Part shown: positions 1 through 64,000 of the stretch, piece after piece | Layout: each line of letters starts with the position of its first letter | Position numbering within the stretch: the first letter of the stretch is position 1 | Assembly (NCBI GenBank): GCA_023379675.1 | Contig: JAMCPL010000006.1 | Span: 12,957-76,956 of the forward strand | From: Actinomycetota bacterium | GTDB taxonomy: Bacteria; Actinomycetota; Acidimicrobiia; Acidimicrobiales; JAMCPL01 | DNA length: 64,000 bases | Direction: 5' to 3' | The notes under the pieces: model-generated | What the model saw: the letters and a program-made list of their open reading frames with translations, nothing else | Database searches by the model: none | What the model was told of the DNA's origin: nothing | Made by a program: the position numbers and the translations under genes

Positions 1-1185
1 GCGGGAGCGATGGCCGCCGGTATGAATGTTGTGGACATAGGCATGGCTTCCACTGACATGCTTTATTTTGTTTCTGGGCATCTCGACATGCCTGCAGCCA
101 TGTTTACCGCATCTCATAATCCCGCTGCCTACAATGGGATAAAGTTGTGCTACCGGGGTGCGAGGCCGGTCGGGCAGGAAACAGGGCTGGCGCTGGTCAA
201 AGAGATGGCGCAAGAGGCGCTGGCACACGGGTCGGACGGTGGCGAGGGGACGGCGGACACGCATCTGGAAAGAATCGACATGATGGCGGAATATGTCGAT
301 CATGTACTGTCGTTTGTAGATGTAGGTACGCTGCGAGAGCTTGTGGTGGTAGTGGATGTTGCAAATGGAATGGGGGGCATGGTGGTCCCGGAGGTGTTCT
401 CCAAGCTTCCCTTGAAGCTGCACATGCTCTATCCGGAGTTGGATGGCAGCTTTCCCAATCATCCGGCGGATCCCATCCAGGAGGAGAATCTGGCTGATCT
501 CAAAAGGGCGGTGCTCGATATGAATGCCGACATCGGTCTGGCTTTTGACGGTGATGCCGATAGGGTATTCCTGGTGGACGAGAAGGCGCAGCCTGTATCA
601 GGCTCCGTCACTACGGCGCTTGTGGCAACCCGTATGCTTTCGAAGTTTCCCGGATCCACGATCCTCTACAACATCATCTGTTCAAAAGCGGTTCCCGAAA
701 CGATTACTGCTATGGGTGGCATGCCTGTACGCACCAGGGTAGGCCATTCGTTCATCAAGAAAGTGATGGCTGAGACAGGGGCGGTCTTTGGCGGCGAGCA
801 TTCCGGTCATTACTACTTTCGTGACAACTACAGGGCCGATTCAGGATTGATTGCCGCTCTGGTCATCTTGGAACTCATGTCGGCGTCGTCCTCATCACTT
901 TCAGAGTTGCTGGAGCCTTTCAGACGATACAAGTCGTCAGGCGAGATCAATACAAAGGTGGACAATCCTGCCGGAGTGGTGGCTGCCGTTGCCGCTAGGC
1001 TCTCAGATTCAGGTGTACAGTGCGATCTGACAGATGGGCTTACAGTGGATTACGGTGGGTGGTGGTTCAATCTGAGACCGTCCAATACTGAGCCGTTGCT
1101 CAGGCTCAATGTGGAAACGTCAGGTGAGCTGGAAATCGACACCTGCGTCGATACGGTAAAGCATCTGATCGAGGAGGTCAGCTAA
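1..1185 (+). CDS. phosphomannomutase/phosphoglucomutase (alpha-D-phosphohexomutase), 5' end cut by window edge
   Basis: The frame is open from nt 1. Motifs seen: active-site phosphoserine loop TASHNPAAYNGIK, metal loop FDGDADR and sugar loop GEHSGHYYF. About 60 N-terminal residues appear to be missing. Confidence 0.9.
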   Translation, partial: AGAMAAGMNVVDIGMASTDMLYFVSGHLDMPAAMFTASHNPAAYNGIKLCYRGARPVGQETGLALVKEMAQEALAHGSDGGEGTADTHLERIDMMAEYVDHVLSFVDVGTLRELVVVVDVANGMGGMVVPEVFSKLPLKLHMLYPELDGSFPNHPADPIQEENLADLKRAVLDMNADIGLAFDGDADRVFLVDEKAQPVSGSVTTALVATRMLSKFPGSTILYNIICSKAVPETITAMGGMPVRTRVGHSFIKKVMAETGAVFGGEHSGHYYFRDNYRADSGLIAALVILELMSASSSSLSELLEPFRRYKSSGEINTKVDNPAGVVAAVAARLSDSGVQCDLTDGLTVDYGGWWFNLRPSNTEPLLRLNVETSGELEIDTCVDTVKHLIEEVS

Positions 1186-1190
1186 GGATC

Positions 1191-1433
1191 ATGGCTTTGG
1201 ACAAGCTTTTAGTGGAAGTGCTCGCTTGCCCGCAGGACAAGGGTTCGCTCCTGTATTTCGAGAGCGAGGATATATTGTACAACCCGCGCCGCAAGCGAGT
1301 GTACGAGATCCGCGATGGCATACCAGTTATGCTGGTAGACGAATCACGTCAGGTGGATGACGGAGAGCATGATCGCCTCATGGCCAAGGCTGCCGGTGGT
1401 GAAGCGGTGGAGACCCTTGCTGGTGCCGGCTGA
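1191..1433 (+). CDS. Trm112/UPF0434 family small zinc-ribbon-like protein
   Basis: 80 aa with LLxVLACPxxKG ... IRDGIPVMLVDE, the typical Trm112p-like signature. It starts 6 nt after the upstream stop. Confidence 0.7.
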   Translation: MALDKLLVEVLACPQDKGSLLYFESEDILYNPRRKRVYEIRDGIPVMLVDESRQVDDGEHDRLMAKAAGGEAVETLAGAG

Positions 1434-1462
1434 ACCGGTTGTATGCCTTGGCATGAGCATGA

Positions 1463-2515
1463 TTGAGTATGATTGACTCTCTGGGTATGAGCGGTGTGGC
1501 CTTGCGGCTGCCCGAGCAGATGGCGGCAGCTCTCAATGGTACGTTGTCCGCGGACTTTGACATACTTCCTCGTGTTCCGGGCATATCAAATGTTTGCGTG
1601 GCCGGAATGGGCGGTAGCGGGATAGCCGGGGATCTTCTTGGCTCCCTCGTTGCAGATGAGTGCCCAGTTCCTGTCTCGGTGATCAAGTCGTATAGGCTGC
1701 CTCGATATGTGGATGAGTATACTTTTCTGATGGTGGTGTCGTTCTCGGGTAATACGGAAGAGACCTTGGAGGTGATGCATGCAGGCCATGAGGCAGGAGC
1801 TAAGATGCTGGCTGTTTCCACAGGAGGCATGGTCTCCAAGCTGGCCTTGCAGTGGGGTGTCCCGTGGGTGGAGGTGGACTCCGATATACCTCAGCCCAGA
1901 GCGGCGATAGGGGCCCTGTCCGTCCCACTGGTTGTGGCGCTGGAGCGCGTCGGGATCGTTCAAGGCGCTGTAGACAAGTTGCGGGGTGCCATTGCTCATC
2001 TGGAGCGCAGGCGGGAGCAGTTTCTTTCCGATCCTGCGCCTGTAGAGGCCATTGCAGGAAAACTTCTGGGGCACATACCGCTTATCTGGGGTTCCGACGG
2101 GTTAGCTTCTGCCGCAGCCGTCCGGTTGCGGTCGCAGCTGAACGAGAATGCCAAGGTAATGGCTATTTCCTCGGTTGTCCCGGAGCTATGTCACAACGAA
2201 CTTGCTGGATGGGGTCAGCTTGGTGACATAACTCGCCAGCTTGTCACCGTGGTCGCGCTCAGGCATGCAGGTGAACATGAGCAGGTGAAGAGGCGATTCG
2301 AGTTTCTGAGGGATGTCGTTTCGGAGTCGGTGAGTGATATTGTGGAGTTGTGGGCAGGAGGAGACACAGACGTGTCCAGGCTGTTCGATCTGATCTTTGC
2401 CGGTGATATGGTTTCACTGGCAGTGGCTCGTTTGGAGCAGATCGATCCAGGGCCTGTCCCTATCCTTGACCAGATGAAGGCGTTTACCCAGGCGTCGCCG
2501 GATAGGCTGTCCTGA
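1463..2515 (+). CDS. SIS-domain bifunctional phosphoglucose/phosphomannose isomerase
   Basis: 350 aa with a SIS-type GMGGSGIAGD nucleotide/sugar-phosphate loop. It sits between the phosphohexomutase gene and ahcY, as in other actinobacteria. Confidence 0.7.
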   Translation: MSMIDSLGMSGVALRLPEQMAAALNGTLSADFDILPRVPGISNVCVAGMGGSGIAGDLLGSLVADECPVPVSVIKSYRLPRYVDEYTFLMVVSFSGNTEETLEVMHAGHEAGAKMLAVSTGGMVSKLALQWGVPWVEVDSDIPQPRAAIGALSVPLVVALERVGIVQGAVDKLRGAIAHLERRREQFLSDPAPVEAIAGKLLGHIPLIWGSDGLASAAAVRLRSQLNENAKVMAISSVVPELCHNELAGWGQLGDITRQLVTVVALRHAGEHEQVKRRFEFLRDVVSESVSDIVELWAGGDTDVSRLFDLIFAGDMVSLAVARLEQIDPGPVPILDQMKAFTQASPDRLS

Positions 2516-2550
2516 CGGAAGTGTCGGAAGTGTCGGAAGTGTCGGTTGTG
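2516..2550. repeat. 9-bp tandem repeat (CGGAAGTGT x3 plus a degenerate fourth copy)
   Basis: Read directly: cggaagtgt cggaagtgt cggaagtgt cggttgtg, immediately after the isomerase stop codon. Confidence 0.85.
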
Positions 2551-2608
2551 CATGTGGTGCCCCTACCGGCTTGGGCTCTGTGTGTATTGAATTGAGAAGA
2601 TAAGGTAA

Positions 2609-3955
<1,347 letters not shown>

Positions 3956-4041
3956 AGGTGGTACATGTTGGTAGGTATGTTTTCCTGGTATTCTGGTCAT
4001 GCCCGTGAATCGATGATGGTTCGGTACTCCCTGGAGATCAT

Positions 4042-6942
4042 GTGATCAACGTACTGGATCGGGTCCTTCGGGCTGGTGAGGGCAAGAAGGTCAAGCGTCT
4101 TGCTGAGCTGGTCGGCTATGTCAACGAACTCGAGCCAGAGATGGAGGCGTTGTCCGATGAGGAATTGTCCGGGAAAACGGTGGAGTTTCGGGAGCGCCTA
4201 TCCAATGGTGAGTCGCTCGACGACCTTCTTATCGAGGCTTACGCGGTTGTTCGTGAGGCTGCATGGAGGGTGCTGGGCCAGCGTCACTTCGACGTCCAGA
4301 TCATGGGCGGGATGGCCCTTCATTTTGGCTGGATAGCCGAGATGAAGACTGGAGAGGGAAAGACACTCGCCTCCACTCCTCCGGCGTACCTGAACGCGCT
4401 GGCCGGCAAGGGTGTGCATGTGGTTACTGTTAATGACTACCTTGCCAGGCGTGACTCCGAGTGGATGGGTCAGCTCTATAATTTTCTCGGCTTGAGTGTA
4501 GGGAGGGTCTCTCCCGATGCACAGGATTTTGATGACAAGAAGTCCGCGTATGGGTGTGACATCACTTATGGTACCAATACCGAACTCGGGTTCGATTACT
4601 TGCGTGACAATATGGCCAGGTCGCGAGAGACCATGGTGCAGCGGGGCTTTGCTTATGCAATCGTCGACGAAGTGGATTCCATTCTCATTGACGAGGCTCG
4701 AACGCCGCTCATCATATCGGGACCCGCCATGGACTCCGCTCAGCTCTATTACCAGTTTGCGAACCTTGCCCGGACATTGAAAGCGGACATCGATTATGAA
4801 GTTGACGAGGAGAAGCGCATTGTCGTGCCGACGGAGTCGGGCATCGAGAAGGTCGAGAAACAGGTCGGACTCGACAACCTTTACGATTCCATCGCAGTCA
4901 ACTACGTGCATCATCTTACCCAGGCACTGCGCGCCAAGGAACTCTATCATAGGGATAAGGATTACCTTGTAGCGGATGGGGAGGTGAAGATCGTCGACGA
5001 GTTCACCGGCAGGGTACTCGAAGGGAGACGCTGGTCGGATGGGCTCCATCAGGCCGTGGAGGCAAAGGAACGGGTGAGGATCAAGGAGGAGAATCATACC
5101 TGGGCCACAGTCACCCTGCAGAACTACTTCCGTATGTACGAGAAACTTGCAGGGATGACCGGTACGGCATCGAGTGAGGCCGCGGAGTTTGCGAATACCT
5201 ACGGGATGCAGGTTGTATCCATCCCCACCAATGAGCCCATGGTACGGGTTGACCAGCCCGACATCATCTACAAGACCGAGGATGCCAAGTTTGCCGCCGT
5301 TGCCGACGACATAGCCATCCGGCACGAGAAGGGACAGCCCGTGCTGGTGGGCACCGCTTCGGTTGCCAAGTCCGAGAAGCTTGCGAGAGTGTTGGAAAGC
5401 CGCGGGATCCCCCACCAGGTACTCAACGCAAAGCATCATGCCAGAGAGGCGGACATAGTGGTGCAGGCCGGGCGTCTCGCAAGCGTGACCGTAGCGACCA
5501 ACATGGCCGGTCGTGGGGTCGACATCCTATTGGGCGGTAATCCCGAAGGACTGGCTGCCCGTGAGGTCGCGGCACGGGGGATAAGCGTCGACAGTGACGA
5601 GTACGGTGCACTTTATGATGAATATCTGAAGAAATACAAGCAGGCATGCACTGCCGAGGGCGACATCGTACGCCAGGCCGGCGGGTTGTACGTGCTTGGC
5701 AGTGAGCGCCATGAGAGCCGCAGGATCGACGATCAGTTGCGTGGACGATCCGGCCGGCAAGGTGATCCGGGAGAGAGCCGTTTCTACTTGTCGCTCGAGG
5801 ACGATCTGATGCGACTTTTTGCCACTGGAGCCATGCAGTGGGTGATGGAACGTGCGTTGCCGGAGGATGTGCCTATAGAGGCGAGGATGGTGACGAAAGC
5901 CATAGAGAAGGCACAGCGTAACGTAGAGCAGCGCAATGCCGAGATCCGCAAGGATGTACTCAAATACGACGAGGTGCTGAACGAGCAACGCAAAGTGATA
6001 TATGCCAGGCGTATACAGGTGATCGACAACGAAGATCTGAAGGAGTTCACCAGGGGCCTGCTGGAGGATACCGTCCTGGCCCTTGTGGAGAGGTACTGCC
6101 CGGGGGATTTCCAGGAGGAATGGGACACAGAGGGTCTGGTAGCCGAACTCGGCCAGTACTATCCTACGGAGTTCCATCCCGACGATCTGGCCGCCGCCAG
6201 GCATAGTACGCACTTGGCCGAAAGTCTTGTAGCTGAAGCTCTCCAGTATTACGAATCGCGTGACAATATATTTCCAGGTGGCGCTGATGATTCAAGGTCT
6301 GTGGAGCGGGAAGTCATGCTGCAGATGATCGACCAGCACTGGAAAGATCATCTCATGGAGATGGATTACCTGAGAGAGGGGATCAATCTCCGAGCGATGG
6401 GGCAGTTGGACCCGCTGGTAGCCTGGCAGGCTGACGGCTACGAGATGTTCGGGCAGATGATGGACCGGATCAACGACGACTACCTGCGCTACGTGCTGCA
6501 CGTGGATGCCGTGGAAGGCATGGAGGAGGAGCCGGACCTGGCCCAGGTGAGCTACCAGGCGGCAGGCGGGCCGGCCCAGGAACTCGATTCGCTGTCACAA
6601 TCGCTCGCATACGTGAACCAGGGGATGCTTGCCGCGAATATCACTGCGCCTTTTGCAGGTGCATTGGACCAGCAGCCGGCTCGGGTGGGAGGAGACGTGG
6701 AGGGAGGCCTATGGGTGGATGGTGGGGCAGGGACGGGGTTGACCCGCGGTGTAGTTGCCGGCGGTGGGGGAATGCCGGGAGGTGCTCATGGCAGGACGGA
6801 CGGATCCGGTGAAGGCAGTCCTTCCGGCAGAGATGGCAGGGGAGGCGGTGGCGGGAAGGATGCTAAGACCAAGCTGGGCCGGAACGACCCCTGCTGGTGC
6901 GGGAGCAACAAGAAGTACAAGTTCTGCCACGGGGCCGGATGA
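4042..6942 (+). CDS. secA: preprotein translocase ATPase SecA
   Basis: 966 aa from a GTG start. Walker A MKTGEGKT, DEAD-like DEVDSILIDEARTPLIISG, and a C-terminal zinc motif CWCGSNKKYKFCHG. Confidence 0.95.
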   Translation: MINVLDRVLRAGEGKKVKRLAELVGYVNELEPEMEALSDEELSGKTVEFRERLSNGESLDDLLIEAYAVVREAAWRVLGQRHFDVQIMGGMALHFGWIAEMKTGEGKTLASTPPAYLNALAGKGVHVVTVNDYLARRDSEWMGQLYNFLGLSVGRVSPDAQDFDDKKSAYGCDITYGTNTELGFDYLRDNMARSRETMVQRGFAYAIVDEVDSILIDEARTPLIISGPAMDSAQLYYQFANLARTLKADIDYEVDEEKRIVVPTESGIEKVEKQVGLDNLYDSIAVNYVHHLTQALRAKELYHRDKDYLVADGEVKIVDEFTGRVLEGRRWSDGLHQAVEAKERVRIKEENHTWATVTLQNYFRMYEKLAGMTGTASSEAAEFANTYGMQVVSIPTNEPMVRVDQPDIIYKTEDAKFAAVADDIAIRHEKGQPVLVGTASVAKSEKLARVLESRGIPHQVLNAKHHAREADIVVQAGRLASVTVATNMAGRGVDILLGGNPEGLAAREVAARGISVDSDEYGALYDEYLKKYKQACTAEGDIVRQAGGLYVLGSERHESRRIDDQLRGRSGRQGDPGESRFYLSLEDDLMRLFATGAMQWVMERALPEDVPIEARMVTKAIEKAQRNVEQRNAEIRKDVLKYDEVLNEQRKVIYARRIQVIDNEDLKEFTRGLLEDTVLALVERYCPGDFQEEWDTEGLVAELGQYYPTEFHPDDLAAARHSTHLAESLVAEALQYYESRDNIFPGGADDSRSVEREVMLQMIDQHWKDHLMEMDYLREGINLRAMGQLDPLVAWQADGYEMFGQMMDRINDDYLRYVLHVDAVEGMEEEPDLAQVSYQAAGGPAQELDSLSQSLAYVNQGMLAANITAPFAGALDQQPARVGGDVEGGLWVDGGAGTGLTRGVVAGGGGMPGGAHGRTDGSGEGSPSGRDGRGGGGGKDAKTKLGRNDPCWCGSNKKYKFCHGAG

Positions 6943-6972
6943 TGGCAGGTTGTGCGGCGGCAGGTTGCAACA

Positions 6973-8085
6973 ATGAATCCAGCTGAAGCGAGCGCAGCTC
7001 TTTCTAGCTTGGCGGCCAGGCTGGGTGAGGCTGAAGTATACATGGGTCTGGACAAGTTGCGTGCCCGGAAGGAAGAGCTGGACAGGGCGGTATGCGATGC
7101 CCACCTGTGGGATGACCCCGATCATGCAAAAATGGTCACCAGCGACCTCGCCGGAGTGGAGGACGATATAGCGATCCTGGATGATCTACGCAGGAGGCTG
7201 GATGACTCGGAGACATTACTTGCACTGGTCCGGGAAGCTGGTGACGATTGGATGGATCCGGAATTGCCTGCCGCGTGTGAGGACCTCGATCGTCGGTTGG
7301 CCGAGTTGGAGATACGCTCCCTGCTCTCGGGTGAGCACGATGCACTGGATGCTGTCGTAGAGCTTCATGCTGGGGCGGGCGGAACAGATGCTCAGGACTG
7401 GTGCGAGATACTCATGAGAATATATATCCGGTGGGCTGAACGTAACGGTTTCGGGGTGGAGGTGGACGAGGTGACCGAGGGGCAGGAGGCCGGGCTTCTC
7501 TCGGCCACTTTCATCATAAAGGGACGCTATGCATACGGGATGCTCTCTGCAGAGAGGGGCGTGCACAGGCTGGTTAGGATCTCTCCATTCGATTCGCAGC
7601 ACCGGAGGCACACCAGCTTTGCTTCCCTCGACGTAGTGCCTTTCCTGGAGGACATCCCGGAGGTGGAAATTGACGAGAAAGAGTTGCGGGTGGATACATA
7701 CCGATCGGCCGGCGCAGGCGGGCAGCATGTCAACAAGACGGATTCCGCTGTCAGGCTGACTCACCTGCCCACTGGCCTGGTTGTGACCTGCCAGAACCAG
7801 CGCAGCCAGCATCAGAACAAGGCGCGTGCCCTGCAGATCCTCGCAGCCCGGTTGGCAGAACGCATCCGTGAACAACGCCGCCGGGAGATGGATTCTCTGG
7901 CCGGTCCGAAAGAGGAGGTTGCCTGGGGCAGCCAGATACGGTCGTATACGCTGGCTCCATTCCAGCTTGTCAAGGATCACCGGACACAGGAGGAGACCGG
8001 CAATGTCGAAGCTGTTCTGGATGGGGACATATCCAGGTTCATAGAGGCCGAGTTGAGGCGCCGGCGATCTACCGCATCCGCTTGA
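6973..8085 (+). CDS. prfB: peptide chain release factor 2 (single uninterrupted frame)
   Basis: SPF tripeptide (RISPFDS) and GGQHVNKTDSAVR catalytic loop. An alternative GTG start lies at 6952. Confidence 0.9.
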   Translation: MNPAEASAALSSLAARLGEAEVYMGLDKLRARKEELDRAVCDAHLWDDPDHAKMVTSDLAGVEDDIAILDDLRRRLDDSETLLALVREAGDDWMDPELPAACEDLDRRLAELEIRSLLSGEHDALDAVVELHAGAGGTDAQDWCEILMRIYIRWAERNGFGVEVDEVTEGQEAGLLSATFIIKGRYAYGMLSAERGVHRLVRISPFDSQHRRHTSFASLDVVPFLEDIPEVEIDEKELRVDTYRSAGAGGQHVNKTDSAVRLTHLPTGLVVTCQNQRSQHQNKARALQILAARLAERIREQRRREMDSLAGPKEEVAWGSQIRSYTLAPFQLVKDHRTQEETGNVEAVLDGDISRFIEAELRRRRSTASA

Positions 8086-8448
8086 CCGGCTCAGTCGTTT
8101 CGCTAGCGGCGCTCGATTCCTGCTTGGCAGCTGGGTGCAGGTGCTTAGATGGTGATGCTGGGTTCAATCGCCTCACGAGCGGTGCCCAGTCCTCGCTGGT
8201 CGGCGCCATGGTGCTGCGACCCGCTGAGGGATTCCGGGTGAGGCATCCCGGAGATGAGTCCGAGGATGGAAATAATTATATGCCGCCTATCCATGCACTG
8301 CCGTTGCGGGGCTGGTATACTTTCAACCGTTGCCCGGATGTAGCCTTAACCAGCTGGTGGATGGCTAGCGTCAGGGCTGACGTGAGAGCTATGCAATCAT
8401 TGGAGCCGATGGGGCTGCCAATGGCATGGCGGTGTAAATAAATCAATT

Positions 8449-9198
8449 ATGATTACCCTCGAAAACGTTACAAAGGTTTACAAGACCGGCACGGTAGCAG
8501 TAAAGGATCTCACCTTTGAAATCACAAAAGGCGAGTTTGTATTTATTGTGGGTGCTTCCGGTGCGGGCAAGAGCACCTTGATGTCGTTGATACTGCGGGA
8601 AGAGTTGCCAGATAAGGGGAGGATCTGGGTCGCAGGCAGGGATCTCGCCCGGTTGCCACATTGGCGGGTGCCATACTTGCGCCGCAACATAGGCTGCGTG
8701 TTCCAGGACTTCAGGTTGCTGTCCAATAAGACCGTCTTCGAGAATGTGGCCTTTGCGCTTCAGGTTATAGGCAGGCCGCGCCATCAGATCGAGAGGCAGG
8801 TACCCCAGGTACTAGAGCTGGTAGGCCTCGGGAACAAGATGCGGGATCTACCCGAAGAGCTGTCAGGCGGGGAACAGCAGCGGGTGGCGATCGCCCGGGC
8901 GTTCGTGAACAGGCCACTCATTTTGATTGCCGACGAGCCGACGGGCAACCTGGATCCCACTACCAGTAAAGGCATCGTGCAGTTGCTGGACCGGGTCAAC
9001 AAGACCGGCACCACCGTAGTGGTGGCAACTCATGACGCGAGCATAGTGAATACCATGAGGAAGAGGGTTCTGGAGCTCGATAATGGCGAGGTGGTGCGTG
9101 ATCAGTCGAGAGGAGTCTACGATGTAGAGCTCGATGATTCCTCAGCGCAACCGGTGGGCGCCCGGTCGAAGGGTAGGCGAGGGACGGTACTCCGTTGA
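8449..9198 (+). CDS. ftsE: cell-division ABC ATPase FtsE
   Basis: Walker [13 protein letters not shown] signature LSGGEQQR and Walker [13 protein letters not shown]. Followed by ftsX. Confidence 0.9.
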
Positions 9199-9270
9199 GG
9201 CCGCACAGAACTGGGAATGCCAGCGCTACCCGATGTCGAATGGTAGGCGAGGGACGGTACTCCGTTGAGG
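9165..9270. repeat. direct duplication of the ftsE 3' end (36 bp, 1 mismatch, period 70 bp)
   Basis: gtcgaaNggtaggcgagggacggtactccgttgagg occurs at 9165-9200, spanning the ftsE stop codon, and again at 9235-9270. Confidence 0.85.
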
Positions 9271-9414
9271 CGCCATGCCGCATCAGATGAGGTTGCGAAG
9301 GATGCCCGCGCCGGTGGAGGCATCGATGGCGTACGGGATGTTGCCGAGGATTAGCGCCAGGCCGGTGCGCAGCATGATTGGAAGGGAAGGGAGCGTAGCT
9401 GTCAGGAGGAGTAT

Positions 9415-10305
9415 GTGGCTGTACCTATGAACTTTGTGGCACGGGAAGCGGGCAGCAACCTCTGGCGGAATCGCTTGATGACTGTGGCTGCGATATTGAC
9501 CGTGGCCGTTTCACTTTCGCTGGTAGGGGCGGCGCTCTTCCTGCGCCAGGGTGTATCGAACGCCACTACCGAGTGGCAGCATGGAGTCAGCGTGATTGTA
9601 TGGTTCCATCCGAGTTCCTCAATTACGGAGCAGCGTGCGGTCGGTGACGAGCTTGCCCAGCTCTCTTATGTGAAGTCGTGCGCCTACAGGACCCAGACCG
9701 ATAACTACAACCAGGGTAAGAAGTACCTGAACGGCTTGCTGGGGTCAGCCAGCAGTGCAGTCACGCCGGCTGTCACGCCGGCATCAGATAATTGTGTCCT
9801 GAAAAATCCGGATGAAGCTGGAGCCATCGCAGCCGCTTTCCGCAACCAGCCGGGCGTTCGCAATGTCAGCTATCCCAGCCAGGCCATACACAACATGGAG
9901 AATGTTACCCGTACTGTCCAGCTTGCCTTCCTTATAGTTGCGCTTGTCCTGCTGGCCTCTGCGTCGGCGCTTATCGTCAATACGATAAGGCTGGCCATCT
10001 TCTCGCGCCGCAAGGAGGTGTCGGTGATGAAGCTCGTAGGAGCCACCAACTGGTTCATCCGGATACCTTTTATGCTGGAGGGCCTAGTGCAAGGGGTAGC
10101 GGGAGCGGTAGTGGCGGGCTTGGTCGTGTTGGGACTCGACTGGAGGCTGAACGCCGCCAGTGCCGGGCACTTCACAAGCACCCTTTACAAGATGAGGCTG
10201 ACGGGGGGAGAGGTGGTCTTGATAATCGTCGCCGTCGGTATCGTCGGGCTGCTGGTCGGGACATTGGGGTCTGCATTTGCAATAAGGCGATTCCTGGATA
10301 CCTGA
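9415..10305 (+). CDS. ftsX: cell-division permease-like protein FtsX
   Basis: 296 aa from a GTG start preceded by AGGAGGA. One N-terminal TM segment, an extracytoplasmic domain and three C-terminal TM segments, the typical FtsX topology. Confidence 0.85.
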   Translation: MAVPMNFVAREAGSNLWRNRLMTVAAILTVAVSLSLVGAALFLRQGVSNATTEWQHGVSVIVWFHPSSSITEQRAVGDELAQLSYVKSCAYRTQTDNYNQGKKYLNGLLGSASSAVTPAVTPASDNCVLKNPDEAGAIAAAFRNQPGVRNVSYPSQAIHNMENVTRTVQLAFLIVALVLLASASALIVNTIRLAIFSRRKEVSVMKLVGATNWFIRIPFMLEGLVQGVAGAVVAGLVVLGLDWRLNAASAGHFTSTLYKMRLTGGEVVLIIVAVGIVGLLVGTLGSAFAIRRFLDT

Positions 10306-10606
10306 AGTTGCTGTATGCAGTTGACCAGTTTGCACCGGCAATCCACGAAACATCCTCGAAACATTCTCTTCATGTGAAGGTAACCTGACGGCAATTCCTA
10401 GATGCATATCCGCTGGACCTCTTGCTGTCCGGTTGTGCATGATGGAGCAATCTGCCGGCTGTGCCGTACGCTTGAAAAGTCTTGTGACGATAGCTACAAG
10501 GTCGTTATCCGTTCCAGAGAGGTTCAGCCTGCTTTGAGTTGACAGTTACCTGAGGGCCACCCAGTGGCCATGAGCACGCAGTGCGTGCGTGGCGAGGCAT
10601 CTCGTG

Positions 10607-10825
10607 CTATGTACTCGTCGGAGAGCTCGGTTTGACTTTGTGCAGGTGCGAGATGAAATGGGAGATCGCCGCTCCATGCGTTACCAGCACCACTATGACC
10701 ATGATGATGATTGCCACTAGGATGATCAGCGCCATGCAGCCGCCGGCCAGAGCCCTACGCTGTTGCACTCGCTCCTCGTGTCTGAAAATTGCACGCATAA
10801 GACCCATGATTAGATGATAGTGCAA
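10607..10825 (-). CDS. hypothetical small membrane protein
   Basis: 72-aa ORF with a single strongly hydrophobic segment (CMALIILVAIIIMVIVVLV). There is no recognisable family, and it is the only plausible ORF in a 617-nt gap. Confidence 0.3.
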   Translation of the reverse strand: MHYHLIMGLMRAIFRHEERVQQRRALAGGCMALIILVAIIIMVIVVLVTHGAAISHFISHLHKVKPSSPTST

Positions 10826-10922
10826 GCAGGAGCGTGGATGCCGGTGTATCGAGCTGGCAAAGCATTATCGACATGAGCGGAGATCACGTACCTGGCTAGG
10901 ATAAAGCAGTAGTATTGCTGAG

Positions 10923-12119
10923 ATGCCCGCCCGCTTCAAACTTGCTCGCCGTCACCGACAGGCTGCCTTTCCGTCAGATCGGTTCAGGTCCGGGTGGCCG
11001 CGTATACGGTTCGATCGTGATGAGTTGGCTTTCGGTTTGAAGAGTGCAATCGTGCCATGGCTGGCGACGAGGATGATCGTTATTCCAGTCATATTCATGG
11101 TCCGCGAGATCGCAACAAAGGGGCATTTGCCGCTTGCCATGGCCGATGTTGCCAAGGAAGGGCTTTTCAGTTGGGATGCCGGATGGTATGAGCTCATAGC
11201 CGCTCATGGCTACGGAGCGGCGGGACATTCGGCATTGCGATTCTTTCCCCTTGTCCCACTCCTGGCAAGAGGGGTCAGCTATTTGCCGCTCATGAGTGTG
11301 CGCGTTTCCCTGCTGGCTGTTTCCAACCTGTCCGCCCTGCTCGGATTGGCACTTATGGTCATCTTGGTAAAGCAGGAGACTAGGGACAGTGCAACGGCCG
11401 TCCGGAGTGCATGGCTGATGTCGCTTGCCCCGGCCGCCTTCACTTATGTGATGGGGTATGCGGAGGCTACACTGCTTGTTCTCACTGTGGCTACTTTTAT
11501 CATGCTGAGGAACCAGAGATGGTGGTGGGCGATGGTCTTCGGGATCCTGGCGGGGCTCACCAGGCCGATCGGCATCCTGCTTGCGATACCGGCCATCATA
11601 GAGGGACTGCATGAGTTTCGGCAGGCGGCTTTTCGTGAACGGCTTGGCAGGTTGGCGGCGGTGGGTGGAGGACCACTTGGCGTACTGTCCTATCTCGCAT
11701 TTCTGGGGTTTTACTATCACCGCCCGCTGGCGCCAATTACCATAGAGCGGCGGCATCGGGGAGGGTTCACTGATCCGCTGGTCACGCTATACCATGAAGC
11801 GACACTGCTGGCAGGCGGGCATCATCTGGAAGAGGCGTTGCACCTGCCATGGGCGCTGATTGCCATTGCGCTGGTGGCTGTCGCTTTCTGGAAATTGCCT
11901 GCATGCTACGGAGCGTTTGGCGCAGCTGTCGTGCTGGTGGCACTCTCCGGGCAGAACATAGATTCCTTTGAACGTTATGCTATGTCGGCCTTTCCGCTGG
12001 TCATCGCCGGTGCGATGGTTACCTCTGGCCCGAAGATGGAGAGGTACGTACTGGCTATGCTTACCGCCAGCCTCGTGGCGTATTCGACGCTTGGTTTCCT
12101 GCATCTTTACGTACCATGA
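10923..12119 (+). CDS. polytopic membrane glycosyltransferase-like protein (PIG-V / GT-C type mannosyltransferase-like)
   Basis: 398 aa with more than 8 predicted TM segments. The motif FSWDAGWYELIAAHGY resembles the WDxxWYxxIAxxGY signature of PIG-V-like mannosyltransferases. Confidence 0.55.
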   Translation: MPARFKLARRHRQAAFPSDRFRSGWPRIRFDRDELAFGLKSAIVPWLATRMIVIPVIFMVREIATKGHLPLAMADVAKEGLFSWDAGWYELIAAHGYGAAGHSALRFFPLVPLLARGVSYLPLMSVRVSLLAVSNLSALLGLALMVILVKQETRDSATAVRSAWLMSLAPAAFTYVMGYAEATLLVLTVATFIMLRNQRWWWAMVFGILAGLTRPIGILLAIPAIIEGLHEFRQAAFRERLGRLAAVGGGPLGVLSYLAFLGFYYHRPLAPITIERRHRGGFTDPLVTLYHEATLLAGGHHLEEALHLPWALIAIALVAVAFWKLPACYGAFGAAVVLVALSGQNIDSFERYAMSAFPLVIAGAMVTSGPKMERYVLAMLTASLVAYSTLGFLHLYVP

Positions 12120-12244
12120 TGAGTCAGGTCGTTCAGGCTTAGTGCTTTCTTGGCACATGGCATCCTGGCTTCGGTCCTCCTGCGTGACGCTGGTGCCTGT
12201 GGCTACCATCTGTGGCTGGTGGGCTGGTGGGCTGGTGATATAGC

Positions 12245-13087
12245 GTGTTGAACATGGGATCACTGTCCGTACTGGAGATAGAGCGGGATGGGCACACGGC
12301 AATCCTGTGGCTGAACAGGCCGGAGGCGAGGAATGCTATGGCTCCGGAATTCTTCGAAGAGTTGCCGCTTGCGATGGAGGAGCTTTCCTCTGACAGGGAT
12401 GTCAGGGTGGTGATAGTGGCCGCCAGGGGCGAGCATTTCAGTGTGGGGTTGGATCTCAAGGTGGCGATGTCTGGGGAGATGTCTGGCGGGCCGGTAGGCG
12501 TCAAGGGCACATCAATGGCTGCCCGTGCAGCTTCGACCAGGGAGACGGTTTTACGTCTGCAGGCAGCGATTACCAGTGTGGCGCACTGCCCCAAGCCGGT
12601 CATAGCTGTCATCCATGGCTATTGTATTGGTGGGGGTCTCGATCTTGCCTGTGCATGCGATATCCGTATCGCCAGCGAAGACATTATTATTTCGTTACGA
12701 GAGACTCGCATGGCAATGGTGGCGGATCTGGGCAGCCTCCAGCGTCTCCCGTACATAATAGGCAAGGGACATCTGGCGGAGATGGCATTTACCGGAGAGG
12801 ACATGCCGGCAGCGCGAGCAAGGGAGATCGGGCTGGTGAATGATGTATTTCCCGATGCCGGTGAGGCAATGGCGCATGGCCGGAGGCTGGCCGCCAGGAT
12901 AGCCGCCAACCCGCCATTGGCCGTGCAGGGTGCAAAGGCGGTGATCTCCAGGCGCGAAACCGGCGAGGTGGCGGAAGGTCTTGACTATACAGCCACCTGG
13001 AATGCTGGGTTCCTGGCCTCAGACGATTTAGTGGAAGCCATAGCGGCCTTTATCGAAAAGCGCGATCCTCACTTTACCGGTACCTGA
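12245..13087 (+). CDS. enoyl-CoA hydratase/isomerase (crotonase) family protein
   Basis: Crotonase fold signatures: LNRPEARNAM, GEHFSVGLDL and HGYCIGGGLDLACACDIRIA. Confidence 0.85.
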   Translation: MLNMGSLSVLEIERDGHTAILWLNRPEARNAMAPEFFEELPLAMEELSSDRDVRVVIVAARGEHFSVGLDLKVAMSGEMSGGPVGVKGTSMAARAASTRETVLRLQAAITSVAHCPKPVIAVIHGYCIGGGLDLACACDIRIASEDIIISLRETRMAMVADLGSLQRLPYIIGKGHLAEMAFTGEDMPAARAREIGLVNDVFPDAGEAMAHGRRLAARIAANPPLAVQGAKAVISRRETGEVAEGLDYTATWNAGFLASDDLVEAIAAFIEKRDPHFTGT

Positions 13088-13236
13088 CCTGTATCTTTAC
13101 ACGATGTCGCGGATATTGCTGCCGTGCCATTGCCGCCTGCTCACAGTACCGAAACCGTTGCTATTTGAGAGTTGGCCGTGGCGGCGACTGGACACCGAGC
13201 TATTGCCGCATGTTCCCAGTACCGCCGCCGTTGCTA

Positions 13237-15078
13237 TCACTGGCGAACCTGGTTGCCATTACTACTTCTGTTCCCATGACCGCTACCGTTGCAGTTCTCC
13301 TTTTCGAGACTGCCGGCGGCACCGTTCCCGTGGTCGCACACCAGGCTCAGGGATTGCCTTACTGCAGTAGGCACGGGACATGCCTCCTTGGAGATCACGA
13401 TCCGATCCCATCGTGCCGTGATGCCTGCTGTATCGTGCATCCGTTCGATGTCGCGCACCTGTGACGGCTCGACAAAGGCTACTACTGTACCGGATGCTCC
13501 TGCCCTGGCTGTACGTCCGGAACGGTGCAGGTAGTCCTTGTGGGTGTTGGGCGGGTCAAAGTGTACTACTAGGCTGACATCGTCCACATGTATACCTCGT
13601 GCTGCGACATCAGTTGCCACGAGGACGCGTGGCCGGCCTGCAGCGAAACTCGACAGTGCGCGCTGGCGCTGGTTCTGGCTGAGATTGCCGTGGATGGAGG
13701 TGGAGTCCACCCCCGCACGGGTAAGCTGCTTGGCCAGTCTATCTGCTCCGTGTTTTGTCCGTACGAAGAACAGGGTCCGCTCCGGGCGTGCAGCGATTTC
13801 AGCTGCCAGAGTGACTTTGTCCTGTGCGGGCAGGACGAGCGCGCAGTGTTCTGCTGCCTCTACGGCTGAGTTGGCGGTCGCGACAGCGTGTATGGCAGGG
13901 TCAGAAAGGTAGGTGCGCATGAGCCGCTCCACATCTCGGTCCAGAGTGGCGGAGAAGAACATCCGCTGTCCTATCGCCGGCGTAGCATCCAGTATCCGCG
14001 TAACTGCCGGAAGGAAGCCAAGGTCGGCCATGTGGTCAGCCTCGTCGAGCACTGTGATTTCCACGGAATCAATCCTGCAGGCACGGCGTTCGAGTAGGTC
14101 AATGAGCCGGCCTGGCGTGGCGACGACTATGTCCGTTCCTCTCCGTAGACGGTCTATCTGCCTACCTATTGGCGCACCGCCGTATACCGTGGTCACCCGG
14201 ATGCCAACCTCGCTACCGAGTGGAGCGAGCACATCAGCCACCTGCTGCGCCAGTTCGCGGGTGGGAACAAGGACCAGGCCACGCGGTGTTCTTGCTTTCA
14301 CTTCTCCAGCAGCGGCTAGGCGGGCAATCATCGGAAGGCCGAAGGCGAGGGTCTTGCCCGATCCGGTCTGTGCGCGGCCCAACACATCCCGACCAGAGAG
14401 GGCGTCCGGCAAGGCACTTGCCTGGATTGCGAAAGGCGCATGGATACCGCTCCTGGCAAGCGCTGAAACGAGAGATGCGGTAAGTCCGCACTCGGCGAAG
14501 GTGGTTACGATCGGTGCTGTTGCGTCCAGTGCGTTGTCCAGGGAGTGTTCCAGGGAACTGCCCAAATGGTTTTCCCGAGCCACCGTTCCTTTATCTTGGT
14601 GTTTTACGGTGCTGTGGCGATCGGCGAACTGCCTTCCGGTATTGCCCGCCGTCCTGCTCGCACCTGACACTGCACCTGCAAATGCCGGCTTGGAGCTATT
14701 GCGCCTGCCGGGCCGCCTGCCACTGGTACTGCCTGCTGCTCCTGACCCTGCACCTGCACCTGACCCTGACCCTGCACCTGCACCTGCACCTGCAAATGCC
14801 GGCTTGGAGCTATTGCGCCTGCCGGGCCGCCTGCCACTGGTACTGCCTGCTGCTCCTGACCCTGCTCCTGACCCTGCACCTGCACCTGCAAATGCCGGCT
14901 TGGAGCTATTGCGCCTGCCGGGCCGCTGCCTGCTAGGGCTAGCGCCTAGTCCACCGTCTCCGAAAGTAGGTGTCGAGGAGCGGCGATTGGCGGACCGCTG
15001 GGATTTATTACGAAAGGACGCGCGCCCGCGCCCTGCAGTGTCTGGCATGGTATTACTCCATAGTAGTTCGTTGGCCAC
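13237..15078 (-). CDS. DEAD-box ATP-dependent RNA helicase with repeat-rich basic N-terminal extension
   Basis: Q motif region, Walker A AQTGSGKT, motif PTRELA, DEAD box (LDEADHM), SAT, and HRSGRTARAG. The N-terminus carries 3 tandem RPGRRNSSKPAFAGA units. Confidence 0.9.
   Translation of the reverse strand: MANELLWSNTMPDTAGRGRASFRNKSQRSANRRSSTPTFGDGGLGASPSRQRPGRRNSSKPAFAGAGAGSGAGSGAAGSTSGRRPGRRNSSKPAFAGAGAGAGSGSGAGAGSGAAGSTSGRRPGRRNSSKPAFAGAVSGASRTAGNTGRQFADRHSTVKHQDKGTVARENHLGSSLEHSLDNALDATAPIVTTFAECGLTASLVSALARSGIHAPFAIQASALPDALSGRDVLGRAQTGSGKTLAFGLPMIARLAAAGEVKARTPRGLVLVPTRELAQQVADVLAPLGSEVGIRVTTVYGGAPIGRQIDRLRRGTDIVVATPGRLIDLLERRACRIDSVEITVLDEADHMADLGFLPAVTRILDATPAIGQRMFFSATLDRDVERLMRTYLSDPAIHAVATANSAVEAAEHCALVLPAQDKVTLAAEIAARPERTLFFVRTKHGADRLAKQLTRAGVDSTSIHGNLSQNQRQRALSSFAAGRPRVLVATDVAARGIHVDDVSLVVHFDPPNTHKDYLHRSGRTARAGASGTVVAFVEPSQVRDIERMHDTAGITARWDRIVISKEACPVPTAVRQSLSLVCDHGNGAAGSLEKENCNGSGHGNRSSNGNQVRQ
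14672..14935. repeat. three tandem copies (periods 114 and 96 bp) inside the helicase 5' coding region
   Basis: gcaaatgccggcttggagctattgcgcctgccgggccgc... recurs starting near 14678, 14792 and 14888, with (cctgca/cctgac)n spacers between copies. Confidence 0.85.
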
Positions 15079-15519
15079 ATCGTGCTGGAGATGTTTACGG
15101 GTGGCCAGATCCCACAGGTATGGGATCGCCAGGTAACGAAAGAACTACTTGCACAAGCGACCGCGTGGGCCACTCGCCCACTGAGCGATGGCAACGATTG
15201 CCATCAATGTAACTAGTGTATCATATAGCAGTGGCTGGTGCAGTGCAGGCTCTGGGATATTCACTGGGATGAACTAAACGTTGCAGAGTGCCTGGTGGGG
15301 TGGGGTAGGATCGGATCGGCGGCAAGATCCATCTTGGACAGCCATGTGGGTCGGCAACCGAGAAACCGCGGGAGAGACATAGGATCGCTTGTGAATCCGC
15401 TCGGGTGAACACGGCCAGCTGTAGAATGCAGGTTGCGTATGAACTGGATGCATACAGTGTCCAGTATGTATTTCTGTACGATATCAAGTGAGGTGAGTGT
15501 GGATTTTGCTGTAGACAAG

Positions 15520-16635
15520 ATGGGTATTGGTGTTGTGTTCGGAGGTCCTTCCGATGAGCACGATGTGTCTGTACTGACCGGTCTGCAGGCTCTTCATGAG
15601 TTGCATAGGGCCGCCCGGAAGGTGCTGGGCATTTACTGGTCGAAGTCAGGAGAGTTCTATCGTGTACCACCTGTGCTGGAGGCAATGGAGTTTCGGGTCG
15701 GAGTGCCCCGCGTGGCAGAGCCGCTGGTACTGGAGGTTGGACCGCGAGGAGGTTTTGCCCATCGTTCGAGGATGACCAGGAAACATATTCCAATGGATGT
15801 CATAGTCAATTGTTGTCATGGTGGTCCTGGCGAAGATGGGACGCTGCAGGCAATGTTCGAAATGGCTGGACTCAGTTTTACCGGCCAGGGTGTTGCCGGA
15901 TCGGCACTGTCTATGGACAAGCTGGCGTTCCATGGCGTGGTTTCATCAGCAGGGATTCCCGTGCTTCCACGCGTATTGCTGCGTAGCGAATCAGAGAAAT
16001 CCAGGTCAGATGACATTCCATTCGGTCCTCCTTATATAGTGAAACCCAGGTTCGGCGGATCGTCGATAGGGGTGGAGGTGGTTGCCGACCTTGCGACCGC
16101 ACATGGACGCGCCAAGGTAAGCCCGTACCTGCAGCGTGGCGCCGTACTCGAGCCGTACAGGCCCGACCTCGCGGACCTGAACGTGGCGGTGCGATGTTTC
16201 CCGGCAATCGAGTTATCTGCCGTTGAGCGTCCTCTGAGGCAGAGCGATTCAGAGGAGATACTCAGCTACGAAGATAAGTATTCTGGACGGGAGGGCATGG
16301 CCAGCGCTCCACGAGAGCTACCGGCGAAAGTGGACGCAACCGTAATGGCAAATATTATCGACATATCGAGGTCGCTGGTGGATCTGGTTGCATTGCGCGG
16401 GGTTACGCGGGTGGATTTTCTCTGGAATGAAGATGAGCTTTACCTGAATGAGGTCAACTCGATTCCGGGGTCACTAGCCAGGTACCTCTGGATCGATCCT
16501 GAGAGAAGGTTTATCGAGCTTCTTGATGGCATGATCTCCGAAGCGCTGGCGGGCCCAGCAGTTATCTACAGTGCTTTCGGTGCGGACGGGTCCGTTCTCG
16601 AAAAAGCATCGGACATGGCATCCAAGCTCGCATAA
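15520..16635 (+). CDS. ddl: D-alanine--D-alanine ligase family (ATP-grasp) protein
   Basis: N-terminus MGIGVVFGGPSDEHDVSVLTG, ATP-grasp core, and C-terminal NEVNSIPGS. The ORF extends upstream to 15433, but the conserved N-terminus begins at the ATG at 15520. Confidence 0.8.
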   Translation: MGIGVVFGGPSDEHDVSVLTGLQALHELHRAARKVLGIYWSKSGEFYRVPPVLEAMEFRVGVPRVAEPLVLEVGPRGGFAHRSRMTRKHIPMDVIVNCCHGGPGEDGTLQAMFEMAGLSFTGQGVAGSALSMDKLAFHGVVSSAGIPVLPRVLLRSESEKSRSDDIPFGPPYIVKPRFGGSSIGVEVVADLATAHGRAKVSPYLQRGAVLEPYRPDLADLNVAVRCFPAIELSAVERPLRQSDSEEILSYEDKYSGREGMASAPRELPAKVDATVMANIIDISRSLVDLVALRGVTRVDFLWNEDELYLNEVNSIPGSLARYLWIDPERRFIELLDGMISEALAGPAVIYSAFGADGSVLEKASDMASKLA

Positions 16636-16650
16636 TCCGCCTCTGACTGG

Positions 16651-18534
16651 TCATGCCAGGGTACGCCGTTGGCGGCCGCGCAAGCGTCCCCGTTCGGCAT
16701 GGCTGAGCGTGGCTTTGCGAAGCCGGATTGCATCAGGCGTGACTTCCACATACTCGTCCTCTTCGATGAATTCCAATGCTTGTTCCAGCGAGAGCTGGAG
16801 GTGTGGTGTCAACCGTTCGAACTCTTCAGCGGTCGACGAACGCATGTTGGTGAGCTTCTTCTCCTTGGTGGGATTGACGTCCATCTCGTCGGGACGGGAG
16901 TTCTCTCCCACGATCATCCCTTCGTATACTTCTTCGGCAGGGCCAGCGAAGAGCGTTCCTCGTTCTTGCAGCGACATCAAAGCATAGGTGGTTGTTGCTC
17001 CGCGCCGATCAGCCACCATCGAACCGTTTCGCCGGCTGCGCAGTTCTCCATGCCATGGTTCCCATCCGTCAAAGATATGATGGATGATGCCGGTTCCCCT
17101 CGTGCCGGTCAGGAACTCGGTGCGGAAACCAACCAGCCCGCGTGCAGGTATCCGGTATTCCATGCGCACCCAGCCGGTGCCGTGGTTTACCATCTCCAGC
17201 AATTTTCCTTTGCGCAATGCCAGCAACTGCGTTGCCACTCCCAAGTAGTCTTCGGGAATGTCTACGGTCAGGTGTTCCATGGGTTCATGGAGTTGGCCAT
17301 CTATTTCTCTGGTAACGACCTGTGGCTTGCCTATGGTCAGTTCGAAACCTTCGCGACGCATAGTCTCCACTAGGACGGCAAGTTGTAATTCGCCGCGACC
17401 CTGTACCACCCATGTATCTGGGGACGATGCAGGTAGTACTCTTAGAGACACGTTTCCCACCAGTTCGTTATCGAGACGTCCCTTTACAAGGCGTGCAGTC
17501 AGCTTGTTACCACTGGTCCCCGCCAGAGGCGAGGTATTTATTCCAACGGTCATCGATAAGGTTGGCTCGTCTACTGCGATGACATCCAAGGGGTGTGGGT
17601 CGTTGAGGTCAGCCAGGGTTTCGCCTATGGAGATGTCGCTCATGCCTGCTACGGCGACAATCTCGCCAGGGCCGGCCTCGTCAATATCGATCCGGGTCAG
17701 CGCCTCGGTGCCGTATAACTCGGTGATCTTTGTCCGCTCGATACTGCCGTCGAGCCTGCACCAAGCCACCTCTTCGCCTTTGCGCAGGTGGCCGTTGTGG
17801 ATGCGGCAGATAGCCAGCCTGCCCACGTACGGCGAGGCGTCAAGATTGGTTACGAGCGCTTGCAGAGCGTGGTCCGGCGTGAATGCTGGGGCAGGGATGT
17901 ATTTCAGGATTGCCTCGAACAGGGGAACAAGGTCTCCTGATGGCTCAGCAGGGTTGCCGCTTGCCCATCCGGCGCGGGCACAGGCGTAGAGTATAGGAAA
18001 ATCGATCTGGTCCACATCGGCATCGAGGTCCAGGAACAGCTCTTCTATATCATGTACTACGTCCGTGATGCGCGCGTCAGGGCGGTCCACCTTGTTGATT
18101 ACCACGACTACCGGCAAACGTGCCTGAAGTACCTTCCGCAGGACAAACCTGGTCTGGGGAAGCGGACCTTCTGAGGCGTCCACCAGCAGCACCACGCCAT
18201 CGACCATCGAAAGTCCTCGCTCCACCTCGCCTCCAAAGTCCGCATGTCCTGGAGTATCAACTACCGTGATCTTCACTCCTTTGTATCGGACAGAGGTATG
18301 CTTGGCGAGAATGGTGATACCTTTTTCACGTTCAAGATCATTGGAGTCGAGTATGCGATCTGCAACTTCGGCGCCTGCCCTGAAGGCTCCAGTCTGGCGT
18401 AGCATGGCATCGACCAGCGTGGTCTTTCCATGATCTACGTGAGCCACTATGGCTACATTGCGAAGGTCGCCGCGCCAAGCGGTGGTTTCCTGGCGATTAG
18501 GTGTATGGGATGGCGCAACGCGCGAAAGAGTCAT
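16651..18534 (-). CDS. typA: translational GTPase TypA/BipA
   Basis: G1 [10 protein letters not shown]3 DTPGHADF and G4 NKVDR. 627 aa with EF-G-like domain order. Confidence 0.95.
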
Positions 18535-18670
18535 GAAATAATCATGATAGCCGCGTTCGGGTCCCTGTATCTACTTGGAAATGCACTGGACTGGCATACG
18601 AGTTCGCGTACCGGGGAAATGAATGGACTTGGATACGTATTTTTGGCGACCTATGCGATACCGTGACGCG

Positions 18671-19417
18671 TTAGTTGCTGCCCACTTCGAAGGACCGTAG
18701 AAACGACATTATGATCAGCGCCACTGCACCGGGGCGCTCCAGATGGCAGGCATGCCCGGCGCCTGGTATGAGTGCCACTTGAGCATTGTCACCTATGAGC
18801 CGGGCCATCCTGCTTGCGGCATATGCATAGCGGCTGTCCAGCATCCCTGCTACGACAAGAACCGGCATCGCCAGCTCATGAAGGCGATCCCACAAGGGGT
18901 CGCAGGCAGCAGCGCCGCACATCCGTAGGCTGGATGCAAGCCCAGCGGGCGTGTTTCGCATGCGTCGATCAATCATCCTAGCGTGCTGTGGCACGGTGGC
19001 AAAGAGGGGCTGTTCCGTCCAATAATGCAGGAATGCTTCCAGATCCTTGCCTTCCTCCAGTTCCCTGGCCATGGCTTCGTCGGAAACACGGCGCCGATCT
19101 CTTGCAGTCCTGTCCTCTATCCCGCCGTTTGCGGAGACGAGTACCAGTCTTTCTATGGCATCAGGGTTGGATAGTGCCAGATGAAGGCAGATCCTGGCTC
19201 CCAGGGAATATCCTATGTATGTCCCTTTCCCGAAGCTGAGTCCGAGCATTTCAGCTGTGGCCCAAGGACCGGCAGAGATATCAGAGGAGTGGCCGTGCCC
19301 GGGGAGGTCTACCGTGTATATCTCGTTTGAGTCGCCAGCCAGATCCTGCAGGCATCCGGCGAAAGTGCCGAAGCACCTAGCGTTCTGGGTGAATCCATGC
19401 ACGAGTAGTATCCTCAT
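18671..19417 (-). CDS. menH: alpha/beta hydrolase, probable SHCHC synthase
   Basis: The conserved start MRILLVHGF is at 19417, and the longer ORF to 19699 is probably an artefact. Nucleophile elbow GYSLGAR. It is divergently paired with menD. Confidence 0.6.
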   Translation of the reverse strand: MRILLVHGFTQNARCFGTFAGCLQDLAGDSNEIYTVDLPGHGHSSDISAGPWATAEMLGLSFGKGTYIGYSLGARICLHLALSNPDAIERLVLVSANGGIEDRTARDRRRVSDEAMARELEEGKDLEAFLHYWTEQPLFATVPQHARMIDRRMRNTPAGLASSLRMCGAAACDPLWDRLHELAMPVLVVAGMLDSRYAYAASRMARLIGDNAQVALIPGAGHACHLERPGAVALIIMSFLRSFEVGSN

Positions 19418-19582
19418 AATTGTACCTATTGTACCTGTATACCTATCGATGCAATACCTATCGATGCAATGCCGACGGCAACTTCCGAGATGATGAGAGC
19501 ACCAGAGCTGATGATGCAGGATGGCAGGTATTCTGGCAGTCTGGACGCTACGGGAGTATGCTGAGCAGGCGATGGAGTCTAG

Positions 19583-21595
19583 GTGGTCATGAGTACGGAG
19601 GACGATGGAGGTGCAGGCGGCCTGCCTTTTCCGGAGGACGTACAGGCGACGTTCTGCGCAACGCTGGTGGATGAGTGGGTACGTGGAGGAGTGGTGCATG
19701 CCGTCGTTTGCCCCGGGTCACGCTCCACGCCGCTTGCCCTTGCACTGGTGCGCAACTCAAACGTGACCGTACACGTGCGCCTGGACGAGAGATCGGCAGG
19801 CTTTTTCGCGCTGGGCTTGGCGGCGGCAAGCACCCTTCCTGTGGTCGTCTGTGTAACGAGCGGGACTGCTGCGGCCGAGATCCATGCTGCCGTGATCGAA
19901 GCTCATCATCAGGGGGTATCACTTGTGGTATGTACGGCCGACAGGCCTGCAGAGCTCAGACTGGTGGGGGCTCCCCAGACAGTAGATCAAGTTGGTATTT
20001 ATACATCATCCACGAGATTCGCTGTCGATCTACCAGTTCCAGATTGGCCGTTGCGCCATACATGGCGTTCACTGGCTGCCAGGTCTCTGAACGAATCGCT
20101 GTGCAGCCCTTACGGGGCTGGGCCCGTGCACCTGAATCTACAGTTTCGAGAGCCATTGATCGGCCGCGTTCTCGAACTGCCCGGCGGCAGGCCAGCGGGC
20201 AGGACATGGCATTCTACCGCCGGTACCAGATCGACGCTGGATGCCGGCTGGCCATGCGGCGTCTTGCCCGGGGGTGGTGATCAGATTGCAGGACCACTTG
20301 CATCGCTGGTGCGTGGTGGCCTCGTCCAGGCAAGGGGCATTATCGTTGCCGGCCAGCTTTTGCCGCAAGATAGGGAGCAGTCGAAAAGGATTGTGTCGCT
20401 TGCCAGGGCGCTCGAATGGCCACTGCTGGCGGATCCCCTCTCTATGTGCCGGGTGAATCAGCCAGGTGTAATTGCAGGTGCTGACAGTATTGTGGGCGAT
20501 GGATACGCTCGCGAGGCGTTATTGCCAGATATAGTACTGAGATTTGGGCGACCATGGGCATCGAAGGGGATGAACGCCTGGTTGGCTGCTCTGGCGCGTG
20601 ACGGTGTGGAGCAGGTCGTGGTCGATCCTTACTGGGGATGGGTCGATCCGGATAGGACCGCTTCGGTGATGGTAAACCGGAGTGTCGATGTGGTTTGTAA
20701 CTACCTTGCCGGAGAGACCGGCCGGCATGCAGCCGGCGGGGACTGGCTTGGAGTGTGGCAGGCTGCGGAGGATGCAGTTCAGGCTCGTATCGATAGGTGG
20801 TGTGCCGAGCACGATGAAATCACCGGGCCAGGTGTAGCAAGGATGCTGGTATCGTATGCTGGAAATGGCGGGATTCTTGTGGTGTCCTCGTCGCTGCCTG
20901 TCAGGGATGTTGAACGTTACGGTGCCAAAGTATCCGATCCACCAGTGGCGATTGCCAACAGGGGCGCCAATGGCATTGACGGCGTGGTTTCTACCGCCAT
21001 GGGATCAGCGGCAGGGTCAGCTATGGCCGTGCCGCCTTGCCATGTAGTGGCGCTGGTCGGAGACTTGGCGTTCCTCCATGATCTGACTGCTCTCGTCAGA
21101 CCTGCTGATGCGGGTCGATCAGGGCGTCTCACCGTTGTCGTGCTTGACAATGGCGGCGGCGGTATATTCTCATTGCTTCCACAGGCTACGCTGCTGGATC
21201 GTAATACGATGGCGAGGCTTTTTACTACACGCCAGGAACCCGGCATCGAAGAGGTGGCTCGCGGCATGGGAGTCCCTGCCGTTACGGTAGGAACTATGGA
21301 TGCGCTTGCTGCTGCACTTGCAGAGGTGGATGCCGGGGGTGAGTATACATCGGGTGCGGGGAAGGAGGAGAAAGGGCGCCCGGCAAGTACCAGAGGAGTA
21401 GGGGATTCAGATGCAGGAACCTCTGAAGTAAGAGATTCCAGGGTCAGCGGTGTCAGGATCATTCATGCCAAGGCACCTGGGGTGACCACCTCTGCCGAGA
21501 TTTATGCCTCAATACAGAAAGAGCTGGGAGATGCCGCTTGTCATGGTATCGATGCCTACTTGCGCGACAGGCCGCTCAATTCGTGGAATGGGTGA
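19583..21595 (+). CDS. menD: 2-succinyl-5-enolpyruvyl-6-hydroxy-3-cyclohexene-1-carboxylate synthase
   Basis: N-terminal ThDP-enzyme signature FCATLVDEWVRGGVVHAVVCPGSRSTPLA and ThDP-binding GDLAFLHD...NNGGGGIF. It has a roughly 100-aa low-complexity C-terminal extension. Confidence 0.85.
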   Translation: MVMSTEDDGGAGGLPFPEDVQATFCATLVDEWVRGGVVHAVVCPGSRSTPLALALVRNSNVTVHVRLDERSAGFFALGLAAASTLPVVVCVTSGTAAAEIHAAVIEAHHQGVSLVVCTADRPAELRLVGAPQTVDQVGIYTSSTRFAVDLPVPDWPLRHTWRSLAARSLNESLCSPYGAGPVHLNLQFREPLIGRVLELPGGRPAGRTWHSTAGTRSTLDAGWPCGVLPGGGDQIAGPLASLVRGGLVQARGIIVAGQLLPQDREQSKRIVSLARALEWPLLADPLSMCRVNQPGVIAGADSIVGDGYAREALLPDIVLRFGRPWASKGMNAWLAALARDGVEQVVVDPYWGWVDPDRTASVMVNRSVDVVCNYLAGETGRHAAGGDWLGVWQAAEDAVQARIDRWCAEHDEITGPGVARMLVSYAGNGGILVVSSSLPVRDVERYGAKVSDPPVAIANRGANGIDGVVSTAMGSAAGSAMAVPPCHVVALVGDLAFLHDLTALVRPADAGRSGRLTVVVLDNGGGGIFSLLPQATLLDRNTMARLFTTRQEPGIEEVARGMGVPAVTVGTMDALAAALAEVDAGGEYTSGAGKEEKGRPASTRGVGDSDAGTSEVRDSRVSGVRIIHAKAPGVTTSAEIYASIQKELGDAACHGIDAYLRDRPLNSWNG

Positions 21596-22067
21596 TCGCA
21601 CTGTCCAGTGCAGACGCTCTGGAAAGTAACTGAATGCCTGACGATGTCGACTTGGTGGATTCGGTCATCAGCTTATGGCTTGGCGGTGAGGATGCCCCTT
21701 TGTAACAGTCGAGCGAGGCTGTATACTCGTCCTTGTAAGCTGCGTGGAGGAGATTGGTGAGAGCCTGATCCGGAGTGGGTAGGTAGCTGTTTGCATGTCT
21801 GGCGTCGATTCCGAGCACTTCACAGGCGGTCCTGATGGCGTTGTTGTCATGTCTGGCCTGGAGCGTGCTGATCCGCTGATTGTCGTTTTCAAGGGTGGTG
21901 CGTGCTTGGGAAAAGAGCGATCCTCTGTCCCAGGCAGCTACCCTGTGTGGCAGCGAACCTGTCATATCTGCACCCGCACAACCAGACAGGAACGTAGAGC
22001 AGGCGGCAAGTATGGTGACGGTCAGTATCAGGGGGAGTTTCGAATACCTGAATATGCCATTAAACAT
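21576..22067 (-). CDS. hypothetical lipoprotein
   Basis: The signal peptide has two candidate lipoboxes (ILAAC, FLSGC). The mature part is helical with no recognisable family. Its 3' end overlaps menD convergently by 20 nt. Confidence 0.5.
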   Translation of the reverse strand: MFNGIFRYSKLPLILTVTILAACSTFLSGCAGADMTGSLPHRVAAWDRGSLFSQARTTLENDNQRISTLQARHDNNAIRTACEVLGIDARHANSYLPTPDQALTNLLHAAYKDEYTASLDCYKGASSPPSHKLMTESTKSTSSGIQLLSRASALDSAITHSTN

Positions 22068-22154
22068 AATTAAACATAGCAGTAACTATAACGGCGAATA
22101 CAACGATTGATTATTGCGCGAGCGAGCACGTATTCCGACGATCTTGTCTGGTGC

Positions 22155-22529
22155 TTATACGATTGTACTTTTTTCCTCTATGATCCTCCTCGGAACATCG
22201 CCCCACAGGTCTTCTATATCGTAAAAAGCTCGTGTTTCCCGGTCAAATATATGTACGATTACGTCACCGTAGTCCATCAGCACCCACTTGCAATCATCCA
22301 ACCCCTCCACTTGAACGGGATGGGACCCAGTAGCCTGCCTGACGCAACGTTCCACTTCGTCTGTAACAGCCCGTACCTGCCGGGCATTCCTTGCGCTTGT
22401 AACTATGAACGTATCTGCCAGATACGAAACTTCTCCCATTTCCATTATCACTACGGAATCTTCAGTTTTCCCGGCTGCCGCCTTCGCAGCAACCATGGCG
22501 GTACCCGCCACCTTCAAAAGGTCAGCCAT
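22155..22529 (-). CDS. rsfS: ribosome silencing factor RsfS (iojap-like)
   Basis: Core ADTFIVTSARNARQVRAV...WVLMDYGDVIVHIF. The start at 22529 overlaps the nadD stop by 8 nt, and the upstream ORF extension to 22688 lies inside nadD. Confidence 0.85.
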   Translation of the reverse strand: MADLLKVAGTAMVAAKAAAGKTEDSVVIMEMGEVSYLADTFIVTSARNARQVRAVTDEVERCVRQATGSHPVQVEGLDDCKWVLMDYGDVIVHIFDRETRAFYDIEDLWGDVPRRIIEEKSTIV

Positions 22530-23187
22530 CGTATAATCCTTTCTCCTTGATGAAACGCTCCACGCTTCTCGGAACCATTCCGGTAATGGGCAAACCGCCA
22601 GCCACCCGTTCCCTGATATCGCTACTTGATATATCTGCAAAAGGAATGGATACCTCGATGATCTCGAAACCCATTGATTCCAGCTCATCGAGCCGCCGCT
22701 TATTCCAAGTTGCAGTGGTAGGTCCGCATCCCGGCTCGAGTGTGCGTTGCTTGGGTACCGCCTGCATCCTCCTCGTTACCACAGCCAATCTGGACAGCGA
22801 TATCACCTTGTCCACATACTCCCATGTATGGATATCAGCCGCTACATCCGTCCCAACCACCAGAACCAGTTCCGCTTGCGGGAATGCTCGACGCAGAGCC
22901 GCCAAAGTATCGGCGGTATAGCTGGAGCCTCCCCTGTCAATCTCCATACGGCTCGCCTCCACGCAAGCAAGGGAGGCGGCCCATTCTCCATCCGCCAGTG
23001 CTGCTTCCACCATGGCAAACCTGTCTTCGGCATCAGTCAATTTGTGGTGGTCAACCTTCTGCCAGGGTATACCAGCGACCACCATGAGCAGTTTGTCCAG
23101 CGACAACTGCCTGCCTACTTCCCTGGCTGCTACCAAGTGACCGTTGTGTACCGGATCGAAAGTTCCGCCGAACACCCCTATCCTCAT
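22522..23187 (-). CDS. nadD: nicotinate-nucleotide adenylyltransferase
   Basis: N-terminal GVFGGTFDPVHNGH (HxGH nucleotidyltransferase motif) and C-terminal ISSSDIR. Confidence 0.9.
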   Translation of the reverse strand: MRIGVFGGTFDPVHNGHLVAAREVGRQLSLDKLLMVVAGIPWQKVDHHKLTDAEDRFAMVEAALADGEWAASLACVEASRMEIDRGGSSYTADTLAALRRAFPQAELVLVVGTDVAADIHTWEYVDKVISLSRLAVVTRRMQAVPKQRTLEPGCGPTTATWNKRRLDELESMGFEIIEVSIPFADISSSDIRERVAGGLPITGMVPRSVERFIKEKGLYDG

Positions 23188-23500
23188 CTACTACTGCTCC
23201 ATGCCATTGCTGTTCAGGGGAGTGGTCCTTGACGGCTGCCTGGCAGGCCAGCGACATCCAAATCGACATCCAAGAAGCCGGCTACGACGCTGGTGGCGCA
23301 AACGGAAAGCTGCATGGCGCTGATATATGCTTGGATACATGCCTGCCTGCATGTGTAGCGGTTCATTTAAGTACCAACTCATATCCTATCGCCGATCCCG
23401 AAATAGCCAAGTAAAACATTATCCTGCAGTTGCCACTGGATGGACCCGATTGCAAGGAAAGCTGCATTGCCCCAGTATAACGCATCTTGGGCATTTCTGA

Positions 23501-23760
23501 TCCTTCTCCAACTTCGAGTTGGCATGGAAGTACCTAAAGGCACTTGTCGAGGATGATGGCAGTATCGTGGCCAGTCCAAAAGCCGTCCTCGTGAGGCTGC
23601 CCGTCATGGGATCATAGATAATCCGGAGCTTTGGTTCGAGCTACTGCGAGCACGCAACCTGGCCGTTCGCGCATACGTAGAGGCCGTGGCGAGCCAAGAC
23701 TACGAAACAATTGAGCGGAAGTTTGTTGACGCATTTGCGACCTTCGTCGATCAAGATCAG
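23501..23760 (+). pseudogene. frameshifted remnant of an HI0074-type HEPN (nucleotidyltransferase substrate-binding) gene
   Basis: One frame reads FELAWKYLKALVEDDGSIVASPKAVL, then near 23585-23592 the match continues in another frame as REAARHGIIDNPELWFELLRARNLAVRAY. There is an in-frame stop at 23498 just upstream, and the RNxxxH His is replaced by Arg. Confidence 0.5.
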
Positions 23761-23768
23761 GATGAGGA

Positions 23769-24341
23769 TCAGGAGTCATGCCGCCCTCGAACGATGATGC
23801 ATTCTTTTCCGGTCGTTACGCACTCGTGCTGCAGTAGCCAGGACTTGCGTTCTGATCCATAAGCGTAGGCACCTACCGTGCTGTTAGCAGGTACAGCACG
23901 GTGGCATGGTATGAAAATGGCTATCTTGTTCCTGGCGCAAGCGGAACCGGCTGCCCGCTGCGCTCTCGGATTGCCGGCGAGCGCAGCCAATCCTTTATAC
24001 GATTCAGTCTGACCCGGTGGGATAAGGGAGAGGGCATGTAGCACGCGGGCAGCAAAGGGCGGTCCTGGCTGCATGACGGACATGCTGGCAGTTGCCGCCA
24101 GTTCTCCATCCATGTAAGCTTGTATGGCAAGCAGTGCCTGGTGTGCAGGAGCGTCCCTTATGGGTGAGTGACGCCTGGATGTATCCAGCAATGGAGTAAG
24201 GAGCTGGGCGTTTTCGACAAACCCTGCCGCAAGGACGCAATCATCATCTGCCAGGATACTGAACGGACCGCATGGAGTGGGGAGAGTGCAACCGGCAATA
24301 GTGGCTAGGCTCGTCACGACGCTGTCCATACTCATACTCAC
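23769..24341 (-). CDS. ogt: methylated-DNA--protein-cysteine methyltransferase
   Basis: Active-site IPCHRAV followed by the GAYAYG-type motif. 190 aa. Confidence 0.85.
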   Translation of the reverse strand: MSMSMDSVVTSLATIAGCTLPTPCGPFSILADDDCVLAAGFVENAQLLTPLLDTSRRHSPIRDAPAHQALLAIQAYMDGELAATASMSVMQPGPPFAARVLHALSLIPPGQTESYKGLAALAGNPRAQRAAGSACARNKIAIFIPCHRAVPANSTVGAYAYGSERKSWLLQHECVTTGKECIIVRGRHDS

Positions 24342-24383
24342 AATACCATAGGTCTGGTGGTGTGGTGGTGTTCGGAGCCGGCC

Positions 24384-25682
24384 TCAGCGGTGGCCCATGT
24401 CGCTGGCAGTACCGCCCTCCTCTGGATACAGGGTCTCGGAGGCGAGTGGGTACTCGTGGTGTCGTTGGGCAAGGGAAACAACTGCTGCGGCAAGTAGCAA
24501 CCCTACTGACAGGCTGAGTCCAACCTTTAAACCAGCTGGTCCATCAGATAGTACGCCGGCGAGTATGGGGCCAAGGCTCTGGCCCACAGCAAAAGCGACC
24601 GTCAGTCCAGCAATTGCTGGAGTCCAATGGTGTGGCCGGAGTGAGCGGCGGGCAACTGTAGTGACCGCGGTGACAACTGATAGGAATGATCCTCCAAAAA
24701 GCAGCGCCGATCCTATGCTCGCTGCCGGTGATCGGGATACGAGCGGTAACAGCGTCCCGCCGGCGAGCACGGCCAGCACCGTGGCGGTCCCTCTTCCTCC
24801 ACGCAACCTGGTGATTGGCGGCGCCCACACGAAGGCACCGGCAATCGAGGCCGTGCCGAGCACGACCCAGAAGGCCGTGATCCCCCCTGAGCCCGTACCT
24901 TGACCCTTCAGGAAAGCAACAATGAAGGTCATGTAGGCTATATAGCCCGCCCCGAAAAGACCGTAAGAGATCAACACCGGTCCGAGATGCCGGGCAGGCC
25001 AGTGCCTGTCAGCACGAGGGGGAGCCGGCGGCTCGGCGCTGGCCAGAGCTATAGGGGTTGCGATCGCGAAGGCCACGGCACCGAGCCCCGCGAGTAGGAC
25101 CCATCCTAACCGCCAGCCGTCTGCGAGGCCTGTGGTGGCAAGAAGGTACGGGACCGCAAGGCCTGACGCGACGATCGCCGCCCCGCCTCCGGCAAAGTAG
25201 ATGCCGAGCAGCATGGCTGCCCGGTGAGGGGAGGTGGCCTGAGTGGCCGGCGCGGCTGTGGCGACGAGCCCGGCCCCTGCGATGAAGGTAACCGCCCCAG
25301 ATGCTCCGGCGACGGCGCGCAAGGCGACCAGCACCAATGTGTTGCCGGTAGCACCCGTGGTGAGAAGTGCGAGCACGGTGACCCCGAAGCTGGCGACGAA
25401 GACCCGGCGCGTCCCGTAACGGCGAGCGGCGACCGCTGCCAGGAGTGCCCCGGCAAGGTACCCGAGGGCGTTCGCGGTGTTCATCGCACCGGCGGTGGCA
25501 AACGACCAGTGCAGATCGGCACGCATCGAGGGAAGTAGCAAGGCATAGTCGAAGCGAGCCAGGCCGATCGCGACCGCGGGTCCGAGCGCCAAGCCGAGAG
25601 CAATCCCCAGGCCGTGGGGAAGCCTCGATTTTCCAAGCCATGGCAACCGCCAAACCATCGGGCTGGATACGCTCCTAGTCAC
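24384..25682 (-). CDS. MFS transporter (YbfB/YjiJ-like)
   Basis: 432 aa with about 12 hydrophobic segments. It overlaps the upstream TetR gene stop by 4 nt. Confidence 0.8.
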   Translation of the reverse strand: MTRSVSSPMVWRLPWLGKSRLPHGLGIALGLALGPAVAIGLARFDYALLLPSMRADLHWSFATAGAMNTANALGYLAGALLAAVAARRYGTRRVFVASFGVTVLALLTTGATGNTLVLVALRAVAGASGAVTFIAGAGLVATAAPATQATSPHRAAMLLGIYFAGGGAAIVASGLAVPYLLATTGLADGWRLGWVLLAGLGAVAFAIATPIALASAEPPAPPRADRHWPARHLGPVLISYGLFGAGYIAYMTFIVAFLKGQGTGSGGITAFWVVLGTASIAGAFVWAPPITRLRGGRGTATVLAVLAGGTLLPLVSRSPAASIGSALLFGGSFLSVVTAVTTVARRSLRPHHWTPAIAGLTVAFAVGQSLGPILAGVLSDGPAGLKVGLSLSVGLLLAAAVVSLAQRHHEYPLASETLYPEEGGTASDMGHR

Positions 25683-26254
25683 TGCGGCTGGTACGCGTCG
25701 ATAATCATCGCAGCCAAGCGCCGGGCGTCTGTCGCTGCAGCGAGGTCGCCGTCGACAGTCACCCGGGCGTTCGCGCCGTCGACGAGGAGCATCAGGTCTG
25801 AACCCAGACGCAATGGATCGGTGAATCCGGCTTCGGCAGCGAGCCCAGCGAGGTACTCGCGCATCCAGCGCTTGTGGTGGCGGGCCACATCCCGAGCCGG
25901 GTGCCCCGGGCCGGCAACCTCAGCGGCGGCATTCACAAACGCGCATCCCCGTTTTCCCTCCCCACTTGCATGTAACAGGGCCAACCAGTCGAAGACTGCA
26001 AGGAGGCGTTCACGTGGACCGTCAGCGTGTGCCCGCACCCACGCGTCCAGTGTCGCCACTCGCTCGGCGTGGCGCCGTTCGAGCACCGCGGCAACGAGAT
26101 CGTCCTTGGAGCGGAAGTGCGCGTATAGCGTCGGCTTGGACACTCCTGCACGTGCCACGACCTTGTCCACTCCTGTCGCAGTGATGCCCTCCGCGTAGAA
26201 CAGCTCGTCGGCGGTGTCAAGTAGCCGTGCGTGGGTGATATCAGAAGAACTCAC
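25679..26254 (-). CDS. TetR family transcriptional regulator
   Basis: N-terminal HTH GITATGVDKVVARAGVSKPTLYAHFRSKDDL. GTG start, first gene of a two-gene unit with the MFS transporter. Confidence 0.9.
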   Translation of the reverse strand: MSSSDITHARLLDTADELFYAEGITATGVDKVVARAGVSKPTLYAHFRSKDDLVAAVLERRHAERVATLDAWVRAHADGPRERLLAVFDWLALLHASGEGKRGCAFVNAAAEVAGPGHPARDVARHHKRWMREYLAGLAAEAGFTDPLRLGSDLMLLVDGANARVTVDGDLAAATDARRLAAMIIDAYQPQ

Positions 26255-26260
26255 TCACCT

Positions 26261-26289
26261 ATACTGACAGGTCAGTAAACCAATGTCAA
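26261..26289 (-). promoter_or_regulatory. candidate promoter (TTGACA-17-CAGTAT) with embedded perfect palindrome TACTGAC-AG-GTCAGTA; predicted leaderless tetR transcript
   Basis: On the minus strand, TTGACA is at 26289-26284 and CAGTAT at 26266-26261 with a 17-nt spacer. The palindrome at 26262-26277 overlaps the -10 and spacer. The GTG start at 26254 lies 7 nt after the -10. Confidence 0.45.
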
Positions 26290-26660
26290 GTCACCACGAC
26301 TGGATTGCGGGATATTGGTGGTCCGTTCCGTAACCAGCGTGATGGTATCCAGTAGAGCAAGGGCGTTATTTGGCTAGGATATGCAACAGTCCTGCTTGTG
26401 CTTGTAATGATCCGGTGAACTGTACGGAGCCAGGACGACCGTTGGTCGTAATCGCTTGACTCATCGCACTCAGGATAGGCTATACACTACTTACTGATGT
26501 GATTGGCTGATGTATAGGTGATGGACAGGTTACAGATGCCAGCTGGCTGCAATAGTTGGCACCGCTCGCGATGCTCAAACGGAGAAGTTGGCCGCGGACA
26601 GAGTGCAGTCAGTCGAGAGGGGATTCAGCAGCCTGCGGGAGATCGCATCAACAACCAGAG

Positions 26661-27128
26661 TCAGCGTTCGAACGTACCAACTATCCGGTTCTGCTCAATG
26701 ATGTGATCGTCGATCAGCGCCAGAAGTTCGGTCCTGGATAGCCCCGCCGCAGCATCGACCGGTGCATCCAAGGCGTAGACGTGGAAGAAATAGTGATGCC
26801 TGCCATGACCTGGAGGCGGTGCGGGCCCCCCGTATCCCTCCCGGCCGAAATCGGCGATGCCCTGCTTGAAGGTTCCGCCTCCGTTCTCCGGGATGACCGT
26901 CGTTTGGGCGGGGATCCCATAAAGCACCCAGTGGGTGAAACCATCGGTGAGGGGCGCATCTGGATCGTGGCAGATGATGGCGAGTTCCACCGTACCAGGC
27001 GGGACGTTTGCCAGTCGCAATTCCGGCGATATATCTGCACCTTCTGCTGAGTGATCCTTGGGAATGGGCCCGCCATGCTTGAACGCGGGAGAAGTGATCT
27101 CAATATTGCCTAGATGAAATTTACCCAT
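26661..27128 (-). CDS. YbhB/YbcL family Raf-kinase-inhibitor-like (PEBP) protein
   Basis: Motifs CHDPDAP...THWVLYGIP...GYGGPAPPPGHGRHHYFFHVYALD. The conserved start MGKFHLG is at 27128, and the ORF extension to 27338 is not supported. Confidence 0.85.
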   Translation of the reverse strand: MGKFHLGNIEITSPAFKHGGPIPKDHSAEGADISPELRLANVPPGTVELAIICHDPDAPLTDGFTHWVLYGIPAQTTVIPENGGGTFKQGIADFGREGYGGPAPPPGHGRHHYFFHVYALDAPVDAAAGLSRTELLALIDDHIIEQNRIVGTFER

Positions 27129-27479
27129 GAGCTGACTCCCTTGACTATCTGTTAACGTTACGCAAATATTTTGAGACAACATCGCGCCGCACGGACAGCC
27201 GTTACTTATGGGCACGGACCCAATAGCTATCCGGTCGGCTGGTTGTACCAGAACAGATACTAGTACCGAGGGCGCCCGATCGCAAGGTGTACTGGCACAA
27301 GATACGTCGTGATCAAATGTTCCCGGGAACACCGTCACGGGTGCGGACCATGTCTTGCCACCATTGGCAGTAAAGGTTACATCCGCAATATTTACTACGC
27401 ATAGTATCCAGCATCGTAGGTGGCGTAGTTAGGGCCAGAAGTAACCATTCAGGTACCCCGATGCTGTGCTGGTTGTCAT

Positions 27480-28400
27480 TGATCACGGCATACGTGCAAG
27501 GGTGCATTTTGTTGCTCTGACCTGGTCTTCGCGCGTATCGCGCGAATATCTACCACTGTCCGCGCGATGTGTGATAGACAGTAGGACATGGCAGATAGGG
27601 CTGGACCACTTTATTGACTCCTGCGCCGCCAGATACGTGCCAGCCCTGTCGTGCACTTCGACAAGACGCCGATCCGTGTCCGGGTTGGCCAAGCACTACA
27701 TCCATGTCGCCTGCACAGGGATGCTCACCTTGTTGCACGCGTAACTGACCCGTGGGCCCAATGCCGTCGAACGGCTAGGCGTGCTCCCCGGCTACAAGGG
27801 CACTGCGATCCACGACCGGCTCGCCATGTACTTCAACTACACCGGTGCACGTCATGGAGTATGCGGGGCTCATCTCATCCGCAATCTCACCTCGGTGGCG
27901 GTTGTGTGGAACCAGACCGAGTGGGCAGAGGCCATGATCGCTTCGCTTATCGAGATGAAACGTGCCGCTGAGGACGCCCGGGCAGCCGGCAAGAAGCGCC
28001 TTAGTGCCAAGGTGTTTGCCTCCTTCTCGAAGCTTCCGATCAGAATCGTTGAGCTGGGACAAGACGGCCAATCCCGAGCCGACCTGGCGCAAGCGGGACT
28101 ACGTAGAGAAGGAGTCCTACAACCTCGCCTTGGCGCTACGCGACTTGAAGACAGAGGTTACGTTATTTGCGAAGGACCTCCGTGTCCCGTTCTCCAACAA
28201 CCAAGCCGAGTCTGATCTGCGGATGGCCAACTCGGCAGAAGATCTCTGGATCGTTCCGGGCTGCCGTTGGTGCGAAACGCCTAGCCAGGGAACGCTTCTA
28301 CATCTCGAGGCTGCCAAGCACGGCATCGACGCGATGGATGTCTTGACTGCTCTGTTCGCCTGCGCACCCTGGAAGACGGCGACACCGATGCGCATCTGAT
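27480..28400 (+). mobile_element. IS66-family transposase remnant, multiply frameshifted
   Basis: The pieces VVHFDKTPIRV, HYIHVACTGMLTLLHA, LPGYKGTAIHDRLAMYFNY...CGAHLIRNL and RVPFSNNQAESDLRMA lie in three different frames. Nt 27783-28150 are about 90% identical to 63612-64000. Confidence 0.75.
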
Positions 28401-28488
28401 CGCACCATCGCTACCGAGCTCCCCGCTTCGCTATCATCCGCTCTGACCCGCTGGCGCGGACAGTTGCAGCATCAGGGTACCTGAATGA

Positions 28489-28995
28489 TTACTCTACAAG
28501 GTACCTACCAGGTGGTATGTAGATGATGCCACCGCCCTGGGATTGGCCGATCAGGGCCGGGTCGTTCTGCAATGCCGCTTCGATCGCATTGTTGATCGCA
28601 GTGGAGGAGTCATTGACCCCAGTGGGATCAGCTCCGTAGGCAATGACATTGAATACGGTGCCACCCATGTCAAACGTCCTGCCGGTAACGGCAAGGCCGG
28701 CGATGGATTCCCCGTATACGGCTCCTTGGAAGGTAGCATTGCCCGCACCGTCATCAAGGGTGTTCTTGAGGGTGGAAACGGTTCCCGTACAGTTGGTGAC
28801 CAGGAGGGTCAAACCGTCTGAGGTGAATGAAGCAAACGATCCGGTGTCTGTTCCCAATGGGTCGGAGCTATTGATGGTGACCTCACCATTGTCATAGACA
28901 TAGACACTTTCAGGTGAAGCCGGTGTGGTATCCACTGTGACGCTTCCGGCTGTCACGATGTTCCCGGCAGCGTCGATGGTCGTTTCCAGGGTCAT
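28489..28995 (-). pseudogene. 3'-truncated gene for a pectate-lyase-fold (right-handed beta-helix) protein
   Basis: The ORF ends ...FNVIAYGADPTGVNDSSTAINNAIEAAL...GGGIIYIPPGRYLVE*. That is the very beginning of a Pectate_lyase_3 / tailspike-like beta-helix domain, which normally continues for hundreds of residues. The stop lies 89 nt from the IS66 remnant. AGGAGA lies upstream of the ATG at 28995. Confidence 0.45.
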
Positions 28996-29252
28996 AACCC
29001 ATCTCCTGGATAGTTGGAGAGACTGGGTAGTTATCCAGTACATATATTGCATTCGTTCGACAAGGACACCCAGAAGCATCAACCGTGTGACTCAAGCGAC
29101 AGTTGTCTTACCCCATGTTCACCCTATGCCTATCCAATGACCATACTCTTTGTCTCTCTTCAAGTCAATGGGGACACAGGTTGCTGGAACGTCTGCGACG
29201 CGGCTTCCTTCGACTCGCTGCTCTTCCTGCAAGCCGCTCAGCTACAGGCGAT

Positions 29253-29690
29253 TCAGCTATAGGTGGTATGCTCATGGAGCGATGCGAGCCTGTCTCCCAC
29301 CGCATCAAGGATGCGCTGGGAATCGATGAGTACAGACAGATTGCCCTTCACCTTGATCGTACCAGCAGCAAGAGCCTGGGCAACCGTCAACTTGCTGGTA
29401 GACATAGCCACCGCATCTGCCCAGTTCATCTTAACGGCTACGTCCTCTTTGATTGAACCGGCTGTGCTTGCGGCGGCATCATGGCTGACGATTTCCATGT
29501 GGATGCCGGTACCACCTATTGTCAGCATGACGTGCAGATCGCCTTCTGGCGAGCCAGCTATGACCTGGAGCAGGTGAATGGGACCCGCCTGCGTCGACAG
29601 CGACTGATCAGCGCCTGACAGATCCAAATCAAATCCTGACAGGTGGTCATTGAATGCATCGATCCATTCAGGAGACAGGAAACGCATCAT
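29253..29690 (-). CDS. SCP2 sterol-binding-domain protein
   Basis: 145 aa with FLSPEWIDAFN at the N-terminus and KLTVAQALAAGTIKVKGNLSVL at the C-terminus, typical of the SCP-2 family. Confidence 0.6.
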   Translation of the reverse strand: MMRFLSPEWIDAFNDHLSGFDLDLSGADQSLSTQAGPIHLLQVIAGSPEGDLHVMLTIGGTGIHMEIVSHDAAASTAGSIKEDVAVKMNWADAVAMSTSKLTVAQALAAGTIKVKGNLSVLIDSQRILDAVGDRLASLHEHTTYS

Positions 29691-29763
29691 CTACCTGTGC
29701 CCGTAATGAATGCATTGGGTGAACCTCCCGCACTTGACGATGGGAGTTGCGGCCGCGTTCGGC

Positions 29764-30609
29764 TCAAGACTTCCCTTCATCATCTATTGCAGTTGCCGGT
29801 AGCCGGTCCAGAGCGGTAGGAGCCACCTGGGCTGGTGCAAGCGCGTATACCTGATCAACCGTATATTTGACCTTTCGCCTGATCTTCCTGCCCAGCCATG
29901 CAATGGGGTCGTACGACGAATCCACCACTCTTTCCTTGAGAGGTATGATGGCGTTGTCCGTGATCTTGATGTGCTCGGGGCATACTTCTGTGCAACACTT
30001 CGTGATATTGCAGAATCCCAGCCCCAGATGTTGGCGGGCGAGCTCTCTGCGATCCACGGTGTCGAGTGGATGCATATCAAGAGATGCAAGTCTCACGAAG
30101 AATCGCGGTCCAGCATAGTAAAGCTTGTTAACTTCATGGTCACGGATCACATGGCAGACATCCTGGCAGAGAAAACATTCTATGCACTTATGGAACTCTT
30201 GGGCACGATCAATGTCGACTTGTTGCATCCTGTAAGTACCGTCAGGCTCGGGGTCGCCGGGGGTGAAAGGTGGTATCTGGCGTGCCATGACGTAGTTGAA
30301 CGAAACATCGGTGACCAGATCTCGGATGATCGGGAAGGTCTTCATGGGAGTGATCGTGATCTTGTCGTTGGGGAGGGTATCCATCCTGGTCATGCACATA
30401 AGGCTGGGCTTTCCGTCAATTTCTGCAGAGCAGGATCCACATTTGCCCGCCTTGCAGTTCCACCTGCAGGCGAGATCAGGTGCGAGCGTTGCCTGGATCC
30501 GGTGTACTACATCCAGTACCACCTCACCTTCGACTCGTTCCAGATTGTAGTCGAAGAAGGAGCCGCCGGAGGAATCTCCTCTCCAGATACTCATGGTTAC
30601 TTCAGTCAT
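29764..30609 (-). CDS. sdhB: succinate dehydrogenase/fumarate reductase iron-sulfur subunit
   Basis: 2Fe-2S motif CRWNCKAGKCGSCSAEIDG...MC, and cluster motifs CIECFLCQDVC and CNITKCCTEVCP. Confidence 0.9.
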   Translation of the reverse strand: MTEVTMSIWRGDSSGGSFFDYNLERVEGEVVLDVVHRIQATLAPDLACRWNCKAGKCGSCSAEIDGKPSLMCMTRMDTLPNDKITITPMKTFPIIRDLVTDVSFNYVMARQIPPFTPGDPEPDGTYRMQQVDIDRAQEFHKCIECFLCQDVCHVIRDHEVNKLYYAGPRFFVRLASLDMHPLDTVDRRELARQHLGLGFCNITKCCTEVCPEHIKITDNAIIPLKERVVDSSYDPIAWLGRKIRRKVKYTVDQVYALAPAQVAPTALDRLPATAIDDEGKS

Positions 30610-32447
30610 CAGTGGTCCTCCTTGGGTGCTTGACCGGTATGGTCATCTTCGAATAGTGCCTTCAATTCCTCGGGCATTTCCGGCAGCGGTTCAGGCTGTA
30701 CGGTGTGCGTGCCGTCCTGCATTCGCTGGACGAGATTGACTTTGGCGAATTCCGGATCGGGAGAAGGGTAGTCGTCCCTGGTATGGCCGCCTCGGGATTC
30801 CTTTCGGTCCAAGGCGCCCCTGGTCACCATCTCGGATACTGCCAGCATTGAAGGGAGGTCGGTGGCGAGGTTCCATGCAGGATTGTATTCCCTACCTCCC
30901 TGGACAGATGCTTTGCTTGCACGTTCTTTTAGCTTCGAGATCTCATCAAGAGCCTGGAGTAGTTCGCTTTCCGTACGTATGATACCCACCAGAGTTTGCA
31001 TGCATTCCTGGAGATCGGCATGTATGCGGTACGGACTTTCGCCGGTTTCCCTACTGAATGGCGCTAGGGCTTCCTTAGCGGTTTCCGTGGCCTGAGACAC
31101 CTCGGGATCGACCGTCCCGGCCAGCCCTTCGGCATAATCTGCTGCACCGATTCCGGCCCGCCGTCCGAATACGATCAGGTCTGAGAGGGAGTTGCCTCCA
31201 AGCCTGTTGGCGCCATGCATCCCCCCGGCAACCTCTCCGGCGGCGAAGAGCCCAGGTACGGTGGTGGCTGCCGTGTCGGCATCCACCCTTACCCCGCCCA
31301 TCATATAGTGGCAGGTGGGGCCGACTTCCATCGGTTCTTGAGTGATGTCGACTCCAGCCAACTCCAAGAACTGGCTGTACATGGAGGGAAGCCTTCTCTT
31401 GATGTACTCTGGTGTACGTCTAGAGGCTATGTCGAGGAACACCCCTCCATGAGGACTTCCCCGTCCAGCTTTGACCTCGGCATTGATGGCCCTTGCAACT
31501 TCGTCCCGCGGCAATAGGTCGGGTGTGCGCCGTGCCGAGGCATGGTCCTCATACCACCGGTCTGCCTCCTCCTCTGTTTCGGCGGTTTCCGCACGGAACA
31601 TCTCAGGTATGTAGTTGAACATGAAGCGCTGGTTTTCGGAGTTGAGCAGTGCACCGCCATCACCTCTTACTCCCTCGGTGACCAGCAGCCCTCTTACGGA
31701 CAGTGGCCACACCATGCCGGTAGGATGGAACTGCACGCACTCCATGTCTATCATATCGGCGCCTGCGGAGAAAGCCAGCGCATGGCCGTCACCAGTCGAT
31801 TCCCAAGAGTTCGAGGTATATTTCCAGGATCTGCCTATGCCTCCCGTTGCCAGAACGATGGCCTTTGCCTTGAACAGCACGAATTGTCCGCTAGGTCTTG
31901 TATATCCGAGTGCGCCACAGGCGTTTCCGCTTGCATCTACAAGTATGCGTAGTATCTTGTGCTCCATGAAGACCTCGATGCCCACGCTGGTGGCCTTGTT
32001 CTGAAGCGTCCGTATCATTTCGAGGCCGGTGCGGTCTCCGACATGTGCAAGCCGGGCATACCTGTGACCACCGAAATCACGCTGGAGTATGCGCCCATCA
32101 TCTGTACGGTCGAACAGAGCGCCCCACGCTTCAAGCTCCAGCACGCGATCTGGGGCTTCCTGAGCATGCAACTGGGCCATGCGCCAGTTGTTCAACATCT
32201 TGCCACCGCGTACCGTGTCTCTGAAGTGCACCTTCCAGTTGTCCTCTGAGTACACGTTGCCGAGCGCAGCGGCCACGCCGCCTTCAGCCATCACAGTGTG
32301 CGCCTTACCGTAGAGGGACTTGCAGATTACTGCCGTGCTAAGTCCTCTCGACCTGGATTCTATGGCCGCTCTAAGCCCAGCGCCACCTGCGCCTATGACT
32401 AGTACATCGAATGACTGGGTCAATATATCTTCTGTATTTACATCCAT
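30609..32447 (-). CDS. sdhA: succinate dehydrogenase/fumarate reductase flavoprotein subunit
   Basis: FAD-binding DVLVIGAGGAGLRAA, the HTVMAEGG covalent-FAD His region, and HPTG / HGANRLGGNSL motifs. Its stop abuts the sdhB start. Confidence 0.95.
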   Translation of the reverse strand: MDVNTEDILTQSFDVLVIGAGGAGLRAAIESRSRGLSTAVICKSLYGKAHTVMAEGGVAAALGNVYSEDNWKVHFRDTVRGGKMLNNWRMAQLHAQEAPDRVLELEAWGALFDRTDDGRILQRDFGGHRYARLAHVGDRTGLEMIRTLQNKATSVGIEVFMEHKILRILVDASGNACGALGYTRPSGQFVLFKAKAIVLATGGIGRSWKYTSNSWESTGDGHALAFSAGADMIDMECVQFHPTGMVWPLSVRGLLVTEGVRGDGGALLNSENQRFMFNYIPEMFRAETAETEEEADRWYEDHASARRTPDLLPRDEVARAINAEVKAGRGSPHGGVFLDIASRRTPEYIKRRLPSMYSQFLELAGVDITQEPMEVGPTCHYMMGGVRVDADTAATTVPGLFAAGEVAGGMHGANRLGGNSLSDLIVFGRRAGIGAADYAEGLAGTVDPEVSQATETAKEALAPFSRETGESPYRIHADLQECMQTLVGIIRTESELLQALDEISKLKERASKASVQGGREYNPAWNLATDLPSMLAVSEMVTRGALDRKESRGGHTRDDYPSPDPEFAKVNLVQRMQDGTHTVQPEPLPEMPEELKALFEDDHTGQAPKEDH

Positions 32448-32465
32448 TGCTGTGCCTATGCCCTT

Positions 32466-33317
32466 CTAAAATATCTTGTAATCATGAATAATGCCACTGG
32501 CGACAAGGCGTACATACAGATCAGTCAGTGCGACAAAGATGAGGCTTACCCATGCAAGCTGCATGTGCCTTGCATTGAGCGGCGTAATGGCTTTCCAGAA
32601 CCTGTAGCGGATTGGGTGTTTGGAAAACTTATTAAGCTGCCCGCCGCAGAGATGCCGGCAAGCGTGGCATGATACTGTATATATCCACAGCAGGGCAGCG
32701 TTGACGCATAGCACGAGAGTGCCTACGCTGAACCCTATGCCTTGTCCTGGAAAATTGAATGCAAGTACTGCATCCATCGTGAGCACTACGTTGAAGAGAA
32801 GAGCAAGGTAAAGGAAGTAGCGGTGGATATTCTGGAGTATGAGCGGGAAACGGGTCTCCCCAGTGTAACTCTTGTGCCCGTCTGCCACCCCGCATGCCGG
32901 AGGGGATTGCCAGAAGGAACGGTAGTAGGCTTTTCTATAGTAGTAGCAGGTCAACCGGAAGCCAAGAGGAACTATTAGTATCAGCAGCGCAGGTGAGAAG
33001 TTCCAGAAGGACGCCCATATGCCTAGAGGGTGGCTACCGGCTACACGTTGGCAGCTGTTTGCAATGCATGGAGAGTAAAAGGGTGAGATGAGGTTGCGAT
33101 GTTGCTGCGCTCCGACGTAATAGTAGCGACCCTGGAAAGCTGCGAATGTCGCGTAGGCGATAAACGATGTCAGTACGGTCACCGTTACGGCAGGGCTCAG
33201 CCACCACCTGTCCTGGCGCAAGGTGCGCCGACCCTCCGGTCCTCCGCGAGGTTTGCCTATCTCAACGGGAATTGCCGTCCCGGACTTGACTCCGGTGTCC
33301 TCAACTGTGCTTACCAC
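32466..33317 (-). CDS. sdhC: succinate dehydrogenase membrane anchor (single large cytochrome b-type subunit)
   Basis: 283 aa with 5-6 TM segments. First gene of the anchor-flavoprotein-FeS order seen in actinobacterial Sdh operons. GTG start preceded by AGGAGG. Confidence 0.75.
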   Translation of the reverse strand: MVSTVEDTGVKSGTAIPVEIGKPRGGPEGRRTLRQDRWWLSPAVTVTVLTSFIAYATFAAFQGRYYYVGAQQHRNLISPFYSPCIANSCQRVAGSHPLGIWASFWNFSPALLILIVPLGFRLTCYYYRKAYYRSFWQSPPACGVADGHKSYTGETRFPLILQNIHRYFLYLALLFNVVLTMDAVLAFNFPGQGIGFSVGTLVLCVNAALLWIYTVSCHACRHLCGGQLNKFSKHPIRYRFWKAITPLNARHMQLAWVSLIFVALTDLYVRLVASGIIHDYKIF

Positions 33318-33863
33318 AACAACCTCCTGTCACGACATCTTCTTTCGGCGGGTTGCCGACTCGCTGCCTATCAGCATGGGCAAACTCTTAGGCAGTGCCC
33401 TCGTCACAACCTCGAACGACCCATAGCTGCTTGCACCCAGTAGGCACGGTACCTTGTGCATATCAATACACATGCGTGCCGACCGGTGCGCAACAGTTAC
33501 CAGCCTGTTTGCAAGCTGAATCTACTCTGACAGTCTTAGCACAAGTCGTATTGCGCGTGCACATTCGAGGGGAGTGCAACATCTGTATATGTGTCGTGGG
33601 GATGCTGAAAGGTGCATGTTCACACCGGATGCTGTAGATGGTATCTTGCCAGTCCTCTTTCACGTATATCGTACAGCCTCCAATGTCTCGCCGGTACCCG
33701 GATGCAGGGTGGCCCGTTACAGGTTCGGATGCGTTGAACGTAGGTGCTGTCCTGGAGGTGAGAAAAAAATCCGGTCCAGGGGTTGCATTTATTGCTGGAT
33801 AGGAGCATACTACACAAATGTAGTTACAACCATGCCATATGATGGCGAGGGGAGGCGATTAGA

Positions 33864-34157
33864 ATGGAAATAATGTTGCGGCAAGCATACGACGAGGCAG
33901 GATTATCCTGGAAGCTACGGGCCAATTGCGCTGGCGTAGATCCAGATCTGTTCTTTCCCGAGCGTGGAGCTTCCACCAGGGAGGCCAAAGCCGTGTGCAG
34001 AGGATGCATTGTAAGGGAGGATTGTCTTGAATATGCCATATGCCATAGCGAGAAGTTTGGCATCTGGGGTGGCCTGTCCGAGCGGGAGCGGCGGAGGATA
34101 CGCCGCTCTAGGGCGGTGGCCCCAAGGCGTAACGTCATTACACCCGTAGCATCTTAA
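33864..34157 (+). CDS. WhiB family transcriptional regulator
   Basis: Four Cys (C...CxxCxxxxxC) and the GIWGGLSERERRRIRR turn/basic tail. Confidence 0.85.
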   Translation: MEIMLRQAYDEAGLSWKLRANCAGVDPDLFFPERGASTREAKAVCRGCIVREDCLEYAICHSEKFGIWGGLSERERRRIRRSRAVAPRRNVITPVAS

Positions 34158-34231
34158 TACTTTAATATCGTGTTGTAGCAGTAGGCTGAACGCGTACTGC
34201 CGTGATGTGGGCATAGCGCGGCGGCATGCAG

Positions 34232-35068
34232 TCAGCTTGTACGTGCCAGCCTGTTTTCTATCGTACGGTCTTCGTCGATGTCGAGAGCATGGTACTTTCC
34301 GGGTGCAACCTGCCTGAGGCTGTCCTGCGGCATGAGACCCACCAGTTCCGCTCGGTAGATGCCAACCCCGGCAATTGATGCGAGTGCATCAATCTGATCG
34401 AAGAGTGAATCAATCCGTACCGATCGAGTGTCGACTATGTTGCACGATACCTGCACGTAATCGCCAACCGGCAAACCGAGGGTCCGCAGGCTTGGAGATC
34501 TTAGCCTTGACGCTATATCGTGCGCAATACGTATTCTGCTGGTAGTTAGCCAGACATTGTAGGCGATAAGTACAGGGCGTGCTCCGATACAGCATGCGCC
34601 TGCGGTTGGATGAGGCACTGATGGCCCATCGTCCGGCGAGATGATGGTGAATGCTCCCTTGCGTATTTCCGGGAGGCTGCGATCAGGCCCATACTTGAAG
34701 CAAGGTACCCCTAGCCTACCAAGCCATCGTGAAAAGCTGTTCCGGGCTGCGATTGCTCTCGCCATGTCATCGTCGCTATAGGCGGGCTGCCCCCTATCTC
34801 CAAGTGGCACAAAGGGGACCACATCGAGAGCTCCCAAACGCGGGTGTACGCCGTGATGGCTGGTAATATCAATGTTCCTGATCACCCACAGTGCAACCTC
34901 ATGCACGGAGTCTAGGAGTTTCTTATCAGTTCCTGCCAAGGTTACAACGGTGCGATTATGATACCTGTCAGAGTGCATATCCAGGATATGTTCGCCTACC
35001 TTCTGGCAAAGTTCTCCCAATAGTTTCTCATTGCAGCCTTCACTAATGTTGATGACGCACTCAAGCAT
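34232..35068 (-). CDS. glutamate formimidoyltransferase (FTCD N-terminal type)
   Basis: N-terminus MLECVINISEG (compare ECVPNFSEG), HNRTVVT and HPRLGALDVVPFVP. Confidence 0.75.
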   Translation of the reverse strand: MLECVINISEGCNEKLLGELCQKVGEHILDMHSDRYHNRTVVTLAGTDKKLLDSVHEVALWVIRNIDITSHHGVHPRLGALDVVPFVPLGDRGQPAYSDDDMARAIAARNSFSRWLGRLGVPCFKYGPDRSLPEIRKGAFTIISPDDGPSVPHPTAGACCIGARPVLIAYNVWLTTSRIRIAHDIASRLRSPSLRTLGLPVGDYVQVSCNIVDTRSVRIDSLFDQIDALASIAGVGIYRAELVGLMPQDSLRQVAPGKYHALDIDEDRTIENRLARTS

Positions 35069-35253
35069 AGTGTTTCACGTATCTCATGGTCAGATTTGTG
35101 TATTGCTGGCAACCACCCGCCGGATCAGGAAAGAATGGTCATGCTACTGGCAACATTAAAACAGTGACCGCCGCCAAAGAGGAAACACTATATACAACGT
35201 AGTATGGCCACTGGCCAGCAAGGATCTCTACCTCGAGTACCGATAACAGTCCT

Positions 35254-35505
35254 TCAGTCTTGGCCTGACGAAACGGCGGCCAAGCGTCGCCTACGCAATA
35301 TCCTTCTTCTTTCCCGTTCAGACGCTCCGCCCCACACGCCGTGATCTATGTGGCCTGCGAGTGCGTATTCAAGGCAGTGCGTACGTACCTTGCACTCGGC
35401 ACAGATCCGCTGGGCTACCTGTACTCCTACTCCATCGGTAGGAAAAAATATTGCAGGATCCATGTCCTTGCACCGTGCATCTACCATCCATTCAGCGTCC
35501 ATCAT
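35254..35505 (-). CDS. WhiB family transcriptional regulator (WhiB1-like size)
   Basis: 83 aa with C-x(n)-CxxCxxxxxC and GVWGGASERERRRILRRRR. Confidence 0.9.
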   Translation of the reverse strand: MMDAEWMVDARCKDMDPAIFFPTDGVGVQVAQRICAECKVRTHCLEYALAGHIDHGVWGGASERERRRILRRRRLAAVSSGQD

Positions 35506-35969
35506 ACCTCCGTTGCTGTTAACTTACATTATACCATCAATACTGTGACCTTGTCACGTTTATCCCCGGATAAGCGCGGCCGTTTCGAGATATGCCTGTA
35601 TGCAGCGACTTTTTCGAGTATCATCGGCCCCGATGAGCGCACTCAGTGGTGATGTGCCGGGTAAGGTGGCGGCAGCCCTAGGAGCGTGAGTCAGAACCCC
35701 CGGCTGCTAACCCGGTAACCCTATATCTTGTGGTTCCGCCCTAAAACAACCACAATATCTTGTGTTCAATTTATATCGTAGTACGGTTCTGTCCCACGCT
35801 CCTAGTGGAAAGAGGATCCAGGAAAGACGTCCAGGCGCGGTTCACATTTATGTTAAGCTCGGTAGTTTCCCGTGAGTACAGCTTCGTGAGCGTGCGTGGC
35901 AGCGTTCAGCGGTGAGTTGCGCTCGGGATCGTTCAAGGATATGTATACAGATATACGGAGGTATTTACG

Positions 35970-36290
35970 ATGGCGAATACGATGGACAGCGAAGGTATGG
36001 AGGAGGCTTCTCCCGAGCCGGCGGGTACTGCCACGATTACCTATACGGGCCATTTGGCTCCCTACTGGGACATCCAGCTGGAGGGCAAGGAGCAGGGCGT
36101 ACTGGAGTCTTTCAGAGACAGGGCGATGGCACGCTTGACGATGCTACCGCCCTATGATCCGCAATTTCGAAGGAATGGCGAAAGGGTGTCAAAAGAAGCG
36201 GAGCGGCAGGGAATAGTACTTCACTGGAACTTGGGCACCGAAAGGGATTGGGTTTTCAGCGGTAAGGCCAGACCTGATGGCGATGCCTAG
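35970..36290 (+). CDS. hypothetical protein
   Basis: 106-aa ORF with GGAGG 9 nt upstream of the ATG. No recognisable motif. Confidence 0.4.
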   Translation: MANTMDSEGMEEASPEPAGTATITYTGHLAPYWDIQLEGKEQGVLESFRDRAMARLTMLPPYDPQFRRNGERVSKEAERQGIVLHWNLGTERDWVFSGKARPDGDA

Positions 36291-36326
36291 CGGCTCGTCC
36301 CGCAGATGATGGCGTGCTCCCACCGG

Positions 36327-37850
36327 TTAGATAAGGCCCTCTATCTTCAGGCGCTCCAGCCATAGTCCTGGGGCGTCCAGTTCTGCAACTGTGGGCAGGG
36401 TGGACTCCGATTGCCAGAGAATGTCCAATACTTTGCCACTGTCCCTCTGCAGGATGCCAGATATGAATTGCTTGCCTCGTTCCTCGTTTTCGGGATCAGG
36501 CCCGATACCCATGACCATGGTGATCATCTGCTGGCTGGATTGACCGACCTGGTAGCGGTGCCATGCCTCGGTGATTGTTGACTTGCCCCCGAGCAACCGA
36601 TCAGTGGCTATCTTCATCACGTAGTCGAGGTAACCCACCAGTAGCGCATTGATCGCCCTTATTTCCGCCTCGATGGATGCGTGGGCCTCCCTGCCGGCGT
36701 CATCAAGCAGGGATGCTGGATCAGATATCAGATGTTCGATATTTTGCAAACCACCGAATCCCTCCATCGCTCCGAATCCCTCAAAATCTTCGATGTTTTC
36801 CATATTGCCGGATGCAAACATGTCTCCAAAGTGCTGCATAGCGTTGAAGGAGGCCTGGGTGATCTGTGCATTGATCTGTGCGAGCAAAGAGCGCATCCGC
36901 CCGCCGATATGGGGCAGGGAGAGTATTTTGTGAGCAAGCATTTCCCTCAGGGCGATCCAAAGCCATACTTCCTCTTTCTTCAGCGACCAATCTTTTGAAA
37001 AAATGGTGATATTTTCGGGAACGACCATGATCTTTGAAGTATCCCGGCGAGGTACAAGGAGTCCGTACTGCCCGAGTTCCTGTTGCGCGAGGTATCCTAT
37101 GGAGGTTCCTAGTTGCATGGCGGATATGGCTGGTCCGATAACTTTCATCCAAGCGGACGCCATGGACGCGGGATTGGCCAAGTTGCCGTGCTCATCTGCG
37201 CCGTAGCCAGCCATAGGGCTTGTTTCTGCAGCAGGCCCAGGGATAGGGTGGCTGTAACCCGAAGCGGCCAGCGATGACTCCAGGCGTGACAGTATGCTCT
37301 CTTCCTCAGGAGTGAGCGAAGTTGTAAGGTTGTCCCCGTTTGGCTTGCCTGGAGCGTCGGCAGCGGTGTCTGTATCCGGCTTGTCGGCAGCGGTGGCGGG
37401 ATCATGGCTGGTGGCCGTACCATCTCTGGGCGTGCGTCCTGCTTCTTCGCCGCGGATGGATGTTGTACCTGGCACCTGGGGTGAGCCCGTGGATCTGCCT
37501 GGCTCTCCAGGCTCCGGCTCCTGCAGCAGGTAGCTCCAGTCCACGACTGTCTGTACAGCCCAGGCACCGCGGCCAGCAGGTTCAATAAGATCCGCCCAGC
37601 CAGCATGGTCGGCGAGCGGGGAGTCCGCGAGATAAAGTTCTGCAACCCGGCAAACGCGCTCGATCTCCATGCGCGTGGAGGGATCCACATTTGACTCAGC
37701 TTTCCCTCCTGTGGCTATTCCCAGTGCTATTGACTTTGCTATATCGACAGGTGACTGGGGAGTGAAGGATGTGCCCAGGAAGTTCATCATGCCACCTAGA
37801 ACCTGTCCAAAGAAATCGCCTGCCGGATCCTCCGGCTGCCCGAATGCCAT
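36327..37850 (-). CDS. DUF2342 / zincin-like putative metalloprotease family protein with degenerate metal motif
   Basis: 507 aa whose overall layout resembles actinobacterial DUF2342 proteins. Where the family usually has LWLALHExxH, this protein reads LWIALREMLAH. A long Pro/Thr/Asp-rich insert is present. Confidence 0.55.
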   Translation of the reverse strand: MAFGQPEDPAGDFFGQVLGGMMNFLGTSFTPQSPVDIAKSIALGIATGGKAESNVDPSTRMEIERVCRVAELYLADSPLADHAGWADLIEPAGRGAWAVQTVVDWSYLLQEPEPGEPGRSTGSPQVPGTTSIRGEEAGRTPRDGTATSHDPATAADKPDTDTAADAPGKPNGDNLTTSLTPEEESILSRLESSLAASGYSHPIPGPAAETSPMAGYGADEHGNLANPASMASAWMKVIGPAISAMQLGTSIGYLAQQELGQYGLLVPRRDTSKIMVVPENITIFSKDWSLKKEEVWLWIALREMLAHKILSLPHIGGRMRSLLAQINAQITQASFNAMQHFGDMFASGNMENIEDFEGFGAMEGFGGLQNIEHLISDPASLLDDAGREAHASIEAEIRAINALLVGYLDYVMKIATDRLLGGKSTITEAWHRYQVGQSSQQMITMVMGIGPDPENEERGKQFISGILQRDSGKVLDILWQSESTLPTVAELDAPGLWLERLKIEGLI

Positions 37851-37870
37851 GTACCTATTCTAACGCTTTG

Positions 37871-39691
37871 TCACTGGCATGACATGCTCGTACCAGATAA
37901 GTTCCCCGCAGGGCCGGAAGAATAGCCGGGTCCGGGACTGGAAGCGCTTGTAGCGGGTAGGGGTGAGTTGCCGGAAGATGCCGACGAAGTGGTGTCGGGC
38001 ACAGCTCCCTGCGCCTCCACCGGGCACTGGGATAGGCTTACAGGTACCTGGGTAGTACTGTTTCCCTGGTTGTTTCCGTGCAGTATCGAAAGGATTACAG
38101 TGGTATTGGGAGGCAGTACGTAAAGATTCGCTTGGAGCGAAGCAACCGTGGTGACTTGGTGGCCATCAATCGCTACAATGATATTGTTTGCCGATATACC
38201 TGCCTTCTGTGCGGCACTGCCAGGCAGAACCTTCGCTACGATCACACCTTTTGCATTGGAGGAATTCTCAGCAGCTATGCCGAGCCATCCATGATCCACC
38301 GCGTGATTGGCATACAGTTCCTTCGCAACGCCTACGGCAAGCGATGCCGGAACGTAGACGCCTACGGTGTCACCATTGATGTCGGTATTTCCAGCCAGTA
38401 TGCCGGCCACCTGTCCGTCCGTCTCCATTAGTACGGTCCCCGGGCTACTGGACGGGAATGGTGTGTCCATGATGACGCAGTCAAGTAGCCAGTGTTTGTT
38501 GCCGAGGCGGAGGGATTGCCCGGCATCTCTGATCATGCCGATAGAAACGGTGGTGGTGAGGGTGTACGATGGCTGCCTCACGCCGTGCCCATGGGTGCCA
38601 CCACCGTTCCAGCCATGCCAGCTCTGGCCGGCAGAGGAGCTGATAGAGAGGCCAAGCCTGCCTGCTTGCTGTGTATGCATGTCGAAAGTTGCCGGTTCGC
38701 ACTTTGACTGCACAGACATTACCGCTATACCGCTGTACGGGTCGTAACCGGCGAGCTTCGCCCGGTAAAGTTTGCCATTGCTTGTAAGGATCCGGAAAGT
38801 GCCGCCTCCTTGAGCGATGGAAGCGGACGTGATTATCATACAGGTAGCTGTCGCAACCACTCCGGTGGCTGTACGCGTGGTTGCGGAGTGACCCTGCGAA
38901 ACGATGACGGTTACCAGTGACGGTTTGATCTTGCCGGCTATCTTGATTAGATCAGGGGGTGCTGCCACCAGCCCGCTTCCCTGGTATGCACCACCCATTC
39001 CCAGCTGGCTCATATGCTTGGCCGTAAGCGGAGCTCCCGGCCGGTAGACTGCCTGGATGCTGTGTATTGCTGGCGCATGACCGGATGAAGGAGTGGCCAG
39101 GAAAAATCCCCCTGCGGATATCGTGATGGAGGCGCACAGCACCCCTAGAGCGATGGCCGTACGGCGCCGGTAAAGTCCAGTGTGGCCTCTGGCTTGTTGT
39201 AAGTGCCGTACTTGTTCAAGCTGGTCGATGCCACCGTTTACCGAGTGCAACTCTGACGGGTGCATCCATAGCCGATCGTCTGGAGGCACCCAACCGAGCT
39301 GCTCATCATCGTCCTCGAATGCCGGATTGTCGTAGTCTTCGGTAGAAGTATCCGTTGCATATCCTTCCTCGATGCCGACAGTGCTGTACGGGCCATCTCC
39401 GCCGGCATCGTTGCCGGTGTCGCCGTCCTTCCAGGCATGTCCCGTAGCAGCGCCCTCGTCCAGCATGGCGCCGTTATCGAGCGTGTCCTTGTCCATCTCT
39501 CCACCGTCTTTGCTGGGCGTAGTGTCGCCGGCGTGGTTCGTTCTGGTATGCTCCCTGCCTGCCGTGTTGCCCGCGGCGGACAAGTCTCTGGCGGCGGCTT
39601 CTTTGTCGCTGTTGCCAGAGCTGGCATTCTCGTCCCATCCTAGATCCGGGCTGTCGTTGTCCATCACCCAAATGATAACTGCCTGCACCAC
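37871..39691 (-). CDS. membrane-anchored HtrA-like protein with C-terminal PDZ domain (probable pseudoprotease)
   Basis: Acidic disordered N-terminus, one TM segment (IALGVLCASITISAGGFFL), a trypsin-fold-like region and a PDZ domain (GVIVAKVLPGSAAQKAGISANNIIVAIDG). Confidence 0.7.
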   Translation of the reverse strand: MVQAVIIWVMDNDSPDLGWDENASSGNSDKEAAARDLSAAGNTAGREHTRTNHAGDTTPSKDGGEMDKDTLDNGAMLDEGAATGHAWKDGDTGNDAGGDGPYSTVGIEEGYATDTSTEDYDNPAFEDDDEQLGWVPPDDRLWMHPSELHSVNGGIDQLEQVRHLQQARGHTGLYRRRTAIALGVLCASITISAGGFFLATPSSGHAPAIHSIQAVYRPGAPLTAKHMSQLGMGGAYQGSGLVAAPPDLIKIAGKIKPSLVTVIVSQGHSATTRTATGVVATATCMIITSASIAQGGGTFRILTSNGKLYRAKLAGYDPYSGIAVMSVQSKCEPATFDMHTQQAGRLGLSISSSAGQSWHGWNGGGTHGHGVRQPSYTLTTTVSIGMIRDAGQSLRLGNKHWLLDCVIMDTPFPSSSPGTVLMETDGQVAGILAGNTDINGDTVGVYVPASLAVGVAKELYANHAVDHGWLGIAAENSSNAKGVIVAKVLPGSAAQKAGISANNIIVAIDGHQVTTVASLQANLYVLPPNTTVILSILHGNNQGNSTTQVPVSLSQCPVEAQGAVPDTTSSASSGNSPLPATSASSPGPGYSSGPAGNLSGTSMSCQ

Positions 39692-39815
39692 TTTATGGAT
39701 GTCGGCCAGTGTTCTCCCGATGGCTTTCCCGGCGGCCTGGTGAGGGCGCGCCTGGGTGTCGCGTTAGCGTACCGTCCTGCCAACGGATAAGATGTTGAGC
39801 GAACAGGAGGTATAC

Positions 39816-40835
39816 ATGGCTGTACGTGTAGGCATCAATGGTTTTGGCAGGATCGGTCGTAGTTTCGTAAGGGCCGTGCATGTCCGTAACGCTGGCCTAG
39901 AGGTGGTAGCGGTCAACGATCTGGGAGATGAGCAGACCAATGCCCACTTGCTGAAATACGATTCTACGCAGGGTATCTTTTCCACTCCGGTTGACGTGGA
40001 TGGAGAGTACCTGGTTATAGGCGGCAACAGGGTAAGGGTACTCAAGGAGAGAGATCCGCAACGGTTGCCGTGGAAAGACCTAGGCGTGGACGTAGTGGTG
40101 GAGTCGACCGGACTCTTCACAAAGCGCGATGCTGCCGCATCCCATCTCGATGCCGGCGCGAGAAAGGTGGTGGTATCTGCACCATCCAGCGGGGCGGACA
40201 TTACCATCGTGATGGGAGTCAACGATTCCAGCTATGACCCTGCGGTGCATTCAGTGGTATCCAACGCTTCCTGTACCACCAACTGTTTTGTCCCAATGGT
40301 AAAGGTAATCGATGATGCATTCGGCATTTCAGGTGGTCTGATGACTACGGTGCATGCTTATACCAATGATCAGAATCTGCTCGATCTGGCTCACAAGGAT
40401 CTGCGTAGGGCCAGGGCTGCGGCGGTCAATATCGTGCCCACTTCCACCGGCGCCGCCAGAGCGACGAGTCTTGTCCTCGCCAACATGGCAGGCAAACTGG
40501 ACGGCATGTCCCTGAGGGTGCCGGTGCAGTGTGGGTCCATTACGGACCTTACGGCGCTCCTTAGCAAGGAAGTGGAGGCGGGTGATGTGAATGAGGCGTT
40601 CAATGCTGCATCAAAGAACGGACCGCTCCAGGGCGTGCTCCAGTATTCGGCAGACCCTATTGTATCGTCGGACATTGTCGGCAACCCGTCATCATGCATA
40701 TTCGATTCGCTGCTCACCCTTGCTGTGCCGGTTCCCGCGGGTACGCTGGTAAAGGTACAGGGATGGTATGACAACGAATGGGGCTATACCAACAGACTTG
40801 TCGATGTTGTGGAATTGCTGGGATCAGCTGCATAG
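39816..40835 (+). CDS. gap: glyceraldehyde-3-phosphate dehydrogenase
   Basis: INGFGRIGR, active-site SNASCTTN, and AGGAGG 5 nt upstream of the ATG at 39816. Confidence 0.95.
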   Translation: MAVRVGINGFGRIGRSFVRAVHVRNAGLEVVAVNDLGDEQTNAHLLKYDSTQGIFSTPVDVDGEYLVIGGNRVRVLKERDPQRLPWKDLGVDVVVESTGLFTKRDAAASHLDAGARKVVVSAPSSGADITIVMGVNDSSYDPAVHSVVSNASCTTNCFVPMVKVIDDAFGISGGLMTTVHAYTNDQNLLDLAHKDLRRARAAAVNIVPTSTGAARATSLVLANMAGKLDGMSLRVPVQCGSITDLTALLSKEVEAGDVNEAFNAASKNGPLQGVLQYSADPIVSSDIVGNPSSCIFDSLLTLAVPVPAGTLVKVQGWYDNEWGYTNRLVDVVELLGSAA

Positions 40836-40885
40836 AGGGCATAAGATAAGTATCACGGTGGGACGAGCATAGAGATGGATCGACA

Positions 40886-42052
40886 GTGCTGAGGATACCA
40901 TTACTCGAAGATTTGCCGGCTCCCACTGGCAAGACCGTGCTTGTCAGGGTGGACTTCAACGTTCCACTGGCGGCAACTGCAGATGACTCGAGAGTGGTGG
41001 CGGACGACTTCCGTATACGTGCCGCCCTTCCTACGCTCAACTGGCTCTTGGATCGGGGCGCTTCGGTCACTGCGTGTACGCATCTTGGTAGGCCAAAGGG
41101 CAAGGTGGATCCGAGGTACGACGTATCGCCGCTTAGGGTCGTGCTGGATGATTTGGGCTTGCCGGTGGTGCTCATGGAGAATCTACGCTTCGACCCTGGA
41201 GAAGAGGCCAATGATCCCGTATTCGTAGACAGGCTGGTATCTGGCTTCGACTTGTATGTGAACGATGCTTTCGGAGTTTGCCACCGTAGCCATGCAAGCG
41301 TGGTCGGACCGCCCTCCCGGTTGCCGTCAGCGGCGGGCAGGCTGGTCGAAAAGGAAGTCGAGGTATTGGGTCATCTGATTACTGAGCCGAAGCGCCCGTT
41401 TGTGGTAATACTTGGCGGCGCCAAAGTATCGGATAAGCTCGGCCTCGTGAGGTCGCTCGCCGCTCATGCCGACTACGTGCTGCTGGGTGGGGGCATGGCT
41501 TGTACTTTCATGGCTGCCAACGGCCTCGAAGTGGGGGATTCGCTGGTGGATGTCTCTGCAGGTGATGACTGCCGAGCGATACTGTCGGATCATGCAGCTA
41601 AGGTGTTGCTGCCTCTTGACAGCAAGGTTCTCATGCCTGGCAATTCAGTGGATGTGGTAAAAGGCTCCGTGCCGTCCGCTGGCCGGATACTCGACATAGG
41701 ACCTGAAACCAGTGAACTGTTTGGACAGCGCATAATGGAGGCGGAGACTGTGTTCTGGAACGGTCCTATGGGGATGTTCGAGGATGAGCGTTTTTCGACC
41801 GGTACGCGTTCGGTGGCGCAGTCCTTGGCGCAGTGCGAGGGTTTTACCGTGGTGGGTGGCGGGGACTCAGTAGCTGCTCTCGATGCTGCAGGGTTGTCCG
41901 GCAATGTGGGATTCCTATCCACCGGAGGGGGAGCTGCCCTCGAGTTGCTGGAGAAGGGTGACCTCCCAGGATTGGCTGCGCTCAGAGAGTCGATGGACTC
42001 CCGTGTGGCAGGCAGGAGTGCACCGTGGGAGGAAGAGTGGGGGCTGGCATGA
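40886..42052 (+). CDS. pgk: phosphoglycerate kinase
   Basis: RVDFNVPL, the HLGRPKG-type loop, and FLSTGGGAALELLEG. GTG start. Confidence 0.95.
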   Translation: MLRIPLLEDLPAPTGKTVLVRVDFNVPLAATADDSRVVADDFRIRAALPTLNWLLDRGASVTACTHLGRPKGKVDPRYDVSPLRVVLDDLGLPVVLMENLRFDPGEEANDPVFVDRLVSGFDLYVNDAFGVCHRSHASVVGPPSRLPSAAGRLVEKEVEVLGHLITEPKRPFVVILGGAKVSDKLGLVRSLAAHADYVLLGGGMACTFMAANGLEVGDSLVDVSAGDDCRAILSDHAAKVLLPLDSKVLMPGNSVDVVKGSVPSAGRILDIGPETSELFGQRIMEAETVFWNGPMGMFEDERFSTGTRSVAQSLAQCEGFTVVGGGDSVAALDAAGLSGNVGFLSTGGGAALELLEKGDLPGLAALRESMDSRVAGRSAPWEEEWGLA

Positions 42053-42831
42053 ATAAGCTGATCTGTGGCAACTGGAAGATGCATCATGACCACCTCCAAG
42101 CCGTGAGTACTCTTCAGGCACTGTCCCTCAGATTGCAGGCTGCCAACCTGTCGAAAGTGGAAGTCGTCGTTCACCCGCCTTTTGTCGATTTGAGGTCATG
42201 CCAGACTGTAATCGAGGATCGACACATTCCGGTATTGCTTGGTGCACAGAACTGCCATAGTGAGGATAGTGGTGCTTATACCGGGGAGGTGAGCCCTGCG
42301 ATGCTGGCCAAGCTGGCTGTGTCTTACGTCATCGTAGGCCACTCGGAGCGTAGGAGGCTGTTTCACGAGAGCGATGCCGATATTGCAGCCAAGGTACCGG
42401 CTGTTCTTCGTCACGGTATGACTCCGATTGTGTGCGTAGGGGAGGACGAGCAGGAAAGAGACGAGGGCAGGACCATGGAGCGGCTGGAGTCCCAGGCGAG
42501 CATCTCCCTGTCGAAGGTGAAGAAGGCCGGCATCCCTTCGGTGGTATTTGCATACGAGCCGTTGTGGGCCATAGGTAGCGGGAATCCCGCCACCATCGAG
42601 GATGCTTCAAGTGCTCGAGAGGCTATAGCGGGGGCCGTGGCATGTGCATCTCGTGGAGCCGCCGTGGAGGAAGGTTCCGGCACGAGAGTGCTTTACGGAG
42701 GATCCGTGGTACCTGACAATGCCGCTGACTTTGTAAAGAAAGGTGGCATGGACGGGTTGCTCGTCGGTGGCGCCAGCCTATCGCCGGAGAGCTTTGCGGC
42801 TATAGTGGAAGCTGTAGCCGCCGTATCGTAA
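42049..42831 (+). CDS. tpiA: triosephosphate isomerase
   Basis: GNWKMH, VGHSERR and AYEPLWAIGSG. Its ATG overlaps the pgk stop (ATGA). Confidence 0.9.
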   Translation: MNKLICGNWKMHHDHLQAVSTLQALSLRLQAANLSKVEVVVHPPFVDLRSCQTVIEDRHIPVLLGAQNCHSEDSGAYTGEVSPAMLAKLAVSYVIVGHSERRRLFHESDADIAAKVPAVLRHGMTPIVCVGEDEQERDEGRTMERLESQASISLSKVKKAGIPSVVFAYEPLWAIGSGNPATIEDASSAREAIAGAVACASRGAAVEEGSGTRVLYGGSVVPDNAADFVKKGGMDGLLVGGASLSPESFAAIVEAVAAVS

Positions 42832-43152
42832 CGATCCATTCCAGTACACATCGTTACGCATAAGCCGGACGGAGCGGTTCTGGTCAGCGCCGGTTCATCC
42901 CACGCCTGTTCGATGGCTAACGATGTGCGTACTCGGTGCTTACCAGGTGTGTATCGGTGTGGAACGGATACGTGTGCGGGAGTCCGCGCGTGGTGGTGTT
43001 GGGCAACCTCTCCAGGTTTTATCCGTGATGGATAAGGGGAGAGCGCGTGTGATAGTTTTAAAACCGGTGCTGGCGCTAGTGGCGTTTCGGCGGCGTGAGT
43101 CGTGGCACCGGAAATGAAATTTTGTAGTCTGGCTGCCTTTCAGGAGGAGACA

Positions 43153-43380
43153 TTGCTTACTGATATTTATGTAGTGATCCAGGTAATAGCGTCGCTGTTG
43201 CTTGTAGTGCTGATATTATTGCATTCCGGTAAGGGTGGTGGTCTTTCGGATATGTTCGGGGCCGGTGGCCAGGCATCATCGGGATCCACGGTGGCCGAGA
43301 AAAATCTGGACCGCATTACCATTACCGTGGCCTTGATATTCACGTTTACCACCGTCACCCTGGCTCTACGTATGTCGTGA
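43153..43380 (+). CDS. secG: preprotein translocase subunit SecG
   Basis: LLVVLILLHSGKGGGLSDMFG signature. A TTG start 4 nt after AGGAGGA gives the usual length of about 75 aa. The longer ORF from 43102 is the alternative. Confidence 0.75.
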   Translation: MLTDIYVVIQVIASLLLVVLILLHSGKGGGLSDMFGAGGQASSGSTVAEKNLDRITITVALIFTFTTVTLALRMS

Positions 43381-43480
43381 GAAATGCAGGTCGGCATGCG
43401 AGGCACGTGCACTACTTGATCTACATATCGGCTGGGTGCACTGCTTGGTTCCCATGCCGGCAGGTTCACATGTTGGCTGG

Positions 43481-45352
43481 TCAGTCCAGGCTCTCGATAA
43501 TTTCCTCGGATATGGCTGCATCCACATCGCTGCGACCAGCTGGATCGTAAACGGTCGCGAGACCATCTCGTGCTGTATCACGCCGCAGTATGGCAGCGTC
43601 ATGGACAGCCGCCAAACTTTCCGCTGCTCCATGATGGACGTAGCGTTCTCCGCGCATCCAGGACGCGGCGGCGGCTATCAGGCTCATTCCAGCAGCAAAC
43701 AGGAATATTATGATCAGCCCGTGCTTGAACGGTCCTGCCATCAGCGACGGGAAGAAAGCATGGCCTGTCAGCTTTGCGACCGTCGAGGCCGGCAGTCTGT
43801 GCAGTGCTGGTCCCAGCAGGGTCTTGAGAGGATTGTAACCGAGCATCGCAGAGAACAGGTAACCTATCGGTGGGCCTGAGGATATCTGGTGCGCCAGCTG
43901 CGCCGGCAGTCCATTTGCCGCCAGGCCGTTGAAGAGGGAGTGCGGTACGCTCCCGGCAAGTCCCAGTGCCATCAGGGAAAAGAATATGCCTATGGACAAA
44001 GGCATGCCCGCATTGAAGAATGTCACTCTCATACCAGATGCAGCGCCCCGTTCCTCAGGCGGGACGGAGTTCATTATGCCGGCGGTATTGGGCGAGACAA
44101 ACATTCCCATGGCGAGGCCGTCCACGAAGATGATCGCAGCAAACAGGGGATAAGGGAAGTTGACCGGCAGGATGGTGAGTAGGACGAAATTGATTGCAGC
44201 GACGAGCATGCCGCCAGTGGCGAACGGCCTGGCTCCGAACCTGTCCGACAGGTATCCGGACAGTGGGCCGGACAGCAGGAATCCGCCTGTCATTGGCAGC
44301 AGGAATATTCCAGCCCATAGTGGTGTATTGCTGAAGCTGTATCCGTGTAGGGGGAGCCACACTCCCTGAAGCCATATGATCATCATGAACATCAGCCCTC
44401 CTCTACCTATAGCGGCAAGCAGGCTGGCCAGGTTACCGGCCGTGAATGCTCTTATGCGGAAGAGGGAGAGCTTGAACATCGGGGATGCCACATGGGATTC
44501 GACTATGCCGAAGATGATCAGCAGGAGGATGCCGCTTCCGATGCATCCAAGCACGAATGGATTGGTCCATCCCATGACATGACCTCCGTATGGCCTTATC
44601 CCGTAGGTAATTCCCACCAATATCCCCGTCAGACCAAATGCAAAAGTCGCATTGCCCATCCAGTCGAGTTTTACTTTTGTACGTATGCCGATTTCCTTCA
44701 GGCTTACGTATGCCCATACGGTGCCGATTATCCCGATGGGGACATTCATCAGAAATACCCAACGCCAATCGATTGTTGCCAGGAATCCTCCGGCGAGCAA
44801 CCCGATGAACGATCCGGCCATCGCTGCGATCATGTTCACTCCCAATGCCATGCCTCGCTGGCTGGCGGGAAAGGCATCAGTGATGATGGCAACCGAGTTG
44901 GACATGAGGAATGCCGCGCCTATGCCCTGTACAAGACGGATGATGATTATCTCCAGAGCACCCGCTGAACCGTGGCTCCACACTGCGGAGAGCCCGATGG
45001 ATCCGGCGGTGAAGACGGCAAAGCCGATGTTGTATATTCGTACTCGACCGTAGATGTCACCAATCTTGCCGACGGTCACTACCAGCACGGCAGTGATGAG
45101 CAGGTACCCCATGAGGATCCACAACAGGTACGTAAAGTTTGCGGGATTGAGCGGGTTGAGCTTGATGCCTCTGAATATTGCAGGGAGCGCTATGATGAGG
45201 CTGGAGGCGTTGATGGTGGCCATGAGCACGCCAAGGGTGGTGTTGGACAGTACCAGCCACTTGTAACGCGGGCCGACCACTGTCCCACGTCCATCATCAG
45301 CAGGCGAGTTATGCTTGCTCGATGTCTTATTTACACTTGTACTTAATGCCAT
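43481..45352 (-). CDS. MFS transporter, DHA2 (14-TMS drug:H+ antiporter) type
   Basis: 623 aa with about 14 hydrophobic segments and a GKIGDIYGRVRIY-type motif A region. Confidence 0.85.
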   Translation of the reverse strand: MALSTSVNKTSSKHNSPADDGRGTVVGPRYKWLVLSNTTLGVLMATINASSLIIALPAIFRGIKLNPLNPANFTYLLWILMGYLLITAVLVVTVGKIGDIYGRVRIYNIGFAVFTAGSIGLSAVWSHGSAGALEIIIIRLVQGIGAAFLMSNSVAIITDAFPASQRGMALGVNMIAAMAGSFIGLLAGGFLATIDWRWVFLMNVPIGIIGTVWAYVSLKEIGIRTKVKLDWMGNATFAFGLTGILVGITYGIRPYGGHVMGWTNPFVLGCIGSGILLLIIFGIVESHVASPMFKLSLFRIRAFTAGNLASLLAAIGRGGLMFMMIIWLQGVWLPLHGYSFSNTPLWAGIFLLPMTGGFLLSGPLSGYLSDRFGARPFATGGMLVAAINFVLLTILPVNFPYPLFAAIIFVDGLAMGMFVSPNTAGIMNSVPPEERGAASGMRVTFFNAGMPLSIGIFFSLMALGLAGSVPHSLFNGLAANGLPAQLAHQISSGPPIGYLFSAMLGYNPLKTLLGPALHRLPASTVAKLTGHAFFPSLMAGPFKHGLIIIFLFAAGMSLIAAAASWMRGERYVHHGAAESLAAVHDAAILRRDTARDGLATVYDPAGRSDVDAAISEEIIESLD

Positions 45353-45873
45353 TTGCAGTCCTTTCCAAGTCGATACGGTGCGTCGTGTCGACCGCGTGTA
45401 GGGAGTATTGGCATTAGTCTAGCATGCCACAAGTGTTTTATGATCAAAATTAATGGTCCGGCGATGGACTCCGATGTGGCACTGACCGCCTAGTTCTCTG
45501 CAAGCCCCATCGCCTGACCGTTGACGCGCCAAAGGCTCGTGATGAGCTTGGTAGGCAGCAGGACATCGTGGTGCACGCGGCGTCGGGGGATTACAGGTAG
45601 TGAGTCCCGCAGGCGCGAAAGCGCTGCGGACGCGTGAAGAGTCGGCTTGCGTTGGAACTGCTCGTGGCGAACATCCAAAAACCTGTTCCACACAACGGGT
45701 GTCAGCCAGTCTCATTGGTATTGACTGGTGTGTACGTATCTCCAGTGATCGGGACCTTGTAGGTGAACTGGTCAACAGAGAGGTTCGTGATGTAGCCCGA
45801 GGCTGTGGACACAAGGCAAGCCGGAATGTGGATCAGGCCCAATCCTATCCGGAACAGTAAAAAGCGCCGGCCT

Positions 45874-46251
45874 CTAATGGATCTTTGCAAGAAAGGAATC
45901 GGCATCCACCACAACCCTCGTGATGATACCGGCGCAAATTGTTCCTGGTTCGCCGTAGGCCTTTACTGAAAAAGTGAGTCTCCGGCCTTCGACCTTTTCA
46001 AGAGTGGCTTCTGCTATGATATCCGATCCGATTTTGACGGGCGCTACGTGGTCCATCTGTATCCTGAGTCCCACAGATGTCCTGCCTGGTGGCAACAGCG
46101 GGTCGACGGCCTTGCATGCTGCTTCCTCGCAGAGCGCTACGAGACGCGGCGTGGCGAGGACCGCGACGCTACCGGATCTGAAGTGCGTGGCGGTGTCATC
46201 TTCTCCAACATGTAGCTTGACTGTTTTATGGAGGCCGGGCTCGAGTGCCAT
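45874..46251 (-). CDS. hotdog-fold thioesterase family protein
   Basis: 125 aa from MALEPGLHK with HFRSGSVAVLATPRLVALCEEA...VGLRIQMDHVAP. The upstream part of the 220-aa ORF is antisense to tldD and not credible. Confidence 0.7.
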   Translation of the reverse strand: MALEPGLHKTVKLHVGEDDTATHFRSGSVAVLATPRLVALCEEAACKAVDPLLPPGRTSVGLRIQMDHVAPVKIGSDIIAEATLEKVEGRRLTFSVKAYGEPGTICAGIITRVVVDADSFLAKIH

Positions 46252-46348
46252 AGGCACTAGACTAACCCAAAAGAGCGGGCAGGTGAAAAGTTCGCCCGCG
46301 TGGAAGTCTAACCAAGGGATTGGCCTGGATTGGAGACGAGTAATACTT

Positions 46349-47746
46349 ATGCTGATTGACCCAGAAGTACTGGATAGAGTTATCGACCATGCTCTACGAA
46401 ATGGCGGGGAGTTCGCAGAGGTCTTCGCAGAGGACAGGACCTCGATGTCAGCCGTGCTGGATGACCGGAAGGTCGAAGAACTGGTGACCGGAACCAGCCG
46501 TGGCGCGGGGGTAAGGGTCATCTCTGGCGAAACCACGGGGTATGCTCATACGGCAGATTTGTCTGAGTCAGGACTGATGAAGGCGGCAGAGGTGGCTTCC
46601 GCTGCATCTCGGAACGGATCAGAGCAGGGCCACATCAGGCAGGTTGCCCTTGAGGAAGCCGTCGCCTCAAACCCCTCCATCGTTCATGTCGATCCATCAG
46701 AGGTGGCCAAGTCCCGGAAGATAGACCTGCTGGCAAGGGCTGATGACGCAGCCAGGGCTGGGCGGGATCCCATTACGCAGGTGAGTGCATCCTATGGTGA
46801 ATCCAAGAGGGCGATCCTGGTGGCGTCAAGCGGTGGCAGGTTGGTGGAAGATGATCAGGTACGTACTCGCTTTTCGGTGTCTTGCATAGCGCTGGGCGAC
46901 GGAGGCATGCAGACCGGGTACGAGACCGCAGCGAGAACTACCGGGTTCGAATTGTTCGATGACGTTGAAGTGGAAGACCTGGCTGCAAAGGCCGCCACCA
47001 GAGCTGTCACCAAACTGTCCGCCAGGCCGGCGCCTTCAGGAGAGCTGACCGTGGTGCTTGCCTCGGGCGGCGGCGGAGTGCTCTTTCATGAGGCATGTGG
47101 GCATGGGCTCGAGGCGGATCATATAGCAAAAGATTCCTCGGTCTATGTTGGCAAGGTTGGCGAGCAGGTGGCGGGATCTCTGGTGACGCTGGTGGATGAC
47201 GGGACTCTCGGCGGCGAATGGGGCAGTTATGGCATTGATGACGAGGGCAATCTTCCAGGTCGTAATGTGCTCATAGAGAATGGTGTGCTTGGTGACTACA
47301 TGTGGGATGTAGAGAGGGGGAGGAAAGCCGGCAGGAACTCCTCGGGAAACGGGCGTCGCCAATCATATAGACATCTCCCCATGGTCAGGATGACCAACAC
47401 CTTCATATTGCCAGGGCAGGATGATCCTGATGAGATAGTGGCTCAGACCCCATACGGGATATTCGTCGCGCAGCTTGGTGGGGGGCAGGTGAATATCACT
47501 ACGGGAGATTTCGTGTTCGGCATGACTGAGGCTTATCTCATCGAGGACGGGAAGATCACCGCGCCACTGAGGGACGCCAACCTGATCGGCAATGGTCCGG
47601 AAGTACTGATGAGGATTGATGCTGTTGCCAATGATTTTGGCGTGATGCCGGGCACATGCGGGAAAGATGGGCAGAGCGTACCTGTGGGGTGCGGCCAGCC
47701 TACGCTGCGGATCCAAGGTGTTACCGTCGGCGGGACCGCCGGGTAA
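46349..47746 (+). CDS. tldD: metalloprotease TldD
   Basis: The start MLIDPEVLDRVIDHAL is at 46349. HEACGHGLEAD metal site and C-terminal CGKDGQSVPVGCGQPTLRI. Confidence 0.9.
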   Translation: MLIDPEVLDRVIDHALRNGGEFAEVFAEDRTSMSAVLDDRKVEELVTGTSRGAGVRVISGETTGYAHTADLSESGLMKAAEVASAASRNGSEQGHIRQVALEEAVASNPSIVHVDPSEVAKSRKIDLLARADDAARAGRDPITQVSASYGESKRAILVASSGGRLVEDDQVRTRFSVSCIALGDGGMQTGYETAARTTGFELFDDVEVEDLAAKAATRAVTKLSARPAPSGELTVVLASGGGGVLFHEACGHGLEADHIAKDSSVYVGKVGEQVAGSLVTLVDDGTLGGEWGSYGIDDEGNLPGRNVLIENGVLGDYMWDVERGRKAGRNSSGNGRRQSYRHLPMVRMTNTFILPGQDDPDEIVAQTPYGIFVAQLGGGQVNITTGDFVFGMTEAYLIEDGKITAPLRDANLIGNGPEVLMRIDAVANDFGVMPGTCGKDGQSVPVGCGQPTLRIQGVTVGGTAG

Positions 47747-47785
47747 AGGTTTTCCCGTTTTAATATTCGAGCGAAAGGATGAGCG

Positions 47786-49303
47786 ATGGAAGGCGATTTA
47801 CTTGATATAGCGAAACGCGTGGCGGGAATGGCCCAGCGGGGAGAGCAGGTGGAGGCTTACGTGTCCCGGAATGTATCGACCGAGGTCCGGGCCTACAACG
47901 GTGAGTTGGAGCATCTCGTATCGGCGTCGTCAGATGGTGTCGGGATACGTGTGATTGCCGGCGAAAGGCAGGGTTTTGCCTATACGGGGTACCTGAGTGA
48001 TGACTCCATTGCTGTTACGCTGGCCCAGGCCCGTGAGAATGCGGTCTTCGCAACTGCCGACGCAAGCGTTTCGATGGCTGAGCCGGATGGCATAGCGGCG
48101 GTGGAGATGGATCTCCTTGACAGTGGCCTAGACTCGGTGAGCACAGAGGCAAAGGTGGATCTTGCCCTGGAACTGGAGAGATCGGCACGGCACGGTCACC
48201 GCCAGATCAGGCAGGTCGACTCGGCGGATTATGCTGACGTGATATCGCAGGAGGCGGTGGCCAATTCAGAAGGTATAGCCGCTTACAGCGAACACAGCTA
48301 TTGTGAAGTTTCGGTGTCCGTGATTGCCGGTGAGGGGTCACAGTCGCAGAGCGGTTCCGGCTTTTCTGTAGCCAGGGGTTTTGATGGACTTGATCTGGAG
48401 AAGGCTGCAGGCGATGCCGTGCATCGTGCTGTGCGCTTACTGGGGGCGGGGAAACCTGCCACGGCTGGATATACGGTCGTGTTCGATCCGCGCGTTACGG
48501 CAACTTTGCTCAGTGTCGTTTCTACGGCACTCTCTGGTGAAGCCGTCACCAAGGGTAGGTCATTCCTTGCGGGCAGGGTGGGCGAGCAGGTGATGGTAGC
48601 CGGTGCATTAGTTGTGGACGATCCTACCGATGCCAGGGCACTGTCAGCTGACTCCTATGATGCAGAGGGCCTGGCGTCGAGGCGCATTGTCCTGGTGGAG
48701 GATGGGAGATTGCTAGGCTATGTTTACGATTCCACATCGGGAGCCAGGGCGGGACATGCCTCAACTGGTTCGGCAGTCCGTTCAGGGTTTGCGTCGACAC
48801 CGGTTGCGGCATGCAGGGCGGTCGTCCTTTCGGCAGGTGGAAGCTCTGGTACCGACGGCAATGTCCAGGTCAGCAATTCTGGGCCTGGAGGCGTTGCGTC
48901 TGGCGGCGTTGCCCGGGGCGATCACTTCGGCGCCGTCACCAGTGCTCGCAATAGCGGAACAGTGGGTGGGGACCTGGGGGACAGGAAGCCCGGCCAAAAT
49001 GGTACTTCTGGTTACGGCGCAGGCGAGATAATCAGCGCAGTTGGTGACGGGGTGTATGTGCAGTCGGTCACGGGCATGCATTCAGGGGTGAACCCGGTAA
49101 GCGGCGACTTCTCAGTAGGGGTGGAGGGCCTGATGATCCGGGGCGGCGAGTTGGCCGAGCCAATACGCGAAGCCACCGTGGCATCCACGCTTCAGAGGAT
49201 GCTCCTGTCCATCGTGGGGATAGGGTCTGATGTGGAATGGTTGCCCGCCAACGCAGCCGGCCAAACTATTGCAATCAGTGGAATGATGCTGTCAGGAAAC
49301 TGA
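47786..49303 (+). CDS. pmbA: TldD partner protein PmbA/TldE
   Basis: PmbA_TldD fold with GMHSGVNPVSGDFSVG near the C-terminus. A roughly 60-aa Gly/Ser-rich insertion is present. Confidence 0.85.
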   Translation: MEGDLLDIAKRVAGMAQRGEQVEAYVSRNVSTEVRAYNGELEHLVSASSDGVGIRVIAGERQGFAYTGYLSDDSIAVTLAQARENAVFATADASVSMAEPDGIAAVEMDLLDSGLDSVSTEAKVDLALELERSARHGHRQIRQVDSADYADVISQEAVANSEGIAAYSEHSYCEVSVSVIAGEGSQSQSGSGFSVARGFDGLDLEKAAGDAVHRAVRLLGAGKPATAGYTVVFDPRVTATLLSVVSTALSGEAVTKGRSFLAGRVGEQVMVAGALVVDDPTDARALSADSYDAEGLASRRIVLVEDGRLLGYVYDSTSGARAGHASTGSAVRSGFASTPVAACRAVVLSAGGSSGTDGNVQVSNSGPGGVASGGVARGDHFGAVTSARNSGTVGGDLGDRKPGQNGTSGYGAGEIISAVGDGVYVQSVTGMHSGVNPVSGDFSVGVEGLMIRGGELAEPIREATVASTLQRMLLSIVGIGSDVEWLPANAAGQTIAISGMMLSGN

Positions 49304-49351
49304 GAGTCTCGGGTTGCTGGTACCTGGTACCTGGAAGGCAGAGCTGCTGGG

Positions 49352-49747
49352 TCAAGTGGACGAGGCGGCCTTGGTGGAGGACGCAGGGGCCGAGCCCGAA
49401 GATGCCGAGCCGGAGGCTTCGGCTGTCTTGGATATTGAAACCGTGGAAGCGCCGGTTCCGCCCCTGTCGGCTTCCTTGGTTGAACTCCCTCCTGAACTCC
49501 CTTCTCCAGAAGCGCCGCTCTCGCCGCCAGCGCCGCTCTTGGCGGCCACTTTGGACGACTTCGCCTTTGATGTGCGGTTGTCGGTCTTATAGAAGCCGCT
49601 TCCCTTGAAGACGATGCCTATTGACCCGAAGACCTTGCGTAGATGTCCTCCACATGATGGGCACGTAGCCAATGAATCGTCCTTGAAGGACTGGACGATT
49701 TCCAGGTGTTCACCACACTTGTTGCATGTATATTCGTACGTCGGCAT
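49352..49747 (-). CDS. FmdB-family zinc-ribbon protein with low-complexity tail
   Basis: MPTYEYTCNKCGEHLEIVQSFKDDSLATCPSCGGHLRKVF (CxxC...CxxC). Confidence 0.8.
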   Translation of the reverse strand: MPTYEYTCNKCGEHLEIVQSFKDDSLATCPSCGGHLRKVFGSIGIVFKGSGFYKTDNRTSKAKSSKVAAKSGAGGESGASGEGSSGGSSTKEADRGGTGASTVSISKTAEASGSASSGSAPASSTKAASST

Positions 49748-49863
49748 AGATAACTATTTTAGCAGGAACGGGAATGCATGGTTGTTGCAAGGTTTCTGTT
49801 GTTTCTTTACTGGTCTCTCTGCTGTTAGCAGCGGGTGGCGGAGCCCATCATCCGCTGAGCCTC

Positions 49864-51231
49864 TTAGGCGCGGTAGATCGTCTTGGCGTTGCATAGCTCC
49901 CTCAGCCCGAGTACTCCAAGCTCGCGACCGTACCCCGAGTGCTTTATGCCTCCGAAGGATCGCTCTGGAGCTGAGGCCACCATTGAGTTGACATATACCA
50001 TTCCTGCCTGGAGCCCTGTCTCGAATCTTGCCATCTCGGTCTCATCATTGGTGTAGACGGATGCACCCAGACCGTAAGGGTTGTCATTGGCCAGCCGGAT
50101 CATCTCCTCTACGCTGCCGACCCTGTAGATGACGGCTACCGGGCCGAAGAGCTCCTCGGTATATGCCCTCATTCCCGGCGTGACCCCTTCCAGTATGGTG
50201 GCTGGGTAGTAGTACCCTGTACCGTGCGGGACATGGGCGCCAACCAACGCTCTGGCTCCATGATTCAGGGCATCAGTGACCTGATCGTGAAGGTTGCGCC
50301 TACCCTGGTCGGACACGAGAGGTCCGAGGGTGGTTTCCGGGGCAAATGGGTCACCCATGGTTGCAGTAGACATTTCCTCTACAAACGCTTCTTTGAACTC
50401 GTCATACACATCATCGTGGATGATGAAGCGTTTTGCTGCTATGCAACTCTGCCCGTTGTTCTGCAGCCTGGCAGCGGCCGCAATACGCGCGGTACCGGCT
50501 ATGTCGCACGATGGCATGACGATAAAGGGATCGCTTCCCCCGAGCTCCATCACACTCTTTTTGAGGGCTCTCCCTGCCTGGGATGCAACAGCGGAACCGG
50601 CGCGCTCGGATCCGGTCAGGGTGACCGCATCCACGCGGGCATCTTCTATAAGCCGGCCGACCTGGTCAGCTTTCATCAGCAGCGCCTGAAAGGCACCCTC
50701 GCTGAAACCTGCCCTAATGAACAGGTTCTCCAAGAAGAGCGCGGTCTGGGGGACGTTTGGTGCGTGCTTGAGAAGGATCACGTTTCCTGCCATCAGGCCG
50801 GGTGCGGCGAAACGAGTGACTTGCCATAGCGGGAAGTTCCACGGCATTATCGCGAGTATCGTACCCAGTGGTGAATACACTGTTTTAGATTTGCTGTCGT
50901 ATGGATTTGATTCTGGAGAGAGCATGGACTCTCCGTGCTCTGCGAAGAAACGCAGGGCGGCGGCGCATTTCGACGCCTCGCCCTTTGCCTGGGAAAATGT
51001 CTTGCCCATCTCCGTGGTAACCGTTGCAGCGATGGTCGGCAACTCCGCCTCTATCAGATCTGCGACCGCAATCAGCTTGTGGCGGCGCTCTCCAGCAGGC
51101 TCCAGGGCTGCCGCATGCTTGGCCTGAGTGGCCGCGTCCAGGCGCCTATCCACTTCGTCGCTGTCGTAGGGTGCGTACTCCTTTCCCACGATGCCGGTGG
51201 CAGGATTTATGCTTGCAATTCTTTCATCCAT
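49864..51231 (-). CDS. NAD(P)-dependent aldehyde dehydrogenase, succinate-semialdehyde dehydrogenase-like
   Basis: 455 aa with catalytic ELGGSDP (Glu) and NNGQSCIAAKR (Cys) motifs. Confidence 0.85.
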   Translation of the reverse strand: MDERIASINPATGIVGKEYAPYDSDEVDRRLDAATQAKHAAALEPAGERRHKLIAVADLIEAELPTIAATVTTEMGKTFSQAKGEASKCAAALRFFAEHGESMLSPESNPYDSKSKTVYSPLGTILAIMPWNFPLWQVTRFAAPGLMAGNVILLKHAPNVPQTALFLENLFIRAGFSEGAFQALLMKADQVGRLIEDARVDAVTLTGSERAGSAVASQAGRALKKSVMELGGSDPFIVMPSCDIAGTARIAAAARLQNNGQSCIAAKRFIIHDDVYDEFKEAFVEEMSTATMGDPFAPETTLGPLVSDQGRRNLHDQVTDALNHGARALVGAHVPHGTGYYYPATILEGVTPGMRAYTEELFGPVAVIYRVGSVEEMIRLANDNPYGLGASVYTNDETEMARFETGLQAGMVYVNSMVASAPERSFGGIKHSGYGRELGVLGLRELCNAKTIYRA

Positions 51232-51252
51232 CTAGATACATACTAATGTGGA

Positions 51253-52161
51253 TTGGTGGTGTCAATGGACAGGAGTGATGGCGGCGCTATCGCCAATACC
51301 AGCAAGGATGGGATGCGTTCAGGGCAGCCGGAGCCGGTGGCTCATGCTGTGTCAGCCGGAGAGTTGCTCGTGTCCATCGTCCAGCAAGTCGCGGCGGCCA
51401 TTCTCACCAATGACGCCCTAGCGGCAGCTGCACTTCCATTGACGGATGAGGGCGTGGGGGCGGTGCACGATACCCGCACTTCAGTCAGGAGGCTTCGTGC
51501 ATATCTCAGGACATTCCGGCCGTTGCTGGATCTTCCCTGGTCCACCGAGTTGTCGATAGAGCTTCGCTGGTACCAGGAGGTACTGTCATCTGTGCGTGAT
51601 CTTGATGTAATCCACGCATGGCTTGCGCAACAAGCCACTGAAAATCGCACTGAGGATGTCATCGCGCTTCGATCGATGCTGGAGAGAGTGGCGGAGCAGC
51701 GCTTGGCTGCATACGGGCTTTACATCGACACACGTGCGACACCCAGAGCGGAGGCATTCAGACGGCGATTGGAGCTTGCCGCTGCGTCGGTACCACTCAG
51801 TGCGAAGGGTTCGCAGCCTACCCGGACGTTCCTGCCCATGGTGCGAAAGGCCAGGCGAGAGATGCAGGACGCGATGCGCCTTGTCCAGGAGGATCCGGTT
51901 CCTGACCACATACATCAGGCAAGGATTAAGGCCAAGGGGTTGCGCTATGTATGCGATGCCCTTTCGCCCAGCCTGGGTAGGTACTATTCACGTATGGCCG
52001 GCGACGCAAAGAAAATCCAGGATCGCTTGGGGCGGGTTCGCGATGCCTCGAATATATGCCAGTGGCTCGAAGAAGCCGCAGTAGCGGACCCGCGAGTCGG
52101 ATTCACGGCCGGTAAGCTGTGGACGCTGGAGAACGGCGCAGCCAACGCTGGCCTGCGGTGA
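51253..52161 (+). CDS. CHAD domain-containing protein
   Basis: VHDTRTSVRRLRAYLRTF, VRDLDV and a repeated IHQARIKAKGLRY motif, typical of CHAD. Confidence 0.75.
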   Translation: MVVSMDRSDGGAIANTSKDGMRSGQPEPVAHAVSAGELLVSIVQQVAAAILTNDALAAAALPLTDEGVGAVHDTRTSVRRLRAYLRTFRPLLDLPWSTELSIELRWYQEVLSSVRDLDVIHAWLAQQATENRTEDVIALRSMLERVAEQRLAAYGLYIDTRATPRAEAFRRRLELAAASVPLSAKGSQPTRTFLPMVRKARREMQDAMRLVQEDPVPDHIHQARIKAKGLRYVCDALSPSLGRYYSRMAGDAKKIQDRLGRVRDASNICQWLEEAAVADPRVGFTAGKLWTLENGAANAGLR

Positions 52162-52179
52162 TAGGAGACTGGTGTTTCT

Positions 52180-52344
52180 CTATACGCGCTTGCCGGTGGC
52201 AGGCTGAACCGGCGGCCAGGTATCATAGCTGCCCGACCCGAACTCTCCTGGTTGCCCCGAGATCTTTGCTATGAATGTGCGTAGAGCGATTACCGTCCCT
52301 ATTGCGGCGAGACCTATAGCCGCGAACTTCAGCAGTACTCTCAT
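52180..52344 (-). CDS. hypothetical 54-aa membrane protein (below the ORF-track length cut-off)
   Basis: Hand translation gives MRVLLKFAAIGLAAIGTVIALRTFIAKISGQPGEFGSGSYDTWPPVQPATGKRV*. AAGGAGA lies 4 nt upstream of the ATG, and there is one TM segment. Confidence 0.4.
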   Translation of the reverse strand: MRVLLKFAAIGLAAIGTVIALRTFIAKISGQPGEFGSGSYDTWPPVQPATGKRV

Positions 52345-52388
52345 GATTTCTCCTTGTCTTGCTTGGGCGTATGTCTGTTGCTGGCGGA

Positions 52389-52417
52389 TTGCATTATGCA
52401 GGAATACGTGCTATAAT
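52389..52417 (+). promoter_or_regulatory. candidate promoter TTGCAT-17-TATAAT with extended -10 (TGcTATAAT)
   Basis: ttgcat is at 52389-52394, followed by a 17-nt spacer ending in tgc, then tataat at 52412-52417. It lies about 310 nt upstream of leuA. Confidence 0.5.
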
Positions 52418-52427
52418 CTTATACGTG

Positions 52428-52481
52428 ATGAAATGCGAGTACCACCAAGATTCTTTCCTTGAAGGATTACTGCTGACGTAG
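52428..52481 (+). CDS. candidate leuA leader peptide MKCEYHQDSFLEGLLLT*
   Basis: 17 codons beginning 3-4 nt after the predicted transcription start, with GTG at 52425 also in frame. Three consecutive Leu codons (tta ctg ctg, 52467-52475) precede the stop, which overlaps a hairpin. Confidence 0.45.
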   Translation: MKCEYHQDSFLEGLLLT

Positions 52482-52509
52482 GGCAAGTGTTTCATCGCGC
52501 TTGCCCATA

Positions 52510-52538
52510 CCCCTGAGCCCTGTGGCCAGGGGTTTTTT
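52510..52538 (+). terminator. intrinsic terminator (GC-rich stem plus T6) inside the leuA 5' leader
   Basis: cccctgagcc-ctgt-ggccagggg followed by tttttt. It is preceded by a hairpin gggcaag...cttgccc at 52481-52506. Confidence 0.65.
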
Positions 52539-52728
52539 AGTGGGCTGGCGGTAACGTGCAAGGACTGACGACATGTCGATGACGTATCGAGCGAGAGGAG
52601 CGATGTCGCATGAAGCGTAAATTGAAGGTAAGCAGGGAGATGGCATCGCTGAAGACGAGAACCGTGATGATGGGAATTGTCAGCGTCCGTACCTGCTGTG
52701 CATGGAGACGGACCGAAGGAGGAATACT

Positions 52729-54411
52729 ATGAGTAGTGATATAGATAGTACATCGGAACAGGGCCGGGAACAGGCGCCCACTGTGAGGCCCGGTCCCGGA
52801 GTGCCTTCGCACACTGCAGGTGATACGGATACCGGTGCGGGCACCAGCAACGGCAATGCAACCGAGAAGTTGGTGATCTTCGATACCACCCTACGTGACG
52901 GGGAGCAGGCACCTGGTATATCGCTCGATCCGGCCGAGAAGATGGAGATAGCGGAGCAGCTTGCACGTCTGGGCGTCGATTACATCGAGGCCGGATTTCC
53001 GGTATCCAGCCAGGGTGACTTCGACTCGGTACAGGCCATCGCAAGATCCGTCCAGGGGCCGGTGATCTGCGGCTTGTCCCGCACTCATGTCTCTGATGTG
53101 GATCGTTGTTTCGATGCGCTCAGGGACGCTGGTAGGGCACGTATACATGTATTCATTTCCACCAGTCCCGAGCACATGGAGTACATGCTTAAGATGACGC
53201 CCAAGCAGGTATTCGACGAGGCGCATGCTGCGGTTGCAAGGGCATGCGAGCATGTGGATGACGTGGAGTTCAGTCCGCAGGATGCAACCCGGACTTCCGT
53301 GGATTTCCTGCTGGAGATCCTGGCGGATGCAGTTGCACAGGGCGCCACCACACTCAATATTCCCGATACGGTCGGCTACGGCATACCATGGGACTTCGCA
53401 AAGCTGATCAGCCACATCCGCAAAGAAGTTCCTGGCGACTATATCATATCGACTCACTGTCACAATGACCTGGGGCTTGCTACATCCAACACCCTAGCGG
53501 GCGTGCAAGCGGGCGCTCGTCAGGTGGAGGTGTGCGTGAACGGCATAGGGGAGCGTGCGGGTAACGCCTCTCTCGAAGAGGTTGTCATGGCGGTGGCCAT
53601 CCGCCAGGATCAGTTCCCAGGCGTATACACAGGCATACATACTGAGGAACTGGCGAGGACCTCCCGGCTTGTCTCCCGGCTTACCGGCTATCCGGTGCAG
53701 TACAACAAGGCCGTGGTGGGGAGGAATGCTTTCGCTCATGAGGCCGGCATTCACCAGCACGGCGTACTTTCCGACCGGAGAACATACGAGATCATCGATG
53801 CCGCTACGGTTGGTCTCCAGGGGAGCCAGATAGTGCTTGGCAAGCATTCGGGGCGACATGCATTTACGGCGTCCCTCGAGAAGATGGGTATCCATGCTCA
53901 CGGCGATGTACTGGACCAGGCATTCAGGAGATTCAAGGATCTGGCTGACCGCAAGGTGGAGATCACGGAGGCTGATCTCGAGGCGATAGTAGCCGAGGAG
54001 ATCGGGATGGGGGTTGTGGAAGGGTATGTGCTCGAGAGTCTGGAGGTATCAGGCGGTACCGAGGAGGCGGCCCGTGCAAAGGTGGCGCTTAGCAGGGTGG
54101 GAAGTAGGGTGAATGCCACAGCAGAAGGCAATGGCATGATCGACGCCGCTTGTAAAGCCATCGGCCTGGCGACATCCACGGATGCCGAACTGGCCGGCTT
54201 CAATGTCTCTTCGGTTACCGGTGGTATAGATGCGCTGGGAGATGTGGTGATCCAGCTCATTTCCGACGGGATCAAGGTATCCGGCAAGGGAGTATCCACC
54301 GATGTGGTGGAGGCGTCCGCCAGGGCTTACCTGGCTGCGGTCAACCGGCTCATCCGTGCCAAGGAGCGGAATCGTGAAAGCCTTACGCGCGCAGGGGATA
54401 CAGGACCTTAA
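52729..54411 (+). CDS. leuA: 2-isopropylmalate synthase
   Basis: FDTTLRDGEQAPG, HCHNDLGLA and the C-terminal LeuA dimerisation/regulatory domain. AGGAGGA lies 5 nt upstream of the ATG at 52729. Confidence 0.95.
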   Translation: MSSDIDSTSEQGREQAPTVRPGPGVPSHTAGDTDTGAGTSNGNATEKLVIFDTTLRDGEQAPGISLDPAEKMEIAEQLARLGVDYIEAGFPVSSQGDFDSVQAIARSVQGPVICGLSRTHVSDVDRCFDALRDAGRARIHVFISTSPEHMEYMLKMTPKQVFDEAHAAVARACEHVDDVEFSPQDATRTSVDFLLEILADAVAQGATTLNIPDTVGYGIPWDFAKLISHIRKEVPGDYIISTHCHNDLGLATSNTLAGVQAGARQVEVCVNGIGERAGNASLEEVVMAVAIRQDQFPGVYTGIHTEELARTSRLVSRLTGYPVQYNKAVVGRNAFAHEAGIHQHGVLSDRRTYEIIDAATVGLQGSQIVLGKHSGRHAFTASLEKMGIHAHGDVLDQAFRRFKDLADRKVEITEADLEAIVAEEIGMGVVEGYVLESLEVSGGTEEAARAKVALSRVGSRVNATAEGNGMIDAACKAIGLATSTDAELAGFNVSSVTGGIDALGDVVIQLISDGIKVSGKGVSTDVVEASARAYLAAVNRLIRAKERNRESLTRAGDTGP

Positions 54412-54424
54412 AGCCTCTTGGATG

Positions 54425-55318
54425 CTAGCTTACTACGATGACTTCACCCATCATGTAACCGAGATGGTGCATTCCCCATCCGCACGGCATTATACAGTGC
54501 CAGTAATACACGCCCGGGTTGGGAGCGACAAACTGGAACGTAGTCACATGAGGACTCGAATGTGACCCTGGATGTATCATCACGTTGAGATGCAATTGGG
54601 CAGAGGTGAAACTGTGTGTATCCGTGCTGAAGTTGGTCACGGTTACGTCCACATGCTCTCCGGTCTTTACAGTAAATCGTGCGGGCACGTAGGCATCCTG
54701 TAGTATGCCACCATGGGGAGCCGGCTTGCCGTAGAGGGGCGGGGGATTGATGTCCAGCATCACCTGCGCGATACCACTGTGTGATGAGATCATGTCTGCT
54801 GCCGGCCTGGCGCCGCCGGCCTGGGTCGCGTGATTGGCAAGAGGACTGTGCAGCAGGCCGGTGCCTACGAGGACGGATATTCCGACTATGGCGGCAGATG
54901 CAGCCAGGATGGATAATATACTGCTGCGCGATGGTCTATGGTCGGTTGCATGCGGTGGCGTTGTACCTGAACGCCTACCAGCATAAGATGCCTGCAATGA
55001 TGCATAACTTGTACTACCGGCACCGGCACCGGTGCTTCCGCCGGCAACTCCCGGGTCGCCGGCAAACGATGGCGTAGCGGATCCCAGCTCTTGCATGCCG
55101 TTGCCCAGTCCGGACAGCTGGGATGCCATTTCCCAGTCCAGCCCCGCTTCACGGGCACTCCATGCTTCATCAGGGTAGAACCCTTCCCGGCTCCAGTACC
55201 CGGCCTCCCAGGCTCGGAAGCCGGCCATCCGCCACCGCCTTGCCATATGCGGATCGAATCCGGCGGCGGCCCATCCTTCAGCGTGGTACCGCCAGTTGGG
55301 TAATCTTTCACCTTCCAT
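54425..55318 (-). CDS. single-pass membrane protein: cytoplasmic Trp-rich repeat domain + extracytoplasmic cupredoxin domain (CuA-like CxxxC)
   Basis: GAGGTGG lies 6 nt upstream of the ATG at 55318. One TM segment (ILSILAASAAIVGISVLVGTGLL). The C-terminal domain has THSF...YYWHCIMPCGWGMHHLGYMMGEVIVV. Confidence 0.7.
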   Translation of the reverse strand: MEGERLPNWRYHAEGWAAAGFDPHMARRWRMAGFRAWEAGYWSREGFYPDEAWSAREAGLDWEMASQLSGLGNGMQELGSATPSFAGDPGVAGGSTGAGAGSTSYASLQASYAGRRSGTTPPHATDHRPSRSSILSILAASAAIVGISVLVGTGLLHSPLANHATQAGGARPAADMISSHSGIAQVMLDINPPPLYGKPAPHGGILQDAYVPARFTVKTGEHVDVTVTNFSTDTHSFTSAQLHLNVMIHPGSHSSPHVTTFQFVAPNPGVYYWHCIMPCGWGMHHLGYMMGEVIVVS

Positions 55319-55403
55319 ATTCAACCACCTCGATGCCGTACCGGATTGCAGGCAACGCGGGCCGATTCATGATGGCCTGCACGTCCCGAGGAAGGATTTG
55401 AGC

Positions 55404-55682
55404 TCAGCGCACGAGGGTCTGCAGTGCGTACGCTATAGCAGCGACTATTGCTACCGATATGCCCAGTTCGATAAGAGTGACCAGCACGGTGACAGCAGTA
55501 AGCAGTGCCGTTTTCGCGGCCGGAGTAGGGGGGATCTCGATCGGGCCTCCTTCCATTGCAGCGCTGTCGCTGACATCCTCCCTGGTAAGTGTCGCGACGC
55601 TGCCTGCAGGTGCCTCGCGAATTGCCCGTGTTTCGTCATTGCGGACCGCTTGGCTCGCAATTTCTGTATCTCGTATTACCAT
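55404..55682 (-). CDS. 92-aa tail-anchored membrane protein, hypothetical
   Basis: AAGGAGG lies 7 nt upstream of the ATG. An acidic N-terminal half is followed by a C-terminal hydrophobic stretch (ALLTAVTVLVTLIELGISVAIVAAIAYAL). Confidence 0.55.
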   Translation of the reverse strand: MVIRDTEIASQAVRNDETRAIREAPAGSVATLTREDVSDSAAMEGGPIEIPPTPAAKTALLTAVTVLVTLIELGISVAIVAAIAYALQTLVR

Positions 55683-55742
55683 GTGTATACCTCCTTTGGT
55701 CTGTATTCCATGGGTTCCAGATGTTTCTGCATGCTTGGCATT

Positions 55743-56393
55743 TCAACGCGCATATCCGTGATGTGTGGCCTTGAACAGGATATTCACCCTTACTGCTGTT
55801 CCGAAGAGCACCAGCCACAAAAGGCCGAGAACGGTCAGCAATATACCGGCTGCCCATTTACCGAGTGTGCCGTCAGGCCTCTGCGATTGTACGGTTCCCT
55901 TGAACGGTGATGATGCGGCAGTGGCGGAATAGGTCGTGGAAGAGGATGCCAGGGTACTCCCCGACGCACTGTCGATCTGGGCAACAAGGGGCTGCTTCCC
56001 TGTCCATGTGGGACTGTAAGCCAGGGTGGCTACACCGTTTGAGCCAGTGGCGGCTTTGCCGAGGAGCAATAACGGAGCATTACCGAATTGTCCGGTAAAT
56101 TGCGCGGCACCTACGTAGAAATCCACGGCTATGCCGGCGAGTTGGCCTGCAGCTCCAGACGCCGGTTTGCCTTGCTGCGATACCGTTGCGGTCAGGATTA
56201 CATCACGTGCGCTGGTAGGAGCCTGGGTGGCACGCAACGTCAATGTATAGGGTGGAGGCTTCGAGGCGGCCTGCGATGCGTATGCCGTGCCGGAAGCCAT
56301 GCCGGTAAGGATCAGGGCAGCGACAGCACAGGATCCTGCGGTCAGGGACACTCTTGTCACCAGGGTCCGGAGTGTACGGTTAGGCATTTGCAT
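55743..56393 (-). CDS. secreted beta-rich (Ig-like?) protein with C-terminal membrane anchor, hypothetical
   Basis: AAGGAG lies 7 nt upstream of the ATG. Signal peptide (...ALILTGMASGTAYA), a Thr/Ser/Ala-rich beta-strand-like core, and a C-terminal TM segment (AAGILLTVLGLLWLVLFGTAV). The start overlaps the upstream gene by 14 nt. Confidence 0.6.
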   Translation of the reverse strand: MQMPNRTLRTLVTRVSLTAGSCAVAALILTGMASGTAYASQAASKPPPYTLTLRATQAPTSARDVILTATVSQQGKPASGAAGQLAGIAVDFYVGAAQFTGQFGNAPLLLLGKAATGSNGVATLAYSPTWTGKQPLVAQIDSASGSTLASSSTTYSATAASSPFKGTVQSQRPDGTLGKWAAGILLTVLGLLWLVLFGTAVRVNILFKATHHGYAR

Positions 56394-57906
56394 GCATTAT
56401 CTCCTTTCTGTCGCCAGATGGGCTGTTGCCGGTCGATGCCATTACACTGAGCGTGCTCAGGTCTTCCTCCAGCCCTTCCGCTTCAGCAGCCATTTCCTCC
56501 ATATCCGCCACCGGCAGGATCGGGAAGAACTTGAATACGACGAGCAACAGCAACGGTATTGCAGCAGTTGCCGCCAGGGTGATCGTTATCGGAATCCAGG
56601 TGAAGTGGAAGGTACCCCAGTTGGCACTCGCAACATTCAGGGGTGACTTTACCAGTGGCTCGGTAGCCGGCGGTATGACGATCACCAGTCTCTTCACCCA
56701 CATCGCCAGGAGGATTATCGCCGATGCCGTCGCTATGCCCTTTACATTACGAGTACGGCGGAACGCGAGTATCACAAGAGGGAGCAACCCTGCACCCACT
56801 ACGAAGAACCAGAATGGTATCCAGTAACGTCCCATGATTGTCTGGCGTACCCAGGCCGCATTGCCTATGGTTCCCGAGTAGCCGTCTACGAGGTATTCGG
56901 TAAAGGTAAGGTAGAGATAGGTGGCGCCCAGCGCGATCAGTATGAATCCCAAACGCACGAAGTGCTTCTCAGTGATGTAACGTTCCAGGCGGTACCCCTT
57001 TCTGAATGCCGCGGCCATGACTATGACTAGCGCTACGCCACTATAGAGGGCGCCTACCACAAACAGTACCGGGAAGATGGTCTCCAGGTATCCTGCGCGG
57101 CTTGAAGACGAGAATGCGAAGCTCAGCACCGAGTGAACCGAAACTGCCATGGGAATGATCATGATGGATATGAGTCCCAATGCGCCCTGAAGTACCCTGC
57201 GCTGCGGGATGCTGCCTATCCAGTTGCCACCAACTACGGTGTACAGCTTCTTGCAGGTACGCGTCTTCAGATTGTCTGGACCGGCCGAGAGTCGCTCCAA
57301 GGTGATCTTCAGGTCGGGAATAAGAGGTAGGTAGAAGAATACGACCGTGGCCAGCAGGTAAGTGCTCACTGCAAAGAAGTCCCACAGAATCGGAGACGAC
57401 AGGTTCCAGTATGGGGGCCAGACCAACTCCCATATCCTCGGGGCCTCTCCGAGGTGAGGCACGATGAACATCATCCCTATCGGCAACGTCACCAGCGCAG
57501 TGGCTTCGGCAATCCGGGTGAGCGGTGCGCGCCAGCGCGCCTTGCTGAGCCGTAATACAGCGGAGACCACTGCCCCTCCGTAGGTGACTCCGATGAACGC
57601 CACAAGGTCTGCCTCGTAGATCGCCCAGAACGCTTGGTTGTTGTATCCTGCGGCACCCAATCCATCGCGAAGTTGCATGACCCATGCAACGATGCCCGCT
57701 ATCACCACGACACCGAGTGTGATCACCGCCGTCCACCACCATTTGCCCGTTTCCAGTACCGGGCGCATGGCGGCTTCGCGTATGTCTTCTCTTGGCGGCA
57801 CAGGATCTACACCATCGTAGGCGGTTCCTATGGACTTTTCGAGCGTCCTGCTGGTCATTGTGGTACTTGTTCCAGTTTCCATTGCGTCAACCTGCTCCCT
57901 CATCAT
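56380..57906 (-). CDS. NrfD/PsrC/ActC-like polytopic quinone-interacting membrane subunit
   Basis: 508 aa with about 10 hydrophobic segments. The N-terminal WWWTAV...AGYNNQAFWAIYEADLVAFIG pattern is typical of the NrfD family. It overlaps the upstream FeS gene by 20 nt. Confidence 0.8.
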   Translation of the reverse strand: MMREQVDAMETGTSTTMTSRTLEKSIGTAYDGVDPVPPREDIREAAMRPVLETGKWWWTAVITLGVVVIAGIVAWVMQLRDGLGAAGYNNQAFWAIYEADLVAFIGVTYGGAVVSAVLRLSKARWRAPLTRIAEATALVTLPIGMMFIVPHLGEAPRIWELVWPPYWNLSSPILWDFFAVSTYLLATVVFFYLPLIPDLKITLERLSAGPDNLKTRTCKKLYTVVGGNWIGSIPQRRVLQGALGLISIMIIPMAVSVHSVLSFAFSSSSRAGYLETIFPVLFVVGALYSGVALVIVMAAAFRKGYRLERYITEKHFVRLGFILIALGATYLYLTFTEYLVDGYSGTIGNAAWVRQTIMGRYWIPFWFFVVGAGLLPLVILAFRRTRNVKGIATASAIILLAMWVKRLVIVIPPATEPLVKSPLNVASANWGTFHFTWIPITITLAATAAIPLLLLVVFKFFPILPVADMEEMAAEAEGLEEDLSTLSVMASTGNSPSGDRKEIMHANA

Positions 57907-58783
57907 TTTCCAGGTCCTGATCGTGACCGAGAATGTAGTAGACCCTTGGGTGCGTGCCGTAGGACTCCTTGAATTTCACTGCGTCGTTGGCGGCTAGGAA
58001 CTCCGACAGTTTCACGACCTGGCCGCTGGCGTTCACTGCGACATCGGTGGTCAGATCTCCCATGTACAGAGCGTCCATCGGGCAGTTGGATACGCATTCA
58101 GGGATCTTTCCCATTGGAAGCATTGCGGCACAGAATATGCACTTGCCGACAGTTCCCTCGACCTGTGGAACAGGCCACTCGGGTTCCTGGGGGAATGGCT
58201 GCCTGGGGGCCGACTTTGCCGGTCCCCAGTTGAAATACCTGGCCTGGTAAGGGCAGGCGTTCATGCAGATGCGGGTGCCTATGCAGCGGCTCTGGTTGAC
58301 AAGCACCAAGCCTTCGTCGGTTCGGAAGTTTGCCTTTACTGGACAGACCTGTACGCAAGGCGGATCTTCGCACATCATGCAAGGTCGCGGCATATGATAG
58401 GTATTGCCCGAAGCATTGGTCATGGTGAACACATGCATCCAGGTCTGGTCCTTGTGCAGGTAGTGGGCCTCCTGGCACGCTGCGGTACATACTTTGCAGC
58501 CATTGCAGTAACGGAGATCGATGACCATGCACCACTGGTGTGCAGGTTTGCTCGAGGCGCCCGTTGCTTGCGCCGCCGCCGTGGTTACGGCACCCGCCTT
58601 GTGGCCGCTTGCCGCCTCCAGTACCCCGGTCCCTGCGAGTGCTCCGGCAACTCCTATTGCACCGAGCCGCTCCAGGAAATGCCGTCTGCTCAGGCCTGCG
58701 TCTTCGCAGCTTGGTGTTTCTTGGGCATCCGTCGTGGGCGGTCTTGTGGCTATTTCCACCGGCTGCCGGCTACTGCTGGTCAT
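57887..58783 (-). CDS. Tat-exported four-cluster ferredoxin subunit (NrfC/PsrB/ActB2-like)
   Basis: Twin-arginine motif SRRHFLERLGAIGVAGALAG. Cluster motifs CNGCKVCTAAC, CMMCEDPPCVQVCP, CIGTRICMNACP and CIFC...CVSNCP. Confidence 0.85.
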   Translation of the reverse strand: MTSSSRQPVEIATRPPTTDAQETPSCEDAGLSRRHFLERLGAIGVAGALAGTGVLEAASGHKAGAVTTAAAQATGASSKPAHQWCMVIDLRYCNGCKVCTAACQEAHYLHKDQTWMHVFTMTNASGNTYHMPRPCMMCEDPPCVQVCPVKANFRTDEGLVLVNQSRCIGTRICMNACPYQARYFNWGPAKSAPRQPFPQEPEWPVPQVEGTVGKCIFCAAMLPMGKIPECVSNCPMDALYMGDLTTDVAVNASGQVVKLSEFLAANDAVKFKESYGTHPRVYYILGHDQDLENDEGAG

Positions 58784-58830
58784 CTGTCATACCTCATAAT
58801 GCCTGTCTCCTCTGGTGATGTGATCATGGA

Positions 58831-59451
58831 TCATTGGACCGTGAGTGATCCCGTCATGTATCCCGGGGTGACCATTGGTCCGCCCATACCGGTTGGTCCC
58901 GTTCCGCAAGGCGCCTCGCACTGCCAGGTGTAAGTGCCTGCTTTTGTGACATGGAAGGTGAAGGTGACCACTGCCGGTTCGCTCTCGCCTCCAGGGCCCG
59001 TGGTGGATGGCGCCGCAGGTATTGGAACATTCAATTGAAGTGATGCCACAGTAAAGGTGTGAGATATGTTCGCGTTAGGTATGGAAGTGACAGGACTTCC
59101 GTTGACGGTCTCGGTGCCACCTTCCACCTTATCGAATAGGGAGCCTGCTGAGAGTGGGGCGGTCCCGTTGTCGTAATTGTAGATGGTCAATACTACGGTG
59201 GTGTTGCTGGGGATGGCGAGATCGGCGGGAGAGAACTTTGGCCATCCCTTGTGGCTGATCATCCCTCCGGTAAGGATGGTCATTGACTCGTGGATGGTGG
59301 TCGGATGGGATGCCTGGCTGGTGGTGCTCGGGGTGTTGCTGCTGCATGCCGAAGCAACCAGTGCCAGCAGTGCCAGCAGTGACGGGATCAGCAGCCTTGC
59401 TTTGCGTCCCTCATGTGCCACATCGGATCCACCGGAAACGAACATCTTCAT
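58831..59451 (-). CDS. lipoprotein with cupredoxin domain resembling the cytochrome oxidase subunit II CuA domain
   Basis: AAGGAAGG lies upstream of the ATG. Signal peptide with the Cys lipobox LVASAC. ISHTF...YTWQCEAPCGTGPTGMGGPM resembles HSF...YxGQCAELCGxxHxxM of CoxII. Confidence 0.7.
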   Translation of the reverse strand: MKMFVSGGSDVAHEGRKARLLIPSLLALLALVASACSSNTPSTTSQASHPTTIHESMTILTGGMISHKGWPKFSPADLAIPSNTTVVLTIYNYDNGTAPLSAGSLFDKVEGGTETVNGSPVTSIPNANISHTFTVASLQLNVPIPAAPSTTGPGGESEPAVVTFTFHVTKAGTYTWQCEAPCGTGPTGMGGPMVTPGYMTGSLTVQ

Positions 59452-59474
59452 TTTGCCTTCCTTTCAATAATTCG

Positions 59475-59503
59475 AGTATGAGTTTTCCTTCAATACTGGG
59501 CAA
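59475..59503 (-). promoter_or_regulatory. candidate promoter of the cupredoxin/NrfCD operon (TTGCCC-17-CATACT)
   Basis: On the minus strand, ttgccc is at 59503-59498, followed by a 17-nt spacer and catact at 59480-59475. It lies about 24 nt upstream of the start codon at 59451. Confidence 0.3.
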
Positions 59504-59785
59504 CGAGCCTTTGTGTGAGTGTGAACTCTAACTGGCACTTACACGAGACAGGTGCTCATAGGTGTAAGTATGGCGGATTACCGGCGGGAATGAAACGGTG
59601 AAATGCCCTACGTATGGATGGTGATTACCCGTAACTGATTGGAGCAGCGGTACAGGTAAACACGTATGTACTGGTAGGTGCATACGTAGGTAATTGGCCA
59701 GTGTCGTTTATGGCAGGTTGAACGGAAGGAAGCATGCGGACGAGTCGCTTTGGATGCATTCAGGAAAAGCCGTTAGGCTGGTGGT

Positions 59786-61867
59786 ATGGAAATAGGAACC
59801 GGCATGGAACGCGGCGGAGCGCCTGGTAACGTACTCTGGACGCCATCACGTGAATACATGGAAAAATCTCGCCTTGCAGGATTCATGCAATGGTTGGTGG
59901 AGGAGAAAGGATTGCACTTTGGCAGTTACGATCAGCTCTGGGAGTGGTCTGTCACCGATCTGGAAGGGTTCTGGTCGTCGGTATGGTCGTATTTCGGCGT
60001 GCGTTCCGAGACGCCTTACAGCGTCGCTCTGCTGGTTCCGCAGATGCCTGGGGCGTCCTGGTTCCCTGGCGCCCGGCTGAACTACGCCGAGCACGCACTC
60101 CAGCCACTTGATGGTAAAGCGCTTGATGCACCAGCGATCGTGTCGCTTAGCCAGACGAGAGAACGCGTCGAGCTTAGTATGAGCGATCTGCGAGGTGAGG
60201 TTGCCAGGGCGGCAATGGGCCTAAAGGCACTTGGGGTGGGCAAAGGGGACAGGGTGGCCGCCTACGTGCCCAATGTCTCGGAAACGATTGTGATGTTCTT
60301 GGCCACTGCGGCCCTGGGGGCGATCTGGTGTTCCTGCGCCATCGAGTTTGGCGCCAAGGCCGTAATAGACAGGCTGGGGCAAATTGGTCCGAAGGTGCTG
60401 ATGGTGGTGGACGGGTACCGTTACGGGGACAAGGTGGTCGACAGGAGAGCTGAAGTCGCCACCGTACGCGACGCGCTGGGGAGCGTGGAGACTACTGTAT
60501 ACTTACCGTATCTGTCCGATGATCATGCTGGCGTTCCGGACGCAATTACCTATGAGGAGCTGCTTTCCGGCAAGGCGGGCGAGGTCACTTTTGAACAGGT
60601 CCCGTTCGATCATCCCCTCTACATTCTCTTCTCTTCTGGCACTACCGGGTTACCAAAGGCGATTGTGCACTGCCATGGCGGTATTCTTGTCGAGCATTTG
60701 AAAGTACTTGGTCTGCATCAGGGGCTTGGCCGTGATGACAAGTTCTTCTGGTTTACGACAACCGGCTGGATGATGTGGAATTATCTCGTGTCAGGGCTGC
60801 TGATGGGGAGTGCCATCGTCTGCTTTGACGGCAATCCCGGTTGGCCGGATCTGGAGATGCTGTGGCGGATGGCGGGTGACGAGCGGATCACCTATTTCGG
60901 TACATCGGCAGCTTACATCATGAGTTGCCGTAAGGCCGGTATAGCGCTGGTGGGTGGTGTCGATCTTTCCAATCTGGTCGGCATAGGCTCCACCGGCTCC
61001 CCGCTTCCGGTCGAGGGGTTCGAGTGGGTGTACAGTTCGGTCAAGTCGGATGTACATCTGTCGTCGATCAGCGGCGGTACCGATATCTGCAGCGCGTTTG
61101 TGGGTAGTAGCCCGTTCCATCCGGTACGAGCAGGCGTGATTGCCTGCAGGATGCTGGGAGCCAAGGTGGATGCTTATGACGATGAGGGCAATCCTGTGAT
61201 CGGCGAGCAGGGGGAGTTGGTGGTTACCGCCCCGATGCCCTCGATGCCGGTAGGGTTCTTCGGTGATCCCGATGGCGATCGTTACAAGGAGGCATATTTT
61301 GACAAGTTTCCAGGAGTATGGCGCCACGGGGACTGGATTACCATATACCCGGACGGCTCCTGTGTAATATCGGGAAGATCGGATGCCACCCTCAACCGTG
61401 GTGGTGTCCGGATGGGTACCAGCGAGATATATGCGGTGCTGGACGCGCTGCCCGAGGTGGCGGATAGCCTGGTGGTCCACATCGAACATACAGGGGATAT
61501 AGGAGACGCAGGAGAACTGGCTGTTTTCGTGGTGGTAGATGCAGGCAGGGAGCTGGACGAGGAGCTGGTGGCGCACATAAAGAGCGTGGTGCGCACATCA
61601 CTGTCCCCGCGCTACGTCCCTGACTCGATATACGAGATTGGCGAAGTTCCCCGCACCCTGTCAGGCAAGAAGCTGGAGGTCCCGGTGAAGAGAATACTGG
61701 AGGGGGCTGCGGTCGAGCAGGTGGTGAGCCGCGAGTCGCTTGCCAACCCGAGCGCACTTGATGAAGTGGTCGCATTGGCCAGAGCGCGGCGTGCCGGCGG
61801 TGCTGGTGCTGGTGCCGGCGGAGATACCGGCGGTGCTGGTGCTGGTGCCGGTGATACCGATGGCTGA
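59786..61867 (+). CDS. acetoacetyl-CoA synthetase (acetoacetate--CoA ligase)
   Basis: N-terminus VLWTPSxE...QLWEWSVTDLEGFWSSVW, AMP-binding FSSGTTGLPKAIVH and SGRSDATLNRGGVRMGTSEIY. Gly/Ala-rich repeat tail. Confidence 0.85.
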   Translation: MEIGTGMERGGAPGNVLWTPSREYMEKSRLAGFMQWLVEEKGLHFGSYDQLWEWSVTDLEGFWSSVWSYFGVRSETPYSVALLVPQMPGASWFPGARLNYAEHALQPLDGKALDAPAIVSLSQTRERVELSMSDLRGEVARAAMGLKALGVGKGDRVAAYVPNVSETIVMFLATAALGAIWCSCAIEFGAKAVIDRLGQIGPKVLMVVDGYRYGDKVVDRRAEVATVRDALGSVETTVYLPYLSDDHAGVPDAITYEELLSGKAGEVTFEQVPFDHPLYILFSSGTTGLPKAIVHCHGGILVEHLKVLGLHQGLGRDDKFFWFTTTGWMMWNYLVSGLLMGSAIVCFDGNPGWPDLEMLWRMAGDERITYFGTSAAYIMSCRKAGIALVGGVDLSNLVGIGSTGSPLPVEGFEWVYSSVKSDVHLSSISGGTDICSAFVGSSPFHPVRAGVIACRMLGAKVDAYDDEGNPVIGEQGELVVTAPMPSMPVGFFGDPDGDRYKEAYFDKFPGVWRHGDWITIYPDGSCVISGRSDATLNRGGVRMGTSEIYAVLDALPEVADSLVVHIEHTGDIGDAGELAVFVVVDAGRELDEELVAHIKSVVRTSLSPRYVPDSIYEIGEVPRTLSGKKLEVPVKRILEGAAVEQVVSRESLANPSALDEVVALARARRAGGAGAGAGGDTGGAGAGAGDTDG

Positions 61868-62831
61868 AGCCACCGCACGCATGGGCATACCGGGCCTCCC
61901 GCAACGTTTTCGCGGATCCAATATTGCCGGAGAGGTACAAATATACGAGGTGTCGCCGCGCGATGGACTCCAGGCGGAGCGCGAGAAGGTTCCAACTGGC
62001 GTGAAGGTGGAGCTTATCCAGCGCTTGGCCGCTGCGGGGTTGCGTGCCATTGAAGCAACGAGCTTCGTCTCGCCCCGCTGGGTTCCGCAACTAGGCGATG
62101 CGGAGGAGGTGACATCTGCACTGGACATGAGTGGCCCGGTGCGTTACCCGGTGCTCGTGCCAAATCTGAAGGGCCTGCAGAGAGCCATGGACGCTGGAGC
62201 AAGGGAGATAGCCGTCTTTGCGAGCGCAACGGAATCCTTTGCCAGGAACAATCTCAACACCACGGTGGACGGTGCGTTGGAGATGTTCGAGCCGGTGATC
62301 GCCACGGCGCGTGAGCATGGGATGCCTGTCCGGGGCTACATATCCATGTGTTTCGGTGATCCGTGGGAAGGAGCCGTCCAGCCTGGTCAGGTGGTCTATG
62401 TTGCCGCTAAGCTGGTGGAGTCAGGCTGTACGTCACTATCGCTTGGTGATACAATTGGAACGGGTACACCTGGGCATGTCCTTGCCTTGCTGGATGCCCT
62501 GAAGAGTGGCGGGGTCGGAGCGGATATGCTCGCACTCCACTTCCATGACACTTACGGTCAGGCGCTGGCCAACGTCTGTGCGGCCTTGGGTGCAGGGGTG
62601 AGAGAGTTCGACAGCTCTGCGGGCGGGCTCGGAGGGTGCCCGTACGCGAAGAGTGCGACCGGCAACCTTGCCACAGAGGATCTTGTCTGGATGCTCAACG
62701 GCCTCGACATCGAAACGGGTGTGGATTTGGATTTGCTGATCGGCACCAGTGTATGGATGGCGGAGCGACTGCACCGCCCCTCACCGTCAAGGGTGGTGAA
62801 TGCGCTGGCAGGATCGGAATGTGATGTGTAG
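61860..62831 (+). CDS. hydroxymethylglutaryl-CoA lyase
   Basis: VQIYEVSPRDGLQ, the HFHDTYGQA metal site and GLGGCPYA. The ATG at 61860 overlaps the upstream stop, and the ATG at 61881 is an alternative. Confidence 0.85.
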   Translation: MAEATARMGIPGLPQRFRGSNIAGEVQIYEVSPRDGLQAEREKVPTGVKVELIQRLAAAGLRAIEATSFVSPRWVPQLGDAEEVTSALDMSGPVRYPVLVPNLKGLQRAMDAGAREIAVFASATESFARNNLNTTVDGALEMFEPVIATAREHGMPVRGYISMCFGDPWEGAVQPGQVVYVAAKLVESGCTSLSLGDTIGTGTPGHVLALLDALKSGGVGADMLALHFHDTYGQALANVCAALGAGVREFDSSAGGLGGCPYAKSATGNLATEDLVWMLNGLDIETGVDLDLLIGTSVWMAERLHRPSPSRVVNALAGSECDV

Positions 62832-62873
62832 GTGACCCCGGCAACAGTGGAGCCGCCTACAAGGTACGATCAG

Positions 62874-62882
62874 TGCTATAAT
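62874..62882 (+). promoter_or_regulatory. extended -10 element TGcTATAAT upstream of rnpB
   Basis: gtgctataat is identical to the -10 region of the leuA leader promoter. The predicted start (G near 62889) coincides with the 5' end of the RNase P P1 helix. Confidence 0.4.
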
Positions 62883-62888
62883 CACACC

Positions 62889-63264
<376 letters not shown>

Positions 63265-63274
63265 CATCTCCACA

Positions 63275-63562
63275 TTGACTTCGATGCGCTGCATTGCAGT
63301 CGATGACATCGGGTTGCTTCCTATCTCGGCTGATGCTGCAGAAGGACTCTACCGCTTGGTGGATGCCGCATATGAGAAAAGATCAATAGCGGTATCGTCC
63401 AATATTCACCCGTCGGGATTCGACCAGCTTATGGACAAGACCATAGCATCTGCACTCGTGGATCGGCTATTGCACCATGCCCATGTGATAGTTACCTCTG
63501 GCGAGTCAATACGCCTCGTCGATGCCACCTCAGGAAAGGGGGTGACGCCACTGGCAGGTTGA
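63275..63562 (+). mobile_element. 5'-truncated IS21-family istB (helper ATPase) fragment
   Basis: Only the C-terminal roughly 90 aa are present: AVDDIGLLPI...LYRLVDAAYEKRSIAVSSN...ALVDRLLHHAHVIVTSGESIRL. The Walker A region is absent. Confidence 0.7.
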
Positions 63563-63611
63563 TGTGATATAACACATAGTGGCCGTCCGTGGGGAATTCT
63601 CATGGCCATTG

Positions 63612-64000
63612 ACAGTGCTCCCCGGCTACAAGGGCACCGCCGTCCACGACCGGCTCGCCATGTACTTCAACTACACCGGTGCACGTCACGGAGTGTGCGG
63701 AGCCCATCTCATCCGCAACCTGGCCTCGGTGGCGGTCGTGTGGAACCAGACCGAGTGGGCGGAAGCCATGATCGCTTCGCTTATCGAGATGAAGTGTGCC
63801 GCCGAAGATGCCCGGGCAGCCGGCAGGAAGCGTCTTGGTGCCAAGGTGTTTGCCTCCTTCTTGGCTCGCTACGACAGAATCGTTGAGCTGGGACAAGACG
63901 GCCAATCCCTGCCCGACCTGGCGCAAGCGGGACTACGTGGAGAAGGAGTCCTACAACCTCGCCTGTGCGCTACGCGACCTGAAACCAGAGGTCACGCTCT
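63612..64000 (+). mobile_element. second, 5'-truncated copy of the IS66-family transposase sequence, running off the window
   Basis: Reads LPGYKGTAVHDRLAMYFNYTGARHGVCGAHLIRNL...FLARYDRIVELGQDG. It is about 90% identical at the nucleotide level to 27783-28150, in the same orientation. Confidence 0.75.

Follow-up and report, generated by a model that had tools for sequence, protein, structure and literature searches.

The locus examined here raises the question of which respiratory complex could combine an iron-sulfur protein and an NrfD-family membrane protein with two cupredoxins, and where the electrons of such a complex would go. The window, that is the whole 64,000-nucleotide stretch of DNA that was analysed, originates from an acid-mine actinobacterium, and the ORF listing places all six genes, tightly packed, on its minus strand:

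58831-59451, minus strand: p1, lipoprotein cupredoxin, 206 aa (ORF, lipobox, AlphaFold2/Foldseek)
57887-58783, minus strand: p2, Tat-exported ferredoxin with four predicted clusters, 298 aa (ORF, Fer4_11)
56380-57906, minus strand: p3, NrfD-family membrane protein, 508 aa (ORF, Pfam NrfD)
55743-56393, minus strand: p4, Ig-like anchored protein, 216 aa (ORF, helix signals)
55404-55682, minus strand: p5, tail-anchored small protein, 92 aa (ORF, C-terminal helix)
54425-55324 (54425-55318 from the ATG), minus strand: p6, single-pass cupredoxin (ORF, Cupredoxin_1)
59452-59785, no strand assigned: intergenic region of 334 nt between p1 and a divergent acyl-CoA synthetase gene (position only)

The gene set and spacings given in the initial annotation were recovered and the coordinates confirmed on the minus strand. 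From p1 to p6 the spacings are 47, -20, -14, 60 and 85 nt, the last being 79 nt if p6 starts at a TTG; the ATG at 55318, preceded by GAGGTGG, is probably the p6 start. Shine-Dalgarno-like sequences lie upstream of p1, p4, p5 and p6, that of p5 (AAAGGAGG) being strong. As the genes share one strand and overlap or are closely spaced, the single operon proposed earlier is likely. Judging from its position, the 59452-59785 region is presumed to hold the promoter; a consensus scan detected no σ70-like site in it and no convincing internal terminator within the operon. The operon is flanked by leuA, a CHAD-domain gene, and genes for an aldehyde dehydrogenase, the acyl-CoA synthetase and an HMGL-like protein.

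A motif scan of the six proteins confirmed that none contains a CxxCH motif, and a Pfam scan of the 38 large ORFs of the window identified no Mo-pterin enzyme, cytochrome c or heme-copper oxidase. The earlier statement that no Mo-pterin gene lies in or near the operon also holds for its relatives, since neither a heme nor a Mo-pterin neighbour recurs among about 80 homologous loci; CxxCH occurs in 23 of the 3250 ORFs of these loci and none recurs.

Regarding p3, the protein has about 10 hydrophobic helices and matches Pfam NrfD with 83.8 bits (cut-off 25.8). Its PDB sequence matches are ActC chains only (6f0k_C, 1e-45; 6btm_C, 8e-39; 8k9e_C; 6lod_C). The model of a 66%-identical p3 homolog fits ActC with a TM-score of 0.82-0.83 and ActF less well, and gave no structural match to PsrC at E <= 0.001. 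The previous assignment as "NrfD/PsrC/ActC-like" is thereby upheld as to the family and narrowed to ActC. Residues H151, D176 and R406, invariant in the p3 family, align with ActC His139 and Asp169, which belong to the quinol site, and with the gate residue Arg395 (PMC8076601). From sequence and model, p3 is predicted to be an ActC-type membrane subunit that interacts with quinone.

The p2 protein (Pfam Fer4_11, 59.3 bits) carries the Tat motif SRRHFL and four Cys groups and, having its own Tat signal, needs no Mo-subunit for membrane passage. Its third Cys group, RCIGTRICMNACPYQARYFNW, aligns with ActB, whereas ArrB and PsrB have CIGC/CIAC at this place; it contains the ActB-specific three-Cys motif CIGTRIC (CxGTxxC form). 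Among the NrfD-type complexes that have been tabulated, ActB is the iron-sulfur partner credited with a [3Fe-4S] cluster beside the quinone site (PMC8076601). The three-Cys motif predicts one [3Fe-4S] and three [4Fe-4S] clusters in p2, a protein of the predicted NrfC/DsrO/ActB-C-terminal-domain type. It should be noted that the three-Cys form is present in 64 of 81 loci and a four-Cys form in the other 17, so that the [3Fe-4S] cluster is not universal.

Because p3 is ActC-like and p2 bears the ActB-type three-Cys motif, the module is best regarded as a pared-down version of alternative complex III rather than as a generic Psr/Nrf pair. With alternative complex III (ActABCDEF; 6F0K, 6BTM, 6LOD, 8K9E) it shares a 10-helix ActC-type subunit that retains the His, Asp and gate Arg, a Tat-exported iron-sulfur protein bearing the CxGTxxC motif of ActB, the placement of redox subunits on the outside of the membrane and, probably, the quinol-oxidising direction. 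The alternative complex III of Chloroflexus reduces a cupredoxin, auracyanin. By contrast, the module lacks the pentaheme ActA and the monoheme ActE, the Mo-pterin-like N-terminal domain of ActB and the second NrfD-like subunit ActF, in place of which it has one to four tethered CuA-domain-like cupredoxins and an Ig-like anchored subunit.

The DsrMKJOP (DsrO/DsrP) and QrcABCD (QrcC/QrcD) complexes likewise pair a Tat-exported NrfC-type ferredoxin with a 10-helix NrfD-like protein, and do so likewise without a Mo-pterin catalytic subunit. In NCBIfam, p2 scores highest against DsrO and p3 against DsrP, both matches being below the equivalog cut-offs (165 versus 200 bits and 63 versus 350, respectively). 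Unlike the module, these sulfate-reducer complexes work at low potential with multiheme cytochromes c (DsrJ, QrcA), and no dsr or qrc gene is present at the locus. The assertion that every characterised NrfD complex relies on Mo-pterin or multiheme partners overlooked E. coli Hyd-2, in which the NrfC/NrfD-type pair HybA/HybB works with a [NiFe] hydrogenase (PMC8076601). There too the pair serves neither a Mo-pterin enzyme nor a cytochrome; however, its partner is the hydrogenase, the flow is towards quinone, and the NCBIfam HybB model matches p3 with 29.7 bits only.

We then considered the nature of the two cupredoxins. The p1 protein has a signal helix and an ASAC lipobox, and reaches Pfam models only below threshold. 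Its AlphaFold2 model (pLDDT 82.9) was recognised by Foldseek as a cupredoxin, with matches to 4hcf, rusticyanin, the ba3 CuA subunit and AcoP. The p1 family profile aligns with ba3 COX2 CuA domains (E ~4e-4), and one family member exceeds the Pfam COX2 threshold; H131, C178-x3-C182, M193 and M199 are invariant in the family. The p6 protein consists of a Trp/Arg-rich cytoplasmic N-terminal region, one helix (residues 136-154) and an external CuA-domain-like cupredoxin. It matches Cupredoxin_1 with 28.6 bits (cut-off 27), NosZ models of NCBIfam weakly, and the NosZ CuA domain 1fwx with E = 5e-5 as a single sequence and 2.5e-9 as a family profile. Its candidate ligands are H235, C275-x3-C279, M283, H284/H285 and M289, of which the family retains the His, C-x2-P-C and two Met as invariant residues.

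Judged by sequence, p1 and p6 are thus relatives of the CuA domains of COX2 and nitrous-oxide reductase, their best PDB sequence-profile matches, with which they share the cupredoxin fold and, in register, the N-terminal His, both Cys of C-x3-C and the downstream Met. These features bear out the label "CuA-like" used in the initial annotation, but p1 lacks the second His of CuA (C-x3-C-x3-H) and the p6 family does not conserve it, so that a canonical CuA site is not established and the metal site may not be a CuA electron-transfer centre. Moreover, the ligand loop is longer than in CuA domains and has two invariant Met, and p1 and p6 are stand-alone tethered proteins whereas CuA domains are parts of an oxidase or reductase. 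The rusticyanin/AcoP chains of Acidithiobacillus ferrooxidans (quinone pool - bc1 - cytochrome c - cupredoxin) offer another comparison, as acid-exposed cupredoxins link quinone machinery to extracytoplasmic iron chemistry there (PMC8790237), and rusticyanin and AcoP rank high among the structures matched by the p1 model. These chains differ: their copper sites are of the type-1 or green kind and have Cys-His-Met loops, and the connection runs via bc1 and c-type cytochromes, not via FeS/NrfD proteins.

The p4 gene overlaps the last 14 nt of p3. Its product begins with a signal peptide or helix, ends with a helix and has between them an external, all-beta domain of Ig-like fold; it has no match in Pfam or, by sequence, in the PDB. 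Fusion of p4 to the C-terminal end of the NrfD protein is seen in five proteins (P0051, P0094, P0099, P0103, P0113) and in six loci. In the AlphaFold2 model of the fusion protein P0051, a beta-sandwich of seven strands precedes a helix; p4 is likely a structural partner of p3. The p5 protein, with a C-terminal helix at residues 66-84, is clade-specific, its homologs being found in the nearest relatives only (L001, L006, L007).

To determine how widely this arrangement is conserved, 82 non-redundant related loci were surveyed over ±10 kb, counts being restricted to loci with enough flanking sequence. In all 64 loci whose upstream sequence suffices, the iron-sulfur gene immediately precedes the NrfD gene, and in 62 of them one or more p1-type cupredoxin genes lie further upstream; p4 follows the NrfD gene in 69 of 71 loci with enough downstream sequence. 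Where both flanks are available, 57 of 58 loci encode a cupredoxin, with one to four per locus, and 34 of 58 have a p6-type gene, located upstream of p1 or downstream of p4. What is conserved of the six-gene arrangement is therefore the p1-p2-p3-p4 core, found in about 80 species-level genomes; p5 and the extra N-terminal part of p6 occur solely in the closest relatives of the window. The genomes with the core are mostly Acidimicrobiia MAGs, Acidimicrobiales among them, together with the cultured Ferrimicrobium acidiphilum (L055), in line with the Acidimicrobiia-type host guessed from the sequence; further homologs come from Dormibacteria-labelled MAGs and from one Danish soil-survey MAG.

Taken together, these data are explained best, at about an even chance in our estimate, if the six genes encode one extracytoplasmic-facing respiratory complex, a heme-free and molybdopterin-free derivative of alternative complex III acting as a menaquinol:cupredoxin oxidoreductase. 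The replacement of ActC Asp253 by an invariant Ala (A264) in the p3 family counts against this reading. In the proposed mechanism, p3 would bind menaquinol near the outer membrane face and electrons would pass to the [3Fe-4S] and then the three [4Fe-4S] clusters of p2, and from there to the copper centres of the cupredoxins, held at the membrane surface by the lipid anchor of p1 and the transmembrane helix of p6; p4 and p5 would probably be structural subunits. The reduced cupredoxins would deliver electrons to a high-potential acceptor, most likely the CuA site of an aa3-type oxidase or, alternatively in acidophiles, soluble Fe(III). The quinol protons would be released outside, and the conserved ActC gate arginine could allow for extra proton translocation. 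That the cupredoxins join the complex and bind copper is inferred, as are the route and direction of the electrons and their acceptor; the tie of the cupredoxins to p2 and p3 is drawn solely from synteny, as no cupredoxin fused to p2 or p3 was found, unlike the NrfD-p4 fusions. The combination of an ActC-type quinone core with tethered copper proteins, presented in the initial annotation as undescribed, indeed has no published description that we could find in the searchable literature. The operon may show how such bacteria shuttle electrons between the quinone pool and the cell exterior.

The same complex could instead be dedicated to iron respiration in acidophiles, from menaquinol through FeS and cupredoxin to soluble Fe3+ (anaerobic ferric respiration) or, in reverse, from Fe2+ through cupredoxin and FeS to quinone, driven by the proton-motive force via the ActC-like channel. 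Acidimicrobiia and Sulfobacillus carry out Fe(II) oxidation and Fe(III) reduction by unresolved mechanisms (PMC8790237). Nearly all relatives are Acidimicrobiia MAGs, and they include the iron oxidiser/reducer F. acidiphilum, which respires Fe(II)/Fe(III) at pH 1.5 without multiheme cytochromes and by unknown routes from iron to the membrane and to its aa3 oxidase (PMC8350767); the p1-type cupredoxin is also common to Sulfobacillus-like MAGs. Many relatives apparently come from mine or acidic sites, an enrichment read from record names only, and a Met-rich, His-poor site would suit low pH and high potential. We nevertheless regard a dedicated iron function as unlikely: the Dormibacteria-labelled and Danish soil MAGs are perhaps not acidophilic iron-cyclers, no iron-specific gene recurs beside the cluster among the surveyed loci, and a backward electron flow into FeS clusters from a centre near +0.6 V would be energetically very steep.

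A quite improbable explanation is that the cupredoxin-fold proteins handle copper or thiols, their Cys-x3-Cys, His and Met binding Cu(I) like Sco/PCuAC chaperones or cycling as a disulfide, with the FeS/NrfD pair feeding quinol electrons to a cell-surface reduction of Cu(II), detoxification or metallation. The invariant set of His, C-x3-C and two Met without the second CuA His fits this proposal; Sco proteins likewise have a copper motif made of C-x3-C and a His, and loops rich in Met typify Cu(I) sites. Copper would be abundant in mine waters, cupredoxin copy number varies, and stand-alone copies exist. However, the ligands sit exactly at cupredoxin redox-site positions (the strand His and the loop between the last two strands), the nearest sequence relatives are CuA electron-transfer domains, and resistance genes of the CopA, CopZ or CsoR type do not recur near the surveyed loci. 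To our knowledge, no copper-homeostasis system includes a four-cluster ferredoxin and an ActC-type quinol module. Still less probable is a catalytic subunit (Mo/W-pterin, hydrogenase or cytochrome) encoded elsewhere, with the FeS/NrfD pair as its membrane module and the cupredoxin genes as mere neighbours. Every characterised NrfD-family complex that has been tabulated does have a separate catalytic subunit (PMC8076601), but the ±10 kb around the 82 loci show no recurrent partner of this sort, p2 is equipped with its own Tat signal, and cupredoxins are almost invariably present, often two to four of them. Some gene calls even have the stop codon of the cupredoxin gene overlapping the start codon of the iron-sulfur gene, as in L003 (genes 7445-8095 and 8092-9018).

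It should also be noted that p1-type cupredoxins are not obligate subunits, since stand-alone copies without FeS/NrfD genes are found in Sulfobacillus-like and other Firmicutes MAGs, and that many of the surveyed loci also hold an unrelated protein of 6-8 helices.

The six reading frames that the initial annotation had described on the minus strand of the window, between positions 54425 and 59451, were all recovered exactly where it had placed them. Their products are called here p1 to p6.

Products of the six-gene cluster, in order of their genes (window positions)
58831-59451, minus strand: p1, lipoprotein cupredoxin, 206 aa
57887-58783, minus strand: p2, Tat-exported FeS ferredoxin, 298 aa
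56380-57906, minus strand: p3, NrfD-family membrane protein, 508 aa
55743-56393, minus strand: p4, Ig-like anchored protein, 216 aa
55404-55682, minus strand: p5, small tail-anchored protein, 92 aa
54425-55324, minus strand: p6, single-pass cupredoxin, 299 aa

The successive gaps from p1 to p5 are 47, -20, -14 and 60 nt, and the p5-p6 gap is 85 nt if the ATG at 55318, with GAGGTGG ahead of it, is taken as the start of p6, or 79 nt when the first in-frame TTG is used. Shine-Dalgarno-like sequences were found ahead of p1, p4, p5 and p6, a consensus scan revealed no convincing terminator within the operon, and an Rfam scan detected no regulatory RNA near it. The operon is flanked on one side by a leuA-type gene, a CHAD-domain gene and an aldehyde dehydrogenase gene, and on the other side by an acyl-CoA synthetase gene and an HMGL-like gene. 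A Pfam scan assigned 38 large ORFs of the window to housekeeping genes, with no Mo-pterin enzyme, cytochrome c or heme-copper oxidase among them, and no CxxCH motif is present in any of p1 to p6, in agreement with the earlier description of an operon devoid of heme-c motifs and of a Mo-pterin catalytic subunit in or near it.

The membrane subunit p3 belongs to the Pfam NrfD family (PF03916; 83.8 bits for a cut-off of 25.8) and displays about ten hydrophobic helices. A sequence comparison of p3 with the whole PDB matched nothing but ActC chains of alternative complex III (ACIII, ActABCDEF), at E = 1e-45 to 3e-31 (Rhodothermus 6f0k_C, 1e-45; Flavobacterium 6btm_C, 8e-39; Chloroflexus 8k9e_C; Roseiflexus 6lod_C), PsrC being absent at E <= 0.01. 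In Foldseek comparisons, the AlphaFold2 model of a 66%-identical p3 homolog gave target-normalised TM-scores of 0.82-0.83 to four ActC structures, with E-values of about 1e-15 for ActC and 1e-6 for ActF, to which the fit was poorer, and no match to PsrC at E <= 0.001. Thus p3, initially presented as NrfD/PsrC/ActC-like, is an NrfD-family protein that resembles ActC specifically. A generic Psr/Nrf-type module made of p3 and p2 was rejected on the same sequence and structure comparisons, since ActC matches p3 whereas PsrC does not. In the ActC subunit of R. marinus, His139, Asp169 and Asp253 form the quinol site and Arg395 is the proposed gate (PMC8076601). In our alignment, H151, D176 and R406 of p3 correspond to His139, Asp169 and Arg395, respectively, and none of the three varies within the family; the position of Asp253 is occupied by Ala264, which is also invariant across the family.

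The FeS subunit p2 carries a Tat motif of its own (SRRHFL) and four Cys groups, CxxCxxCxxxC, CxxCx4CxxxCP, Cx2Tx2CxxxCP and CxxCx11CxxxCP. The third group, C-I-G-T-R-I-C-x3-C-P, aligns residue for residue with ActB, the CIGTRIC of p2 facing CIGTRYC in Rhodothermus and CVGTKYC in Chloroflexus; four Cys are found at this position in ArrB and PsrB (CIGC, CIAC). Among 81 related loci, 64 have this three-Cys group, and a sub-clade that is more distant has four Cys. ActB, the FeS partner of the NrfD-like subunit, is credited with one [3Fe-4S] and three [4Fe-4S] clusters, the [3Fe-4S] cluster adjoining the quinol site (PMC8076601). From its Cys groups, p2 is predicted to hold the same set of one [3Fe-4S] and three [4Fe-4S] clusters. 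It consists of ferredoxin domains only: the alignment covers just residues 795-956 of ActB, and the molybdopterin-like N-terminal domain of ActB is absent.

The module resembles ACIII in having an ActC-type subunit and the FeS half of ActB, but it lacks the pentaheme ActA, the monoheme ActE, the second NrfD-like subunit ActF and the N-terminal domain of ActB. Because these four defining features are missing, it should not be filed as ACIII. Regarding the other systems, p2 shares with the NrfC/DsrO-type periplasmic ferredoxins a twin-arginine signal of its own and four Cys groups, and its top NCBIfam model is DsrO, with a score of 165 for a cut-off of 200. The DsrP model scored 63 for a cut-off of 350, and the TtrB, ArrB and DmsB models remained far under theirs. 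Since the models for these systems all score under their cut-offs, the module is not an equivalog of Dsr, Qrc, Psr, Ttr, Arr or Nrf. Moreover, Psr, Ttr, Arr and Dms, which are Mo/W-bisPGD enzymes with a PsrBC-type anchor, possess an adjacent Mo-pterin catalytic subunit, whereas none was found in the window and none recurs in the 82 related loci described below.

The two cupredoxins were analysed in the same way. p1 has a lipobox and only a sub-threshold Pfam match; its AlphaFold2 model (39 homologs, pLDDT 82.9) adopts a cupredoxin fold, with a Bacillus Cupredoxin_1 protein, rusticyanin, the ba3 CuA subunit, AcoP and auracyanin as the best Foldseek matches. The best match of the p1-family profile was to ba3 CuA domains (E ~4e-4), and in this alignment H131, C178 and C182 of p1 fall on the CuA ligands H114, C149 and C153. 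The invariant residues of the p1 family are H131, C178, P181, C182, M193 and M199, together with D94, and the second CuA His position is occupied by Ser, Thr or Pro. p6 exceeds the Pfam Cupredoxin_1 threshold, and in the match of the p6-family profile to the CuA domain of NosZ (2.5e-9) the His and the C-x3-C are in register. In this family His, C-x2-P-C and two Met are invariant, and two residues past the first Met a His is common, with Thr or Asn in many members. Hence, the cupredoxin fold, the N-terminal His and the terminal-loop C-x3-C of CuA are present in p1 (from model and profile) and in p6 (from the alignment), whereas the second CuA His ligand (C-x3-C-x3-H) is conserved in neither family and the Met residues are invariant. 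Neither family has an invariant loop His of the type-1 blue copper kind (Cys-x(n)-His-x(m)-Met). Since the CuA alignments are in register and the second His is not conserved, p1 and p6 are, judged from their sequences, CuA-domain relatives with a non-canonical predicted His-Cys2-Met2 ligand set. The term "CuA-like" first applied to them therefore holds for the fold, the first His, the C-x3-C and the Met, but not for the second CuA His. These proteins may provide a natural example of a site derived from CuA with Met in place of a His ligand, which would be of interest to copper bioinorganic chemists.

The p1 family is small: of 1.84 billion representative proteins, 473 match it at E <= 1e-10. 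No fusion of a p1-type domain to FeS, NrfD or heme domains was found among these representative proteins; the longer members are tandem cupredoxins or carry N-terminal extensions, and one tandem member exceeds the Pfam COX2 threshold. In MAGs labelled Sulfobacillus, Thermaerobacter and Firmicutes (loci L086, L087 and L088), p1-type genes stand alone, with no FeS or NrfD neighbours, and a Trp takes the place of the first loop Met. It should also be noted that residues 1-130 of p6 (window 54932-55318, minus strand) form a cytoplasmic Trp/Arg/Glu-rich repeat, roughly W..AGF.P..A..W, which has no family match and which is absent from other p6-type proteins except the closest relatives. As for the remaining products, p4 has no family match and no PDB sequence match. 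In several homologs and in six loci it occurs as a natural C-terminal fusion to the NrfD protein, and the model of one such fusion comprises a seven-strand beta-sandwich and, after it, a helix. The small tail-anchored p5 is confined to the closest relatives of the window.

A large protein collection contains 850 relatives of p3, of which the named ones come nearly all from Acidimicrobiales/Actinomycetota MAGs, and p1 is identical to a protein from an uncultured actinobacterial MAG. Scanning 185,579 species genomes yielded a relative in 173 of them, and the best 80 of these 173 comprise many MAGs and Ferrimicrobium acidiphilum (locus L055). Synteny was assessed on 82 non-redundant related loci, the denominator being 64, 71 or 58 loci depending on the feature. 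The FeS gene lies directly upstream of the NrfD gene in 64/64 loci and is accompanied upstream by at least one p1-type cupredoxin gene, in one to three copies, in 62/64; p4 is found downstream of the NrfD gene in 69/71. A cupredoxin of any kind is encoded within the same-strand cluster in 57/58 loci and a p6-type cupredoxin in 34/58, with one NrfD-family gene per locus.

Two further elements, neither of which is found in the window, recur beside the cluster. A membrane protein of about 330 aa with 6-8 helices, called here X, accompanies it in 36/58 loci (for example at 8897-9934 of L055 and 9024-9986 of locus L003), its gene being located between the FeS and NrfD genes, downstream, or past regulator genes. 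X displays the conserved motifs LG..W..D..LQ.QP.MF and GG..T...TD.N.GPL and matches neither Pfam, PDB nor NrfD; a b-type cytochrome was discarded as its identity, since neither His nor Cys is conserved in X and no Pfam or PDB match was obtained. The second element, a NarL-type response regulator with a HisKA_3/PAS kinase, was detected in 44/58 loci, usually in divergent orientation (5544-7219 in locus L005, 3334-4785 in locus L072), and its position beside the cluster suggests a signal-dependent expression. ORF clustering over the 82 loci revealed no other recurrent neighbour family, be it a Mo-pterin enzyme, hydrogenase, oxidase or cytochrome, and CxxCH was present in 23 of 3250 neighbouring ORFs, never recurrently. 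With the Pfam scan of the window ORFs, these two surveys led us to reject a cytochrome or Mo-pterin partner hidden in the neighbourhood.

Taken together, these results are best accounted for by a heme-free and Mo-free derivative of ACIII, a reading that we consider to have about an even chance of being correct. Menaquinol would be oxidised at the ActC-like site of p3, near the outer face of the membrane, and electrons would pass to the [3Fe-4S] cluster and then along the [4Fe-4S] chain of p2, from which they would reach the copper centres of the surface-tethered cupredoxins and finally a high-potential acceptor. The sequence, structural and synteny features described above are observations; that the cupredoxins assemble with p2 and p3 and bind copper, which way the electrons flow and what accepts them are inferences. 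A flow from quinol to copper is favoured because the potentials of cupredoxins and CuA lie well above that of menaquinone and because p2 bears the ActB-type [3Fe-4S] motif of the quinol-oxidising ACIII. The same FeS/NrfD pair might instead serve a catalytic partner encoded elsewhere, which we judge very improbable given that p2 has its own Tat signal and that the cupredoxins are invariably present. Slightly less improbable, the cupredoxin-fold proteins could handle copper or act in thiol redox chemistry instead of carrying electrons, a reading with which the missing second CuA His and a Sco-like C-x3-C plus His motif would agree.

The ACIII-derived complex might also be dedicated to iron, either reducing Fe(III) with quinol or following the reverse Fe(II):quinone path; this appears unlikely, even if a role in iron respiration is an attractive putative function. 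F. acidiphilum uses both Fe(II) and Fe(III) in respiration at pH 1.5 and has no multiheme cytochromes, and the link between its aa3 oxidase and the exterior is not established (PMC8350767). Outside Acidithiobacillus, the mechanisms of ferric reduction are not settled (PMC8790237). The cluster is a concrete candidate, found in the cultured Ferrimicrobium, for the link from the quinone pool to the exterior in Gram-positive acidophilic iron-cyclers. In its most far-reaching form, which we hold to be improbable, this proposal would see in the cluster the membrane link that is missing from the iron respiration of Gram-positive acidophiles. The complex would then be an energy-coupled oxidoreductase that works reversibly, as menaquinol:Fe(III) or Fe(II):quinone oxidoreductase; its ActC/FeS module would deliver electrons to a new natural, acid-stable, high-potential CuA-derived Cys2-His-Met2 centre, and soluble iron would react with this centre directly, at the surface of the cell.

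The initial annotation had described the characterised NrfD-family complexes known to it as all coupled to a Mo-pterin enzyme or to multiheme cytochromes, a generalisation that overlooks Hyd-2 (PMC8076601); in the NrfD-family respiratory complexes tabulated in this 2021 review, the quinone site is wired to hemes, Mo-pterin or [NiFe] centres (PMC8076601). In open-access full text, we found no description of NrfD, ActB/ActC or ACIII together with a cupredoxin or with Acidimicrobiia or Ferrimicrobium, and the NrfD-family papers examined make no mention of copper partners. A version relying on FeS and copper only would, if true, add a new partner type to the very widespread NrfD bioenergetic module and imply that the ActB/ActC core of ACIII can work without cytochromes.

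Several other features of the window were recorded. Two tandem genes of the PmbA/TldD metallopeptidase family are located at 45974-49303 (plus strand); in L001, an 85%-identical relative, a PmbA/TldD pair and the leuA and CHAD genes are also near the cluster, so that local synteny extends to these genes common to both. Succinate dehydrogenase/fumarate reductase genes occupy 29764-33317 (minus strand), with the flavoprotein at 30609-32447, the Fe-S subunit at 29764-30609 and an adjoining 283-aa ORF at 32466-33317 that has no Pfam match and is possibly an unusual membrane anchor. A full-length bacterial class A RNase P RNA (259.9 bits) lies at 62893-63264 on the plus strand, directly followed on the same strand by a 95-aa ORF (63275-63562) whose only match is to the C-terminal part of IstB, the helper ATPase of IS21, and which is probably an IS remnant. 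Finally, within positions 22001-26000 the local G+C content is 0.53 at 22-24 kb and then 0.64 at 24-26 kb, for a window mean of about 0.57; a cytidylyltransferase-like protein and an MFS transporter of the YbfB type are encoded in this region.
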